DNA of 53,347 nt, from NCBI GenBank assembly GCA_041690595.1, contig JAWLHB010000054.1, forward strand, positions 1-53,347, written 5' to 3'. This document shows, piece by piece, positions 1 through 53,347 of the stretch; positions within the stretch are counted from its first letter, which is position 1; every line of letters starts with the position of its first letter. Origin of the DNA: Lentisphaeria bacterium. Lineage in GTDB: Bacteria; Verrucomicrobiota; Lentisphaeria; JABSQK01; JAWLHB01. The notes under the pieces were generated by a model. The model made no database searches. It saw nothing but the letters and a program-made list of their open reading frames with translations, and was not told the DNA's origin. Position numbers and translations under genes: made by a program.

Positions 1-218
1 CAGACCGCCGCGGGCATTCGCGATGAACTTGAGGCTATCCGTCCAAATAAATAATCAAATACCATAAGGGGTTGCGTCCACCGCATCTCTCTCGCCCGAG
101 TGTCATTGGCACCTCACGTGCGCCACCATCACCCAGTGCATATGACGCAACCCAGTTGGGTTGACGCTCTCCTGCGCCGAAAGACTTCCGTGGCGCGATA
201 CCAAGCCGCAACCGCGGC

Positions 219-461
219 TCAGCCAACATCCTTGAGTTGGCGGAGAAGACGGGCGATGGCCATGGCCCCGTTCATGGCGTGGCTCTTGTAGCTATCGCAG
301 ATCACTTCCATGCCCGATGGCAGGTGAATCGCCTTTACCGCCAGCTCTTCCGGACGGCTCGCATCGCCCTCGGCGGCGCTGCGGCGCACCAGCACGTCCA
401 GCTCTCCCTTCGGCAGAAGCTGTTGAAGCTCCAGACTGATATCTTCGGCAAAGTCGCTCAT
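219..461 (-). CDS. Small protein resembling the peptidyl-tRNA-hydrolase (RF-1/domain 3) module of class I release factors, GGQ motif absent
   Basis: ELDVLVRRS..AVKAIHLPSGMEVICDSYKSHAMN..A..RL parallels RF [38 protein letters not shown]; SD-like GAGGT upstream; starts 10 nt after the hydE stop. Confidence 0.6.
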   Translation of the reverse strand: MSDFAEDISLELQQLLPKGELDVLVRRSAAEGDASRPEELAVKAIHLPSGMEVICDSYKSHAMNGAMAIARLLRQLKDVG

Positions 462-471
462 GGTGAAAACC

Positions 472-1545
472 TCATGTTACGTTGCGATCTGGCCAGTCCG
501 GACGCAGGCTGTGGCCGGGGCCGTCGGCAATCTTGCGGCCCACCGCGTGAACCCGACCACGGGTGCAGAGGGCGCATTGGTCGCCGTCCTCGTCAATGCA
601 TGGCTTGTTGGGGTAGAGTTGGTAGTCCGGACGAAAGTCGCGAGGGGTGATGTTGGGCATGAACACGTTGGCGCCGCGGGTAAGCAGCAGATTGCGGCCG
701 TCCTTGAAGATAGCATCAAAAGCAGTCGTGGCGGGAATGTGGGCATACGGATTGAGCAAACGCAGGATCGCAATAGCCTTGTAATAGACCTCCGTGTCCT
801 CGAGCAGCCTGGCATCGCCCAGCGGGGTATCGGGATTGGGAACAAACGGTCCGCAACCAATCATGTCCAGCTTCATCCGCGTGGCATGCAGGATGTCGTT
901 CGCCAGCGTTTCCATGCCGCTTCGTGGCAAACCGATGAGAAAGCCGCTCCCCAATTGGATTCCCGCGTCCCGGATCGCCTGGAGGCAGCTCATGCGGTAG
1001 TCGTAATCGTCATCTGGATGAAGGTACGCAAAAAGCTCACGATTCGCGGTTTCGAATCGCATCAGATAGCGGTCGCAGCCGCTCGCGCGAAAGCGCCGAT
1101 ACTCCTCCGCCGGGCGCTCCCCGATGGAGAGCGTGATCGCCAGCGGACCGTCACGCTTGATCTCTTCCAGAATGTGGCACATCGTCTCCACGTTGTAATG
1201 CAGATCCTCTCCCGATTGCAGCACCACAGTCGGATAGCCGTAGACGCGGGCGCGGAAGGCCATATCGATGATTTGCGACGGCGTCATGCGGTACCGGTGC
1301 ACCTGGCGGTTGCACGCGCGAATGCCGCAATAGTTGCAGTTCAGCCGGCAATAATTCGAGAACTCCACGATGCCCCGCAGGTGCACCTCGTCCCCGACAA
1401 AACGGCTCCGGACTCGATCCGCCGCCGAGTACAACGCCTTCAGCTCCTCTCCCTGCGCCTGGAGCATGTCGATTACCTGCGACGTCGACGGCAACTCCGG
1501 CGCCAGGGGTAGTTCTTCAAAGTCAAAGATGGATGGATGGCTCAT
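472..1545 (-). CDS. hydE: [FeFe]-hydrogenase H-cluster radical SAM maturase HydE
   Basis: RGIVEFSNYCRLNCNYCGIR (CxxxCxxC), VVLQSGED, GSGFLIGLP, HIPATTA, GANVFMPN, C-terminal YPNKPCx7Cx2C. Confidence 0.9.
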   Translation of the reverse strand: MSHPSIFDFEELPLAPELPSTSQVIDMLQAQGEELKALYSAADRVRSRFVGDEVHLRGIVEFSNYCRLNCNYCGIRACNRQVHRYRMTPSQIIDMAFRARVYGYPTVVLQSGEDLHYNVETMCHILEEIKRDGPLAITLSIGERPAEEYRRFRASGCDRYLMRFETANRELFAYLHPDDDYDYRMSCLQAIRDAGIQLGSGFLIGLPRSGMETLANDILHATRMKLDMIGCGPFVPNPDTPLGDARLLEDTEVYYKAIAILRLLNPYAHIPATTAFDAIFKDGRNLLLTRGANVFMPNITPRDFRPDYQLYPNKPCIDEDGDQCALCTRGRVHAVGRKIADGPGHSLRPDWPDRNVT

Positions 1546-1803
1546 TCAGTGCGTAAATTCCATTTCCTGAATCTCCACACCCCCCAACTGCCGCAGCTTC
1601 AGCGCCAATTCCCGGCAGGTGCTCTCGTCGCCGAACATCTCCAGAAGGATGACGCCGCTGGGTGAGCAGAACCGTTCATCCACATGATGCAGCCCCAATC
1701 GCGTCTTGATGTTGCACCCATACTGCGTGAGCAGCTGCTGCACATCCGGTGCCTGGTTGGTCCGATCGTTCAGATGAATGCCGATGATGTGATGATTTTC
1801 CAT
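1546..1803 (-). CDS. TM1266-family iron-only hydrogenase system regulator (ACT/NikR-C-like)
   Basis: IGIHLNDR..A..VQQLLTQYGCNIKTRLGLH..GVILLE signature; adjacent to hydE; ATG at 1803 preceded by GGGAGA. Confidence 0.8.
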   Translation of the reverse strand: MENHHIIGIHLNDRTNQAPDVQQLLTQYGCNIKTRLGLHHVDERFCSPSGVILLEMFGDESTCRELALKLRQLGGVEIQEMEFTH

Positions 1804-1937
1804 GCTCAGTCTCCCCATATCTTCGTAGTGTTGCCGCCTCGTGCCGCTCCCCAGTGCATACCATACGGCAGCCCCGCGACAGCGTCAAGGCTCCGCTTCC
1901 CCCTCCCGGGCACGCCACTCTCCCGAATGGCCCCGCA

Positions 1938-1968
1938 TTCGCGTCGCCCCTCACCAAAGCCCAACCCC
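1938..1968. repeat. Imperfect 31-bp direct repeat, copy 1 (partner 4501-4531)
   Basis: ttcgcgtcgcccctcaccaaagcccaacccc vs ttcgcctcgcccctcaccaacgcccaacccc, 29/31 identical. Confidence 0.85.
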
Positions 1969-2118
1969 GCCCCTTCATCCGTCGCCCACCCACCTTATCC
2001 TTCCCCTGTCTTCCCATTCTTCCCATCCTCCTCCGCCGGATCCGCATCAGCCTCAACGGGTTACGAGCTTTAGTCCAGGGTTGCCCGCCACATCAAGCCC
2101 ATTCGGGTTTTCATGCAT

Positions 2119-3120
2119 TCACGCCATCTCTCGAAGTCCAGCGCCGGCAGCGATCTTGCTTGCCATGGCCTTGAAGTCCCTGTAAGCATCACTGACGGCA
2201 TAGCTGTGGGCTCCCAGGGCACCGTCCGCGGCCCTCAGGAAGAACATCGGCTTTTGTGCCTCCTGCGCGAGCGACAACAAGCTTCGGTAATCCTTGAGTC
2301 TGGCGAGGCATTTCGGGTCAGTGTCGAGGGTGACTGCCGGGTCAGGCGCCTGATCGAGCACCGCCTCCGCGAAGGCTCCAGGAATCTCTGCGATCCAGCG
2401 CTCGATCGGTTTGACCGGTCGGTCAAGCCGAAGCGCATGAAGCAGCATCACATAACCAAGTGGGGCAATGCGGCCCGTCGGCAGGGGCAGATCCGCCACC
2501 GGATTTCTGGTCACGCGGTCCTGCCATTCGCCACACCAGCGCCGCAGCGTTGGGCCAAGGATCCGCAGGCTCTGAATGGAGAAAAGATCCGCCCCAAGCG
2601 CAAATACGACGTAATCCGCGGCGATCACAGCAGCCCGGTTGATGGCTCCCAGGTTTGGCCCCAGATCGACCATGATCACGTCGGCCTCGTGGCGTTCTCC
2701 AGCCTTCTGCATGACACGCCAGAAGGCCGAGGTGATCCGGAACGAGCGTTCCTCCCGATCCATGCATGATGACCAGGCCGTGGAAAGCGGCTCTTCAAAG
2801 GCGGACAGGGCCATGTCGCCAGGTATCAGGACGAGGTTATCGGCAATCGGCTCCAGGTGGGCCTCCACGATATCGCCGGTGCCGCGCTTGAGCGGCTGCA
2901 ACGCCCCGAAAATCGTGCGAGGATCTCCACTGTCGGTCAGGAGGCCTTCCAACTGGTCGTCGTCCAGGAACGCACCGGTCAGCTTCACCTGAGGATCCAG
3001 ATCGGTGGCCACCACCCGAAGTCCGCGATCGGCAAACATCCACGACAGGTGATAGACCATGGAGATGCTCGTGCCGACGCCACTTCTGTTGTTGAAGAAA
3101 GCAATGACGGGGATGCTCAT
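2119..3120 (-). CDS. ParA/Soj-family (SIMIBI) protein with degenerate Walker A
   Basis: IAFFNNRSGVGTSISMVYHL (usual FNNKGGVGKTSL), DLDPQ, IMVDLGPNLGAINRAA, ADLFSIQSL; ATGA overlap with upstream gene. Confidence 0.8.
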   Translation of the reverse strand: MSIPVIAFFNNRSGVGTSISMVYHLSWMFADRGLRVVATDLDPQVKLTGAFLDDDQLEGLLTDSGDPRTIFGALQPLKRGTGDIVEAHLEPIADNLVLIPGDMALSAFEEPLSTAWSSCMDREERSFRITSAFWRVMQKAGERHEADVIMVDLGPNLGAINRAAVIAADYVVFALGADLFSIQSLRILGPTLRRWCGEWQDRVTRNPVADLPLPTGRIAPLGYVMLLHALRLDRPVKPIERWIAEIPGAFAEAVLDQAPDPAVTLDTDPKCLARLKDYRSLLSLAQEAQKPMFFLRAADGALGAHSYAVSDAYRDFKAMASKIAAGAGLREMA

Positions 3121-4310
3121 GAGTGCCTCCTCATGATGACCGACACATGGGCATCTTCCACCAGAAACTCGGGGGGCGGATTACCGTTCTTCTCCATTTC
3201 GCGGCGCGCCAGCGCGATACCGAAACCGAACCGCTGCACATACCCCAGCTCCTTCATGACGGCGGCCAGGTTGGGGTTGCGGTAGTCACAGGCTCCCGGC
3301 TGTCCGAAATTCTGTTGGGTCACCTGGCCATATGGGCCACCGGGGTTCTGGACTTCGATACGGTTGTTGAACCAGTACACGCGCACCGGCGCATGGGTGT
3401 TTTTATAGGAGCGATGCAGGATGGCATTGCGTACGATCTGCTGTAGCGCGACCACTGGATAGTCGGCGCAACGCGTCTCCGTGGCGCCGGAGGTAAAGTC
3501 AACCGCTATCTGAATATGGGCCTTGATCGCCTCCTCGAGTTTCGTCAGCAAGTCCGGCAAGGGACCGCGCATCTCGCGGGCGTCTTTCACCGGATCGGCC
3601 AGCTCCGTTCCATCGATACGCAAAAACTGCACATAGGCGCCGGGAATCCAATCCGTCGGCGCTCTCCCGACCGCCATAATACCCAGCAACGTTGGATGCA
3701 GAGGCGTGCCAGGGTGCGCGAACTTGGTCGCCACAAGCTGATGCTCGAATGACCGCTGATTCTGCTCGATCACCTCCGGCGAGACTGCAGCGGGAAGATA
3801 CGTTCGCCGAAAGAGTAGCTCGTCCAGCGCATCGACGCCAGCCGAGGGAAAGGGACGAAGATCGGCAGGCAAATCCCGATAGCGCCGCTTCTCGCTCAGT
3901 CGCCGCTCGTCATCTTTGTTCGCGATGCCGCGACGAGGGCCGGACCGTATCCAGATGACCCCCTTGAACTTGACCGGAGGAGCATCCGAAGGTTCAACGA
4001 TGACAACCGCCATGTCGCTTCCGTTGAGATGCCGTTTCTGCACGTCCAGGGAGGGGAAAGGCAGGATGTTTCCGTCATCGCGCATGGAAGCAAGATTCTG
4101 AAGAAGCTGATCCGAGATGGCCAGCTCTGACCCGCTCCCATTGTCTCTGGCCCCGATGAAAAGAACCCCCGGCTGGTTGTGATTCGGTAGATCGTTGGCA
4201 AAGGCACAGATTGCCTGCCGCACCTTGTCCGTGTCGGAAAGAGACTGCTTCCGCTCGACTCGATCCGATTCCAGATCACCGAGAAGCTGGATTAACTGAG
4301 TGTCTGTCAT
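3117..4310 (-). CDS. Schlafen/AlbA_2 domain + HATPase_c_4 protein (usually annotated ATP-dependent DNA helicase RecG-like/transcriptional regulator)
   Basis: ESDRVERK, ICAFAN, GVLFIGARDNG; C-terminal YPVVALQQIVRNAILHRSY, IEVQNPGG, RNPNLA, GYVQRFGFGI. Confidence 0.85.
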   Translation of the reverse strand: MTDTQLIQLLGDLESDRVERKQSLSDTDKVRQAICAFANDLPNHNQPGVLFIGARDNGSGSELAISDQLLQNLASMRDDGNILPFPSLDVQKRHLNGSDMAVVIVEPSDAPPVKFKGVIWIRSGPRRGIANKDDERRLSEKRRYRDLPADLRPFPSAGVDALDELLFRRTYLPAAVSPEVIEQNQRSFEHQLVATKFAHPGTPLHPTLLGIMAVGRAPTDWIPGAYVQFLRIDGTELADPVKDAREMRGPLPDLLTKLEEAIKAHIQIAVDFTSGATETRCADYPVVALQQIVRNAILHRSYKNTHAPVRVYWFNNRIEVQNPGGPYGQVTQQNFGQPGACDYRNPNLAAVMKELGYVQRFGFGIALARREMEKNGNPPPEFLVEDAHVSVIMRRHS

Positions 4311-4500
4311 GGCGGGGTTCCTTTTGACCAGTAAAAGCAGGAGCCGATTTGGGCCGATCGGCTCCGCGCCCCTTCGCCAAAGCTGTCGGGGTGATTGAAT
4401 AGTCTTCAATGTAGTCGAATTGCGCACTGAGACAAGCCGGATGATGCACGCGTCCGTCCCCTCTCTCGGCCAGTTTCGTCCCCCCCGATGGTCCACAGCT

Positions 4501-4531
4501 TTCGCCTCGCCCCTCACCAACGCCCAACCCC
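4501..4531. repeat. Imperfect 31-bp direct repeat, copy 2 (partner 1938-1968)
   Basis: 29/31 identity to copy 1, same orientation. Confidence 0.85.
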
Positions 4532-4542
4532 TCCAGTCCCGC

Positions 4543-5886
4543 CTACTGTTCGTACCCGCGTCGGGCCATTCCATCGACAACCTGCTCGGCGGGTACCGCA
4601 CGCGGTGGGCAACCCTCATCGATGGCGATCCGAGCGGCGATTGCGGCAGCTTCGCCCATGGCAAAACAGTCGGCAATAATCCGGTAGCTCGCCAGGGCCC
4701 GATGGTCCCCGCCGATGCAACGACCCACGACGAGGAGGTTCTCAATTCCCTTCGGAAGCAAGGCCCCATAGGGAATGTGGTAGGGTTTGATCTTCTCGAT
4801 GTAGATGTCCGGCTCCTCCTCCCGGCACTTGTGGATATCGATGCTCTGGGAGACCAGGAAGAGCCCACCAGGTCGACGGCAACCATCCTGCATGTGCGCG
4901 TAGTTCACCGCTTCGTCGCAGAAAATACGACGGCTCTCGCGCACGCCAGGCAACCCGGCAATGGGGCCACATTCGATGTCGACGAACTCTTCGGTGTGCT
5001 CCTTAAGTGTGCTGAAAAAGTCGCGGCACTGGCGGCGCAACGCCACCATCGCATCCGACAGACTCTCGGCATCCAGCGGGTCGTAGCCGCACACATGGGG
5101 ACTGCCGTTCCAAATGCACTGACGGGTCCCCACCAGCGGCCGGACGCGAGCCCGGGCGTACGGAATGCGATAGCCATTTCCCGCTGCGGCCGCGGCCCGA
5201 TCTATCAGAGCGAGAAACTCGGCGTTATTCAACTCCGGTCCTGTATAGTTCGTCAGCAGATGGGAGAGGCTGATCGCTTGGCACGCCCCATCGGTCTCCC
5301 GCCCGACCGCGAACGAAGCGCCTGCCAACGCGGCCACATCTCCGTCGCCAGTGGCGTCAATCACCACTTTCGCACGAATGCCATGACGCCCCGACTTGCT
5401 CTCGACGATCACTCCGCCGAGTTGTCCGCTCTCGTCCCGCATCGGCGCCACTACGCGCGCCAGGTACAGGTGCCGCACCCCACTGTCGCTCACGAGTTCG
5501 TCCAGGTAGAGCACCGTCCGGAATGGATTCTGGTAAGGCCATTGGCAGATGCCGTGCTCGCGCAGGTGAACGATGAACTCACGGGCGAAGCCGCCCTTGT
5601 TCTCGAAATCGTTCAGCCAACTTGTGACATGCGTAAGCATTCCGCCCGGAATGGCCGTCTGCTCGACCATAACGACGGAAAGCCCTGATCGCGCCGCGCA
5701 CACTGCCGCGGCAGCCCCAGATGCACCACCTCCGGCAACGACGACGTCGACCTCATGCGAGACCGGGATCTCACGCGCAGGTTCCAGATAGCTCTTCACG
5801 TCGACTCTTTTCAGTGCTGCAAGCTCAGACGCGCCGGCAAGCATCGCCCAGACCTGCTGGTTGGCAATTTCACCCTTCATCCGCAT
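4543..5886 (-). CDS. FAD-dependent oxidoreductase (FAD_oxidored family)
   Basis: DVVVAGGGASGAAAA, VIDATGDGDVA, GVRESRRI, YHIPYGALLP, NLLVVGRCI, C.AMGEAA; start may be 5880. Confidence 0.85.
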   Translation of the reverse strand: MRMKGEIANQQVWAMLAGASELAALKRVDVKSYLEPAREIPVSHEVDVVVAGGGASGAAAAVCAARSGLSVVMVEQTAIPGGMLTHVTSWLNDFENKGGFAREFIVHLREHGICQWPYQNPFRTVLYLDELVSDSGVRHLYLARVVAPMRDESGQLGGVIVESKSGRHGIRAKVVIDATGDGDVAALAGASFAVGRETDGACQAISLSHLLTNYTGPELNNAEFLALIDRAAAAAGNGYRIPYARARVRPLVGTRQCIWNGSPHVCGYDPLDAESLSDAMVALRRQCRDFFSTLKEHTEEFVDIECGPIAGLPGVRESRRIFCDEAVNYAHMQDGCRRPGGLFLVSQSIDIHKCREEEPDIYIEKIKPYHIPYGALLPKGIENLLVVGRCIGGDHRALASYRIIADCFAMGEAAAIAARIAIDEGCPPRAVPAEQVVDGMARRGYEQ

Positions 5887-5964
5887 ATCAGATCAGTATA
5901 TCGTGATTGCCTGTGAACGCCAGCCCATTCAGGCATCCTGTCCGCAGGAGCCTGCGAATACTCC

Positions 5965-7965
5965 TCACCGCTCCTCAGCGTCCTCGGGCGGCAGGCGCTC
6001 TTCCAGCTCGGGGACGGGTGGGTGGCCGAGAGCCTGCGCCTGGCGATACGCATCGCGAGCCAGGTCGACGCGATCCATGTCGAGGAGAAGCCGGGCTGCC
6101 ATCGTCGGGATAGCGGCACTGCGGGGGGCAGCGCGGGTGGCCTCCTGTAGCGTCTGTATCGCTGCCTCTCTCTCCCCCTGCTGCTGCTGCACGCTTGCCA
6201 ACCCCAACCAGGCTGGGACCAGCGCGGGATCCAGCTCCAGAGCCCGCCGGTACGCCTCGCGGGCGGCAGCGAATTCCAGACGACGAGCCGCGATGTCGCC
6301 CAGATAAAGGTGTGCGGCCGCACGACCGGGCTGGGCAGCGACCACGGCGCGGAAATCCGCCTCTGCCTCCGCCAGGCGCGACATCTCCAGAAGGATCATC
6401 CCGCGATTGTAGAGGGCATCCGTCAAATCCGGCTGCAGCCCGATAGCCGCTTCACTGGCAGCCAGAGCCTCCGGCAGACGGCCCAGGCGAAAGAGGGCGA
6501 TGGCCAGATGGTGATGAAGTTGCGCATCGTCGGGACGGCTGGCGACCGCCATCCGATAGTGGCGCTCGGCCAGCCGCGGCTGGCTCTCCAGCAGGTTGAC
6601 TCCGAGGCTGTTGTGAGCCGGCGCATAGTCCGGATCCACGGCAATTGCGGCCCGATAGTACTCGTTGGCAATCCGCGGCCGCCCTGCATCGTCATGCGCA
6701 CTGCCCAGCGCGAAGAGGGCGAAGGGATTCTCCGGCTGGCGTTGCACGATCCGCTGCCAGAGGGTGAAGCTCTCCCGCCACATGCCGATTGCCGGCCAGC
6801 CGCGCACCAGGCAGAACAGCAGCAGAATGGCTATCACGACATGGCGCCCCCTGGCCATTCTTGCCAGTTGAAAGGCGACAGTCATGCCGATGCCGATCAT
6901 CGCCAGATACCCGTAGCGGTCCCCAAAGGCAAACTCCCGGTCGCTGAAGACGATGGTTGCCGCGGGAAGCAGGAAAAGGGCCGCGATGCAGAGCCCCACC
7001 AGTCGATCCCGACTTCGATGGTTCCAACTGTCCCAGGCCATCCAGCCTGCCAGCCCCAGCGGCAGCAGCCAGGCGAGCGCCGTCCACGGATGGGGTTCCC
7101 AGAGGTAAGACTTGTGGTAGTAGCCTTCGGCGGGGGCAATCAGCAGTACGCGCAGCAGCCACTCCCCCAGCCAGCGCGGGAGCGAAAAGAGCGCCAGAAT
7201 GAAATCGGGGCGTCCGTTGCCGCCTGCGCCGGCGCCGGCAACCGAAGCATTGATGACGTATGCCGCCAGGGCAAACCCCCAGAAGGGCAGCGTTCGCAGG
7301 AGCGTGTCGCGATCCAGTCGCCGCTGCCACCGCTCGACCAGGAGCATCACGGCTGGGAGCACCACAACGCTGGGCTTGGCCAGCAGTGCCAGCGGATAGA
7401 AAAGCAGCGCCAGGCCGTGGTACAGCGGCCGCTCGTCGTCATGCCACCGCTCCCATGCCAGCAGGGTGGCCAGCGAGAAGGTGGCCGCCAGTACATCCTT
7501 CCGCGCCATCAGCCAGACCACGCTCTCCGCCTGCAACGGATGCAACGCGAAAATCAGGGCCCCCACGACCGAGACCCAGCGCCGCTGCGTCCAGAGCGAG
7601 AGCAGATAGAAGCAGAGCGCGGCATTGAGCCCGTGCAGCAGGACGCTGGTCAGGTGCATGAGCCCCGGTTTCAAGCCGAATATGGCGATCTCCGCCATGT
7701 AGATCAGGTAGGTCACCGGAATATAAAGTGCCTCACCCGGCGTGCTTCCAGGCGTGAGCAGGGCGCGAATGTTTCCGCCGGTGATCCCGCGCAGCAGCGG
7801 ATTCCCCGCAATCAGCATGGCATCGTCCATGTTGACGAAGCCAAAACCGACGGCACGTATGTGCCAAAGCGCGGCAACCGCTGCCAGACTCGCCGCCAGC
7901 CACCAGGTGCCGGTACGCTCGCGCCTCCATTCCTTACTCACGGCATCCATCCTTTCATGCGTCAC
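5965..7965 (-). CDS. TMTC-like membrane glycosyltransferase (GT-C) with C-terminal TPR repeats
   Basis: GFVNMDD, HPLQAESVVW..ARKDVL, LLAKPS, DRYGYL in a multi-TM N-terminal half; multiple TPRs (A..NLG..L/A...Y..A...P) in the C-terminal half. Confidence 0.8.
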   Translation of the reverse strand: MTHERMDAVSKEWRRERTGTWWLAASLAAVAALWHIRAVGFGFVNMDDAMLIAGNPLLRGITGGNIRALLTPGSTPGEALYIPVTYLIYMAEIAIFGLKPGLMHLTSVLLHGLNAALCFYLLSLWTQRRWVSVVGALIFALHPLQAESVVWLMARKDVLAATFSLATLLAWERWHDDERPLYHGLALLFYPLALLAKPSVVVLPAVMLLVERWQRRLDRDTLLRTLPFWGFALAAYVINASVAGAGAGGNGRPDFILALFSLPRWLGEWLLRVLLIAPAEGYYHKSYLWEPHPWTALAWLLPLGLAGWMAWDSWNHRSRDRLVGLCIAALFLLPAATIVFSDREFAFGDRYGYLAMIGIGMTVAFQLARMARGRHVVIAILLLFCLVRGWPAIGMWRESFTLWQRIVQRQPENPFALFALGSAHDDAGRPRIANEYYRAAIAVDPDYAPAHNSLGVNLLESQPRLAERHYRMAVASRPDDAQLHHHLAIALFRLGRLPEALAASEAAIGLQPDLTDALYNRGMILLEMSRLAEAEADFRAVVAAQPGRAAAHLYLGDIAARRLEFAAAREAYRRALELDPALVPAWLGLASVQQQQGEREAAIQTLQEATRAAPRSAAIPTMAARLLLDMDRVDLARDAYRQAQALGHPPVPELEERLPPEDAEER

Positions 7966-8001
7966 CTTGGCAGCCTCTGGTCATTGCAGGCAGCATCGGC
8001 A

Positions 8002-9183
8002 TCAGCTTCCCAAGGCGACGACAGTATGAATCATTCTGCCGGATGCCAGTTCGGCCTTCTCCCCATCCTGGGAAAGATGGTAGATGGTGCTGCCGTTGGT
8101 GTAGACAATCGTGCCGTCGGGAGCAAGGTCGAAGGCGACGACCCCTCGCGCCAGGCAGCTTGTCTCTCCCTCCGGTGTCTGGCGCATCAGGCGCCAGCTT
8201 GATGGCACCAGTGCACCGGCATCGGCTTCGCCGTTCTCCCGCCTCAGGTTGCGCTGTGCATCGACCATGCGCCCCCAGAGCATCATCCGATGAAGGTCCT
8301 GCTGCGCCTGCTCCTGACGGCGCCCACCTGTCGCCAGCGGTTTGCCCGAAAAGAGAAGACTGAAGACGTTCAGGAAAGCGAAAAGCGCCCGCAGCAGCCG
8401 GAAGGGGAAGAGGATGATATCGAGCAGGAATCGCCAGACGGAAAAGCTCTCCGGCCCCTGGTACGGGCGCTCGATGTAGTAGAGGTGGCCATCGGCATCC
8501 TTTCGGGGGCTGAGCAGGTCCAGCTCATCGTGCTCCACCAGCGTCTCGATGTCGCCGCGAGCGAGGTCGAGCTGCTCGATCCGGTATGGCCCCTGCCCGG
8601 CGACGATTCCCTCGGCGCTCCAGCCGATCCCGGCTGACTGAAAGAGAAGCCGCTCCCCCTCGCCCGGAATCCACGACGGTGATCGATCGATGGAGTCACC
8701 TTCCGTGATCTGCCGCAGGTTCGAGCCATCCGCCTGCATGATGGCGATGTTGCTGAGGCCGTTGTCAACCTCGATGGCGCAGGCAATTCGCCCGCGATCA
8801 TCGCTGGTTGCCAGATCCATCGCACGAAATTGTGACTTGTGAAAGAGCCGCCGCTCCTTGCCTGCCGTCAGATCGTAACTCAACAGCCCGCCGACGGTTC
8901 CGGTATCCAGGAGGTAACAGATCTGATCGCTTGTCGCGCCGCGCGTTACCCCGGCAATCTGCAAATTCAGCATGGATGGATCGCTGCTCCCACCGCCCCA
9001 GAGCATGCGTCCCGAGAAAGGACTTCCTCCTTCACCCTCCTTCCAGGCGTTCTTCGCGTGGCTGCTCAGGGAACGATTGTAAATCTCCTGCCCGAAGGCG
9101 CTGTCTATTTCTTTCGCTTCCGTACCGGGGCGACAAAGATAAAGACGTCCCCCTGCAACATACGCAACAGTCGGTGCTGGCAT
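8002..9183 (-). CDS. TolB/PD40-like beta-propeller protein
   Basis: NIAIMQADGSNLRQITEGDSIDRSPSW, DGTIVYTNG; internal hydrophobic segment; no clear signal peptide. Confidence 0.6.
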   Translation of the reverse strand: MPAPTVAYVAGGRLYLCRPGTEAKEIDSAFGQEIYNRSLSSHAKNAWKEGEGGSPFSGRMLWGGGSSDPSMLNLQIAGVTRGATSDQICYLLDTGTVGGLLSYDLTAGKERRLFHKSQFRAMDLATSDDRGRIACAIEVDNGLSNIAIMQADGSNLRQITEGDSIDRSPSWIPGEGERLLFQSAGIGWSAEGIVAGQGPYRIEQLDLARGDIETLVEHDELDLLSPRKDADGHLYYIERPYQGPESFSVWRFLLDIILFPFRLLRALFAFLNVFSLLFSGKPLATGGRRQEQAQQDLHRMMLWGRMVDAQRNLRRENGEADAGALVPSSWRLMRQTPEGETSCLARGVVAFDLAPDGTIVYTNGSTIYHLSQDGEKAELASGRMIHTVVALGS

Positions 9184-9292
9184 GACATTCCCTTTTTTCA
9201 ACACACATTCACTCACCTTCGCGAAAATAGCCCTCCCAACAGGAATCACAAGCAAGAAGCCAAAAAGCGCTGCCGGTCATCGAACCGCCGAA

Positions 9293-9333
9293 CAACAAAA
9301 AAGCCGGCACGTCTGCTTTAGAGACGTGCCGGC
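9293..9333 (-). terminator. Rho-independent terminator after porin gene
   Basis: 12-bp stem gccggcacgtct/agacgtgccggc followed on the minus strand by a T-run. Confidence 0.75.
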
Positions 9334-9360
9334 CCCGGCCTTGCCTGCCTTTCTTACCCT

Positions 9361-10113
9361 TTAGAAGCTTACCCCAACGCTGAAGACGGTCCAGATGCTG
9401 TCGGACGAGCCATCCGTCAGATCGCTGTCAACGATCTCCGCATAATGAAGCGAGAGTCCCGCAGAGAGATTTTCGGTAATCTGGTAGGCCAGACCTGCCG
9501 ACACGTTGACGTCGGAAAAGGCGTCCTTGTCTTCGCCGAAGTAGTACTCGTTGTACTCCGAGTCGCCGGCTCCGATGCTGGCCCCGAGGTCGAGGGTCAG
9601 ATTGCCATCGTCTGTCAGCGCGTAGCTATGGCCGATACCGAACGTGGCGTAAAAGCCGTCCGCCTCGGTGAAGTCATAAAAGACGGTGAGCGATGGATTC
9701 AGCAACGTGTCGATGAGGCTGAAGCCGACGAAGACCTCATTGGTATTCGCCCCCTGAGCGCCGGGAAAGACATAGGCGATGACGCCTGCATCCACCGCCA
9801 CCTTCTCGAACTCATGGGAATAGGCCAGTGTATAATCGACTTCCGAGATCTGATCGTCGCCGCGGAGACCCGCGTCCGTCATGTCATAATTGGCCCAGAC
9901 ATTCAGGCTGAGACCACCATAGCCGATCGTCGCACTCGGCTGCAGGACCTGCTCGTCATTCACCTCGATGCCGCGCCAGACATACTTGCTCGCATTGTCC
10001 AGAGAAAACTCGAAGCTCAGGCTCTCGCTTTCTTCCTGCGCCGACGTCCCGGGTAACCACAGTATGGTTGCCAGTGCCAGTGCCACGCTCAACACTCGAT
10101 TTGACTTTGTCAT
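9361..10113 (-). CDS. Outer-membrane beta-barrel protein (TorF/MipA-like putative porin)
   Basis: Signal peptide, SKYVWRG..VLQPS, EVDYTLAYS, alternating beta strands, C-terminal Phe; AGGAG SD before ATG 10113. Confidence 0.8.
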   Translation of the reverse strand: MTKSNRVLSVALALATILWLPGTSAQEESESLSFEFSLDNASKYVWRGIEVNDEQVLQPSATIGYGGLSLNVWANYDMTDAGLRGDDQISEVDYTLAYSHEFEKVAVDAGVIAYVFPGAQGANTNEVFVGFSLIDTLLNPSLTVFYDFTEADGFYATFGIGHSYALTDDGNLTLDLGASIGAGDSEYNEYYFGEDKDAFSDVNVSAGLAYQITENLSAGLSLHYAEIVDSDLTDGSSDSIWTVFSVGVSF

Positions 10114-10254
10114 CCACTTCACTCCTGATAAATGATGTTCATGTGATGCCCCAGCGGGGGCTCTTTTCCGCTCTCGCCAATCGAAATGGTTCTTCCCCAC
10201 CTCCTTTCCTGATGTATTTGTTTCCACTGGATCTTCGAAAGACAAACAGCCTGT

Positions 10255-10270
10255 AGCAATGATCGTGCCA
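10255..10270 (-). promoter_or_regulatory. Sigma54 (-24/-12) promoter for porin gene
   Basis: Minus strand reads TGGCAC-GATCA-TTGCT, a perfect TGGCAC-N5-TTGC consensus about 140 nt upstream of the porin start. Confidence 0.75.
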
Positions 10271-10364
10271 GATCGCCAAAACCCCCTCGTTTCGGCTCGC
10301 TTTCAGCTCGGATCAGTGTCGTCGATTACTCTGCATACCATGCAAACCGAAACCTTTCGCGATA

Positions 10365-10408
10365 GACAATTCTGTCCTGGCGGCGGGTTTATTCGACATT
10401 TTTGTCGA
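10365..10408. promoter_or_regulatory. Two GACA-N4-TGTC palindromes, candidate enhancer (bEBP) binding sites
   Basis: gacaattctgtc (10365-10376) and gacatttttgtc (10395-10406), 30 bp apart, about 95-135 bp upstream of the sigma54 site. Confidence 0.45.
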
Positions 10409-10615
10409 TATTGCCTTTCGGCGTTGCCTGCCCTGCCAATCCCCGTCGGCGGCACCAAAATCGCCGCCAGATTCGCCTGCGCGGAAGAATGCCGATTATG
10501 AAAACGTTTTTATCAGCCTCGGAACAAGAAAAAGTCCATATCCTGGCAGCCACAAGGAGAAGATCTTTTGGAGATGCACTCGACGTTCAACTTAACATGG
10601 CTATATTAGGCCACT

Positions 10616-10999
10616 ATGATGGAATGGTATAACACACTGCAACGTCCGCCTTTAACGCCACCGAACTGGCTCCTTATGGTCTTATGGGCTCTCGTCTATG
10701 GACTGATCGTTGGCGCTGTCGTGCTTTATCTCCGTACCCCGCGGGAAGAGCGCTCCAAGTTGTTTCAAACGATGTTCTATGTCCACCTCGGCGCACACCT
10801 CCTCTGGCCGCTTCTATTCTTTGTGGCGCAATCTCCCCTCGCGGCAATGGTGGACATCATCATCCTGGGTCTCAGCCTGGTCTATCTCATGCTTGCGGTC
10901 TGGCCCATCCGCCGGATGGTATCGGTGATGCTCCTGCCCTACCTCATGTTGGTGGCATTCTCCTATTACCTCAACGCCGGCTACTGGCTGTTGAACTAG
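10616..10999 (+). CDS. tspO: TspO/MBR family tryptophan-rich sensory protein (short, lacks usual first TM helix)
   Basis: WYNTLQRPPLTPP, W..LFF, A.VDII.L, LLPYL..V.F..YLN. Confidence 0.8.
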   Translation: MMEWYNTLQRPPLTPPNWLLMVLWALVYGLIVGAVVLYLRTPREERSKLFQTMFYVHLGAHLLWPLLFFVAQSPLAAMVDIIILGLSLVYLMLAVWPIRRMVSVMLLPYLMLVAFSYYLNAGYWLLN

Positions 11000-11218
11000 C
11001 TGCCCGGCGGAAGTCTTTCCACGCTTAGCAGCACGTGTCTGCGCTGTGTTCATCACCCTTCCTCTTTGGCGCAACACGCCACGATTGCCCTGATTGGGCA
11101 TCGCGCCCAAGGTTGCCGCCTCACGGCTTCCCTGAGCTTGGGGACGGAATCCTCTCGCCGCCCCGTCAGATCCATCCCGACGCGTTACCGCCCGGTGCTC
11201 GCTGTCCGGGCGTGGAGA

Positions 11219-12823
11219 TCAGGGACGGTAGTGGCGGTAGAGGTTGAAGACGGTGCCGACCTTGAACCAGCCCGAGCTGCGCGAGACCAGCAGCTTCGTC
11301 ACCCTCGACGGGTTGTTGACACCGCTCTGCGTCCCGATGTTGTGATAGGCGCCGACTCCCGCGGCACCGCAGAGCGTGGTGACCTGCAGTTGTTGGGTTG
11401 CCGCGCAAAAGGCGAGCTGAATTTCGAACTTGATCCAACCGCCGGCATGGGCCGAGGAGGTCAATTCCACGGCGCCGGTGTTCTGGGTGTAGCCACTCGC
11501 GTGAGAGACGAGGTAGTTGGCGTTCCAGATGCTCCCCGCCCCGTCGTCCCATTGCAGGAACTCGTGTGCCGTGCTCCCGTCCGTCCATCCGGCGACCTCG
11601 AGCAGGTACCGCTCTCCGGCCACGATCTCCAGGTCAGAGAGGAGCGCGGAACCGAGCTCGCCACCGACAGTAAGGCTGGCGACCCGCTCCGTCCCACCGC
11701 CGTTAGCAAGTGCCGCAATGGCCTGCTTCACCCGCTCGGGCGTCCACAGCCGAGGCTCCGTCAGCGTTCCAGCTTCCGCCTCCGTCTGGGTGGCGATCAC
11801 CGGGTTCGGCTCGCCGCTCTCCAAGGCCGCGATGGCCTGCCCAACGCGCTCGGGCGTCCACAGTCGCGCCTCGGTCAGGCTGCCTGCTTCCGCCTCCGCC
11901 TGGCTGACCGTCACCGGCAGGCCTGCCCCCGCACTGCCGGTGACCAGGCGCGCCGTCACGCCGTCATGGTCGACCTGCAGTGCGCCAGTGCCGAAAAGCA
12001 AATCCCGGTTGCCGTCGATCACCAGGTTGCCCCCAGTTCCCTTCAGGGTGATGCTCGCCCCATCGGTCACGGTCAACCAGTAGATGCCGGCGGGTGCTTC
12101 CAGGGTAAACAGCTCATCTGCCGTGCCACTTTCCGGGGAGAGGCGGTGGCGGGACTGCGTCAGAACGGCAACGCCGTCGACGATGGCGACTTCGGTTGAC
12201 GCTGCCGGTGCGAGAAGTCCCACGTCGACGATGCCGTGCCCGTTCATCTCCAACTTACCCGTCAGGCTGCCGCCCGCGAGTGGGAGGCGCCCGGCGATCA
12301 GGGAGTCGACTTCGGCGCGATTATAGTGCATGGCGGGCAAGGGAGGCGGCAGCATGCCGCTGTGATCGATCAGGTTGCGCGCTCGCAGGACCATCTGCCC
12401 CACGTAGAAGGGACGGGTGGCCCCGGCGGCATAGACCTTCAGCTCACCGTAGATCGTCATCTCTTCGCGGCTTCCCAGCGCCTCTCGCAGGCTGGCGCTC
12501 GCGGCGTCGATCAGGATGGCAAGGCGGCCGGCGGCGGGAGCGGCGTCCGGCCACTGGTCCGGATTGTTGATTGCCTCGTTGGGTGAATAGAGGAGGACAG
12601 TCGATGCGCTGTCCCAGTCGTCATCGGCGGCCCAGGAGAAGGTATCGCTCTCGTGAAACGAGGCGGGCCGACCATCGTCGTGGATGCAGGTGAGGGCCAG
12701 CACCGCCTGTTGTTCGAGGGTGATGCGGGGCAGTTGCTCGATGGCCAGCGGGCTGCCGTCACTGTCGCAGAAGCGTTGCGCGTCGACGTTGTAGAAGGTG
12801 TGAAGTCTGGTTGAAAAGGACAT
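11219..12823 (-). CDS. Phage tail-fibre-like protein
   Basis: RLPLAGGSLTGKLEMNG..I..VG motif; two 38-aa SQAEAEAG...RLWTPERV.QAIAAL repeats; beta-rich C-terminal domain; GGAG SD before ATG 12823. Confidence 0.65.
   Translation of the reverse strand: MSFSTRLHTFYNVDAQRFCDSDGSPLAIEQLPRITLEQQAVLALTCIHDDGRPASFHESDTFSWAADDDWDSASTVLLYSPNEAINNPDQWPDAAPAAGRLAILIDAASASLREALGSREEMTIYGELKVYAAGATRPFYVGQMVLRARNLIDHSGMLPPPLPAMHYNRAEVDSLIAGRLPLAGGSLTGKLEMNGHGIVDVGLLAPAASTEVAIVDGVAVLTQSRHRLSPESGTADELFTLEAPAGIYWLTVTDGASITLKGTGGNLVIDGNRDLLFGTGALQVDHDGVTARLVTGSAGAGLPVTVSQAEAEAGSLTEARLWTPERVGQAIAALESGEPNPVIATQTEAEAGTLTEPRLWTPERVKQAIAALANGGGTERVASLTVGGELGSALLSDLEIVAGERYLLEVAGWTDGSTAHEFLQWDDGAGSIWNANYLVSHASGYTQNTGAVELTSSAHAGGWIKFEIQLAFCAATQQLQVTTLCGAAGVGAYHNIGTQSGVNNPSRVTKLLVSRSSGWFKVGTVFNLYRHYRP
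11711..11905 (-). repeat. Intragenic tandem repeat (114-bp period) in the tail-fibre-like gene
   Basis: 11711-11791 and 11825-11905 share atggcctgc..cgctcgggcgtccacag..gcttccgcctccg. Confidence 0.8.
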
Positions 12824-12837
12824 GGTGGAAAGCTCCG

Positions 12838-13704
12838 TCAAAGATTGAAAGTGTGGTGAAGGATCAGGCGGTGATCGGTAGCAGCCCAGCCGCGCCAGGT
12901 ACCTGGGGCCGGCGGGGAAAGCCGGACCTGATCGCCGTCGCCCAGTATGATCCGCAGCTCATTCGCGCTGGTGGGTCCCGCGCTTGCCGCCACCTGCGCA
13001 TAGCATCCCGCAGTCGATGCAAAATCCTGATTCTCATAGATGGCATCCGGGCGGATCCGCGAAGCGAGCACCACCAGCTCCCAGCGCTTCTCGCCGGCCG
13101 GCAGGGTAAAGTCGCAACGGGCTCGCTCGCGGCGTACGATGTAATAGCCCTCGTCCTCACAGGCATAATGGCAGACCGGACTCCCGGTCCAGGAGGGAAT
13201 CCAGGGTTCCGACGCGAATGAAGCCGCGACACTGGCAAAGGATTCCTCCACCGCGCCACCGGCTCCACGCAGCTCCTGCCCGACCAGCGCGTCGGGTTGC
13301 CGCACCGTGCAGGTCAGCTCGGCGAGCAGCGCCGCCTGCTGCCGAGCCCAGGCGGCCGCGAGTAACCCAACGTGCCGCGTCCGCAGACGTACCGGCGCAC
13401 CGATGGCCTCCAGCAAGGTCGTTTCAGACCAGGGTGGGATTGCCATCGCAGCCCCCTGCCAGAGAGCGTCGCTCCTGGTGAAATGTGGAATCAAGGCGCT
13501 GACCAGCTCGTCGAAACCGGCGCCCCAGGCGGTTGTCGGCAACTCTCCCGGCGCCAACGCCTCCCGAAGAAGCGGCGGCACCTCGACATCCACCACGGCG
13601 GCGCGCATCAGCGCATGGCGGCGCAGCGCCTCCGCGTACGGTCTCACCTGGCGCGCGACAAAGCCGTTCGCGGCCAGGAGGGAGAGTTCAGGCAGTTCTG
13701 GCAT
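12838..13704 (-). CDS. Hypothetical protein (phage-module context)
   Basis: 288-aa ORF with AAGGAGG SD, co-oriented and closely spaced with the tail-fibre-like gene. Confidence 0.6.
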   Translation of the reverse strand: MPELPELSLLAANGFVARQVRPYAEALRRHALMRAAVVDVEVPPLLREALAPGELPTTAWGAGFDELVSALIPHFTRSDALWQGAAMAIPPWSETTLLEAIGAPVRLRTRHVGLLAAAWARQQAALLAELTCTVRQPDALVGQELRGAGGAVEESFASVAASFASEPWIPSWTGSPVCHYACEDEGYYIVRRERARCDFTLPAGEKRWELVVLASRIRPDAIYENQDFASTAGCYAQVAASAGPTSANELRIILGDGDQVRLSPPAPGTWRGWAATDHRLILHHTFNL

Positions 13705-13725
13705 GATAAGCTCCTCCTTTGAGTC

Positions 13726-14091
13726 TCAGGTCCAAACCGGTACCTGGCCCAGGTACTCGCCACCGAGCGGCGTCACCAGCAGCCAGGTTCCTGGCGGCAC
13801 CGTCTCCGCTGGGTCCAGGTGCAGGATGCGAATGGCGACGCCGGTCACCGTCGCCGGCGCCTCTGGTCCATCCCCAAAAAGATCTCCGGAGTAACTCGTT
13901 CCTGGACCTCCGGACGCAATGCGCGCCGGCAGCATGGAAGAACCTCCCGGCCTCCATTCTCCCCCGCCGATTCCCTCCACGTGGATTCGGGATCCTGACT
14001 CCGTGAACTCAAGTCGAACTCCGTCTCCCTCCAGCAGTCGCGCCTGGCGCACGGCGGCTTTCAGCTCCTTTAATATTCCCCGAAGCGTCAT
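13726..14091 (-). CDS. Hypothetical protein (phage-module context)
   Basis: 121-aa ORF with GGGAGGG SD, first gene of the three-gene minus-strand unit. Confidence 0.6.
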   Translation of the reverse strand: MTLRGILKELKAAVRQARLLEGDGVRLEFTESGSRIHVEGIGGGEWRPGGSSMLPARIASGGPGTSYSGDLFGDGPEAPATVTGVAIRILHLDPAETVPPGTWLLVTPLGGEYLGQVPVWT

Positions 14092-14290
14092 CCTGTTCCC
14101 TCCCTGTTGAAACTCTAAAAGATGACATAAAATAACTCATGAGTTGCAAAAGGCAAGTCGCTTTTGAAAAGATTGTGGGGGATGGGCCGGACGAATCATT
14201 CCGTGGCTCTTCTCCGCGCGCCGGCGCGAATGATGATATAGTGACAGACGCGCGGATTTCGCATATTGCACGTTAACGAGGGTGGCATCC

Positions 14291-17200
14291 ATGGGGCATG
14301 AGATCGTTCGCTATGCCGTTGCCGAGCAACTGGATGAGGAGTTGTGGCTGCTGACGGCGCTGGAGTTGCCCCCAATCTCCTGTGTGGGAAAGGATCGGGA
14401 ACGGCTCGAGAGGGATCTGGCTGCCTTGCTGAAGGAGCAGTTGGAGCGGGGCGGCACGGGAGATCTGTGGTTCGGCAACCTGGGTGAGCGGCCGCAAACC
14501 ATGGAGATCGTGCTGGAACTGGCCGCTCCTGACCAGCAACCCGCCTGGCGCAACGGCAAACGGCTGCCTTTTCAGATCGTCTACTGGCATCACGGGCGTG
14601 AGTTGACCTGCATCATGGTGCCGGCCATCGAGCTTTTTGCCATTGTGCCCGCCGACGCGGATCTGCAGGCCAGCGCCGCGAAGCATCTTCTGGAAGCCAT
14701 TCGCCGCCTCCATCTGGGCAAGGCGCTCGATCAGTTGCCGTGGGCACTTGTGCCGCCGCGGGTGGAGATCGTGGAAATGAGCCTGAACCTCAAACTGACG
14801 ACGCCGCTTCAGGAGAAGCGGGAGCAGGACGAGGAGAAGGCAGTGCTGGTGCTCCCCCAGGTGGCGAGCGACCTGACGCGCGAACGTCTGCCGGTACATG
14901 ACGAGGTGACGGCCATGGTGCAGCTCCTGGCGGAAAGCCTCTCCGGCGAGGGCGCCCACAGTATTCTGCTGGTCGGCGAAAGTGGCGGCGGCAAGTCGAG
15001 CCTCTTCTACGAGCTGGTGCGTCGCCGTCGCGAACTGCGGCTCGGAAAATGGGAATTCTGGGAGAGCAGCGGCTCCCGTCTGGTGGCAGGAATGACCGGC
15101 TACGGCATGTGGCAGGAACGCTGCGCCAAGCTGGTGCGGGAGACGACAGGCCGCGAGTTGGTCGTTCACCTTGGCAACCTGCTCGAGTTGATGGATGCCG
15201 GCAAGAGCGTCTGCAATCCACAGGGCATCGGCTCCTACCTCAAACCTTACCTGGCGCGGGGACAGCTCCGGGTCGTTGTCGAGTGCACGCCCGAGCAACT
15301 GGCCGTGGCCGAGCGGGAAGATCCCTACCTTGTGCAGCTCTTCGAGCAACTGACGGTGCCGCGCCCACAGCCGGTGACAGTCGCGGCGATCCTGCGCGGG
15401 GTGGCCGCCCGTCTGCGCGCCGCCGAGGAGGAGCCGCTCAGCCCTGAAGCCCTCGCCGAGATCGACCGGCTGCATCGGCGCTTCGCTCCTTATTCTGCCT
15501 ATCCCGGCCGCCCCGTTCGCTTTCTCCGCAACCTGCTTGCCGACGCACCCCGTCGCCAACAGGTCACGGTCATCGATGTGCAGCGGGCGTTCGCCCGCGA
15601 AACCGGGCTGCCACTGCTCTTTCTCGATGAAAGCCAACGCCTTGACCTGGCCGAGACCCGCCGCTATATCACCGACCGGGTGATCGGGCAGCTCCCGGCC
15701 GTGGATGAGGTCGTCGCTCGCCTGGCTATGGTCAAGGCCGATCTCAGCCGGCCACGACAACCCATCGCCTCCCTCCTCTTCATCGGCCCCACCGGCGTCG
15801 GCAAGACCGAGATGGCCAAGACGATTGCCGCCTTTCTCTTTGGCAACCCGGAGCGCCTCATCCGTTTCGACATGAGCGAGTACGCCGACTGGTTCGCCGT
15901 GGATCGACTCATTGGCGCCCGATCGGCCGAGGGCCTGCTCACCGCACGGGTACGCGAACAACCGTTTTCCGTCGTCCTGCTGGACGAGTTCGAGAAGGCG
16001 CACCCGCGTTTCTTCGACCTCCTGCTGCAGATTATGGGTGAAGGACGGCTGACCGATGCGGCGGGCCGTACGGCGGATTTCTGCAGCTCCGTGATCATCA
16101 TGACCTCCAATCTCGGAGCGACGACCTACCAGCGCGGAACCTTGGGATTCCCGACCGGAGAAGATGAGGGAGAGCGCGCCGTCAGCCACTTCACCGGGGA
16201 AGTGCGCCGCTTTCTGCGACCGGAGATCCATAACCGGATCGACAGCATCGTCGCCTTTCTGCCGCTGGACAGCGCTGCGATCGCCCAGATCGCCCGGCGT
16301 GAGCTGGACCTGATACGCAAGCGTGACGGCATCTGGCAGCGTGGTGTCGGCCTGCGGGTTGCCGATGAGGTGACCGGGCAACTCGCCCTGGCAGGTTGGG
16401 ATCCGCGCTACGGGGCTCGGCCGCTGAAGCGCACCATCGAAAGGCGCTTGCTCGCGCCCCTGGCACAACGCCTCAATCTCTACGCCGATAACGCGCCTCT
16501 GCACGTGGACGTGACACAACCGGCGGAGAAGATCGAGATCGCCGTATCCGCAAGCAATGCCGAAGTGAGTGCGGCCGCGTCGGTGGTCGGCGAAAGCATT
16601 GCCGAGCGGATGCTGACCTTGCGCCGACTGACGCAGCGGCTGGAGCAGCACGATGTCATGATCGCCATTCGCAATCGGATCGATGAACTCGAACGCCTGC
16701 GACAGCTGGCCAGGTTGCGCGGGGAGAGCGAACCGCCGCGGCAGGCATCACGCTTGCAGCAGTTGCAGGCGCTGGATATGCGGGTTGGCGATCTTGCGGG
16801 CGAGGTGGCCGCGCTGGAAGACGCGGTGATGCTCCGGGCCTATCGCCAGCAAGAGCCGGCCGAGCAGGACGTGAAGCAGTTGCGCGAAGCGGAAGCTGCT
16901 GTCGAAGAGGCGGTGTTGCGGGTTTACTCCGCCGAGGCTGAGAACGCGGACCAGGTATCCCTCGCCATCCTGGGGCAGGAGCGCCATCTGGTGCTTCAAC
17001 TGGCCCGGGGATACTGGGGCTATGCTCGCGACCGCTTCCGCTGCGAAGCTTACATCCTCCGTCCGTTGAACGAAGACGAACGCGCGGCGGAGTGCCGGCG
17101 CCCGCCGGAAACCGATTTGTCGACGCTTCCGCCGGAAGAACCTTGGCTGCGACCTGAGCCCCTGACGGGCCCGGATCCCCTGGCGGAACTGCCGTCACGG

Positions 17201-17548
17201 CGACTTTACGGCCTGCTGCTTCACCTGCGCGGACCCCTGGCCTATGCCCATTTCAGCACGGAGGCGGGCCGCCACCAGTTTGTGGCCTCCAGCGTACGAA
17301 CAAGCTGTCTGGTCGATATCTCCACCCTCGAGCCGGAAGCTTACCAGCCTCCCCCCCTCTTGACGCCGGAGCTGAAAATGGAGAGTCTCCCCCTTCGGCG
17401 TGTCTACGACGAAGCGCGTACCGACATCTTCGACAAACGGTTGGACAAGCATTACCTCTTGACGGGCAAACGCCTGGAGAAGCTCTTCGAAACGCTCTTG
17501 ACGGACAACCTGCGCCACACCTCGCAAACCCTCCTGGAGACTGCATGA
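14291..17548 (+). CDS. ClpA/ClpB-like double AAA+ ATPase 1 with C-terminal degenerate release-factor (PCRF-like) module
   Basis: D1 GESGGGKSS; D2 LFIGPTGVGKTE, FDMSEY, VVLLDEFEKAH, GRLTD, IMTSNLG, GARPLKR; C-terminal GPLAYAHFSTEAGRHQF; alternative start GTG 14282. Confidence 0.85.
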   Translation: MGHEIVRYAVAEQLDEELWLLTALELPPISCVGKDRERLERDLAALLKEQLERGGTGDLWFGNLGERPQTMEIVLELAAPDQQPAWRNGKRLPFQIVYWHHGRELTCIMVPAIELFAIVPADADLQASAAKHLLEAIRRLHLGKALDQLPWALVPPRVEIVEMSLNLKLTTPLQEKREQDEEKAVLVLPQVASDLTRERLPVHDEVTAMVQLLAESLSGEGAHSILLVGESGGGKSSLFYELVRRRRELRLGKWEFWESSGSRLVAGMTGYGMWQERCAKLVRETTGRELVVHLGNLLELMDAGKSVCNPQGIGSYLKPYLARGQLRVVVECTPEQLAVAEREDPYLVQLFEQLTVPRPQPVTVAAILRGVAARLRAAEEEPLSPEALAEIDRLHRRFAPYSAYPGRPVRFLRNLLADAPRRQQVTVIDVQRAFARETGLPLLFLDESQRLDLAETRRYITDRVIGQLPAVDEVVARLAMVKADLSRPRQPIASLLFIGPTGVGKTEMAKTIAAFLFGNPERLIRFDMSEYADWFAVDRLIGARSAEGLLTARVREQPFSVVLLDEFEKAHPRFFDLLLQIMGEGRLTDAAGRTADFCSSVIIMTSNLGATTYQRGTLGFPTGEDEGERAVSHFTGEVRRFLRPEIHNRIDSIVAFLPLDSAAIAQIARRELDLIRKRDGIWQRGVGLRVADEVTGQLALAGWDPRYGARPLKRTIERRLLAPLAQRLNLYADNAPLHVDVTQPAEKIEIAVSASNAEVSAAASVVGESIAERMLTLRRLTQRLEQHDVMIAIRNRIDELERLRQLARLRGESEPPRQASRLQQLQALDMRVGDLAGEVAALEDAVMLRAYRQQEPAEQDVKQLREAEAAVEEAVLRVYSAEAENADQVSLAILGQERHLVLQLARGYWGYARDRFRCEAYILRPLNEDERAAECRRPPETDLSTLPPEEPWLRPEPLTGPDPLAELPSRRLYGLLLHLRGPLAYAHFSTEAGRHQFVASSVRTSCLVDISTLEPEAYQPPPLLTPELKMESLPLRRVYDEARTDIFDKRLDKHYLLTGKRLEKLFETLLTDNLRHTSQTLLETA

Positions 17549-20500
17549 AGGCGCGACTCTCCGTTTATGTGGTGAAGGATACCGACGCATCGGCGCCGGT
17601 ATACCGCTTTCAACCGCTCTTCTTCAGCACGCCGATGGTCAGCCATGCGCGACTGCAGCGAGGTATGGAGCGCTTTACTCGTGAACTCCGCAAGCATCTC
17701 GAGCAGCTCGGGAAGACTCAGGATCAGCAGGTGCTGGCCGGATGGCTCTACGCCCCGCCAGTCGACTATCGGCTGCTCGATGTCACCCTGGATCTGCGCC
17801 GCAGCCTGGCCCGTTGCCGTTACCTCTTTGCCATCTGTGACACCCGTGCCGGACTGGTCGCCTTCACCCCCTCCTTGCCCCACCTCTGGTTCGACCTGCA
17901 GAGCATCGCCGAACTTCCCGAACGTGCCCGCGAGGTGCTGACGCATCACTTCCGCGAGCAGGAGCGACAGTACGGAGAGGATGCCGATGCACCCGCCGAC
18001 CATGCCTTGAACGGCACCGCCTGGCTCTCCACCGTCGAGTTCGACCTGGACCCAAAGCAGGGGCTCGATCCCGAGGAGACTTCGTTTCTCGATCTCATGG
18101 AAGGCGGGGGTGCCCCCGGAACGGGCGAGATGGACGGCGAAGAGGAGCTGGATAGAGTAGGGCGGTGCCTGGATGCCCTCTATCCGGACGACCTCGATCG
18201 CGTTATCGGCAACGAGTCGCTGCTGGAGGAGCTGGAGCGTCACCTGAGTGGTCGCGACAGGCGGCCTCTCCTGCTGGTGGGACCGCCCCAGGTCGGCAAG
18301 ACTGCGCTCGTCCACGAAATCGTCTGGCGCCGTAATGCGGCGCGACAGCGAAGCACCGGCAACCGACGGCAGGTGTGGCTGATGTCGCCCCAGCGGCTCA
18401 TCGCTGGAATGTCCTACGTGGGACAGTGGGAGAATCGCCTGCTGGCGGTCCTCGACGAGGTGAAGCGGTGCAAGCACGTCCTTTACGTGGACGACCTGCT
18501 TGGACTGTTCAAGGCCGGACTGGGCGCGCAGTCGAGCGTCAGTGTCGGCCACCTGTTGAAACCGACGCTCGAACGGCGTGAAGTGCGTTTGCTCGCGGAA
18601 ATCACGCTCGAGGGGTGGCGGCGCCTGCGGGAGATCGATCGCGGCTTCGCCGAGCTTTTTCATGTGATGCACGTGCGGGAGCCCGCGCAGGACGAGATGT
18701 GGCGGGTTCTGGTGGCGGTGCAGCGGCGCCTCGAGGCTCGCCATCGCTGCAAGTTCACCGTGGATGCGTTGCCGATGGTCGTTGAACTGCAGCAGCGCTA
18801 CCAGCGCAGCGTGGCCTTTCCCGGCAAGGCCGCATCCTTCCTCGGCCAGCTGGCCATACGCCTGCGCGACAAGACCATCGACCGCGGCGAGGTGCTCCGC
18901 GGTTTTCACGACAAGAGCGGCCTTCCCCTCTCCTTCCTCGACCGCCGCGAACGCTTGCGCCGCATCGATATCCTCAACCACATGAAGCAGCGGATCATCG
19001 CGCAGGATGCGGCCCTCGAGACCCTCGCCGACGTCGTCTCCATCGGCCGCGCCAGGCTGAACGATCCCGCCCGCCCGCTCGGCTCCCTCCTCTTTCTGGG
19101 GCCAACCGGAGTCGGCAAGACCGAATGCGCCAAGGCTCTTGCCGCCTATCTCTTCGGATCCGAGGAGCGACTCCTGCGCTTTGACATGAATGAGTTCTCC
19201 ACGCCCGCCTCCGTGACCAGGCTCACCGGTTCCTTCTACGAGCCGGAAGGGTTGCTGACCAGCGCCGTTCGACGGCAACCATTCGCCGTGGTCCTCCTCG
19301 ACGAGATCGAAAAGGCCCACCGGGACGTGCATGACCTCCTGCTGCAGGTGATGGGAGAGGGCAGACTCAGCGATGCCCTCGGACGAACCACCGATTTTGC
19401 CAGCACTATCCTGGTGATGACCAGTAACCTTGGCGTGCGTCAGGCAGCCTCGCCGCTGGGCTTTGAGACGCGGCAGCAGAGCCGCGACGCTGTCTACATC
19501 GAGGCCGTCGAGAGCTTCTTCCGTCCGGAATTTGTCAATCGCATCGACCATCTGGTTCCCTTCCAGCGCCTTGGGCGCGAGGCCATCGGACGCATTGCCG
19601 AGCTGCAGGTTCAGGAAGTCTTTGCCAGGGAAGGACTGGCGCGCCGCCTGTGCATGCTGCAGATCGCCCCGGCGGCGCGCGAGCAACTGGTCGAGGAAGG
19701 GTATCATCCCCTGCTGGGTGCCCGGGCCATGCGGCGCGCCATCGAGCGGCGGCTGACTCGACCGATCGCCGCCCGGCTGGCCCGGCTCGAAAGCTCCGAG
19801 CCGATGCTGGTTCAGGTCGAGGCCGCCGAAGGTGGCGACTTGAGCGTCGAGCTGCGGATTCTCTCTGCCCACGCTCGTGATCCACTGGCCGTGGCCGCCG
19901 CGGACATCATGCCGATGGAGGAGACCGAACAGCGCCTGGTGGAGACCCTTGACCTCCTCGAAGAGGATTTGCGGTCGTGGGAACCGGAGGGAGCGGTGAG
20001 CGACGCCGACCTCGCCAGCGTGGAGTATCGCTACTTCCTGGGACGTGACCTTCTGCAGCAGATGCGTTATCGTCTGTCGCGCCTGAGGGAACTGAGCGCT
20101 GCTCCCGTACGAGCCCCCGCGCAGACGGTCTACCAGACCAGGCAATGGTCGGAGACGCTGGGTGAGTGGTTGTCGATCGACGCTTGGCGAAGTCGCCTGA
20201 ACGAGAGCGGCATCGGCGGTGACCCTGCCCAACCGACGCCGCCCCTGCTCCTGCTCCTGATCGACCATGCTTATCTCGGGCTCCTGGCCGAAGGGGATGT
20301 CGCGGGAGGACATCTCACGGAGATGGTGCTGCGGCCGATCGACCCTCAGTTCATGACCATCGCCGGCCGGCTCGGCAACCTCTATCGCGAAACCTTTGCG
20401 GAGCAGTTTGGCGCCCAGGTCAGCCTCCAGGAAGAAGAGGGGCAGCTCCGTCTGACCATACGGGGGCCGGAGGTTGCGGAACTGGCGCGGCGGGAAGGCG

Positions 20501-20733
20501 GCCTTCACGTCTTTCGGCGGGCAGGAGAGTCGCTGGCCCCGGTACGGGTAATCGTCGATGGCGTCGAGGAGTCGGCGGTAGTTCGGTTGTACAGCGAAAT
20601 CGATGCGACCTTCGACCTGCGGCATGGCCTCTTCGTCGACGCGTTCCCCGTGCCATGGCAAATGCGGATTCTGCTGGCTGGGGCGCTTCCCTTCTCCCGC
20701 GCCTGGCATGAAGAAGCCCTGGAGGACGAGTAA
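17545..20733 (+). CDS. ClpA/ClpB-like double AAA+ ATPase 2 with C-terminal degenerate release-factor-like module
   Basis: D1 GPPQVGKTA; D2 GPTGVGKTE, VVLLDEIEKAH, FRPEFVNRID, GARAMRR; C-terminal LTIRGP..ARREGGLHVF..VRLY..FDLRHG; ATGA overlap with ATPase 1. Confidence 0.85.
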   Translation: MKARLSVYVVKDTDASAPVYRFQPLFFSTPMVSHARLQRGMERFTRELRKHLEQLGKTQDQQVLAGWLYAPPVDYRLLDVTLDLRRSLARCRYLFAICDTRAGLVAFTPSLPHLWFDLQSIAELPERAREVLTHHFREQERQYGEDADAPADHALNGTAWLSTVEFDLDPKQGLDPEETSFLDLMEGGGAPGTGEMDGEEELDRVGRCLDALYPDDLDRVIGNESLLEELERHLSGRDRRPLLLVGPPQVGKTALVHEIVWRRNAARQRSTGNRRQVWLMSPQRLIAGMSYVGQWENRLLAVLDEVKRCKHVLYVDDLLGLFKAGLGAQSSVSVGHLLKPTLERREVRLLAEITLEGWRRLREIDRGFAELFHVMHVREPAQDEMWRVLVAVQRRLEARHRCKFTVDALPMVVELQQRYQRSVAFPGKAASFLGQLAIRLRDKTIDRGEVLRGFHDKSGLPLSFLDRRERLRRIDILNHMKQRIIAQDAALETLADVVSIGRARLNDPARPLGSLLFLGPTGVGKTECAKALAAYLFGSEERLLRFDMNEFSTPASVTRLTGSFYEPEGLLTSAVRRQPFAVVLLDEIEKAHRDVHDLLLQVMGEGRLSDALGRTTDFASTILVMTSNLGVRQAASPLGFETRQQSRDAVYIEAVESFFRPEFVNRIDHLVPFQRLGREAIGRIAELQVQEVFAREGLARRLCMLQIAPAAREQLVEEGYHPLLGARAMRRAIERRLTRPIAARLARLESSEPMLVQVEAAEGGDLSVELRILSAHARDPLAVAAADIMPMEETEQRLVETLDLLEEDLRSWEPEGAVSDADLASVEYRYFLGRDLLQQMRYRLSRLRELSAAPVRAPAQTVYQTRQWSETLGEWLSIDAWRSRLNESGIGGDPAQPTPPLLLLLIDHAYLGLLAEGDVAGGHLTEMVLRPIDPQFMTIAGRLGNLYRETFAEQFGAQVSLQEEEGQLRLTIRGPEVAELARREGGLHVFRRAGESLAPVRVIVDGVEESAVVRLYSEIDATFDLRHGLFVDAFPVPWQMRILLAGALPFSRAWHEEALEDE

Positions 20734-20734
20734 G

Positions 20735-22996
20735 ATGGCCGCATATCGATTCCCGGTGCTGCTTTGGGAGGATCACACAGGCTGGTTCACGGCCGCCGTC
20801 GTCGAGTCCTATTATGACGTCTGGGCCGGCGCCGCCTCCGGCCGCGAAGCTCTCAACCTCATCAAGGAAGCGCTTCAGGATACCTTCAAGCGAGTGCCGT
20901 GGGAAGCGCCCCCGGATCTGGCTCACTGCCGCCTCCACCACGTTGTCGTACCGGTTCGCACCGAGTACGAAGCCGGCAATCGCTACTATCCCAGCACCAA
21001 CCCAACGGATCTGCGGGTCAGCGCGGTCACGGGCGAGGAGGCGGGTGGCTCACGGATCTGTTACCTGCCCATGTTTGACGTAAGCTTCGGCTACTATGTC
21101 GATACGGAACTGCCCGACCTGGTGCGCACCCAGGTGCAGGACCTCTTCCGTGGCAAGTCGCCGCGGGACATGATGGAGTACCTGCCGCCTCGGCAGGTCT
21201 GGCTGGAGGAGGTTGTCCTTCAGGTCAAGGCGCGCCCGCCGACAGGACGTGATCTGCAGCCTCCCCTCAGGCAGCTCTCCGCGATTGCCGAACCGCTCGG
21301 TGACAATCGGCTGCGGCAGCAGTTCTCCCGAGCCTGGGAACGGGACGCGGAGGTCGCCGAGCTCGTCCAGCGCCTCGGCCACGAAAGGGCCAACCTCATT
21401 CTTCTGGGCCCGTCGGGCATCGGCAAGACCTCTCTCCTGATCGACGCCGCAAGGCGCCTGGAACGCGGCGGCGAGGAAGAGGGCGCAATCCAGCGCTACT
21501 GGTTGACCAGCGGTCCGCGGATCATTGCGGGCATGCGGTATCTCGGCCAGTGGGAGGAGCGATTTGGTGCGGCAGTCCGTGAGTTGGCTTCCCTTGGCGG
21601 CGTCTTGTGCCTCGAACGGCTGGTTGACGTGGTGCGACTCGGGGGGGAGGAGGCCACCGACAGCGTCGCCGCCTTCATGAGCAGCTTCATGCAGTATGGT
21701 GAGCTGCGCGTGGTGGCCGAAGCGACACCGGCCGAACTCGACCTCTGCCGTCGCCTCATGCCCGGCTTCGTCGAGCAGTTCCAGATCCAGTCGATACCGG
21801 AGTTCACCTCCGCGCAGGCCATGGCGGTCCTGGAGCGTCTTGCCCAACAGGCGCGGCAGCAGTGGCGATTGCGCTGGGAGCGGGGGACCGCCGAGCTGAT
21901 CTACCGCCTTCACCGGCGCTTCCTGCCCTACCAATCCTTTCCCGGGCGGGTCACTGCCTTTCACCAGCGGCTGACCCGAGAGATTCGCCGCCAGCGACGG
22001 ACAACGGTGACCGCGCGCATGATCTTCGAGGCCTTTGCCAGGGAGACGGGGCTGCCCGACTGGATGCTGCGCGACGAGATGACCCTGAGGGCCCCGGAGG
22101 TCGAAGAGGCCCTTTCCCAGCGCCTCGTCGGTCAGCCCGAAGCGTGCCACGCCGTGGCCAATGCGGTCACCATCTTCAAGGCGGCGCTCAACGATCCGGA
22201 GCGACCGATTGCCGTCCTGCTCTTTCTTGGCCCCACCGGCGTCGGTAAGACGCAGTTGGCACGCACGCTGGCGGACTATCTCTTCGGGCATGGCAGCGAC
22301 CGGGATCGCATGGTCAGGCTGGACATGAGCGAGTATTCCGGCCTCGATGCCGCCGATCGCCTGGTCATGGCTCCCGATGGCACGCCCAGCATCTTCCTCC
22401 AGCGACTCCGGCGCCAACCCTTCAATGTCGTTCTCCTCGACGAAATCGAAAAGGCTTCCCCCGAAGTCTTCGATCTCCTCCTCAACGTGCTGGATGAAGG
22501 GCGGCTGACGGACCGCCAGGGGCGAGTCACCTGGTTCCGCGGATGCATCATCATCATGACCTCCAATCTCGGGGCGAGACATCGCGCCATCACCGGCTTC
22601 GGCGAGGCTGCCGCCCCCCTGGGTGAAGCGGAGTTAATGCGCTTCTTTCGCCCCGAATTCGTCAATCGTATCGATGAGGTCATTCATTTCCGTCCTTTGG
22701 GCCAGGAAGAGATCGTGCGGATCACTCAACTGGAACTGGCGGCGCTCGCGGAGCGAGAAGGGCTGACCCGCCGTCAGCTTCGCCTGACCTGGGATGAGGA
22801 GGTCGTCACCTTTCTTGCCCGTGCGGGCACGGATCCGGAGCTTGGCGCACGCCCCCTGCAACGGGCCATCGAACGCCATCTCAGCCAGACGCTCGCGGCA
22901 TTCATCGTCAGCCATCCGGCATTCCGCGAGGGCCGCCTGCACCTTCGGCTCGATCGAGAGGCCGGCATTGTCATGACGCCCCATCCTCAGCCCTGA
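20735..22996 (+). CDS. ClpA/ClpB-like double AAA+ ATPase 3 (no C-terminal extension)
   Basis: D1 GPSGIGKTS; D2 GPTGVGKTQ, LDMSEY, VVLLDEIEKAS, FRPEFVNRID, GARPLQR; ATG 1 nt after the ATPase 2 stop, with GGAGGA SD. Confidence 0.85.
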   Translation: MAAYRFPVLLWEDHTGWFTAAVVESYYDVWAGAASGREALNLIKEALQDTFKRVPWEAPPDLAHCRLHHVVVPVRTEYEAGNRYYPSTNPTDLRVSAVTGEEAGGSRICYLPMFDVSFGYYVDTELPDLVRTQVQDLFRGKSPRDMMEYLPPRQVWLEEVVLQVKARPPTGRDLQPPLRQLSAIAEPLGDNRLRQQFSRAWERDAEVAELVQRLGHERANLILLGPSGIGKTSLLIDAARRLERGGEEEGAIQRYWLTSGPRIIAGMRYLGQWEERFGAAVRELASLGGVLCLERLVDVVRLGGEEATDSVAAFMSSFMQYGELRVVAEATPAELDLCRRLMPGFVEQFQIQSIPEFTSAQAMAVLERLAQQARQQWRLRWERGTAELIYRLHRRFLPYQSFPGRVTAFHQRLTREIRRQRRTTVTARMIFEAFARETGLPDWMLRDEMTLRAPEVEEALSQRLVGQPEACHAVANAVTIFKAALNDPERPIAVLLFLGPTGVGKTQLARTLADYLFGHGSDRDRMVRLDMSEYSGLDAADRLVMAPDGTPSIFLQRLRRQPFNVVLLDEIEKASPEVFDLLLNVLDEGRLTDRQGRVTWFRGCIIIMTSNLGARHRAITGFGEAAAPLGEAELMRFFRPEFVNRIDEVIHFRPLGQEEIVRITQLELAALAEREGLTRRQLRLTWDEEVVTFLARAGTDPELGARPLQRAIERHLSQTLAAFIVSHPAFREGRLHLRLDREAGIVMTPHPQP

Positions 22997-23180
22997 CGGA
23001 GAGCTGTTACTTGTTTAACAGTGAAAAAACGTTAGGAAATCGTTTGGAAGTGGGTATTCACCGCCTACGTTTGTTGCCATAAGCAGAAAGATAGCTTGTA
23101 TGACAGGGGTTCAGGGGCATACTAATGCTGATTGGGGATAGTGGTGACACTGCAATGACAAGTGAAATGGGGTATTGGTG

Positions 23181-24266
23181 ATGGATTCAGCGAATGTGAC
23201 AGAGACGCGACCGGCACCCAAACGCCTGCCGGCGAAGCAACACCGTATACTCGAGAGTATTCGCGATGCGATTGTCTCGGGGCGCCTTGCACCGGGTGAT
23301 CAGCTGCCGACGCGCGTGCAGATGGAAGAGTACTTCAATGCCAGCAGTGTGACTGTACAACGGGCAATAAACCAACTGCTCACCGACGGCTTTCTCGTGG
23401 CCAGCGGGCGCAGCGGCACCTTTGTCACCAAGCATCCACCGAATCTCTTCGAGTACGCCGTGGTCGTGCGTGGCAGCACCCCCAACGACCTGCTGCAGAC
23501 GGTCCGCGACTGTGTTGTTGAGCAAGCATTTCAGATCAGTGACTGTCGAACCTTCAACCTGCAGGTGCTCAGCGGCATGCACGATACGGCTGCTGGGCCG
23601 GCGTTCGATCAGTTGGCCGCTTCCCTGGAGGGCAAACTCCTTGCTGGCATCATTCTGATCGGGCAGAGTCCCGCGCTGCTGGATAAAGGCGTCCTCAAAG
23701 ACGAGGATATCCCTTGCGCATGCGTGGACTTCCACAGCTGGCGGCGGGGAATCGGCACGGTCCTGCTGGATGGAACTTCGCTCATCACGCTGGGGCTCGG
23801 CGAGGTGAAGCGGCGTGGGCTGCGGCAGGTGGCCATGCTGTTGCCCAATGGCTTTCCTCTGCATCGCCCGGAATTGATGGAGTTGGTGACCGAGCGCGAC
23901 CTGCGCTGTGAGCCATGGACCATCCAAAGCCAGGCCCCATCCTCTCCCCATTGGGTCGAGGCACAGGTGCACCTCATGCTGGAACTGCCGGAGGCGAGGC
24001 GGCCGGATGCCCTGGTGATCGCTGACAGCCGGATGGTGGCGCCTGCCCTTGCCGCCATGGCGGAGCGGGGTATCAAACCAGGCAGAAACATGCTGGTGGT
24101 GGCCCGTTGCGATCTGCCACATTCCACGCTGCTCCCCATGGGCACGATTGGGGTGGGCTACGACGCCTGGGAGATCATCGATACCGCCGTGCGCACCATC
24201 AAGCAGATGAAACAGGGCGAGGTCCTGCGCCAATCCGAGAAAATAATTGCCAGGCTCGCCGAATGA
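23181..24266 (+). CDS. GntR-family transcriptional regulator with LacI-type ligand-binding domain
   Basis: I..G.LAPGDQLPT..M...FNASSVTVQRAI..L...G....GRSGTFV wHTH; RPDALVIAD, GIKPGRNM C-terminal domain. Confidence 0.8.
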   Translation: MDSANVTETRPAPKRLPAKQHRILESIRDAIVSGRLAPGDQLPTRVQMEEYFNASSVTVQRAINQLLTDGFLVASGRSGTFVTKHPPNLFEYAVVVRGSTPNDLLQTVRDCVVEQAFQISDCRTFNLQVLSGMHDTAAGPAFDQLAASLEGKLLAGIILIGQSPALLDKGVLKDEDIPCACVDFHSWRRGIGTVLLDGTSLITLGLGEVKRRGLRQVAMLLPNGFPLHRPELMELVTERDLRCEPWTIQSQAPSSPHWVEAQVHLMLELPEARRPDALVIADSRMVAPALAAMAERGIKPGRNMLVVARCDLPHSTLLPMGTIGVGYDAWEIIDTAVRTIKQMKQGEVLRQSEKIIARLAE

Positions 24267-24419
24267 ACCGCCGCCGAAACGGATACGAGTTGGCTCAAGC
24301 CTGAGCGTCAAGACTTGCATTCGGCATGGAAACAGGCACATTGTCTCTGTGTCCTTTGAAGCGGGGGCAGAGCTTTGCCTCTATTACCAATTTTGTACCC
24401 TCGAAGTCTGGTGTGTGTG

Positions 24420-26444
24420 ATGACGCCGAAGCGCAACACGATTATTGAGAGCTTGGGAGTGTATCTGCCACCCAAGGTGGTGCCGACGCGCGATGTCATG
24501 CGGGCATGTCGCAATACCGTCCTCTATCCACTTGAGCGGTTGACCGGGATCAAGTTCCGCCGCATGGCGGGTGATAACGAATTCTCGATCGACTTGGCTC
24601 GCAAAGCCATCGCCTCCTGTCTGGAGCGTTCGAAGTATCAGCCGGGGGACATCGACCTGCTCATCTGCTGTAACATCTCCCGTTATGATGGGCCCAACTT
24701 TCAGTTCTCCTTCGAACCAAGCACCTCCGCCAAGCTGCGCGATCACTTTGGCCTGGTCAACGCCATCTGCTTTGACATCTCCAACGCCTGCGCGGGCATG
24801 TTCACCGGCGTAACGGTGGCGGACGGCTTCATCAAGGCTGGCGCGGCCCGCAACGCCCTGGTTGTCAGCGGCGAGTATATCACCCACCTGACCCGCACGG
24901 CGCAGCAGGAAATCGAGAACAATGAGGACGACCGCGTTGCCTGCCTGACTCTCGGCGATTCCGGCGCGGCCGTGGTTCTGGAGCCATCTCCGGATGACCA
25001 GCATGGCTTTCACGATCTGGATCTGTACACGCTTGGCCGTTACAGCGAGTTCTGCATCGCCCGGCCGACCGAGCATGAGCATGGCGGCGCCATCATGTTC
25101 ACCGAGTCGATCAAAATCCACGCCGTGGCGATCAAGGAATCCGTGATGCATCTGGGGCGCACCTTGAAGAAGCTGCGTTGGCCCAAGCAGTCCATCAGTC
25201 ATGTGATCATGCATCAGACGGCGCGCACCGCTATCTCGGAGCTTGCCCGGCAGGTCAACCAGATGCTGCGCGAGGAAGTGTGCAACCGCACCACCATGGT
25301 CAACAACCTCGCCGAACGGGGCAACACCTCCACCACCAGTCACTTTGTCGCCATCTGGGACAACATCCTGCGCCAGCGCATTCGCTCGGAGGAGAGTGTC
25401 GTCTTTGCCATTCAGGCTTCCGGCATCACCATCGGCACCGCTCCCTACACCTTCGACAACCTGCCCGACCGCCTGCGCACCATGGTCGCCAACAAGCAGG
25501 CCGCGCCAAAGCTGATGGCGGTGCCGCCGAAAACCAACGACCATCTCAAGGGCCCCCGCATCCGGATCGAGAGCATTGGTCTCGTGCCCGATGCGCCGGA
25601 CCGCCCCCGGGATTCCATCGAACTGGCCCGCCTGGCCGGCGAAGCCTGTTTCGCCAATTCCGCTCACGAGCGCGGTCAGATCGACCTACTGCTCAACGCT
25701 GGCGTTCATCGCAACGAGTTCATCTGTGAGCCGGCCATTGCCGCCCTGATTGCCGGCAAGCTGCGCCTCAACGATGTGGCCGATGGTCCGCCCGATGCCA
25801 AGACCCTCGCGTTTGACATCTTCAATGGCGCCGTCGGCTTCCTCGATGCCTGCTTCAGCGCCCTGACCATGATCAAGGCCGGCAAGCACCGCCATGTCAT
25901 GGTTGTCACCAGCGAGATCGAAAACAACGCCGACATCTATCCCGACCGCGTGCTCAATCTCAAAGAGACCGGCAGCGCCCTCATTCTCGAGGAAGATGCC
26001 GACGGCACCACCGGCTTCGGCGCCTTCGCCTTTCGCTACTTCACCCAGTACATCGACCGATTTGTCTCCAGCATCGGCCAGAATCATGGCATCAACTTTC
26101 TTCGCTTCTTCAAGGATCCCGACCTGGAGCGCCTCTACCTCGACTGCATCCCCCAGGTCGTCCGTGAGGTGCTGGCCAAGGAGAAGCTCGAGCTTCATCA
26201 GATCACCGCGATCTTCCCGCCGCAGATCTCCAGCGACTTCATCGCCAAGCTCGGCGGTAAGCTGTCGGTAGCCAAGGAGAAGATGGTGGATATTGCCCTG
26301 GAAGGCAAAGACTTCTTCACCTCGTCCATGCCCTTTGCCGTCAAGCACGCGCAGGAGAGCGGCATGGTGAAAGCCGGCGATATCGGCCTGATCATCAACG
26401 TCGGTACCGGCATCCAAGTCGCCTGCGCCATCTACTACTTCTGA
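24420..26444 (+). CDS. Tandem-duplicated 3-oxoacyl-ACP synthase III (FabH/OleA-like) didomain
   Basis: Domain 1 FEPST, DISNACAG, IMHQT, GNTS; domain 2 repeats the fold (CEPAIA, FDIFNGAVG, IFPPQIS, FFTSS, GTGIQV) without catalytic Cys/His/Asn. Confidence 0.85.
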   Translation: MTPKRNTIIESLGVYLPPKVVPTRDVMRACRNTVLYPLERLTGIKFRRMAGDNEFSIDLARKAIASCLERSKYQPGDIDLLICCNISRYDGPNFQFSFEPSTSAKLRDHFGLVNAICFDISNACAGMFTGVTVADGFIKAGAARNALVVSGEYITHLTRTAQQEIENNEDDRVACLTLGDSGAAVVLEPSPDDQHGFHDLDLYTLGRYSEFCIARPTEHEHGGAIMFTESIKIHAVAIKESVMHLGRTLKKLRWPKQSISHVIMHQTARTAISELARQVNQMLREEVCNRTTMVNNLAERGNTSTTSHFVAIWDNILRQRIRSEESVVFAIQASGITIGTAPYTFDNLPDRLRTMVANKQAAPKLMAVPPKTNDHLKGPRIRIESIGLVPDAPDRPRDSIELARLAGEACFANSAHERGQIDLLLNAGVHRNEFICEPAIAALIAGKLRLNDVADGPPDAKTLAFDIFNGAVGFLDACFSALTMIKAGKHRHVMVVTSEIENNADIYPDRVLNLKETGSALILEEDADGTTGFGAFAFRYFTQYIDRFVSSIGQNHGINFLRFFKDPDLERLYLDCIPQVVREVLAKEKLELHQITAIFPPQISSDFIAKLGGKLSVAKEKMVDIALEGKDFFTSSMPFAVKHAQESGMVKAGDIGLIINVGTGIQVACAIYYF

Positions 26445-26539
26445 GCGGACGGCACGACTCGGAGAGGATCTCCCTGATCAGTACCATGGAATTAAGCTCA
26501 CGTGGGGAAGCGTGACGCAGTGGACTCCATGGGCCGGTA

Positions 26540-26575
26540 AACAGATCGCGGAAGATGCAGCATCCGCGATCTGTT
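26540..26575. terminator. Stem-loop between convergent genes
   Basis: 13-bp inverted repeat aacagatcgcgga/tccgcgatctgtt. Confidence 0.55.
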
Positions 26576-26602
26576 CCCGAAAGCCCGTGAGCAAGGAGAG
26601 GC

Positions 26603-28870
26603 TCAACTGCCCTGTTGCTGGCGAATGAGATTGAGCGCGCTGCCTGCCTTGAACCACCCGATCTGCACGTCGCTCATGGTGTGTTCGGCGGCAAATCTGT
26701 CTACGCTCCCGTCGGCATGCGTGACCTCGACGGTGATCTTCGAGCCCGGGGCGAGCGCCGCCAGGCCGCGGATACTGATGCGGTCATCCGCACGGATCTT
26801 GTCGTAATCGGCCGGATTCGCGAAGGTCAGCGGCAGAACTCCCTGCTTCTTCAGGTTCGTCTCGTGGATTCGCGCGAAGCCACGGACCAGCACGGCGCGA
26901 CAGCCGAGGTGGCGCGGCTCCATGGCCGCATGCTCACGACTGCTCCCTTCGCCATAGTTCTCGTCGCCGACCGCTATCCAGTTGTGTCCCTTCGCCTTGT
27001 AGTCGCGCGCGATGTCGCAAAGCTTCTGCTCTTCCTCGCCGGTAAGCACATTGACGCCGCGGCCGGGCCCCTTGGCAAAGCAGTTGTTGGCGCCGCAGAA
27101 CATGTTGTCGGAGATGTTGTCCAGATGACCACGGAAGCGCAGCCACGGGCCGGCGGGAGAGATGTGATCGGTCGTGCACTTGCCGTCCGCCTTGAGCAGG
27201 ACGAGCAAATCCTCGATGTCGCCGCCATCCCAAGCGCTGAAGGGGCTGAGCAACTGCAGGCGATCGCTGTCGTCGGCGACTTCGATCTGCACGGTATTGC
27301 CGATCTCCGCGGGGGGCTCATAGCCGGAGGCGCCCTTGTCCCAGCCGCGTGATGGCAGCTCATCGCCAGTCGGTGGATCCAGCTTCACCACGCTGCCATC
27401 TTCCGCGACCAGTGTATCCGTGATCGGGTTGAAGGAGATGCGCCCGGCAATGACCATCGCGGTGACGATCTCCGGGCTTCCGATAAAGGCCAGTGTCGCC
27501 GGATTCCCGTCATTCCGCGCCCGGAAATTGCGATTGAAGGAGGTGATGATCGAGTTTTTGACATTAGGGCCGATATCGTGGCGAGCCCATTGGCCGATGC
27601 AGGGACCGCAGGCATTGGCCAATACCTGGCCACCGATCGCTTCCAGTGTCGTCAACTGGCCGTCGCGCTGAATGGTCGCGCGAACCTGCTCGCTCCCGGG
27701 TGTGATCAGGAACTCGCTCTTGGCCTTGATCCCCTTGTCGATTGCCTGCCTGGCGACATTGGCCGCCCGGCTGATGTCTTCGTAGCTCGAATTGGTGCAG
27801 GAGCCGATGAGGCCCACTTTCAGGTCTTCCGGATAACCCTCCTTCTCGATCTCGGCCTTGAAGACGGAGAGGGGCCGGTCCAGGTCCGGCGTAAAAGGAC
27901 CGACGACGTGCGGCTCCAGCTCGTCGAGATTGATCTCGATCACCTGATCGTAATAACGCTCTGGATTGGCGGCGACTTCCGGGTCGGCAGCCAGGCATTC
28001 CGCATTGGCGCGGGCCAGCTCGGCCACTTCCGACCGTTCCGTGCTCTCCAGATAGGCGGCCATGCGCTCATCGAAGGGAAAGACACTCGTCGTCGCGCCG
28101 ATCTCCGCGCCCATGTTGGTGATCGTTCCCTTGCCCGTGCATGAGATGGACGAGGTGCCGTCGCCGAAATACTCCACGATCTTGCCGGTGCCCCCCTTGA
28201 CCGTCAGGATACCGGCCAACTTGAGGATGACATCCTTCGGCGATGTCCAGCCATTCAGCTTGCCTGTCAGCTTGACGCCGATGACCCCTGGCCACCGGAG
28301 CTCCCACGGCATCCCCGCCATGACGTCCACCGCATCGGCACCGCCGACGCCGATGGCGATCATGCCCAGGCCGCCCGCGTTGGGCGTATGCGAGTCCGTG
28401 CCGATCATCATGCCCCCGGGGAACGCATAGTTCTCCAGCACCACCTGATGGATGATGCCGCTGCCAGGCTTCCAGAAGCCGACCCCGTATTTGCGCGAGA
28501 CGCTCTTGAGGAAGGCGTACACTTCGTTGTTCTGCTCGAGCGCCCGCTCGAGGTCTTCGTCGGCCCCGTTGCGTGCCTGGATAAGGTGATCACAGTGCAC
28601 GGTGCTGGGAGCCGCCACGGTCTTGCGCCCGGCCTGCATGAACTGCAGCAGCGCCATCTGCGCGGTGGCGTCCTGCATGGCGACACGATCCGGATTCAGA
28701 AACGCATACGTCTTGAGCCGTTCAGGCGCCGTCTCCAGCTCCTCCGCCAGGTGCGCGACGAGGATCTTTTCCGTGAGGGTGACGGGGCGTCCATAGAGCT
28801 TGCGTGCCGCGTTCTGGCGGTCCTTCATCCGGGCATAGACGCCGCGGATCATGTCGATGTCGAAAGGCAT
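26603..28870 (-). CDS. acnA: Aconitate hydratase (mitochondrial-type)
   Basis: [67 protein letters not shown]. Confidence 0.95.
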
Positions 28871-29022
28871 GGGTAAATCCTTGCTTTGGCTGAGGGAATT
28901 ATGCTGATTACCGGCTGCTTACTATGAGCGAATTGCCCCGATTTTCAAGTCTTGAGGCTGAGTTGGCCTGCTTCCGACCGCACGAATACCATACCTCGGC
29001 GACAGGGTATTGTCCGTTGCGG

Positions 29023-29283
29023 CTACAGAACGTACAGCACGTGCGGCGACGCACCGAGGCTCGCGTACAAGCTCAGTCGATCGGCCTCGGACACCACCGT
29101 CAGTTCCAGGTTCATGCTCACATAGCTGCCCTTGCGGCTGCGGTGGGACAACTCCAGCGCATACGCACGCTGGCCGACGACCTCCGCCACCACGGTGCGC
29201 AGCGCCGTCTGCTCACGTCCCACCAGCTTGTACTGCCAGGGGGTCGGATAGGTGATCTCGGGTTGTTGCGGTGTATCGGCCAT
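29023..29283 (-). CDS. DUF493/YbeD (HP0495) family protein
   Basis: ITYPTPWQYKLVG, SRKGSYVSMNL, LYASL...V.YVL. Confidence 0.8.
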   Translation of the reverse strand: MADTPQQPEITYPTPWQYKLVGREQTALRTVVAEVVGQRAYALELSHRSRKGSYVSMNLELTVVSEADRLSLYASLGASPHVLYVL

Positions 29284-29427
29284 GGGAGGGATCTCGGTGA
29301 AGGTTTGGCTTGTACGCTGCCACGCCTCCGCCACTTTTTCAAGCATTTCGCGGCGGCGCGTGGACTTATTGGCCCCGCATGCCTATAGTTTGCCTTCCGC
29401 AGCCTGAGAATGACCCGAGGAGAAGGT

Positions 29428-29934
29428 ATGACTGCCGCTGACTGGATTCACCATCTCGAGCTCATCCCCCACCCGGAGGGCGGCTATTTCCGCGAGAGCT
29501 ATCGTGCCACCGAGTCCATCTCGCCCGATGCTCTTCCGGAGCGCTATAATCAGCCGCGCCACCTCAGCACCGCCATCTTCTTCCTCCTCATAAGCGGGCA
29601 TTTCTCCGCCTTTCACCGTGTCCAGTCGGATGAGTTATGGCACTTTCATGATGGCTCGCCCCTTACCCTGCACCTCCTTGATCCCGATGGCCGGTTGCGC
29701 CGCCTGCACCTCGGTCTCCAGCCACATCTGGGCCAACTGCCACAGCAGACGATCCCCGCCGGAACATGGTTCGCCGCCTCTGTCGACGACCCCGATACTT
29801 TCACCCTTGTCGGCTGCACCGTCGCACCCGGCTTCGATTTTGCCGATTTCCAACTGGCGGACCGACGCAGCCTCTGCGCCGATTTCCCCCAGCATGCCGA
29901 TCTTATCATAAAGCTGACCCGAAGGAGTTCGTGA
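29428..29934 (+). CDS. Cupin_5 (DUF985) family protein
   Basis: LELIPHPEGGYFRESY, TAIFFLL, SAFHRVQSDELWHF, LVGCTVAPGFDFADF. Confidence 0.9.
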   Translation: MTAADWIHHLELIPHPEGGYFRESYRATESISPDALPERYNQPRHLSTAIFFLLISGHFSAFHRVQSDELWHFHDGSPLTLHLLDPDGRLRRLHLGLQPHLGQLPQQTIPAGTWFAASVDDPDTFTLVGCTVAPGFDFADFQLADRRSLCADFPQHADLIIKLTRRSS

Positions 29935-30959
29935 TGAGCAACCCTGTGCGCGTTGTCCTTGTTGGTTGTGGTGGAATCAGCGGCGCCTGGCTGCGCCCCG
30001 CGGTTGAGATGAACGACATGCAGATCGTCGGCCTGGTCGACCTCAACAAGAAGGCTGCCACCGCTCGCGCCGAAGAGTTCGGCCTCCACGATGCCGAGAT
30101 CGGCACTGACCTTGGAGCGATGCTCGCCCGCCTCCAGCCCGACGCCGTCTTCGACTGCACCCTGCCCGAGGTCCATGCCAAGGTCACGCTCACCGCCCTC
30201 AGCCACGGTTGCCACGTGCTCGGCGAGAAGCCGCTGGCCGACACCATGGCCAATGCCAAAGCCATGGTCCAGGCCGCCGCCGATGCCGGCAAGCTCTACG
30301 CCGTCATCCAGAATCGCCGCTACGATCCGCGCATCCGCTCTCTGCGCCGCTTCCTCGACAGCGGCGCCATCGGTACCATCACCACCGTCAACGCCGACTT
30401 CTACATCGGCGCCCATTTCGGTGGTTTCCGCGACCGCATGAAGCACGTCCTGCTCCTCGACATGGCCATCCACAGCTTTGACCAGGGTCGCTACATCAGC
30501 GCCGCCGATCCGCAAAGTGTCTATTGCCACGAGTGGAACCCCTTCGGCTCATGGTACGACCATCATGCCAGCGCCATCGCCATTTTCGAGATGAGCGAAG
30601 GCCTCGTCTTCACCTATCGCGGCAGCTGGTGCGCCGAAGGCATGAACACCTCCTGGGAATGCGACTGGCGCATCATCGGCACCGAAGGCTCCGTCCGCTG
30701 GAACGGCGGCGACGACTTCAAGGCCGAGGTCGTCACCAGGCGCGAAGGCTTCATCTCCGAGCACGAAGCACGGCAGGTGGAGGTCATCGACGACCAGGCC
30801 CTCCGCGGTCATGCCGGCCTCATCCGCGAATTCATCGACTGCATCCGCGGCGGCTCAACCCCCCAGACCATCGCCTCCGACAACATCAAGAGTCTCGCCA
30901 TGGTATTTGGCGCCATCGAAAGCGCGGAAAGCAGCCGGAAAGTGATGATCAGCCTCTGA
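29934..30959 (+). CDS. Gfo/Idh/MocA-family oxidoreductase
   Basis: VLVGCGGIS, HVLGEKPLA, QNRRY, LLDMAIHSFD. Confidence 0.9.
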   Translation: MSNPVRVVLVGCGGISGAWLRPAVEMNDMQIVGLVDLNKKAATARAEEFGLHDAEIGTDLGAMLARLQPDAVFDCTLPEVHAKVTLTALSHGCHVLGEKPLADTMANAKAMVQAAADAGKLYAVIQNRRYDPRIRSLRRFLDSGAIGTITTVNADFYIGAHFGGFRDRMKHVLLLDMAIHSFDQGRYISAADPQSVYCHEWNPFGSWYDHHASAIAIFEMSEGLVFTYRGSWCAEGMNTSWECDWRIIGTEGSVRWNGGDDFKAEVVTRREGFISEHEARQVEVIDDQALRGHAGLIREFIDCIRGGSTPQTIASDNIKSLAMVFGAIESAESSRKVMISL

Positions 30960-31047
30960 CGCTTTATCGTCGGGCGGTGCAATCGCGCCGTCCTTACGCT
31001 ACATTAGGTGGAACTGCCTCTTTCCATCTTCAGCGGGGACCCTGTGC

Positions 31048-32172
31048 ATGCGTATTGGCATCGTCTGTTATCCATCCATCGGCGGCTCGGGACTGGTCGC
31101 CACCCAGCTTGGCATCAGCCTCGCCTCCTATGGCCACGAGGTGCATTTCATCTCCTACGCCTCCCCTTTCAAGCTCAAGGACTATCACGCCCGGATCCAG
31201 TTCCACGCTGTCGATCCCATCAACTACCCCCTCTTTCACCAGACCCTCTATACCTTCTCCCTTACCGCCAAGATCATCGAGGTGGTCAACGACTTCGATC
31301 TCGACATCGTTCACGCCCACTATTCCATCCCCCATTCCCTCTGCGCTCACCTGGCCCGCGAAATTACCGGGCGCGACTTCAAGATCGTCACCACCCTTCA
31401 CGGCACCGACGTCACCATCGTCGGTCAGGATCGCCCTCTCTACCCGATCAACAAGTACGGCATCGAGCAGAGCGACAAAGTTACCACCGTCTCCAACTTC
31501 CAGCGCGACTACACCAAGCAGTTCATCGGCATCCGCAAGGAAATCGAGGTCATCTACAATTTCGTCGATACCGCCGTCTTTCAGCCGCGCCAGGGCGCAC
31601 GCCGCGGCCTGGCGCCACCCGACGAGAAGGTGGTCATGCACATCAGCAACTTCCGCGAGCCCAAGAACCCGCGCGGCGTCATCGAAGCCTTCAATATCGC
31701 TCAGAAGCAGATTCCCGGAATGCGCCTCGCCCTCGTCGGTGACGGACCCGAGATCGGCACCATCAAGGCCCTCTGCCGCTCCATGAAGATCTGTGAGAAG
31801 GTCATTTTCCTCGGCGCGGTCGACAATGTCGAAAGCGTCCTTCCCATGGCCGATTGCGTCCTTCAGCCCAGTTACCGGGAGTCGTTCGGCATGGTCCTCC
31901 TCGAAGCCATGAGCTGCGCGGTGCCCACCGTCTCCAGCAATGTCGACGGCATCCCGGAAGTCGTTGTCGAGGGCGAAACCGGCTACATGGCCGGACCCGA
32001 CGATCACCAGGCTCTGGCCGAGGGCCTCATCCGCGTCTTTGCCTCCGATAAGGAGCAGGCCCGCCTTGGCCAGAATGGCCGCGAGCGGGCCGCCGGCACT
32101 TTCCACATGGACCAGATCGTCCCGCAGTACATCGACTGCTATGAACGCGTCCTTGATGGCGATGTCCGCTGA
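31048..32172 (+). CDS. bshA: N-acetyl-alpha-D-glucosaminyl L-malate synthase
   Basis: MRIGIVCYPSIGGSGLVAT, HAHYSIPH, TTLHGTDVTIVG, HISNFR..K, ESFGMVLLEAM. Confidence 0.88.
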   Translation: MRIGIVCYPSIGGSGLVATQLGISLASYGHEVHFISYASPFKLKDYHARIQFHAVDPINYPLFHQTLYTFSLTAKIIEVVNDFDLDIVHAHYSIPHSLCAHLAREITGRDFKIVTTLHGTDVTIVGQDRPLYPINKYGIEQSDKVTTVSNFQRDYTKQFIGIRKEIEVIYNFVDTAVFQPRQGARRGLAPPDEKVVMHISNFREPKNPRGVIEAFNIAQKQIPGMRLALVGDGPEIGTIKALCRSMKICEKVIFLGAVDNVESVLPMADCVLQPSYRESFGMVLLEAMSCAVPTVSSNVDGIPEVVVEGETGYMAGPDDHQALAEGLIRVFASDKEQARLGQNGRERAAGTFHMDQIVPQYIDCYERVLDGDVR

Positions 32173-32207
32173 GCGCCTCCCCCTTTTCAACGCCGAAAGG
32201 AACTCCC

Positions 32208-33770
32208 ATGGGCAATAATCTCCATTATTTTCACCCGAGCTGGATCGAAAGCTCCACGGAATTGCTCAGCGTCGACATCTGTGTCTATGGCGGTACCGCC
32301 GCCGGGGTCGTCGCCGCCGTCACCGCCGCCCGCGCCGGCCGAAGCACGCTTCTCCTGCATCCGGGGCGGCACATCGGCGGCATGACCTCCGGCGGCCTGA
32401 GCAACACCGACATCGGCAACAAGTTCGCCATCGGCGGTCTCGCTCGCCAGTTCTATCGCGATCTCGGCGCCCACTACGGATGGAAGGAGTCATGGCGCTT
32501 CGAACCTCACGTGGCCGAGAAACTCCTTCTCGCCTGGTTGCGCGACAGCGGCCTCACCATTCGCTGGAGCGCCTTCCTCGATCAGGTCGATCTCGACGGC
32601 GACCGCATTGGCCAGATCACCCTGCGGGGCGGCCTTCGCGTCAAGGCCCGCGTCTTCATCGACGCCACCTACGAAGGTGACCTCATGGCCGGGGCCAATG
32701 TCCCGTACGCCGTCGGTCGCGAAGACAACTCCACCTACGGCGAATCCTTCAATGGCGCGCAGATCAATCCCACCCACCAGTTCGACAAGCCTGTCGATCC
32801 CTACCGTGTCCCCGGCCGACCGGATAGCGGTCTGCTTCCCAGGATCAACGACGCGCCGCCACCCCCCATCGGCTCCGGCGACCATCGCATCCAGGCCTAC
32901 AACTTTCGCTTGTGCATGACCTCCGACTATACCCGCATCGTCTCCTTCCCCAGGCCCAGCGATTACCGAGCCGACGAGTACATCCTCGCCGCCCGCTGGC
33001 TCGCCACCACCGCGGACAGCATCTTCACCAAGTTCGATCTCATCGCCCCGGACAAGACCGACACCAATAACCATGGCGCGGTCTCCACTGACTACATCGG
33101 CGCCAACTACGGCTGGCCCGACGGTACCTTCGAAGCTCGGGAAGTCATCTTCCAGGACCACGTGCGCTACCAACAGGGGCTCCACTGGTTCATGGCCAAT
33201 TCCCCCGATGTCCCCGACCGCATCCGCCACCGTTACGCCCAGTGGGGGCTGGCAGGCGACGAATTCGTCGACACGGATCATTGGCCCCACCAGCTCTATG
33301 TCCGCGAAGCCAGGCGTATGATCGCCGACTACGTCGTCACCGACCGCGATTGCCTCGGCCATCGCCGCTGCGACGATCCCGTCGGCATGGGCGCCTACAG
33401 CATGGACTCGCATAACTGCCAGCGCTGCCTCCGCGACGGCGCCGTCATCAACGAAGGGGACATTCAGCGGCCGCTCGACCAGCCGTACCCGATCTCCTGG
33501 CGGGCCATTGTTCCCGGCGACAACGCCTGCGACAACCTCCTCGTGCCCGTCTGCGTCTCCGCCTCTCACATCGCCTTTGGCTCCATCCGCATGGAGCCCG
33601 TCTTCATGATCCTCGCGCAATCCGCGGCGATCGCCGCCGACCTCGCCATCGCCGCCGATTCCCGCTGCCAGGACGTACCCTACGCCAGCCTCCGCGAGCG
33701 CCTCGAAGCGGCCGGGCAAATCCTCGCCTGCGACTCCACCAACCACGACTCACCCGGCAACGCCGTCTGA
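32208..33770 (+). CDS. FAD-dependent oxidoreductase (FAD_oxidored family)
   Basis: DICVYGGTAAG, GGMTSGGL, FIDATYEGDL, IQAYNFRLC, LYVREARRM, SIRMEPVFM. Confidence 0.85.
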   Translation: MGNNLHYFHPSWIESSTELLSVDICVYGGTAAGVVAAVTAARAGRSTLLLHPGRHIGGMTSGGLSNTDIGNKFAIGGLARQFYRDLGAHYGWKESWRFEPHVAEKLLLAWLRDSGLTIRWSAFLDQVDLDGDRIGQITLRGGLRVKARVFIDATYEGDLMAGANVPYAVGREDNSTYGESFNGAQINPTHQFDKPVDPYRVPGRPDSGLLPRINDAPPPPIGSGDHRIQAYNFRLCMTSDYTRIVSFPRPSDYRADEYILAARWLATTADSIFTKFDLIAPDKTDTNNHGAVSTDYIGANYGWPDGTFEAREVIFQDHVRYQQGLHWFMANSPDVPDRIRHRYAQWGLAGDEFVDTDHWPHQLYVREARRMIADYVVTDRDCLGHRRCDDPVGMGAYSMDSHNCQRCLRDGAVINEGDIQRPLDQPYPISWRAIVPGDNACDNLLVPVCVSASHIAFGSIRMEPVFMILAQSAAIAADLAIAADSRCQDVPYASLRERLEAAGQILACDSTNHDSPGNAV

Positions 33771-33786
33771 AGGAAGCCGCCGCACC

Positions 33787-34551
33787 GTGACCACGAATCC
33801 CTTCATCATCGACTTCCAGCCCGCCGACATCCCCGGCCTCGTCGCCTTCTGGACCTTCAAGCGCTCTGCCGACCACTACACTGCTACCGCCGGCGAAGCT
33901 TACACCCTCCGCTCGCAATCCGGCCTGCTCGACGTCGTCCATGAGGACCTTGGCCCCCTCGGTGGCGCAGCCCTTGACCTCCGCGAAGGTCAGTGGCTCA
34001 ATATTCCCCGCCGCGACTGCCCGAAGCTCGACATTCATGGCCCCGACGGACACCTCACCGTAATTGCCTGGATCAAGCGCCGCCGAACCGCCTCTCCCCA
34101 CTGCGAGTTCATCGCCGGCCAATGGAACGAGAGCCGGCGCGGGCGCCAATATGGTCTCTTTCTCAATATCGGCGTGTGGGGGCAAACCGACCAGATCTGC
34201 GGCCACCTCTCCAACGTCGGTGGGCCCACTCCCGGTTACAAGTACTGCATGGATGGGCCGGTCGGCGCCACCGTCGTCCCCTGGGATGGCTGGTCCGTCG
34301 TCGCCATGAGCTACGATGGCCATTGCGGCTATGCCTGGCTCGACGGCACCCTCGACGCGCGCCCCGGCCTCAATCCGTACTCCATGGCTGGCGGCCTGAA
34401 CGATGGCGGTCCCCACGGCTCCGACTTCACGGTCGGCGCCGTCGACCGCTCCGGTGAGATTGGCAACTACTTCACCGGCCTGCTCGCCGGCCTCGCCGTC
34501 TACCGCCGCGCGCTCACGCCCGCCGAGATCTTCGCCCTCGCCAGCCTCTGA
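33787..34551 (+). CDS. LamG/concanavalin A-like jelly-roll protein
   Basis: GLVAFWTF, LTVIAWIK, W..VAMSYDG..WLDG, F.G....LAVYRRALTPAEI. Confidence 0.7.
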   Translation: MTTNPFIIDFQPADIPGLVAFWTFKRSADHYTATAGEAYTLRSQSGLLDVVHEDLGPLGGAALDLREGQWLNIPRRDCPKLDIHGPDGHLTVIAWIKRRRTASPHCEFIAGQWNESRRGRQYGLFLNIGVWGQTDQICGHLSNVGGPTPGYKYCMDGPVGATVVPWDGWSVVAMSYDGHCGYAWLDGTLDARPGLNPYSMAGGLNDGGPHGSDFTVGAVDRSGEIGNYFTGLLAGLAVYRRALTPAEIFALASL

Positions 34552-34553
34552 CT

Positions 34554-35777
34554 CTATGTGTGGTAGTCCGCGTTGATCTTCACGTAGTCGTAGGTCAGGT
34601 CGTTCGTCCACATGGTGAACTCCCCGTTGCTGACGCCCAGGTCGAGATCCACCCGGAACTGCCGCCGGTTGATCGCCGCCGTCTGCTGTTCCTCCGGCGT
34701 TCCCGCGTCCATGCCGCCTCGTACGATGGGTACTCCTTCGTAATCGAGGGAGACCCGCTGCCGGTTGATCTCCACGCCGCTGTAACCCGCCGCGCAGAGG
34801 ATTCGCCCCCAGTTCGGGTCCGCCCCGAACCAGGCTGTCTTGCAGAGGAGGGAGTTGGAGATCGCCTCTGCGCACAGCCGTGCTTCCGCCCGGCTCTTGG
34901 CCCCGCTCACATGCACCTCGACAAAGCGCGTCACCCCCTCGCCATCCATGACCATCTCCCGCGCAAGGTGGCTCGCCACCTCGTTGAAGAGCTTCTGGAA
35001 ACACTCCGCCTCGTAGGTACCCGCCCGGATCGGCGTCGTGCCCGACTGCCCGTTGGCCAGCGCGATGAAGGTGTCGTTCGTGCTCATGTCGCCATCGATG
35101 TTGATCCGGTTGAACGAGTAGTCCAGTGACTCGTTGAGGCAGGCCTGCAGCACCCCGGGCTCCAGCGCGGCATCCGTCGTCAGGTACGCCAGCATCGTCG
35201 CATGCGTCACCGGCTGCAGCTTCGGTGCGATCATTCCAGCGCCCTTGGTCATGCCGCCGATCGTCACCCGGCTTCCCTCCAACTCCATGCTCGCCGCGCA
35301 GCACTTCATCCGCGTATCCGTCGTCATGATCGCCCGCGCCGCATCCTTTCCTCCCTGCCGCGACAAGGCCTGCGCCGCCAGCATGATCCCGGACATCACC
35401 TTGTCCATGGGCATCGGTACCCCGATCCGGCCAGTCGACGAGACAAAGACCTCATCCTGGCTGATCTCCAGCGACTCCGCCACCTGTTGCGCCATCCGCA
35501 ATGCGTCCGTGGCTCCCTGTCGCCCCGTGCAGGCATTGGCATTGCCGCTGTTCACGATAATCGCCCGCACGCTCTTTGCCCGTTGCGCCAGCTCACGACA
35601 GTACTCCACCGGTGGCGCCGCAAACGCATTCGATGTGAAAGCCGCCGCGAACTGCGCCGGGGCTTCACTCACGATCAGCGCCATATCCGCGTTCCGACTC
35701 CGTTTGAGCCCTGCCACTACACCGGCCGCCAAAAAACCAGCCGGTGAACAGATATCTCCATCTTCCAGAAGCGCCAT
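34554..35777 (-). CDS. argJ: Bifunctional ornithine acetyltransferase/N-acetylglutamate synthase
   Basis: NSGNANACTG, STGRIG, AIMTTDT, KGAGMIAP, ATML, DGDMSTND, DGEGVT, DPNWGRI, YVKINADY. Confidence 0.95.
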   Translation of the reverse strand: MALLEDGDICSPAGFLAAGVVAGLKRSRNADMALIVSEAPAQFAAAFTSNAFAAPPVEYCRELAQRAKSVRAIIVNSGNANACTGRQGATDALRMAQQVAESLEISQDEVFVSSTGRIGVPMPMDKVMSGIMLAAQALSRQGGKDAARAIMTTDTRMKCCAASMELEGSRVTIGGMTKGAGMIAPKLQPVTHATMLAYLTTDAALEPGVLQACLNESLDYSFNRINIDGDMSTNDTFIALANGQSGTTPIRAGTYEAECFQKLFNEVASHLAREMVMDGEGVTRFVEVHVSGAKSRAEARLCAEAISNSLLCKTAWFGADPNWGRILCAAGYSGVEINRQRVSLDYEGVPIVRGGMDAGTPEEQQTAAINRRQFRVDLDLGVSNGEFTMWTNDLTYDYVKINADYHT

Positions 35778-35813
35778 AACCTGCTACCCTTGATTGAGCG
35801 TTCGCTCCGTTCC

Positions 35814-36842
35814 TCAGATGAGACCCGCGGTCTCGTCGAAGCCGCACGCGATATTGAAGCACTGCACCGCCTGTCCCGATCCACCTTTCGTCAGGTTGTC
35901 GATCGCCGAACTCAGGATCAGCCGTTTCGTCCGTGTATCCACTGCATAGCCGATCTCGCAGCGATTCGTGAAGGTCACGTGCTTGGTGTCCGCCAGCTCG
36001 CCCGGCGCCAGTACTCGCACAAACGGCTCCTTCCCGTACGCATCCCGCAGCGCCTTCTCCACCTCCAGAGGACTCAGGTCATCCCGCGACGCCTGCAGAA
36101 ATATCGTCGAATGAATGCCGCGGTTCACCGGCACCAGGTGCGGCACGAAGTTTACCGGCAGCTCTTTCAGCCCCGCCGCCTTCGCCAGTTCCTGCTCGAT
36201 CTCCGAAAGATGCCGATGCCCCGTGACCTTGTACGGCCGCATGCTTTCGTTGCACTCCGCGAAGAGCAGGGTCGCTTCGGCCTTGCGGCCTGCCCCCGAT
36301 ACCCCGCTCATGCTGCTGATGATGATCCCCTCCGGCCGCGCCAGACCCTTCTCCAGCATCACCGTCGTGGGCAGCAGGATGCTCGTCGGATAGCAACCCG
36401 GACAGGCGATCAGCGCCGCACTCCGGATCTGCTCACGGTTCCGCTCGGCCAAGCCATACACCGCCTTTGGCAACCATTCCGGCGCCGGATGCTCGCCATA
36501 GTAGCTCTTGTACACGTCTGGGCTGTCCAGTCGAAAATCCGCGCTGACGTCGATGACCCGTACGCCCCGCTCGGCCAGCGGCACGGCATACTCCGCGGCC
36601 AGGCCATGGGGCAGCGACATGAAGGCCACTTGCGCCTTACTCGCGATCTCCTCCACATCCGGCGCGGTAAAGGTCAACCCCGCCTCGTAATACCGCGGGA
36701 AGACTTCTCCGATTGTCTGTCCCGCATACGTGCGCGAGGTGATGCAAGTCAGCTCCGCATGAGGATGCGTCAACAGCAAGCGCACCAGTTCCTCCCCCAT
36801 GTACCCCGAGGCACCCACCACAGCGACAGCCACTTTCGACAT
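35814..36842 (-). CDS. argC: N-acetyl-gamma-glutamyl-phosphate reductase
   Basis: VGASGYMGEEL, D.SADFRL, PGCYPT, SGVSGAGRK, HRHLSEI, DNLTKG. Confidence 0.95.
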   Translation of the reverse strand: MSKVAVAVVGASGYMGEELVRLLLTHPHAELTCITSRTYAGQTIGEVFPRYYEAGLTFTAPDVEEIASKAQVAFMSLPHGLAAEYAVPLAERGVRVIDVSADFRLDSPDVYKSYYGEHPAPEWLPKAVYGLAERNREQIRSAALIACPGCYPTSILLPTTVMLEKGLARPEGIIISSMSGVSGAGRKAEATLLFAECNESMRPYKVTGHRHLSEIEQELAKAAGLKELPVNFVPHLVPVNRGIHSTIFLQASRDDLSPLEVEKALRDAYGKEPFVRVLAPGELADTKHVTFTNRCEIGYAVDTRTKRLILSSAIDNLTKGGSGQAVQCFNIACGFDETAGLI

Positions 36843-37018
36843 AACTCCACCTCTGTCAACAAGAAAATAAACGATGATTTCCCAACACCAACCACCCGAA
36901 AGGCAGTCCACATTATACCGCCACCTCCCCCCCCACGCAAGCCCCCGTCAGCACTGTCGCACAGACGATGCCGGCTTTCCCGGGAACGCCACTCGCCGGC
37001 CATGCTCGCCTGCCGGCT

Positions 37019-37795
37019 TCACTCGCTGGCGTAGCGGGCGCGGTAGTGGCTGGGGGTCATGTTGAAGCGTTGGCGGAAGAGGCGGCTGAAGTAGTAGGGG
37101 TTGTCGATACCGACGCGGGCGGCGATCTGCCGATTGGATTCCTGGTTCAGGCGCAGCAGATCGCAGGCGCAGCCGAGGCGTTTGCGGATCAGGTATTTCA
37201 CCGGCGATTCCCCCACCCACTGCACGAAGAGCTGGCGCAGGTAATCCGGATTGATGGAGAGTTCTGCCGCGACGCCGCCGATGGTGATCGGCTCGGCGAA
37301 GCGCGTGTCGAAGATCCGCCGCGCCGCGACGACAGGGTAGGGCGGTCGCGGCCCCTCCGCGTGGTGTCGATCAAGTTGTCGGCGCAGCTCCAGAACCAGC
37401 CATCCGCACAGCCAGTTCAGGCGTTCCTGGCGCCACTCGTCGTGGCGGTCCAGCTGCTCCCGAAGCTGGGTCAGCACGGAGCGGGTTGGCGCATCGGCCG
37501 GCCAGAGTCCCGCCTGCAGTTCGCCAGTGCGGCCACCGCTCACGCCGATGCAGATCTGCGAGCCGCCCGCCGCGCATTCATCTCCGTGGAGAATTCCCGG
37601 CTGGTAGACCGCCACATCGCCGTCTCCATAGGGGAGCCGTTCGTCACCCTGCGGCAGAATCCCCGTGCAGCCCCGGTACCAGATGATCTCCGTACACGCG
37701 TGGGTATGGAGGAAGCAGCTCTGGCCGCCGACCATCTGCAACTCCACCGCGAAGACGCAGGTTGGCGCGGCATGAGGAACCTCTGATTTGTGCAT
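37019..37795 (-). CDS. AraC-family transcriptional regulator
   Basis: N-terminal cupin H.H..EII; C-terminal PDYLRQLF..GESP, IAARVGIDNPYYFSRLFRQRFNMTPSHYR. Confidence 0.85.
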   Translation of the reverse strand: MHKSEVPHAAPTCVFAVELQMVGGQSCFLHTHACTEIIWYRGCTGILPQGDERLPYGDGDVAVYQPGILHGDECAAGGSQICIGVSGGRTGELQAGLWPADAPTRSVLTQLREQLDRHDEWRQERLNWLCGWLVLELRRQLDRHHAEGPRPPYPVVAARRIFDTRFAEPITIGGVAAELSINPDYLRQLFVQWVGESPVKYLIRKRLGCACDLLRLNQESNRQIAARVGIDNPYYFSRLFRQRFNMTPSHYRARYASE

Positions 37796-37918
37796 CAAGA
37801 AAACCCGCTTTCGTTCACTGTTCAACACGGAAAGGTAATTGTACCTTAGAATCAGCGGAAGGAAAAATGTAACTGTATCGCTGCTTCCGTGCAGCGCCAA
37901 CCTTCGGGAGAACTGGCC

Positions 37919-39022
37919 ATGACCCATCGCGAACGTATGGAAGCGGTTTTTCGTGGAGAGCGTCCCGATGCCATGGCGTGGTTCGGGGATATGACCTACT
38001 GGTACTCGGCGCATCGCCAGATCGGTGATCTGCCTCCCCGCTGGCAAGGAACCGACGGGCTCCACCAACTCCACCACGACCTCAACATCGGGGAATACAT
38101 CCCGGGCTGCCATGCCGGTGATACCGTTGAAGGTGACGGCGTACGGCATGAGGTCATCGAGCAGCAGGGCACCCTTGTCAACCGTTGGCACACCCCTGTT
38201 GGGGGTATCCAGGAAGTGCAGGTTTACGCCCCCGCCTCCTACTCCTGGGGCTATACCGAGCATGCCGTGAAGAATCTGGATGACCTGCGCGTCGTCCGCT
38301 ATCTCTACGAGCATCGCCGCTTTGTGCCGCGCCCCGAGGTTTATCTTCAGCTCGACCGCACCTATGCCCACCACGGCTTCGGGCCGGCGCACTATGGATC
38401 CCCGCCGACCCCCATCTCCGAGCTGAACAAGCACTGGATAGGGGTCATGGATCTCGCCTTTCTCATTGCCGACCAGCCACGGGAGATGCAGCTCACCCTC
38501 GACGCCATCCAGGCTTTCCACGACGACATCTACCACCAGATCGCCGCGGGGCCGCCCAGCTACGTCATGATCTGCGAGAATCTCTCCGCCGCCACCATGG
38601 GCAGTTACTTCGACACGTTCATCGCCCCTCATCTGCGCCGCTGGACGTCCTGGTTGCGTGATGCGGGCCACCGCACCTTCATTCACAACGACGGTACGCT
38701 CCGCGGCACCCTGGAGAAGCTCGCCGCCGTCGGTGTCGACTGTGTGGATTCCGTCGTCCCCAAGCCGGTCGGCGATGTTCCCATCTCCGAGCTTCGCGCC
38801 CTGGCGGGCGACCGCATCCTCCTGCTGGGCGGACTTCCCGGTGCCATCTTTGCGCCCCCTTTCACTGCCCGCGACATCGAGCGGCAGGTCATGGAGATCA
38901 TCCGCTGCCACAAGGAGAGCGGCACCTTCATGTTCGGTGTCGCCGATCAGGTACCACCGAATGGCGACCTTGACCTGGTTCGCCTCGTTGGCGAGCTCGT
39001 CGAAGAATTTGCACGCTACTGA
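37919..39022 (+). CDS. Uroporphyrinogen decarboxylase/cobalamin methyltransferase superfamily protein
   Basis: MTHRERM..VF.GERPD, WHTPVG, FIHNDG, LLGGLP, FGVADQVPP. Confidence 0.75.
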   Translation: MTHRERMEAVFRGERPDAMAWFGDMTYWYSAHRQIGDLPPRWQGTDGLHQLHHDLNIGEYIPGCHAGDTVEGDGVRHEVIEQQGTLVNRWHTPVGGIQEVQVYAPASYSWGYTEHAVKNLDDLRVVRYLYEHRRFVPRPEVYLQLDRTYAHHGFGPAHYGSPPTPISELNKHWIGVMDLAFLIADQPREMQLTLDAIQAFHDDIYHQIAAGPPSYVMICENLSAATMGSYFDTFIAPHLRRWTSWLRDAGHRTFIHNDGTLRGTLEKLAAVGVDCVDSVVPKPVGDVPISELRALAGDRILLLGGLPGAIFAPPFTARDIERQVMEIIRCHKESGTFMFGVADQVPPNGDLDLVRLVGELVEEFARY

Positions 39023-39049
39023 CCACCATCATCCGCACAGGAGTCTCCC

Positions 39050-40105
39050 ATGAACCACACGACCCAGGCCATCACCTTCACCGGTGTCAACCAGATTGAC
39101 GTCCGCACCTCCGAGCTTGGCCCCGTCGGCCCCACCGACATTCTCGTCCGCGTCCGCTACTCCATGGTCTCCTCCGGCACCGAGCTGCGCGTCCTGGCCG
39201 GACACTATGGCGCCAAGGAGAACTATCCGCTGGTCCCCGGCTACTCCACGGTCGGCGAAGTCATTGAAGTCGGCCCGGAAGCTCAGGGGTTCCGCGTCGG
39301 CGACCGCGTCTCCTGCCGCAATCCCAAAGCGCTGCCTGGTCTCAAGTCGCAGTGGGGTGGCCAGTCCAGCCTGCAGGTTCACATCACCAACGGCGAAGAT
39401 CGTCCCATCCTCCTCCCCCCCGACGCCGATTTGCTCGACTATGTCGCCGTCGAAATCTCCGCCATCAGTCTGCGCGGCGTTCAGGCCGCCGATCCGGCAC
39501 GCGGCGAAACCGCCGTCGTTCTGGGGCAGGGGCTCATCGGCTCCTTTGCCGCTGCCTGGCTCTCTGTACGCGGCTGCCGCGTCATCGTCGCCGACCTCGA
39601 GCCCGGCCGTCTCGAGCGCGCCCGCCGCTGGGCCGCCGCTACCGTCAACGCCGCCGATCCCGATGCCGAAGCCCGTCTGCGCATCCTCTGCAATGGCGGT
39701 GCCGACATTGTCGTCGAAAGCTCCGGCTCCACCAGAGGCGCGATGCTCGCGTACCAGCTCGTCCGGCGCAAACCCCAGAACTACAGCAAGGACTACAAGG
39801 TCGAGCCCATCACCTTCTACCATCGCGACTGGGCGCGCCTCGTCATGCAGGCCAACTACATCGAGCCCGTCACGATCGACCCCTTCTCCTTCTTTCCCGG
39901 CGAAGGGGTCACGATCCTCACCCCCAGCGATCGCGGTATCGAAGATCGCCAGAAAGCTGCCGACGAATTCCGCCGCGGCACCCTCCGCGCTGCCGACTTC
40001 GTCCAGAAGATCGTCCCCTTCAGCGAAGCTCCCGCCGCCTACGCCGCCCTGCGCGACGACAAGAACAGCAACTTCTCCCTGGTCTTCGACTGGGCCAGCG
40101 CCTGA
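39050..40105 (+). CDS. MDR-family (zinc-type alcohol dehydrogenase-like) oxidoreductase
   Basis: SMVSSGTE, YPLVPGYS.VGEV, VLGQGLIG, GADIVVESSG. Confidence 0.8.
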   Translation: MNHTTQAITFTGVNQIDVRTSELGPVGPTDILVRVRYSMVSSGTELRVLAGHYGAKENYPLVPGYSTVGEVIEVGPEAQGFRVGDRVSCRNPKALPGLKSQWGGQSSLQVHITNGEDRPILLPPDADLLDYVAVEISAISLRGVQAADPARGETAVVLGQGLIGSFAAAWLSVRGCRVIVADLEPGRLERARRWAAATVNAADPDAEARLRILCNGGADIVVESSGSTRGAMLAYQLVRRKPQNYSKDYKVEPITFYHRDWARLVMQANYIEPVTIDPFSFFPGEGVTILTPSDRGIEDRQKAADEFRRGTLRAADFVQKIVPFSEAPAAYAALRDDKNSNFSLVFDWASA

Positions 40106-40131
40106 CCTTCCACCCACTGGAGATCTTCCCC

Positions 40132-41178
40132 ATGACTATCCGTTGCGCCATCATTGGCTGCGGCCCGTCCACCCCCGGCAAGGGGGGCGCCCATTCCATC
40201 TCCTACGCCCACGCCTGGGCCATTGGCCGCATACCCGAGCTCCAGCTTGTCGCGGCCGCCAGTCGCACACCGGCGAACCTCGACGACTTCCGCGCCGAGT
40301 TCCCCGGATGCACCGGCTACCTGGACTATACCCAAATGCTCGAGCGCGAGGAGCCCCAGATCGTCGCCATCTGTGCCTATCCCCGCGACCGCGAAGCCAT
40401 GGTCAGTGCCGCCCTGGCGAACGGCGCCCAAGCCATCCTCATCGAGAAACCCATGGCGGCCAGTCTCGGCGCTGCCCGCCGCATCATGGCCGCTGCCGAC
40501 GCAGCCGGCTGCCGCCTCTTTGTTCATCATCAGCGCCGTTACGGCAAGCCCTTCGAGTGGTGGCGCGATGCCATCGCCGGCGGGGAGATCGGCGACCTCG
40601 AAAGCATCGACATCGCCCAGCCCTTCGACAACATCATGGGCTTCGGGCCCCACCTCGTCGATGCTGCCCTTTTTGCGCTCGGACCGCGGCGCCACCCCCT
40701 TCGCGTGGTTGCCGCCCTTGACATGGCTGAGCCCGGAAGCTTCCAGGGATTGCCCACCGAAAAGCACCTGCTCGCCAGCGTTCACTTCAACGATGGCATC
40801 CGCCTCACCATCGAGGCCGGCCGGAAAGTCTGTTCCCGCCTCCCCGTACTCCGGGCCAACGGCGCCTCCGGTTTTGCCGAACTGCGCATGGAACCCCTTG
40901 ACGGTGAAGGATCGGTCTTCCGCAAGCTCACCTCCGGCGGTGGCCTCGTCAGTCCATCCACCAACGAGCATTTCCACCACAGCGAGGACGGCACCCTCTA
41001 CGTCCACCGCGCCTGGGTTGACATTCATCACGCCCTCGCCACCGGCGCCGCCACCCGGATCGACGCCGTGGAAGCCTACCGCGGCCTTGAGATCATCATG
41101 GCGGCTTTCGAAGCTGGCCGCCTTGCCAAGCCCCTCGCCTTCCCCATCGCCCAGGAACTCTTTCCTCTCGACCTTTGA
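40132..41178 (+). CDS. Gfo/Idh/MocA-family oxidoreductase
   Basis: AIIGCG, YAHA, ILIEKPMA, HHQRRY, GPHLVD. Confidence 0.85.
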   Translation: MTIRCAIIGCGPSTPGKGGAHSISYAHAWAIGRIPELQLVAAASRTPANLDDFRAEFPGCTGYLDYTQMLEREEPQIVAICAYPRDREAMVSAALANGAQAILIEKPMAASLGAARRIMAAADAAGCRLFVHHQRRYGKPFEWWRDAIAGGEIGDLESIDIAQPFDNIMGFGPHLVDAALFALGPRRHPLRVVAALDMAEPGSFQGLPTEKHLLASVHFNDGIRLTIEAGRKVCSRLPVLRANGASGFAELRMEPLDGEGSVFRKLTSGGGLVSPSTNEHFHHSEDGTLYVHRAWVDIHHALATGAATRIDAVEAYRGLEIIMAAFEAGRLAKPLAFPIAQELFPLDL

Positions 41179-41197
41179 CATCCCAACGCTGAATCCA

Positions 41198-41240
41198 AGC
41201 GGCGGAGACCGTTGCTTTTCCGGCAGCGCTCTCCGCCGCT
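41198..41240 (+). terminator. Stem-loop after catabolic operon
   Basis: agcggcggaga...tctccgccgct inverted repeat; weak T-tail. Confidence 0.45.
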
Positions 41241-41362
41241 CAATTATTTCTGGTCCACGCTTGTAATGGATCCAGAATTGGAATTAACGTAGCGGCACTT
41301 TGAGGCGCGGAAATCACATCACTGCCGGTGCGTTGGCTCTGGCTATCTCGGGAGATTGAAAC

Positions 41363-42037
41363 ATGAGAATCCTTCAGTTGTGTTCGTCATTCATTGCCTT
41401 CATGGCATTCACTGCCTTCCTGCAGGCACAAGTGCTGGTCTACACCGGCTCCATACGTGGCAATCAGTATGGCGCGGAGCAGTCACAACAGATCAACGAC
41501 TCCGCCGTCCTCGTCATTGACGCTGCTCAAGGTCATTCGGCGTTGTTCGTCTATGGTAATCGCACTGGCGGCAAGTTTCAGCGCGACGCGATCATGCTCA
41601 ACTTTGGTTCCACAAACCTGATGAATCTGGGAAGTTCCGAGTCCATGTACGTTCCCGGCACGTTGGCCGGCACTCAGAAGCTCAATACCTTGTCGGGCGT
41701 TGCCTATATCCCTGACTACCTCCCGCTCCAGGATCGCCATTACCGCCTCCTTGTGCAAGGCGCGGCGCTGCCTTCGCCGGTCCAGATCGGCTTCGGTTCG
41801 GAGACCTTCGTCGTCTCCACACAGCTTGCCGGAAAAGTCATGGTCTACTCCGAACTGTATGAGTTGATCGCCTCGCACAATACTTTTCGTGGGCAGGCCA
41901 GCGCCACCTTCCGCCTTCATGTCCCACTCACCCTCGAGTTCAACAGCTCTGAATTCATCGAGGGTGACATAGAAGGTGCTTACTTTGAGGTCATGGAAAT
42001 CCTGGAAGATGCCGGTTTCCAGCCGGAGATTGACTGA
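41363..42037 (+). CDS. Secreted hypothetical protein (paralogue of next gene)
   Basis: Signal peptide ending LQA-Q; GGGAG SD; shares motifs with 42093-42740. Confidence 0.65.
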   Translation: MRILQLCSSFIAFMAFTAFLQAQVLVYTGSIRGNQYGAEQSQQINDSAVLVIDAAQGHSALFVYGNRTGGKFQRDAIMLNFGSTNLMNLGSSESMYVPGTLAGTQKLNTLSGVAYIPDYLPLQDRHYRLLVQGAALPSPVQIGFGSETFVVSTQLAGKVMVYSELYELIASHNTFRGQASATFRLHVPLTLEFNSSEFIEGDIEGAYFEVMEILEDAGFQPEID

Positions 42038-42092
42038 TTCTTGTTCCCTTGGTTTCCTTCCCTTTTTAATCCACAGTTCAGGAATTTTTCCA

Positions 42093-42740
42093 ATGAAACG
42101 CACGATCCTTTCCGTTTTTGCTCTCCTCGCCGTTACCGCGGCCCTGCATGCACAGACCATCGTCTATATCGGGAGCTCCAGCGGCGCTCTTCATGGCTTT
42201 GGCGGCTCCGATTCGATGAATCGCGGTGTCATCGTCATCCTCCCGCTCTTGAGCAGCGATCTCCACATCATCTTCTTTGGCGTCGATGATGGGGAGAAGA
42301 TTCAGCAGACCTTCAACATGTTGGAGTCCCAAAGTGGTGATCCGCAATTCCTTCAACTCAACGAGAGTTCCATCGACGTCATCGATGTCTCTCCGACGGC
42401 GGAAGCCCTTGCTGTAAATGGCCACATGGGCTACAACTTCCTCTCTGGATCCTGGCAGGCTCGCCTGCAACTGCTTGGCGCCTTCAGCCCCGGCGAAGTC
42501 GATCTCGGGCATGACATCCTCATGCATATCCCCATGACGCTTGCCGGCGATGGCCTGGTAGCCGAGATCGAGAATGGTGATCCCGCCAGCCATGCAGCCG
42601 GCACCATGGCCGTCAGCGCAGCCCTGAATCTCGCCTTCACCCGCCAGTTCAACAACAGCGAGATGAGCCCCTCCGAGGTCGTCACCTACCTCGAAGATCT
42701 CCTCTTCGAAACGTACGGTTACGACTTCGTGGAAGACTAA
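42093..42740 (+). CDS. Secreted hypothetical protein (paralogue of previous gene)
   Basis: MKRTILSVFALLAVTAALHA-Q signal peptide; acidic mature part. Confidence 0.65.
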   Translation: MKRTILSVFALLAVTAALHAQTIVYIGSSSGALHGFGGSDSMNRGVIVILPLLSSDLHIIFFGVDDGEKIQQTFNMLESQSGDPQFLQLNESSIDVIDVSPTAEALAVNGHMGYNFLSGSWQARLQLLGAFSPGEVDLGHDILMHIPMTLAGDGLVAEIENGDPASHAAGTMAVSAALNLAFTRQFNNSEMSPSEVVTYLEDLLFETYGYDFVED

Positions 42741-42745
42741 TCGTG

Positions 42746-42777
42746 TGTGGGGAGTGCCCGCCCGGGCACTCCCCACA
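42746..42777. terminator. Strong stem-loop after secreted paralogues
   Basis: tgtggggagtgcccg/cgggcactccccaca perfect inverted repeat immediately after the stop. Confidence 0.65.
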
Positions 42778-43030
42778 TGTATCCGTTCTGGGCTGCGCGG
42801 AAAGTCGGACGGGGTCAGACGGGGCGGACGGGTCAGACTGACCTGCTGCGCCTGGGTGAGCTCATAGCGTCGACTTCGCTTCGCGCGCGCGAACCTTATA
42901 GTTGTGGGGCTGCTTGGGGGGGATGGAGGTCGGGGAAAAGTGGGTGAATGGCTTGATCTGGGGGGGGAGATGGCCTATTCTGCTGCGGTGATGCGGTCGT
43001 AGTTCATCCACTTCCTTTCTGGGGCAGGAC

Positions 43031-44668
43031 ATGCGCGTTGAGGACTTTCCCAATGTCTGGGGCGAGGGGCAGTTGCTCGCTTTCTCGGGTGTCGATGGCG
43101 GCACCTCGTGGTTCGAACCCTTTGTCCTGCACACTGCCGCGGAACCGGGAAACCTCCGCCTCAAGCTTCCGGTCGACCTTCCAGTCGTCTTCACCGGTCT
43201 GGGTAATCTTGACTTCACCTGCGTGACCGGCGATGCGATTGTCGCCGACACGTACAGGGCTGCCTTCGCCGATCATCGCACCCTGATCGGGACGCTGCCG
43301 ACTGGTGCCGTCATGCGGGTGGGGGAGACGGAGATCGATCCGCGCTGCACGATCTGGTCCGATGACGACGACTACCTGATGGCCGGTTGTCAGGATGGCT
43401 GCTGGTTCATCGCGCGGCGCCGCACGGGCGAGCCGCTGGTGCTGACCGCGACGGTGGCGGACGTGGTGAAGGCGCGCCTCGCTTACCTTCGTGATCTACC
43501 CCTGCCGCCCGCGCTCGATGGCGCGGCGCGTCGCCTGCTGCGCAAGGCTATCTCTGTTGCGAAGGTCAATGTGGAAGCTCCTTCCGGTTGCATCCCGCGG
43601 CGATGGTCGACCCCCGATCGGTGGCCGCACCGTCACATGTGGCTATGGGATTCCGCCTTCCATGCAGTCGGCATGAGCCATTACAATCTGCCACTTGCCC
43701 AGGACATCCTCCTGGCGATGCTCGAACGCGTCGCCGATTCGGGGCAGCTGCCGCACATGACCCATCCGGGCGGCGCCGCCTCCGCCGTCACCCAGCCACC
43801 CCTCCTGGCGTGGGCAACGCTCAGCCTTCTGGAGCGGGGAGCCGACCTTCAGTGGGCCGAGCAGTGCCGCCCCTATCTGCACACCTACCTCGAATGGGAT
43901 CGCCTGAATCGCGACCGCAACGGCAATGGTATTCCGGAGTGGTACATCGAGGGGCAGCCTCTTTGCCGTTGCGGCGAGTCCGGGCTCGACAACTCGCCCG
44001 TCTACGATGGGGCCATCCTCCTCGACGCGCCGGATTTCGGTGCTTTCCTCGCCCATGATTACGCCTGCCTTGCGACCATCGCGGAGCGCACCGGCGATCC
44101 GGGGCTCGCCGCCCGCGCTCAGGAGGTGGCCGGCCGCATCGGCGACAAGGTGCGCGATCTCCTCTGGTGGCCAGAGCGTGAGCTTTTCTTTCACCGTGAT
44201 TTCGATGGCAATTTCGTCGACAGTGAAGCGATCTCCGGTTTCATGCCCTTGTTCGCGGGCGTTGCCACCGCTGAACAGGCTGCCGCTCTGGTGCGGCACC
44301 TGGAGAATCCCGCCACCTTCGGCGCCCCCGTACCCGTGCCCACCATGTCGCTTCGTTCCGGCACCTACAGCAAGGACATGTGGCGCGGCCCCAGCTGGAT
44401 GAATCTGAACTACCTGATCTACCTCGGTCTGCGCCGCTACAACTACCATGATCAAGCCGCGCGCCTGCGCGCCCGCATGCTCGAGACGATTGGCCACTGG
44501 TACGAAGAGACCGGGTGCATCTGGGAATACTACGACTCGCTGGGCCATACCGCTCCTGGCAGGCTCGACCGCAAGCAGCGCCTCATCTCCGGCTCCGGCA
44601 TCGGTCCCATCAGCGACTATCACTGGACCGCGGCCGTCACCGCCGCGCTCCTCTTCGACGCTCACTGA
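43031..44668 (+). CDS. MGH1/GH63-like (alpha/alpha)6 glycoside hydrolase
   Basis: MWLWDSAFHAVG, TQPPLLAW, ESGLDNSP, MWRGPSWMNLNY, IWEYYD. Confidence 0.8.
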   Translation: MRVEDFPNVWGEGQLLAFSGVDGGTSWFEPFVLHTAAEPGNLRLKLPVDLPVVFTGLGNLDFTCVTGDAIVADTYRAAFADHRTLIGTLPTGAVMRVGETEIDPRCTIWSDDDDYLMAGCQDGCWFIARRRTGEPLVLTATVADVVKARLAYLRDLPLPPALDGAARRLLRKAISVAKVNVEAPSGCIPRRWSTPDRWPHRHMWLWDSAFHAVGMSHYNLPLAQDILLAMLERVADSGQLPHMTHPGGAASAVTQPPLLAWATLSLLERGADLQWAEQCRPYLHTYLEWDRLNRDRNGNGIPEWYIEGQPLCRCGESGLDNSPVYDGAILLDAPDFGAFLAHDYACLATIAERTGDPGLAARAQEVAGRIGDKVRDLLWWPERELFFHRDFDGNFVDSEAISGFMPLFAGVATAEQAAALVRHLENPATFGAPVPVPTMSLRSGTYSKDMWRGPSWMNLNYLIYLGLRRYNYHDQAARLRARMLETIGHWYEETGCIWEYYDSLGHTAPGRLDRKQRLISGSGIGPISDYHWTAAVTAALLFDAH

Positions 44669-44778
44669 AGCGTCAGTCGCCGCTAAGGCCATGAAGTCAG
44701 CAAGATTCGGGTCGCGCCGGATCGTCATTGGCTCTATACTTCTGTAGTCTTCACCCTCTTTTCCGCGGGAACCGCCCC

Positions 44779-45606
44779 ATGTCCGACTACACCCGTATAG
44801 CCAGCGCGATCGAGTTCATCGCCGAGAATGCGACCGCCCAGCCTTCCCTCGACGAGATCGCCGCGCATGTCCATCTGAGCCCCTATCATTTTCAGCGTCT
44901 TTTCAGCCGCTGGGCAGGCATCACCCCCAAGCGCTTCCTTCAGGTGCTCACCCTCGAGCGCGCCAAGGTGCTGCTCGCCGACTCACAGCCGCTGCTGCAC
45001 GTTGCCGACGCGGTGGGCTTGAGCAGCGCCTCCCGCCTTTATGACCATTTCATCCACCTCGAAGCCATCTCCCCCGGTGAGTTCAAGCAAGGTGGCGCCG
45101 GCTTGACGATCGAGCATGCCGTCCATGATTCCATTTTCGGCGATGCCTTCATCGCCGTCACTCCCCGGGGCATCTGCAGGCTGGCTTTCATCGACACTGG
45201 CGAGCGCGATGCCCAGCTGGCCGTCCTGCGCCGGCAGTGGCCCCAGGCCGAGCTTCGCGAAGATGTGGAACGTACACGCCCCTTCATCGATGCGATCTTT
45301 GCCGGCGGTTTCCCCGCCGATCGCCCCCTCTCCCTCCTCGTCTCGGGTACCAACTTCCAGATCAACGTGTGGAAAGCGCTCCTGCGCATCCCGCCGGGCG
45401 CTTACGCGAGCTACGGTCAGGTAGCCGCCGCGGCGGGGCGACCGGGAGCGGCTCGGGCGGTCGGCATGGCAGTCGGCGCCAATCCCATTGCCTTCGTGAT
45501 CCCCTGCCATCGCGTCATTCAGCAGAATGGCGCGCTCGGCGGATATCGATGGGGGCTCACCCGCAAGCGTGCCATTCAGGCGTGGGAAGCCGCTCGACAG
45601 CCGTGA
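44779..45606 (+). CDS. AraC-HTH + methylated-DNA-[protein]-cysteine S-methyltransferase (Ada/Ogt-like)
   Basis: LSPYHFQRLFSRWAGITPK; GTNFQ..VW, SYGQVA, RAVG, PCHRV active site. Confidence 0.9.
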   Translation: MSDYTRIASAIEFIAENATAQPSLDEIAAHVHLSPYHFQRLFSRWAGITPKRFLQVLTLERAKVLLADSQPLLHVADAVGLSSASRLYDHFIHLEAISPGEFKQGGAGLTIEHAVHDSIFGDAFIAVTPRGICRLAFIDTGERDAQLAVLRRQWPQAELREDVERTRPFIDAIFAGGFPADRPLSLLVSGTNFQINVWKALLRIPPGAYASYGQVAAAAGRPGAARAVGMAVGANPIAFVIPCHRVIQQNGALGGYRWGLTRKRAIQAWEAARQP

Positions 45607-45609
45607 CGC

Positions 45610-48330
45610 TTATCCGCGCCACCGCTTGTGAAGCTCGTTGACCGGAATCGCCGTCAACGCCACGGCCGCCGACACCAGCCAGACTTTCCAGCTCAACGGC
45701 TCCAGCCGCAGCAACCCCTGCGTCCAGGGAAGATAGATCGCCCCCACGTGCACCACCATCGATATCAGCACGCCCAACAGCAAGATCCTGTTGGTGAGCA
45801 GGCTCATTCGGAATATCGACACTCCTTCGCTGCGGCAGTTGAAGACATGCACCGCTTGGAAGAAGACCAGCGTCGTCAGCGCCGCCGTTCGGGCGACGGT
45901 CAGGTTTTCCTCACGTCCGCCCCATTGCCAGTAAAACACGGCCACCGTGCCCGCCGCCAGCCAGATCCCGATGATGATCAGCCGCTCGAGCAGCAGGCGA
46001 CTCAGTACCCCTTCATGCTTGGGCCGCGGCTTGCGTCGAAACAGCGCCTCCTCCCCCGGTTCGAAAGCCAGAGCCACATCGGCTATTCCGTTCGTCACCA
46101 CATTGCACCAGAGAATCTGCGCCGGCAACAGCGGCAGTGGCCATCCCGCCACCAGCGTGCCAAGGATGATGAGCACCAGCGAAGCCGCCGTGCTCAAGAG
46201 GAAGAAAGTTGCCATGCGGATGTTGCGAAATGCCGTGCGACCCTCCTCCACCGCCGCATACACGCTGGCAAAATTGTCATCAGTGATCACCATGTCGCTT
46301 GCTTCTTTCGCCACATCCGTGCCGCTACCCATTGCCGCGCCAAGATGGGCCGATTGCAGCGCGGGCGCATCGTTCACGCCATCGCCCGTCACCGCCACGA
46401 TGGCATCCTGGTCCTTCAGACTGTTCACCAATCGAAGCTTCTGCGACGGTTGCACCCGCGCGAATACCGAGACCTCCGCCAGCGTCTCCCTCAACGCGTC
46501 GTCGTTCAGGTCGTCCAGATCCTTTCCGGTCTTGACTGGCGGCAATTCCCCCTCGTCCTCGGTCTTTCCATTTCCCCCGATATGCACCTTCTTGCTGATT
46601 GCCGCCGCGGTCGTCGCATGATCGCCGGTCACCATGATCACGCGAATCCCTGCGTCCGCGCACCGATCCACGGCCTTCACCGCGCTCTCCCGTGGCGGAT
46701 CCAGGAGCCCCTGCATTCCGACAAAGGTCAGCTTCTCCGCTGAATCTTCCCTCACACCTTTCACCGCCTCATCTCCCCGTCCGATGGCCATCGCCAGAAC
46801 GCGAAGCCCATTCGCCGCCAGCTCCTCGTTCGCCCTCTCCACCGCGCTCGGGTCGAAGTTGTCATCGATCCCGTCTTTCAACTGTCGACTCGCGCACATC
46901 TCCGCGATGCGCTCGGGGGAGCCTTTGACAAGTACCAGCGGCCCTTCACCCTCTTCCCGCGACTCGTGAATCGTCGCCATGTAACGACGCTCGGTACGAA
47001 AGGGCACGATGTCCCGGCGCGGATAGTTCTTCTTCAGTTCCTCCAGATCCAACTTCGCTCGCTGTGCCGCCACCAGCAGCGCCACCTCCATCGGATCGCC
47101 TGCGTTCTCCTCGTCATCCGTCGCCGGCAGCTTCGCCTCATTGCAGAGCAGCCCCGTAAGCATGGTCAGGAAGAGGGCTTCATTCCCCTCCACATTGCCA
47201 TCGCGCCCCTCCTCCTGAAGCCCTCCTTCCTCCGTGAGGGAGAAGCTGCCTTCACTCGTCACCACCTGTTGCACGCTCATGCGGTTCTGGGTCAGCGTTC
47301 CGGTCTTGTCGGAAAGGATGACATTGCAGCTGCCTAGTGTATCGACAGCCGGCAAATGGCGTATCACCGCGTGCCGCTTCGCCATCCGTCGCACCCCGAT
47401 TGCGAGCGCCACAGTCACCACGATGGGCAGCCCCTCCGGGATTGCCGCCACCATCAGCGCCACCGCCAGCAGCAGCATCTCCATCAGATCCTGCCCCTGC
47501 AACCAGCCCACCACCAGCACCACCAGCGCGATACCCATGATGCCGAAGGTGATCCAATGCGTCATCCGGTTGATCCGCATCTGCAGAGGCGTCTGGGTTT
47601 TTTCCGCGGCTCCAACCTGCTCCGCGATCTCCCCGATCTCGGTCTGCGAACCGGTGGCCACGATCACCCCTTCGCAGCTCCCGCTTGTGGCTGCCGTCCC
47701 CATGAACGCCATGTTCTTCTGATCCGCCGGCGCCAGATTCTCATCGGTCTCCGCCAGTTCCTCCACCCCTTTGCTCACCGGCACCGACTCGCCCGTCAGC
47801 GGCGCTTCATTCACCTGGAATGACTGATTCTTCACCAGCCGGATATCCGCCGGCACCACCTGCCCCTGCTCGATCAGCACGATATCGCCGACCACCAGCA
47901 TTTCGCTCTCGATCTCCCGCTCCTTCCCCTCCCGCCGAACCCGCGCCTTCGGGCTCACCATCTCCATCAGCGAGTGGACCGCGCTCTCCGCCTTCGACTC
48001 CTGCAGAAAGCCGATCGTCGCATTGATCAGAAGCACCGCCCCGATTACCAGAGCGTCGGCATATTCCCGGATGCCGAGGGTCACCACCAGCGCCCCCAGC
48101 AGCACATAGATCAAGGGATCGGTGAACTGGTTCAGCAGAATACTCCAGTTGCTCCTCTTCTTCTGCTCACGGATTCTGTTCGGGCCATCCCGCTCCAGCC
48201 TGGATGCCGCTTCATCTTCACCCAGCCCCTGTTCACGCACCGTCTCCAGCGACTCCAGAATCTCATTCACCGGCAGACGATGCCACGCCTGACCTTGCGA
48301 CCTGCTCCCCTTCTTCTCTTTTGCTGCCAT
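45610..48330 (-). CDS. Cation-transporting P-type ATPase (P2/PacL-like)
   Basis: LTGES, IPEGLP, SDKTGTLT, KGSPE, DPPR, MVTGDH, TGDGVNDAPAL. Confidence 0.92.
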   Translation of the reverse strand: MAAKEKKGSRSQGQAWHRLPVNEILESLETVREQGLGEDEAASRLERDGPNRIREQKKRSNWSILLNQFTDPLIYVLLGALVVTLGIREYADALVIGAVLLINATIGFLQESKAESAVHSLMEMVSPKARVRREGKEREIESEMLVVGDIVLIEQGQVVPADIRLVKNQSFQVNEAPLTGESVPVSKGVEELAETDENLAPADQKNMAFMGTAATSGSCEGVIVATGSQTEIGEIAEQVGAAEKTQTPLQMRINRMTHWITFGIMGIALVVLVVGWLQGQDLMEMLLLAVALMVAAIPEGLPIVVTVALAIGVRRMAKRHAVIRHLPAVDTLGSCNVILSDKTGTLTQNRMSVQQVVTSEGSFSLTEEGGLQEEGRDGNVEGNEALFLTMLTGLLCNEAKLPATDDEENAGDPMEVALLVAAQRAKLDLEELKKNYPRRDIVPFRTERRYMATIHESREEGEGPLVLVKGSPERIAEMCASRQLKDGIDDNFDPSAVERANEELAANGLRVLAMAIGRGDEAVKGVREDSAEKLTFVGMQGLLDPPRESAVKAVDRCADAGIRVIMVTGDHATTAAAISKKVHIGGNGKTEDEGELPPVKTGKDLDDLNDDALRETLAEVSVFARVQPSQKLRLVNSLKDQDAIVAVTGDGVNDAPALQSAHLGAAMGSGTDVAKEASDMVITDDNFASVYAAVEEGRTAFRNIRMATFFLLSTAASLVLIILGTLVAGWPLPLLPAQILWCNVVTNGIADVALAFEPGEEALFRRKPRPKHEGVLSRLLLERLIIIGIWLAAGTVAVFYWQWGGREENLTVARTAALTTLVFFQAVHVFNCRSEGVSIFRMSLLTNRILLLGVLISMVVHVGAIYLPWTQGLLRLEPLSWKVWLVSAAVALTAIPVNELHKRWRG

Positions 48331-48347
48331 GATCGGGAACCTCGCGG

Positions 48348-50726
48348 CTAGGCTTCGGCTTCGGCTTCGGCCACGACCTTCAAGACCTCCAGAACGCTGT
48401 CTGGATTCACGGAAATGGAGTCGATTCCCGCCTCCACCAGGAAGGCCGCAAAGTCAGGATAATCACTTGGTGCCTGTCCGCAGATGCCGACCGGCGTATC
48501 CTTCGCATGCGCTTTCTGGATGAGGTGGCGGATCGCCTGTTTGACTGCCGGGTGGCGCTCGTCAAAGAGATCCGCCAGCCGATCGGAATCCCGATCCACG
48601 CCCAGAAGCAGCTGCGTCAGGTCGTTGGTGCCGATGCTGAATCCGTCGAAGCGATCCGCGAATTGCTCCGCCAGGATGATGTTGGAGGGAATCTCCGCCA
48701 TCACGTACACCTGAAAGCCATGCTCACCACGCTTCAAACCATTCTCCTCCATCGCCTGGAGGACCTTGTCTGCCTCCTCGGGTGTGCGGCAGAACGGAAC
48801 CATGACGATGATGTTGTCCAGCCCGATCTCCTCACGTGCCAGCTTGATGGCGCGACACTCCAGCTTGAAGCCATCGCGATACTCGTCGCTGTAGTAACGC
48901 GAAGCGCCACGGAAGCCCAGCATGGGATTCTCCTCCTGCGGCTCGAAGGCGCTGCCGCCGATCAACTGCGCGTACTCATTGGTCTTGAAGTCGCTCAACC
49001 GCAGCACCGTCGGCTTCGGATACTGCGATGCCGCAATCCTGGCGATGCCCCGGGCCAGAAAATCAACGAAGTAGTTGGTCTTCTCTTCGTACGCGCTGGT
49101 CATCCTTTCGATCTGCTCGCGCGCCTCCTTGTCGTCCAGCTCATCAAAGCGGGTCAGGGCCAGAGGATGGATCTTGATCGTGTTGTTGATGATGAACTCC
49201 ATGCGTGCGAGCCCGATGCCCTGCACCGGCAGGTTCCACCAGCGGAAAGCGGCGTCGGGACTCGCCAGGTTCATCATCACCTTTGTCTTTGTCTCCGGGA
49301 TCTCACTCAAGTCGATATCTTCCGCCTCGTAATCCAGTTCTCCGTCGTACACGCGACCAGTCTCCCCCTCCGCGCAGGAGACGGTGACGCTCTGGCCCTG
49401 GCTCAGGATCTCCGTCCCGTTCTCCGTGCCGATGATCGCCGGTACGCCAAGCTCGCGGCTGACGATCGCGGCGTGGCTGGTTCTTCCCCCCTTGTTGGTG
49501 ACGATCGCGGCGGCCGTACGCATCAGCGGCACCCAGTCCGGATCAGTCATCTCCGTCACCAGAATGGCTCCCTTCTCGAACCTGTCCTGATCGTCCAGTG
49601 ACTTCAGCAGAGAGACTGGTCCCGCGGCAATGGCATCCCCCACCGCCAAGCCTTCCACGAGGACCTCCCCCTTTTCCTTGAGCGAGTAGTGCTTGAGGGT
49701 GGCTGCCGCCTTTTGCGACTGCACCGTCTCGGGTCGCGCCTGCACGATGAAAAGCTCGTCCGTCTCCCCATCCTTCGCCCATTCAATATCCATCGCCTTC
49801 CCGTAGTGCTCCTCGATCGCCACGGCCCACCGTGCCAATTGCAGGATCTCCTCGTCATTCAGGGTGAACTGACGTCGCTCCTCCGCCGGCACTTCTTCTT
49901 CCCGGGTCGCCTTTTCACCGCTTGAAGCGACGATGCGCTTTTGCTTCGCCCCCACCTTCTTGTCGATGATGGGCAGCTTGCCGTCCTTGAGCAGCGGTTT
50001 GAAGACCCGGAACTCATCCGGCGTGATTGTACCGCCCACCACCGTTTCGCCCAGCCCCCAGCCACCGTTGATCACCACCACATCGGGAAAGCCCGACTCC
50101 GTATCCAAGGTAAACATCACCCCTGCCGATGCCTTGTCGGCACGAACCATCTTCTGCACCCCCACCGAAAGTGCCACATCCAGATGATCGAACCCCTGCT
50201 CCTCGCGATAGCTGATCGCCCGGTCGGTAAATAACGATGCATAGCACTGCCGGCAGGCCTTCCGCAGTTCGTCTTTCCCCCTGATATTCAAGAAGCTCTC
50301 CTGCTGACCGGCAAAACTCGCCTCGGGCAGATCCTCTGCCGTCGCGCTGCTCCTTACCGCAACGTCCACCTCCTTCTCACTGTAACGCTTGCTCAATTCC
50401 TCGTAAGCACCATCGATCGCCTCCGCCAGCTCTTCGGGGAAGTCACCGTCAAGGATCAGCTCGCGGATCGTCTCCCCCACCTCGTCCACGTTGCCGCCAT
50501 CATCGGCCAACTTATCCAGCGCTTCGCGCAGACGATCATCCAACTCATTGTGCTCAAGGAAGCGCCGGTAGGCGTCGGCCGTTGTCGCGAAGCCATCCGG
50601 CACCCGTATTTCCCGCTCCTTCAACTCCCGGATCATCTCACCCAGCGAGGCATTCTTGCCTCCCACCCGCGGAACGTCGTCCGAATCAAGATCGTCAAAC
50701 CAGCGGATATAGGTCGTGGTTGTCAT
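48348..50726 (-). CDS. ppsA: Phosphoenolpyruvate synthase
   Basis: VGGKNASLGEM, VRSSATAED, QARPETV, GGRTSHAAIVSRELG, GFSIGTNDLTQ, GICGQAPSD; alternative start 50738. Confidence 0.95.
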   Translation of the reverse strand: MTTTTYIRWFDDLDSDDVPRVGGKNASLGEMIRELKEREIRVPDGFATTADAYRRFLEHNELDDRLREALDKLADDGGNVDEVGETIRELILDGDFPEELAEAIDGAYEELSKRYSEKEVDVAVRSSATAEDLPEASFAGQQESFLNIRGKDELRKACRQCYASLFTDRAISYREEQGFDHLDVALSVGVQKMVRADKASAGVMFTLDTESGFPDVVVINGGWGLGETVVGGTITPDEFRVFKPLLKDGKLPIIDKKVGAKQKRIVASSGEKATREEEVPAEERRQFTLNDEEILQLARWAVAIEEHYGKAMDIEWAKDGETDELFIVQARPETVQSQKAAATLKHYSLKEKGEVLVEGLAVGDAIAAGPVSLLKSLDDQDRFEKGAILVTEMTDPDWVPLMRTAAAIVTNKGGRTSHAAIVSRELGVPAIIGTENGTEILSQGQSVTVSCAEGETGRVYDGELDYEAEDIDLSEIPETKTKVMMNLASPDAAFRWWNLPVQGIGLARMEFIINNTIKIHPLALTRFDELDDKEAREQIERMTSAYEEKTNYFVDFLARGIARIAASQYPKPTVLRLSDFKTNEYAQLIGGSAFEPQEENPMLGFRGASRYYSDEYRDGFKLECRAIKLAREEIGLDNIIVMVPFCRTPEEADKVLQAMEENGLKRGEHGFQVYVMAEIPSNIILAEQFADRFDGFSIGTNDLTQLLLGVDRDSDRLADLFDERHPAVKQAIRHLIQKAHAKDTPVGICGQAPSDYPDFAAFLVEAGIDSISVNPDSVLEVLKVVAEAEAEA

Positions 50727-50740
50727 CTTCTCCTCCATGC

Positions 50741-51682
50741 TTAATCATCATTGTCCTGATTGTTGAGAATGCGCTCGAAAAGCCGGTCGGTATCCTCGAG
50801 CCGACAGAGATCGGTGGCCGGCGTCATCACCGCGGCCGCTCCCGCCGCCACCGCGTAACGGGCAGCGGTAGTCAGATCCGCTCCGGCACTCAGCTTGCGG
50901 AGCAGTCCCGCCACCATGCTGTCACCGGCCCCCACCTTGCTCTTGATCTTCACCGTCGGGCTGCGGACGTGCAGACTCTCGTCCGCGGTGACCAGGAGCG
51001 CGCCACCGGCGCCCAGGGAGGTGAGCACTGCCGTCAGCCCATGATCGGCAATCAGCCGCCGCGAACACTCGTGCACCTGCCGATCGCTGCCGATCTCCTC
51101 TCCGGCCAGTTCACCCAACTCGCGTACGTTCGGCTTCAGCAACGTCACTCTGCCGCCAAGGCAATGCTTCAGTGCCTCTCCCGAGGTATCCACCAGATAC
51201 TGGCACCCCTCCGGGACGACCCGACCAAGCTGCGCATACAGATCGATCGGTGCCCCGGGTGGCAGGCTCCCGCTGGCCACCACATACGCCGCGTCACTTC
51301 GCTCGACGCGCTCCAGCAAGCGCGAGATGGCCGACTCGTTCAGTTCCGCCCCCGGCATTCCGAAACGATACTGCTGGCCGGAGCCGCTCTCCCAGACGAT
51401 GAAGTTCTCCCGCGTCTCTACACCGGGGAGGTCGATTGCCTCCTGGTCGATACCAATGTCGTCCAGCAGGTCATGCATCAGGCTTCCGGTATGGCCGCCG
51501 CAAAACCAGAGTGCCTTCGAGTCGCCTCTCAGGTTGAGTAGCGCACGGGATACATTGATCCCGCCGCCGCCGGGCTGCTTCAGCGGCTTTTCGCACCGCA
51601 GTTTTCGTTCGACAACCACCTGATCGATTCGGGTATTGACATCGAGGGCAGGATTCACGGTAATAGTCAGGATACTTGACAT
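50741..51682 (-). CDS. pfkB: 1-phosphofructokinase-family (PfkB) hexose kinase
   Basis: TITVNPALD, PGGGGINVSR, SGSLPPG, DTSG, LKPN..EL, VGAGDSMVAG. Confidence 0.85.
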   Translation of the reverse strand: MSSILTITVNPALDVNTRIDQVVVERKLRCEKPLKQPGGGGINVSRALLNLRGDSKALWFCGGHTGSLMHDLLDDIGIDQEAIDLPGVETRENFIVWESGSGQQYRFGMPGAELNESAISRLLERVERSDAAYVVASGSLPPGAPIDLYAQLGRVVPEGCQYLVDTSGEALKHCLGGRVTLLKPNVRELGELAGEEIGSDRQVHECSRRLIADHGLTAVLTSLGAGGALLVTADESLHVRSPTVKIKSKVGAGDSMVAGLLRKLSAGADLTTAARYAVAAGAAAVMTPATDLCRLEDTDRLFERILNNQDNDD

Positions 51683-51801
51683 GATTGTACAGCTGCTTTT
51701 TCGGATTCACTGGGCTATGCCCGCGACGATGCATGGTGGTGAGCGTCACCTATGGCACTTCCCCGTGCAGCATGGTCATTGCCAATGTTGGCGCGGCATC
51801 T

Positions 51802-51817
51802 TGGCAACCAGCTTGCT
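51802..51817 (+). promoter_or_regulatory. Candidate sigma54 promoter for glycosyltransferase
   Basis: TGGCAA-CCAGC-TTGCT (GG-N10-GC) 45 nt upstream of ATG 51863. Confidence 0.5.
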
Positions 51818-51862
51818 ACATCATCATTTGGAAGCACTCAGCCCGCCCCCTGGGAGTACAAC

Positions 51863-53170
51863 ATGTCGAATCAGAAGGCTCGATCAGCCCCTCAGCCAAA
51901 GAGATCTCAGGACGAGAAGGACAATGGCATCAACGTCGGCTTCGTCTCCACCCGCCTGGCGGGTACCGACGGGGTTTCGCTGGAGGCGGACAAATGGGCC
52001 GCCGTGCTTACCGAACAGGGCCATCTCTGCCACTATTTCGCCGGCCTCCTCGATACCCCCGAGGAACGCAGCATGTGTCTGGACATTGCCTACTTCGGCC
52101 ACCCCGATATCCGCGAGATCACCAGCACCTGCTTCGCGGGAGTCACCCGCAGTCGCGGCCTGACCCGCCGAATCCAAGATCTGAAGGAACAGCTCAAGGA
52201 CGCCCTCTACGACTACATTGAAAGCTTCAACCTGGAGATGCTGATCGCGGAGAATGCGCTCAGCCTACCGATGAATCTGCCGCTCGGACTGGCTCTCTCT
52301 GAAGTCATCGCCGAAACCGGCATCCACACCATCGCCCATCACCACGACTTTTACTGGGAGCGCCAGCGCTTCCTGGTCAACTGCGTCTGGGACTACATCA
52401 ATCAGGCCTTCCCGCCCAATCATCCCAGCATCAGCCATGTCTGCATCAACAGCTCCGCCCGTCATCAACTCACCCTGCGCCATGGCATCTCCTCCGTCGT
52501 GATCCCCAATGTTTTCGACTTCTCCCAGGAAGCAGCCGAACGCGACCACTATGCCAACGACTTTCGCGAGCGTGCCGGCTTGAGCGATCAGGATCTCCTG
52601 GTCCTCCAGCCGACCCGCGCGGTCCTTCGAAAAGGCATCGAGCATTCCGTCGAATTCGTCAAACGGCTCGACCGCCCCGCCACTCTGGTCATTTCCCATG
52701 ATACCGGCGACGAACGTCGCGACTACGCCCAGCGCATCCGGGACTACTCCGACCTTCTGGGGGTGAAGACAATCTTCGCATCCGACATGATTGACGAAAA
52801 CCGCTCTACGGATGACGACGGCAATAAGATCTATGGTCTTCACGACATCTATCCGCTGGCGGATCTGGTCACCTATCCGTCGGATTTCGAAGGGTTCGGC
52901 AATGCTTTTCTCGAGACGGTTTTCCACCGAAAGCCGATCGTCGTCAACGTTTACTCCGTCTACTTGACGGATATCCGGCCCAAGGGATTCCGCACTATCG
53001 AGCTGGATGGCTACGTCACCCGGAAGGCGCTGGATCAGGCGAGGACCTTGCTCGACGACACCGATTTGAGGCTGGAGATGGTCAATCACAACCATGATGT
53101 GGCCAGCCGGTGCTTCTCCTACGAGGTCCTCCAGCGCAAGCTTGGCTCCCTGATGAGCGACGAACTCTGA
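51863..53170 (+). CDS. GT4 glycosyltransferase, mannosylglucosylglycerate-synthase-like
   Basis: STRLAGTDGVSLEADKW, HHHDFYWER, QPTRAV.RKGIE, TYPS..EGFGNAFLE. Confidence 0.75.
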   Translation: MSNQKARSAPQPKRSQDEKDNGINVGFVSTRLAGTDGVSLEADKWAAVLTEQGHLCHYFAGLLDTPEERSMCLDIAYFGHPDIREITSTCFAGVTRSRGLTRRIQDLKEQLKDALYDYIESFNLEMLIAENALSLPMNLPLGLALSEVIAETGIHTIAHHHDFYWERQRFLVNCVWDYINQAFPPNHPSISHVCINSSARHQLTLRHGISSVVIPNVFDFSQEAAERDHYANDFRERAGLSDQDLLVLQPTRAVLRKGIEHSVEFVKRLDRPATLVISHDTGDERRDYAQRIRDYSDLLGVKTIFASDMIDENRSTDDDGNKIYGLHDIYPLADLVTYPSDFEGFGNAFLETVFHRKPIVVNVYSVYLTDIRPKGFRTIELDGYVTRKALDQARTLLDDTDLRLEMVNHNHDVASRCFSYEVLQRKLGSLMSDEL

Positions 53171-53221
53171 CGCCAAGGAGAGGCAGTCTCAAATTTTCTC
53201 CAAAATACTCGCAAAAGGCAT

Positions 53222-53346
53222 TTGCACACCGCAAAAGGCCTGCTACTTTAACGGCTCCTTAACACGGCGCGTCGAGAGCGATGCGAGCAAGCTTCCGAAA
53301 AAAGTTTTGGAAACGGGTTTGCAAAGCGCGAAGGTCGGATTAAGGT
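53222..53346 (+). promoter_or_regulatory. Tandem sigma70 promoters with 16-bp spacers (rrn P1/P2-like)
   Basis: TTGCAC-16-TACTTT (53222-53249) and TTGCAA-16-TAAGGT (53319-53346), each preceded by A/T tracts. Confidence 0.55.
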
Positions 53347-53347
53347 A

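Follow-up and report, generated by a model that had tools for sequence, protein, structure and literature searches.

A three-gene Clp/Hsp100 set with release-factor-like arms and a degenerate first ATPase ring in a Lentisphaeria bacterium

The window, a stretch of 53,347 nucleotides from a Lentisphaeria bacterium (contig JAWLHB010000054.1 of assembly GCA_041690595.1), harbors three tandem genes, here called A, B, and C, which an ORF check revealed as uninterrupted Clp/Hsp100 paralogs (Table 1). Their products share 37–38% pairwise identity over 520–600 aa, their GC3 equals that of the host, and a promoter and terminator scan of the locus returned a signal at or below chance. An earlier note on this DNA had described three open frames joined by an ATGA overlap (A/B) and a 1-nt gap (B/C), Walker A in both rings of each protein, the D1 Walker B sequences VVHLGNL, LYVDDL, and LCLERL, a D2 Walker B of the form LLDExEK, a replaced D2 GYVG, an xGF loop after TSNLG, and the lack of a canonical Clp-N domain. 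All of these observations hold, the last one according to Pfam searches with both the full proteins and their N-terminal pieces. The stated isolation from partner genes is borne out as well: Pfam found no ClpS or T6SS family in 15 neighboring ORFs (460–28870, a scope that ends at about 29 kb), and the genome's single full-length ClpP match lies on a different contig. The host genome additionally encodes ClpA-, ClpB-, and ClpC-like proteins. The note had not mentioned the release factor (RF)-like tails of A and B or the N-terminal domain common to all three proteins, nor that in D1 the Arg fingers are lost, the pore loop persists, and a Glu adjacent to sensor 1 is near-invariant.

Table 1. Features of the three-gene locus (positions within the window).
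Feature	Position	Strand	Description
Shine-Dalgarno-like GAGGG	14278..14282	+	from sequence; 8 nt 5' of the gene A ATG (14291)
Gene A	14291..17548	+	1085 aa; N-domain followed by a degenerate D1, an intact D2, and an RF-like arm
A N-domain	14291..14860	+	match of its second half to TTHA1756 (2yzt) at E=0.0019; homology with the N-domains of B and C
A D1	14888..15625	+	retains Walker A and an aromatic pore loop (displaced by one); Walker B reads GN; Arg finger absent
A D2	15626..16519	+	catalytic motifs all invariant, GYVG absent
A LGF, ClpP-docking-type loop	16142..16150	+	49/49 A homologs
A arm	16520..17545	+	RF2-derived domains 1, 2, 4 with deletion of GGQ domain 3; short SPF loop and short helix-5 tip
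Gene B	17545..20733	+	1062 aa: A-like layout, arm more divergent than that of A; ATGA overlap with A
B N-domain	17545..18159	+	hhalign 79% and 96%
B D1	18196..18930	+	Walker B reads DD; Arg finger absent; pore loop YVG
B D2	18931..19824	+	catalytic motifs all invariant, GYVG absent
B LGF, ClpP-docking-type loop	19456..19464	+	56/58 B homologs
B arm	19825..20730	+	origin as A arm, more eroded
Gene C	20735..22996	+	753 aa; N-domain followed by a degenerate D1 and an intact D2, armless; separated from B by 1 nt
C N-domain	20735..21274	+	first half weakly like HicB antitoxin, E=0.14; hhalign 98% to A N-domain
C D1	21323..22054	+	Walker B ER (most homologs: EN), canonical Arg finger absent; pore loop YLG
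C D2	22055..22939	+	catalytic motifs all invariant, GYVG absent
C ITGF, ClpP-docking-type loop	22589..22600	+	70/74 C homologs

Motifs were counted over 181 trio proteins (49 A, 58 B, and 74 C). The canonical D1 Walker B, DE(I/L)H, occurs in none of them and the D1 Arg-finger motif RRF (ERRF in ClpA/ClpC) in a single one, while the Glu next to D1 sensor 1 is near-invariant. The D1 motifs are specific to each type and invariant within it. At the level of motifs, D1 has kept Walker A and the pore loop and has lost the usual catalytic residues; the ring is apparently poor in hydrolysis and catalytically dead in appearance.

In D2, Walker A and B, sensor 1, the Arg finger, and sensor 2 are near-invariant in all three types. 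To our knowledge, bacterial Hsp100/Clp motors are homohexamers that pull their substrate with D2 GYVG loops. The pore-1 motif GY(V/I)G was found in 1/181 trio proteins versus 17/17 canonical controls, and robust unfolding is unlikely without it, according to a published study (PMC8666677). Because the ATP-hydrolyzing ring lacks the substrate-gripping loop, the label "unfoldase" used in the earlier note is doubtful; judged by its motifs, the trio is not a standard unfoldase. The xGF loop is present in 175 of the 181 proteins with the spacing seen in ClpA/ClpC-like proteins, and ClpB-like proteins do not carry it.

Among known systems, the trio resembles ClpA/ClpC in its two stacked AAA+ modules, the aromatic pore loop of D1, catalytic motifs that are intact in D2, the xGF loop, and the absence of a long middle domain (core of 524 aa vs. 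531 in ClpA-like proteins). Unlike ClpA/ClpC, it has no Clp-N domain, D1 Walker B, D1 Arg fingers, or D2 GYVG, it consists of three obligate paralogs with RF-derived tails, and it reaches 264–363 bits against an NCBIfam cut-off of 993 (TIGR02639). In the tree, it occupies its own branch apart from ClpA/ClpC. ClpB differs by a core of about 653 aa with a coiled-coil M domain, which the trio lacks. The double-ring Hsp100 core is also shared with ClpV/TssH, a dedicated remodeller of one assembly; however, the trio scores 211–296 bits against a cut-off of 885 and has no T6SS neighborhood (no conserved neighbor in 80 loci, no T6SS family in 81 flanking ORFs).

Within unbiased samples of 1,300 genomes (carriers per phylum sample: 11/250, 4/250, 14/200, 0/300, and 0/300), all 29 genomes with trio-type proteins hold three members, and three lone matches turned out not to be trio members. 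The order A-B-C is found in 54 of 80 genome loci, and 11 further loci are cut by contig ends. For incomplete loci, three members were recovered genome-wide in 10/10 genomes checked, even megabases apart and in one case with C split. In a quick tree, from which 11 sequences were dropped by trimming pattern, A, B, and C form separate clades that span phyla (SH-aLRT 100 each); the paralogs are about 37% identical to each other versus 54–57% to proteins of the same type from other phyla. The homologs in these samples are not singletons, a possibility that the earlier note had considered, and the recent decaying duplication that it had also raised is refuted by the three clades together with the 29/29 carriers. 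Such a duplication, or an assembly artefact, could account for the degenerate motifs and is hardly credible in view of the intact frames, the identity values, and the invariant type-specific motifs. By these comparisons, the trio is an ancient three-gene Hsp100 set whose subunits are not interchangeable.

The separate clades and the 29/29 carriers also make co-assembly of A, B, and C likely. Heteromeric AAA+ rings are known from Pex1/Pex6 and the proteasomal Rpt subunits; a literature search for heteromeric Hsp100 paralogs gave unrelated work only. From the heteromer reading of the earlier note, which omitted the RF-like arms, the part that stands is a ClpP-docking heteromer with a hydrolysis-poor D1, which on sequence alone is the likeliest assembly. 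It is quite improbable that the proteins serve one pathway without a mixed ring, either as three separate homohexamers or with armless C as a regulator of the two armed subunits. Each protein does have a full D2 motif set, the genes can be scattered, and a single-gene sister family displays a stand-alone architecture; however, if the ring interfaces complement one another, one would expect just what is seen here: three equally degenerate paralogs that are strictly co-retained, translationally coupled, and marked by D1 motifs of their own type.

The arms of A and B are attached directly to the D2 small subdomain. Profile methods were required to place them, since pairwise BLAST against the host RF2 gave no significant match and Pfam PCRF matched 7/48 A arms, the arm of the present gene A not being among them. 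The A-tail profile retrieved RF2 from the PDB (E=1.8e-10). An alignment-based fold model of the A arm reached pLDDT 90 (a single-sequence fold only 41); among the Foldseek matches listed, all are release factors, as are the best VIA hits (Z=15.0, 14.8, 14.6, and 14.3), with PrfH at Z=8.3. The B arm aligned in hhalign at 92% to seven RFs and at 96% to the A arm (PDB E=0.014). Both arms share with RF2/RF1 (Pfam PCRF and RF-1) the domain 1 plus domain 2/4 fold and the core motifs E-x-G-x-H and R-x-Y, and a GSQ-like stretch before R-x-Y suggests an RF2 origin. They differ from these factors by their fusion to an ATPase, a shortened SPF/PxT stop-codon loop and helix-5 tip (profile alignments), and the deletion of the GGQ domain (about 85 residues), which leaves 38 or about 31 residues between the core motifs versus 122 in RFs. 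The text "GGQ" occurs in 7/150 A tails, and the single case inspected (P0002) is the GSQ-like spot before R-x-Y. Taken together, profiles and fold model identify the arms as RF2-derived, and neither peptide release nor stop-codon reading should be possible in the usual way. The sister family is large and retains a near-complete RF2 (prfB E=7.8e-16); the family around the A arm is large as well, with 403 clusters (50% identity level) that match this arm at E≤1e-30. Median pairwise identity of the arms is 20%, compared with 45–52% for RF1/RF2 of comparable genomes. Arginine pairs are conserved in the A arm (R778/R779 at 99/98%, R1036/R1037 at 89/99%), and most of the invariant residues of the arm (E991, G993, H995, Y908, and R1037) are those of the RF core fold.

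The N-terminal domains of A, B, and C are homologous in profile–profile comparison and weakly resemble HicB. The matches to HicB and to TTHA1756 (2yzt), which we take to be HicB-like, stay below firm significance (E values in Table 1; Atlas 0.76), and a comparison of the domain halves for tandem HicB copies gave hhalign values of 34%, 15%, and 1%. Complex prediction of the three N-domains gave a score of 0.78, with one control at 0.64, which counts neither for nor against their association. These weak matches, the fast-evolving end domains, and the patchy spread of the trio over five phylum samples and its absence from 40 close relatives would suit a conflict or antitoxin system. In such a system, HicB-like N-domains and RF mimics would be decoys that capture toxins or phage proteins directed against release factors, mRNA, or the A site, and the captured protein would be handed to ClpP or would set off a response. 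Such a role is unlikely, as the HicB likeness is below firm significance, the GC3 is that of the host, and the flanking genes are ordinary metabolic ones. PADLOC matched only 3/134 flanking ORFs, two of them with helicase-type models, and in the trio proteins only AAA-domain stretches without a full-length defence match. Viral contigs and plasmids yielded canonical-like Clp matches only (19–32% identity), and carriage by phages or plasmids was rejected.

A conserved fourth gene was not found, the largest neighbor cluster being generic kinases in 8/80 loci. ClpP adjoins the trio in 0/184 loci, and no translation gene is a conserved neighbor (RtcB, a ThpR-like, and an ArfB-like ORF in 1/184 loci each). 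A link to RNA repair, considered for an rtcB upstream in one locus (L084) and a LigT/ThpR-like gene in another (L061), was put down to chance.

Myxococcus xanthus MXAN_4823-4825 (ABF91057.1, ABF88121.1, and ABF88791.1) encode proteins of 1149, 1127, and 836 aa, according to Table S1 of PMC11423568, and these lengths fall within the A, B, and C ranges. The genes are reported as one chloramphenicol-induced operon in a study in which 625 genes, canonical clpC included, were up in the same 8-h condition and the induction was read as unfolded-protein degradation (PMC6617876). By size and gene order alone, they are the probable Myxococcus xanthus copy of the trio; among the matches listed in a protein search with the trio, no Myxococcus name appears.

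The best model, plausible though tentative, is a heteromeric, ClpP-docking remodeller that the arms aim at stalled ribosomes. A, B, and C would quite probably assemble into a single ring, in the simplest case A2B2C2, which has four arms, and this ring would, as its docking-type loops suggest, probably dock on the host ClpP. With about even chances, the arms may bind stalled or damaged ribosomes at the RF site, or an RF partner located there, and switch on D2. A loosely folded client, be it a nascent chain, a ribosomal protein, or a bound factor, could be held by the D1 pore loops and N-domains; D2 would pry it off and hand it over to ClpP, but with none of the strong, processive pulling that ClpA exerts. 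The overall role would be that of an accessory translation-stress quality-control machine. The strict set of three, the RF2 fold, the near-complete RF2 of the sister family, the A-arm arginine pairs, and the frequent xGF loop support this model, as do the Myxococcus lead and the precedent of PrfH-RtcB, where an RF core that binds rRNA rather than mRNA (bioRxiv 2021.09.22.461353) is put to a use other than stop-codon reading. PrfH, however, has a GGQ domain, works with RtcB, and uses for recognition the codon-reading loop that is shortened in the trio arms. Against the model also speak the fast evolution of the arms, which is unlike a conserved rRNA-binding surface, their mainly core-fold invariants, the lack of conserved translation or ClpP neighbors, a Myxococcus link by size and gene order in a broad response, and a D2 without GYVG.

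The all-or-none set and the xGF data fit equally a heteromeric stress protease activator that feeds mistranslated or previously unfolded proteins to ClpP, with arms unrelated to ribosomes that act as regulatory coiled-coil and client-binding modules similar to the ClpB/ClpC M domain. The poorly conserved arms with mainly structural invariants, the armless C, and, if orthologous, the chloramphenicol induction as interpreted by its authors would agree with it. This reading is nevertheless fairly unlikely: it gives no reason for an RF2 fold in two subunits and a near-complete RF2 in a large sister family, and the host is already equipped with ClpA-, ClpB-, and ClpC-like proteins.

A more far-reaching and rather doubtful version of the ribosome-directed remodeller is an A2B2C2 ring whose non-catalytic RF2 mimics find stalled or damaged ribosomes and link these directly to extraction powered by ATP and to proteolysis by ClpP. 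It would correspond in bacteria to Cdc48-type ribosome quality control and would already exist in M. xanthus as the chloramphenicol-induced MXAN_4823-4825 operon. Cdc48/Vms1, in which an AAA+ motor is linked to an RF-family protein (PMC6514570, a 2019 release-factor review), is a functional analogy only: its AAA+ clade and RF fold are unrelated to those of the trio, and Vms1 is a catalytic, separate protein. If true, the trio would represent a new AAA+ design with three obligate subunit types and RF mimics as arms, in which the pore loop sits in the apparently dead ring and the ATPase in the loopless one; if the arms bind ribosomes, it would add a new branch to the quality control of translation in bacteria. 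Through the probable Myxococcus copy, these ideas would be testable in a harmless and genetically tractable host. Literature searches, with few subscription journals in their scope, found no description of a Clp–release-factor fusion or of the trio, and "clp" occurs nowhere in the main text of the 2019 review. In databases, such proteins bear plain names, for example, ClpC.

The three tandem double-AAA+ genes A, B and C, hereafter the trio, form a real and ancient set. They are co-directional, and the window is the entire contig C54 of an 8.1 Mb genome. The translationally coupled layout proposed in the earlier note (ATGA overlap between A and B, 1-nt gap between B and C) is borne out by the ORF coordinates, and the proposed paralogy by 37-38% identity across the AAA+ core. 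Because other contigs of the same genome already encode three canonical Clp ATPases and one ClpP, and RF1 and RF2 are both present, the trio comes on top of the housekeeping complement. At 0.77-0.78, its GC3 resembles that of the neighbouring genes.

Coordinates of the trio, sister-family genes and further features in the window and at homologous loci of other genomes (L-numbers)
Feature	Location	Strand	Description
Gene A	window 14291-17548	+	intact ORF, 1085 aa
Gene B	window 17545-20733	+	intact ORF, 1062 aa
Gene C	window 20735-22996	+	intact ORF, 753 aa
Regulator	window 23175-24266	+	GntR helix-turn-helix + periplasmic-binding-like; 178 nt 3' of gene C
FabH-like protein	window 24375-26444	+	two FabH-like (ACP synthase III) units fused in one 689-aa protein
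Orphan ORFs	window 11219-14091	-	three (540, 288, 121 aa), divergent from trio, single-copy in genome
Schlafen/AlbA_2 + HATPase_c_4 protein	window 2119-4886	-	gene overlaps ParA-like ATPase gene; ~9 kb from trio
RtcB	L084:1907-3439	+	immediately upstream of gene A, same strand; 1/184 loci
LigT/ThpR-like phosphoesterase	L061:2789-3331	+	immediately upstream of gene A, same strand; 1/184 loci
Shortened A gene	L213:4392-6710	+	772 aa; arm kept, most of D2 lost (deletion or assembly error)
ArfB-like GGQ protein	L213:1229-1627	-	~2.8 kb upstream of shortened A gene
Lone open frame	L238 (G1165:C67:47414-48160)		1174 aa, family-related; D1 RRF motif, without GYVG; fits neither A, B nor C
Sister-family gene	L109:4384-7929	-	
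Sister-family gene	L110:1054-4557	+	
Sister-family gene	L129:2578-5577	-	

The regulator next to gene C is not conserved at that place beside homologous trios. The orphan ORFs, which may be phage tail or baseplate remnants, drew no Pfam or PADLOC match and a single weak PHROG match, and the Schlafen and ParA-like genes are a possible conflict-type pair.

The trio recurs mostly as an ordered array and not as singletons, in keeping with the operon of the earlier note. When GTDB genomes were scanned with a C-type N-domain and D1 alignment and the best 80 of 150 confirmed loci were kept, 54 of these 80 showed the order A-B-C on one strand; the view was cut by a contig end in 11, B and C were seen in 5 (one with an inverted A nearby) and C alone in 10. 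When ten incomplete cases (eight C-alone, one contig-edge, one B+C) were searched genome-wide, every one yielded three strong members, of which two were long and one was short, and on one closed chromosome the members are scattered at 0.70, 1.14 and 3.86 Mb. No conserved fourth gene was found among the neighbours of the 80 loci. At six loci one trio gene is broken into overlapping frames, by assembly error or true breakage: L033, L066 and L094 (B), L058 and L079 (A), and L096 (C).

Unbiased phylum samples were searched with a mixed D1 profile, centres excluded (9-13 candidates scored per genome; cut-offs 1e-44 to 1e-50). Carriers, counted regardless of kinship and thus not independent where related, numbered 11/250 in Planctomycetota, 4/250 in Acidobacteriota and 14/200 in Vulcanimicrobiota, with 0/300 both in the window's own phylum and in that of a Desulfobacterales carrier. 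All 29 carriers hold three members, one adding a fourth, sister-type gene. Of the 15 carriers in Planctomycetota and Acidobacteriota, 13 were typed completely as A, B and C and the other two for two of their three genes; Vulcanimicrobiota members were counted without typing. Three lone sample matches were rejected, two being canonical Clp proteins and one fitting neither A, B nor C. In an Hsp100 phylogeny (quick IQ-TREE on 64 cores, unrooted, SH-aLRT without bootstrap, 11 sequences dropped), A, B, C, the sister type and the canonical Clps are each split off by a branch with SH-aLRT 100.

Across 49 A, 58 B and 74 C sequences (181 in all), the motor features that the earlier note had read from the window hold for the family: Walker A is kept in both rings (D1 and D2) and the D2 Walker B is intact, the D1 Walker B is non-canonical (GN, DD or EN), the D2 GYVG is replaced (GYVG in 1/181), and the IGF-like, ClpP-docking-type loop is present as xGF in 175/181, at the spacing of ClpA/ClpC-like controls. 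D2 is near-invariant for Walker A, LxDExEK, TSN, the NRxD arginine finger and GAR. In the same survey, D1 has no ERRF arginine fingers, its pore loop is still aromatic (A, GFG; B, YVG; C, YLG), and it carries a Glu just before sensor 1 in 48/49 A, 58/58 B and 74/74 C sequences. As this Glu is near-invariant, D1 may have an altered chemistry and need not simply be dead. According to PMC8666677, substrate is engaged in ClpA by the D1 loops and robust unfolding is powered by the D2 loops; read against these roles, the kept D1 loops and lost D2 GYVG suggest that the trio would grip substrates and be ill-suited to unfolding stable proteins. Assembly of A, B and C into a mixed ring is likely, and docking of this ring on ClpP, held with somewhat less confidence, is still probable. 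The N-domains are mutually homologous and bear a weak, tentative resemblance to tandem HicB-like modules.

By profile and predicted fold, A ends in a 340-residue class I release factor that lacks the catalytic domain. Searched against PDB sequences, a profile built from 48 A tails ranked RF2 at the top (E=1.8e-10), and the matches to domains 1, 2 and 4 were collinear. With the alignment-based model of this arm (pLDDT 90), Foldseek gave release factors only among the matches listed; structural matches were release factors at Z=15.0, 14.8, 14.6 and 14.3 (rmsd 3.3-7.6, 154-252 aligned), followed by helical bundles at Z 11.1 and below. Profile comparison makes the B tail a homologue of the A tail (96%) and of seven release factors (92%), and C has no arm. 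The E-x-G-x-H to R-x-Y spacing, 122 residues in release factors, has a median of 38 in A (22/48 fit the patterns) and of 31 in B (13/56), so both arms have lost domain 3 with its GGQ; shortening also affects the SPF/PxT loop and the helix-5 tip. The trio shares the build of ClpA, and its arms the fold of RF2, yet it lies outside ClpA, ClpB, ClpC, ClpV, RF1/2 and PrfH by the defining features of each.

The sister family of Clp-RF2 relatives consists of one gene, often with HEAT repeats, or without an N-domain. It has in common with the trio a degenerate D1 Walker B, a D2 without GYVG and the xGF loop, shows the same Glu before D1 sensor 1 together with an RRLF motif, and carries an RF2 that is nearly complete, with domain 3 retained but GGQ-less. 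At least 120 database proteins belong here, two with automatic names combining ClpA and release factor, and all three genomes in which the family was seen also hold the trio. The simplest history would run from fusion of a Clp to RF2, through loss of GGQ from the fusion and triplication of the GGQ-less form, to a stage at which domain 3 was dropped and, lastly, C lost its arm.

That the arms target the ribosome is countered by their low conservation (20%, compared with 45-52% in release factors and 44-55% in D1 and D2), by invariant residues that mostly belong to the core fold, by their trimmed codon loops and by the absence of any translation gene accompanying the trio. A translation-linked target is evenly balanced in our judgement, and the full model of a mixed ring, ClpP docking and such a target is tentative. 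A role in defence would suit the patchy spread of the trio; its flanks, however, are ordinary genes, and no member was found in the viral contigs and plasmids searched.

Myxococcus xanthus carries three tandem ClpA/B-family genes. Table S1 of PMC11423568 gives MXAN_4823-4825 as 1149, 1127 and 836 aa, with about 28-31% identity to reference ClpA. These lengths fall within the ranges of A (994-1204 aa), B (979-1184 aa) and C (718-844 aa), and size and gene order make the three genes candidate trio orthologs, offered as a lead. Among the papers searched for their tags, none besides PMC11423568 and PMC6617876 names them. The latter reports MXAN_4823-4825 as one operon up-regulated by chloramphenicol, with log2FC of 3.57/2.67/2.61 at 8 h, when 625 genes were raised in all, and 1.47/2.17/1.92 in adapted cells.
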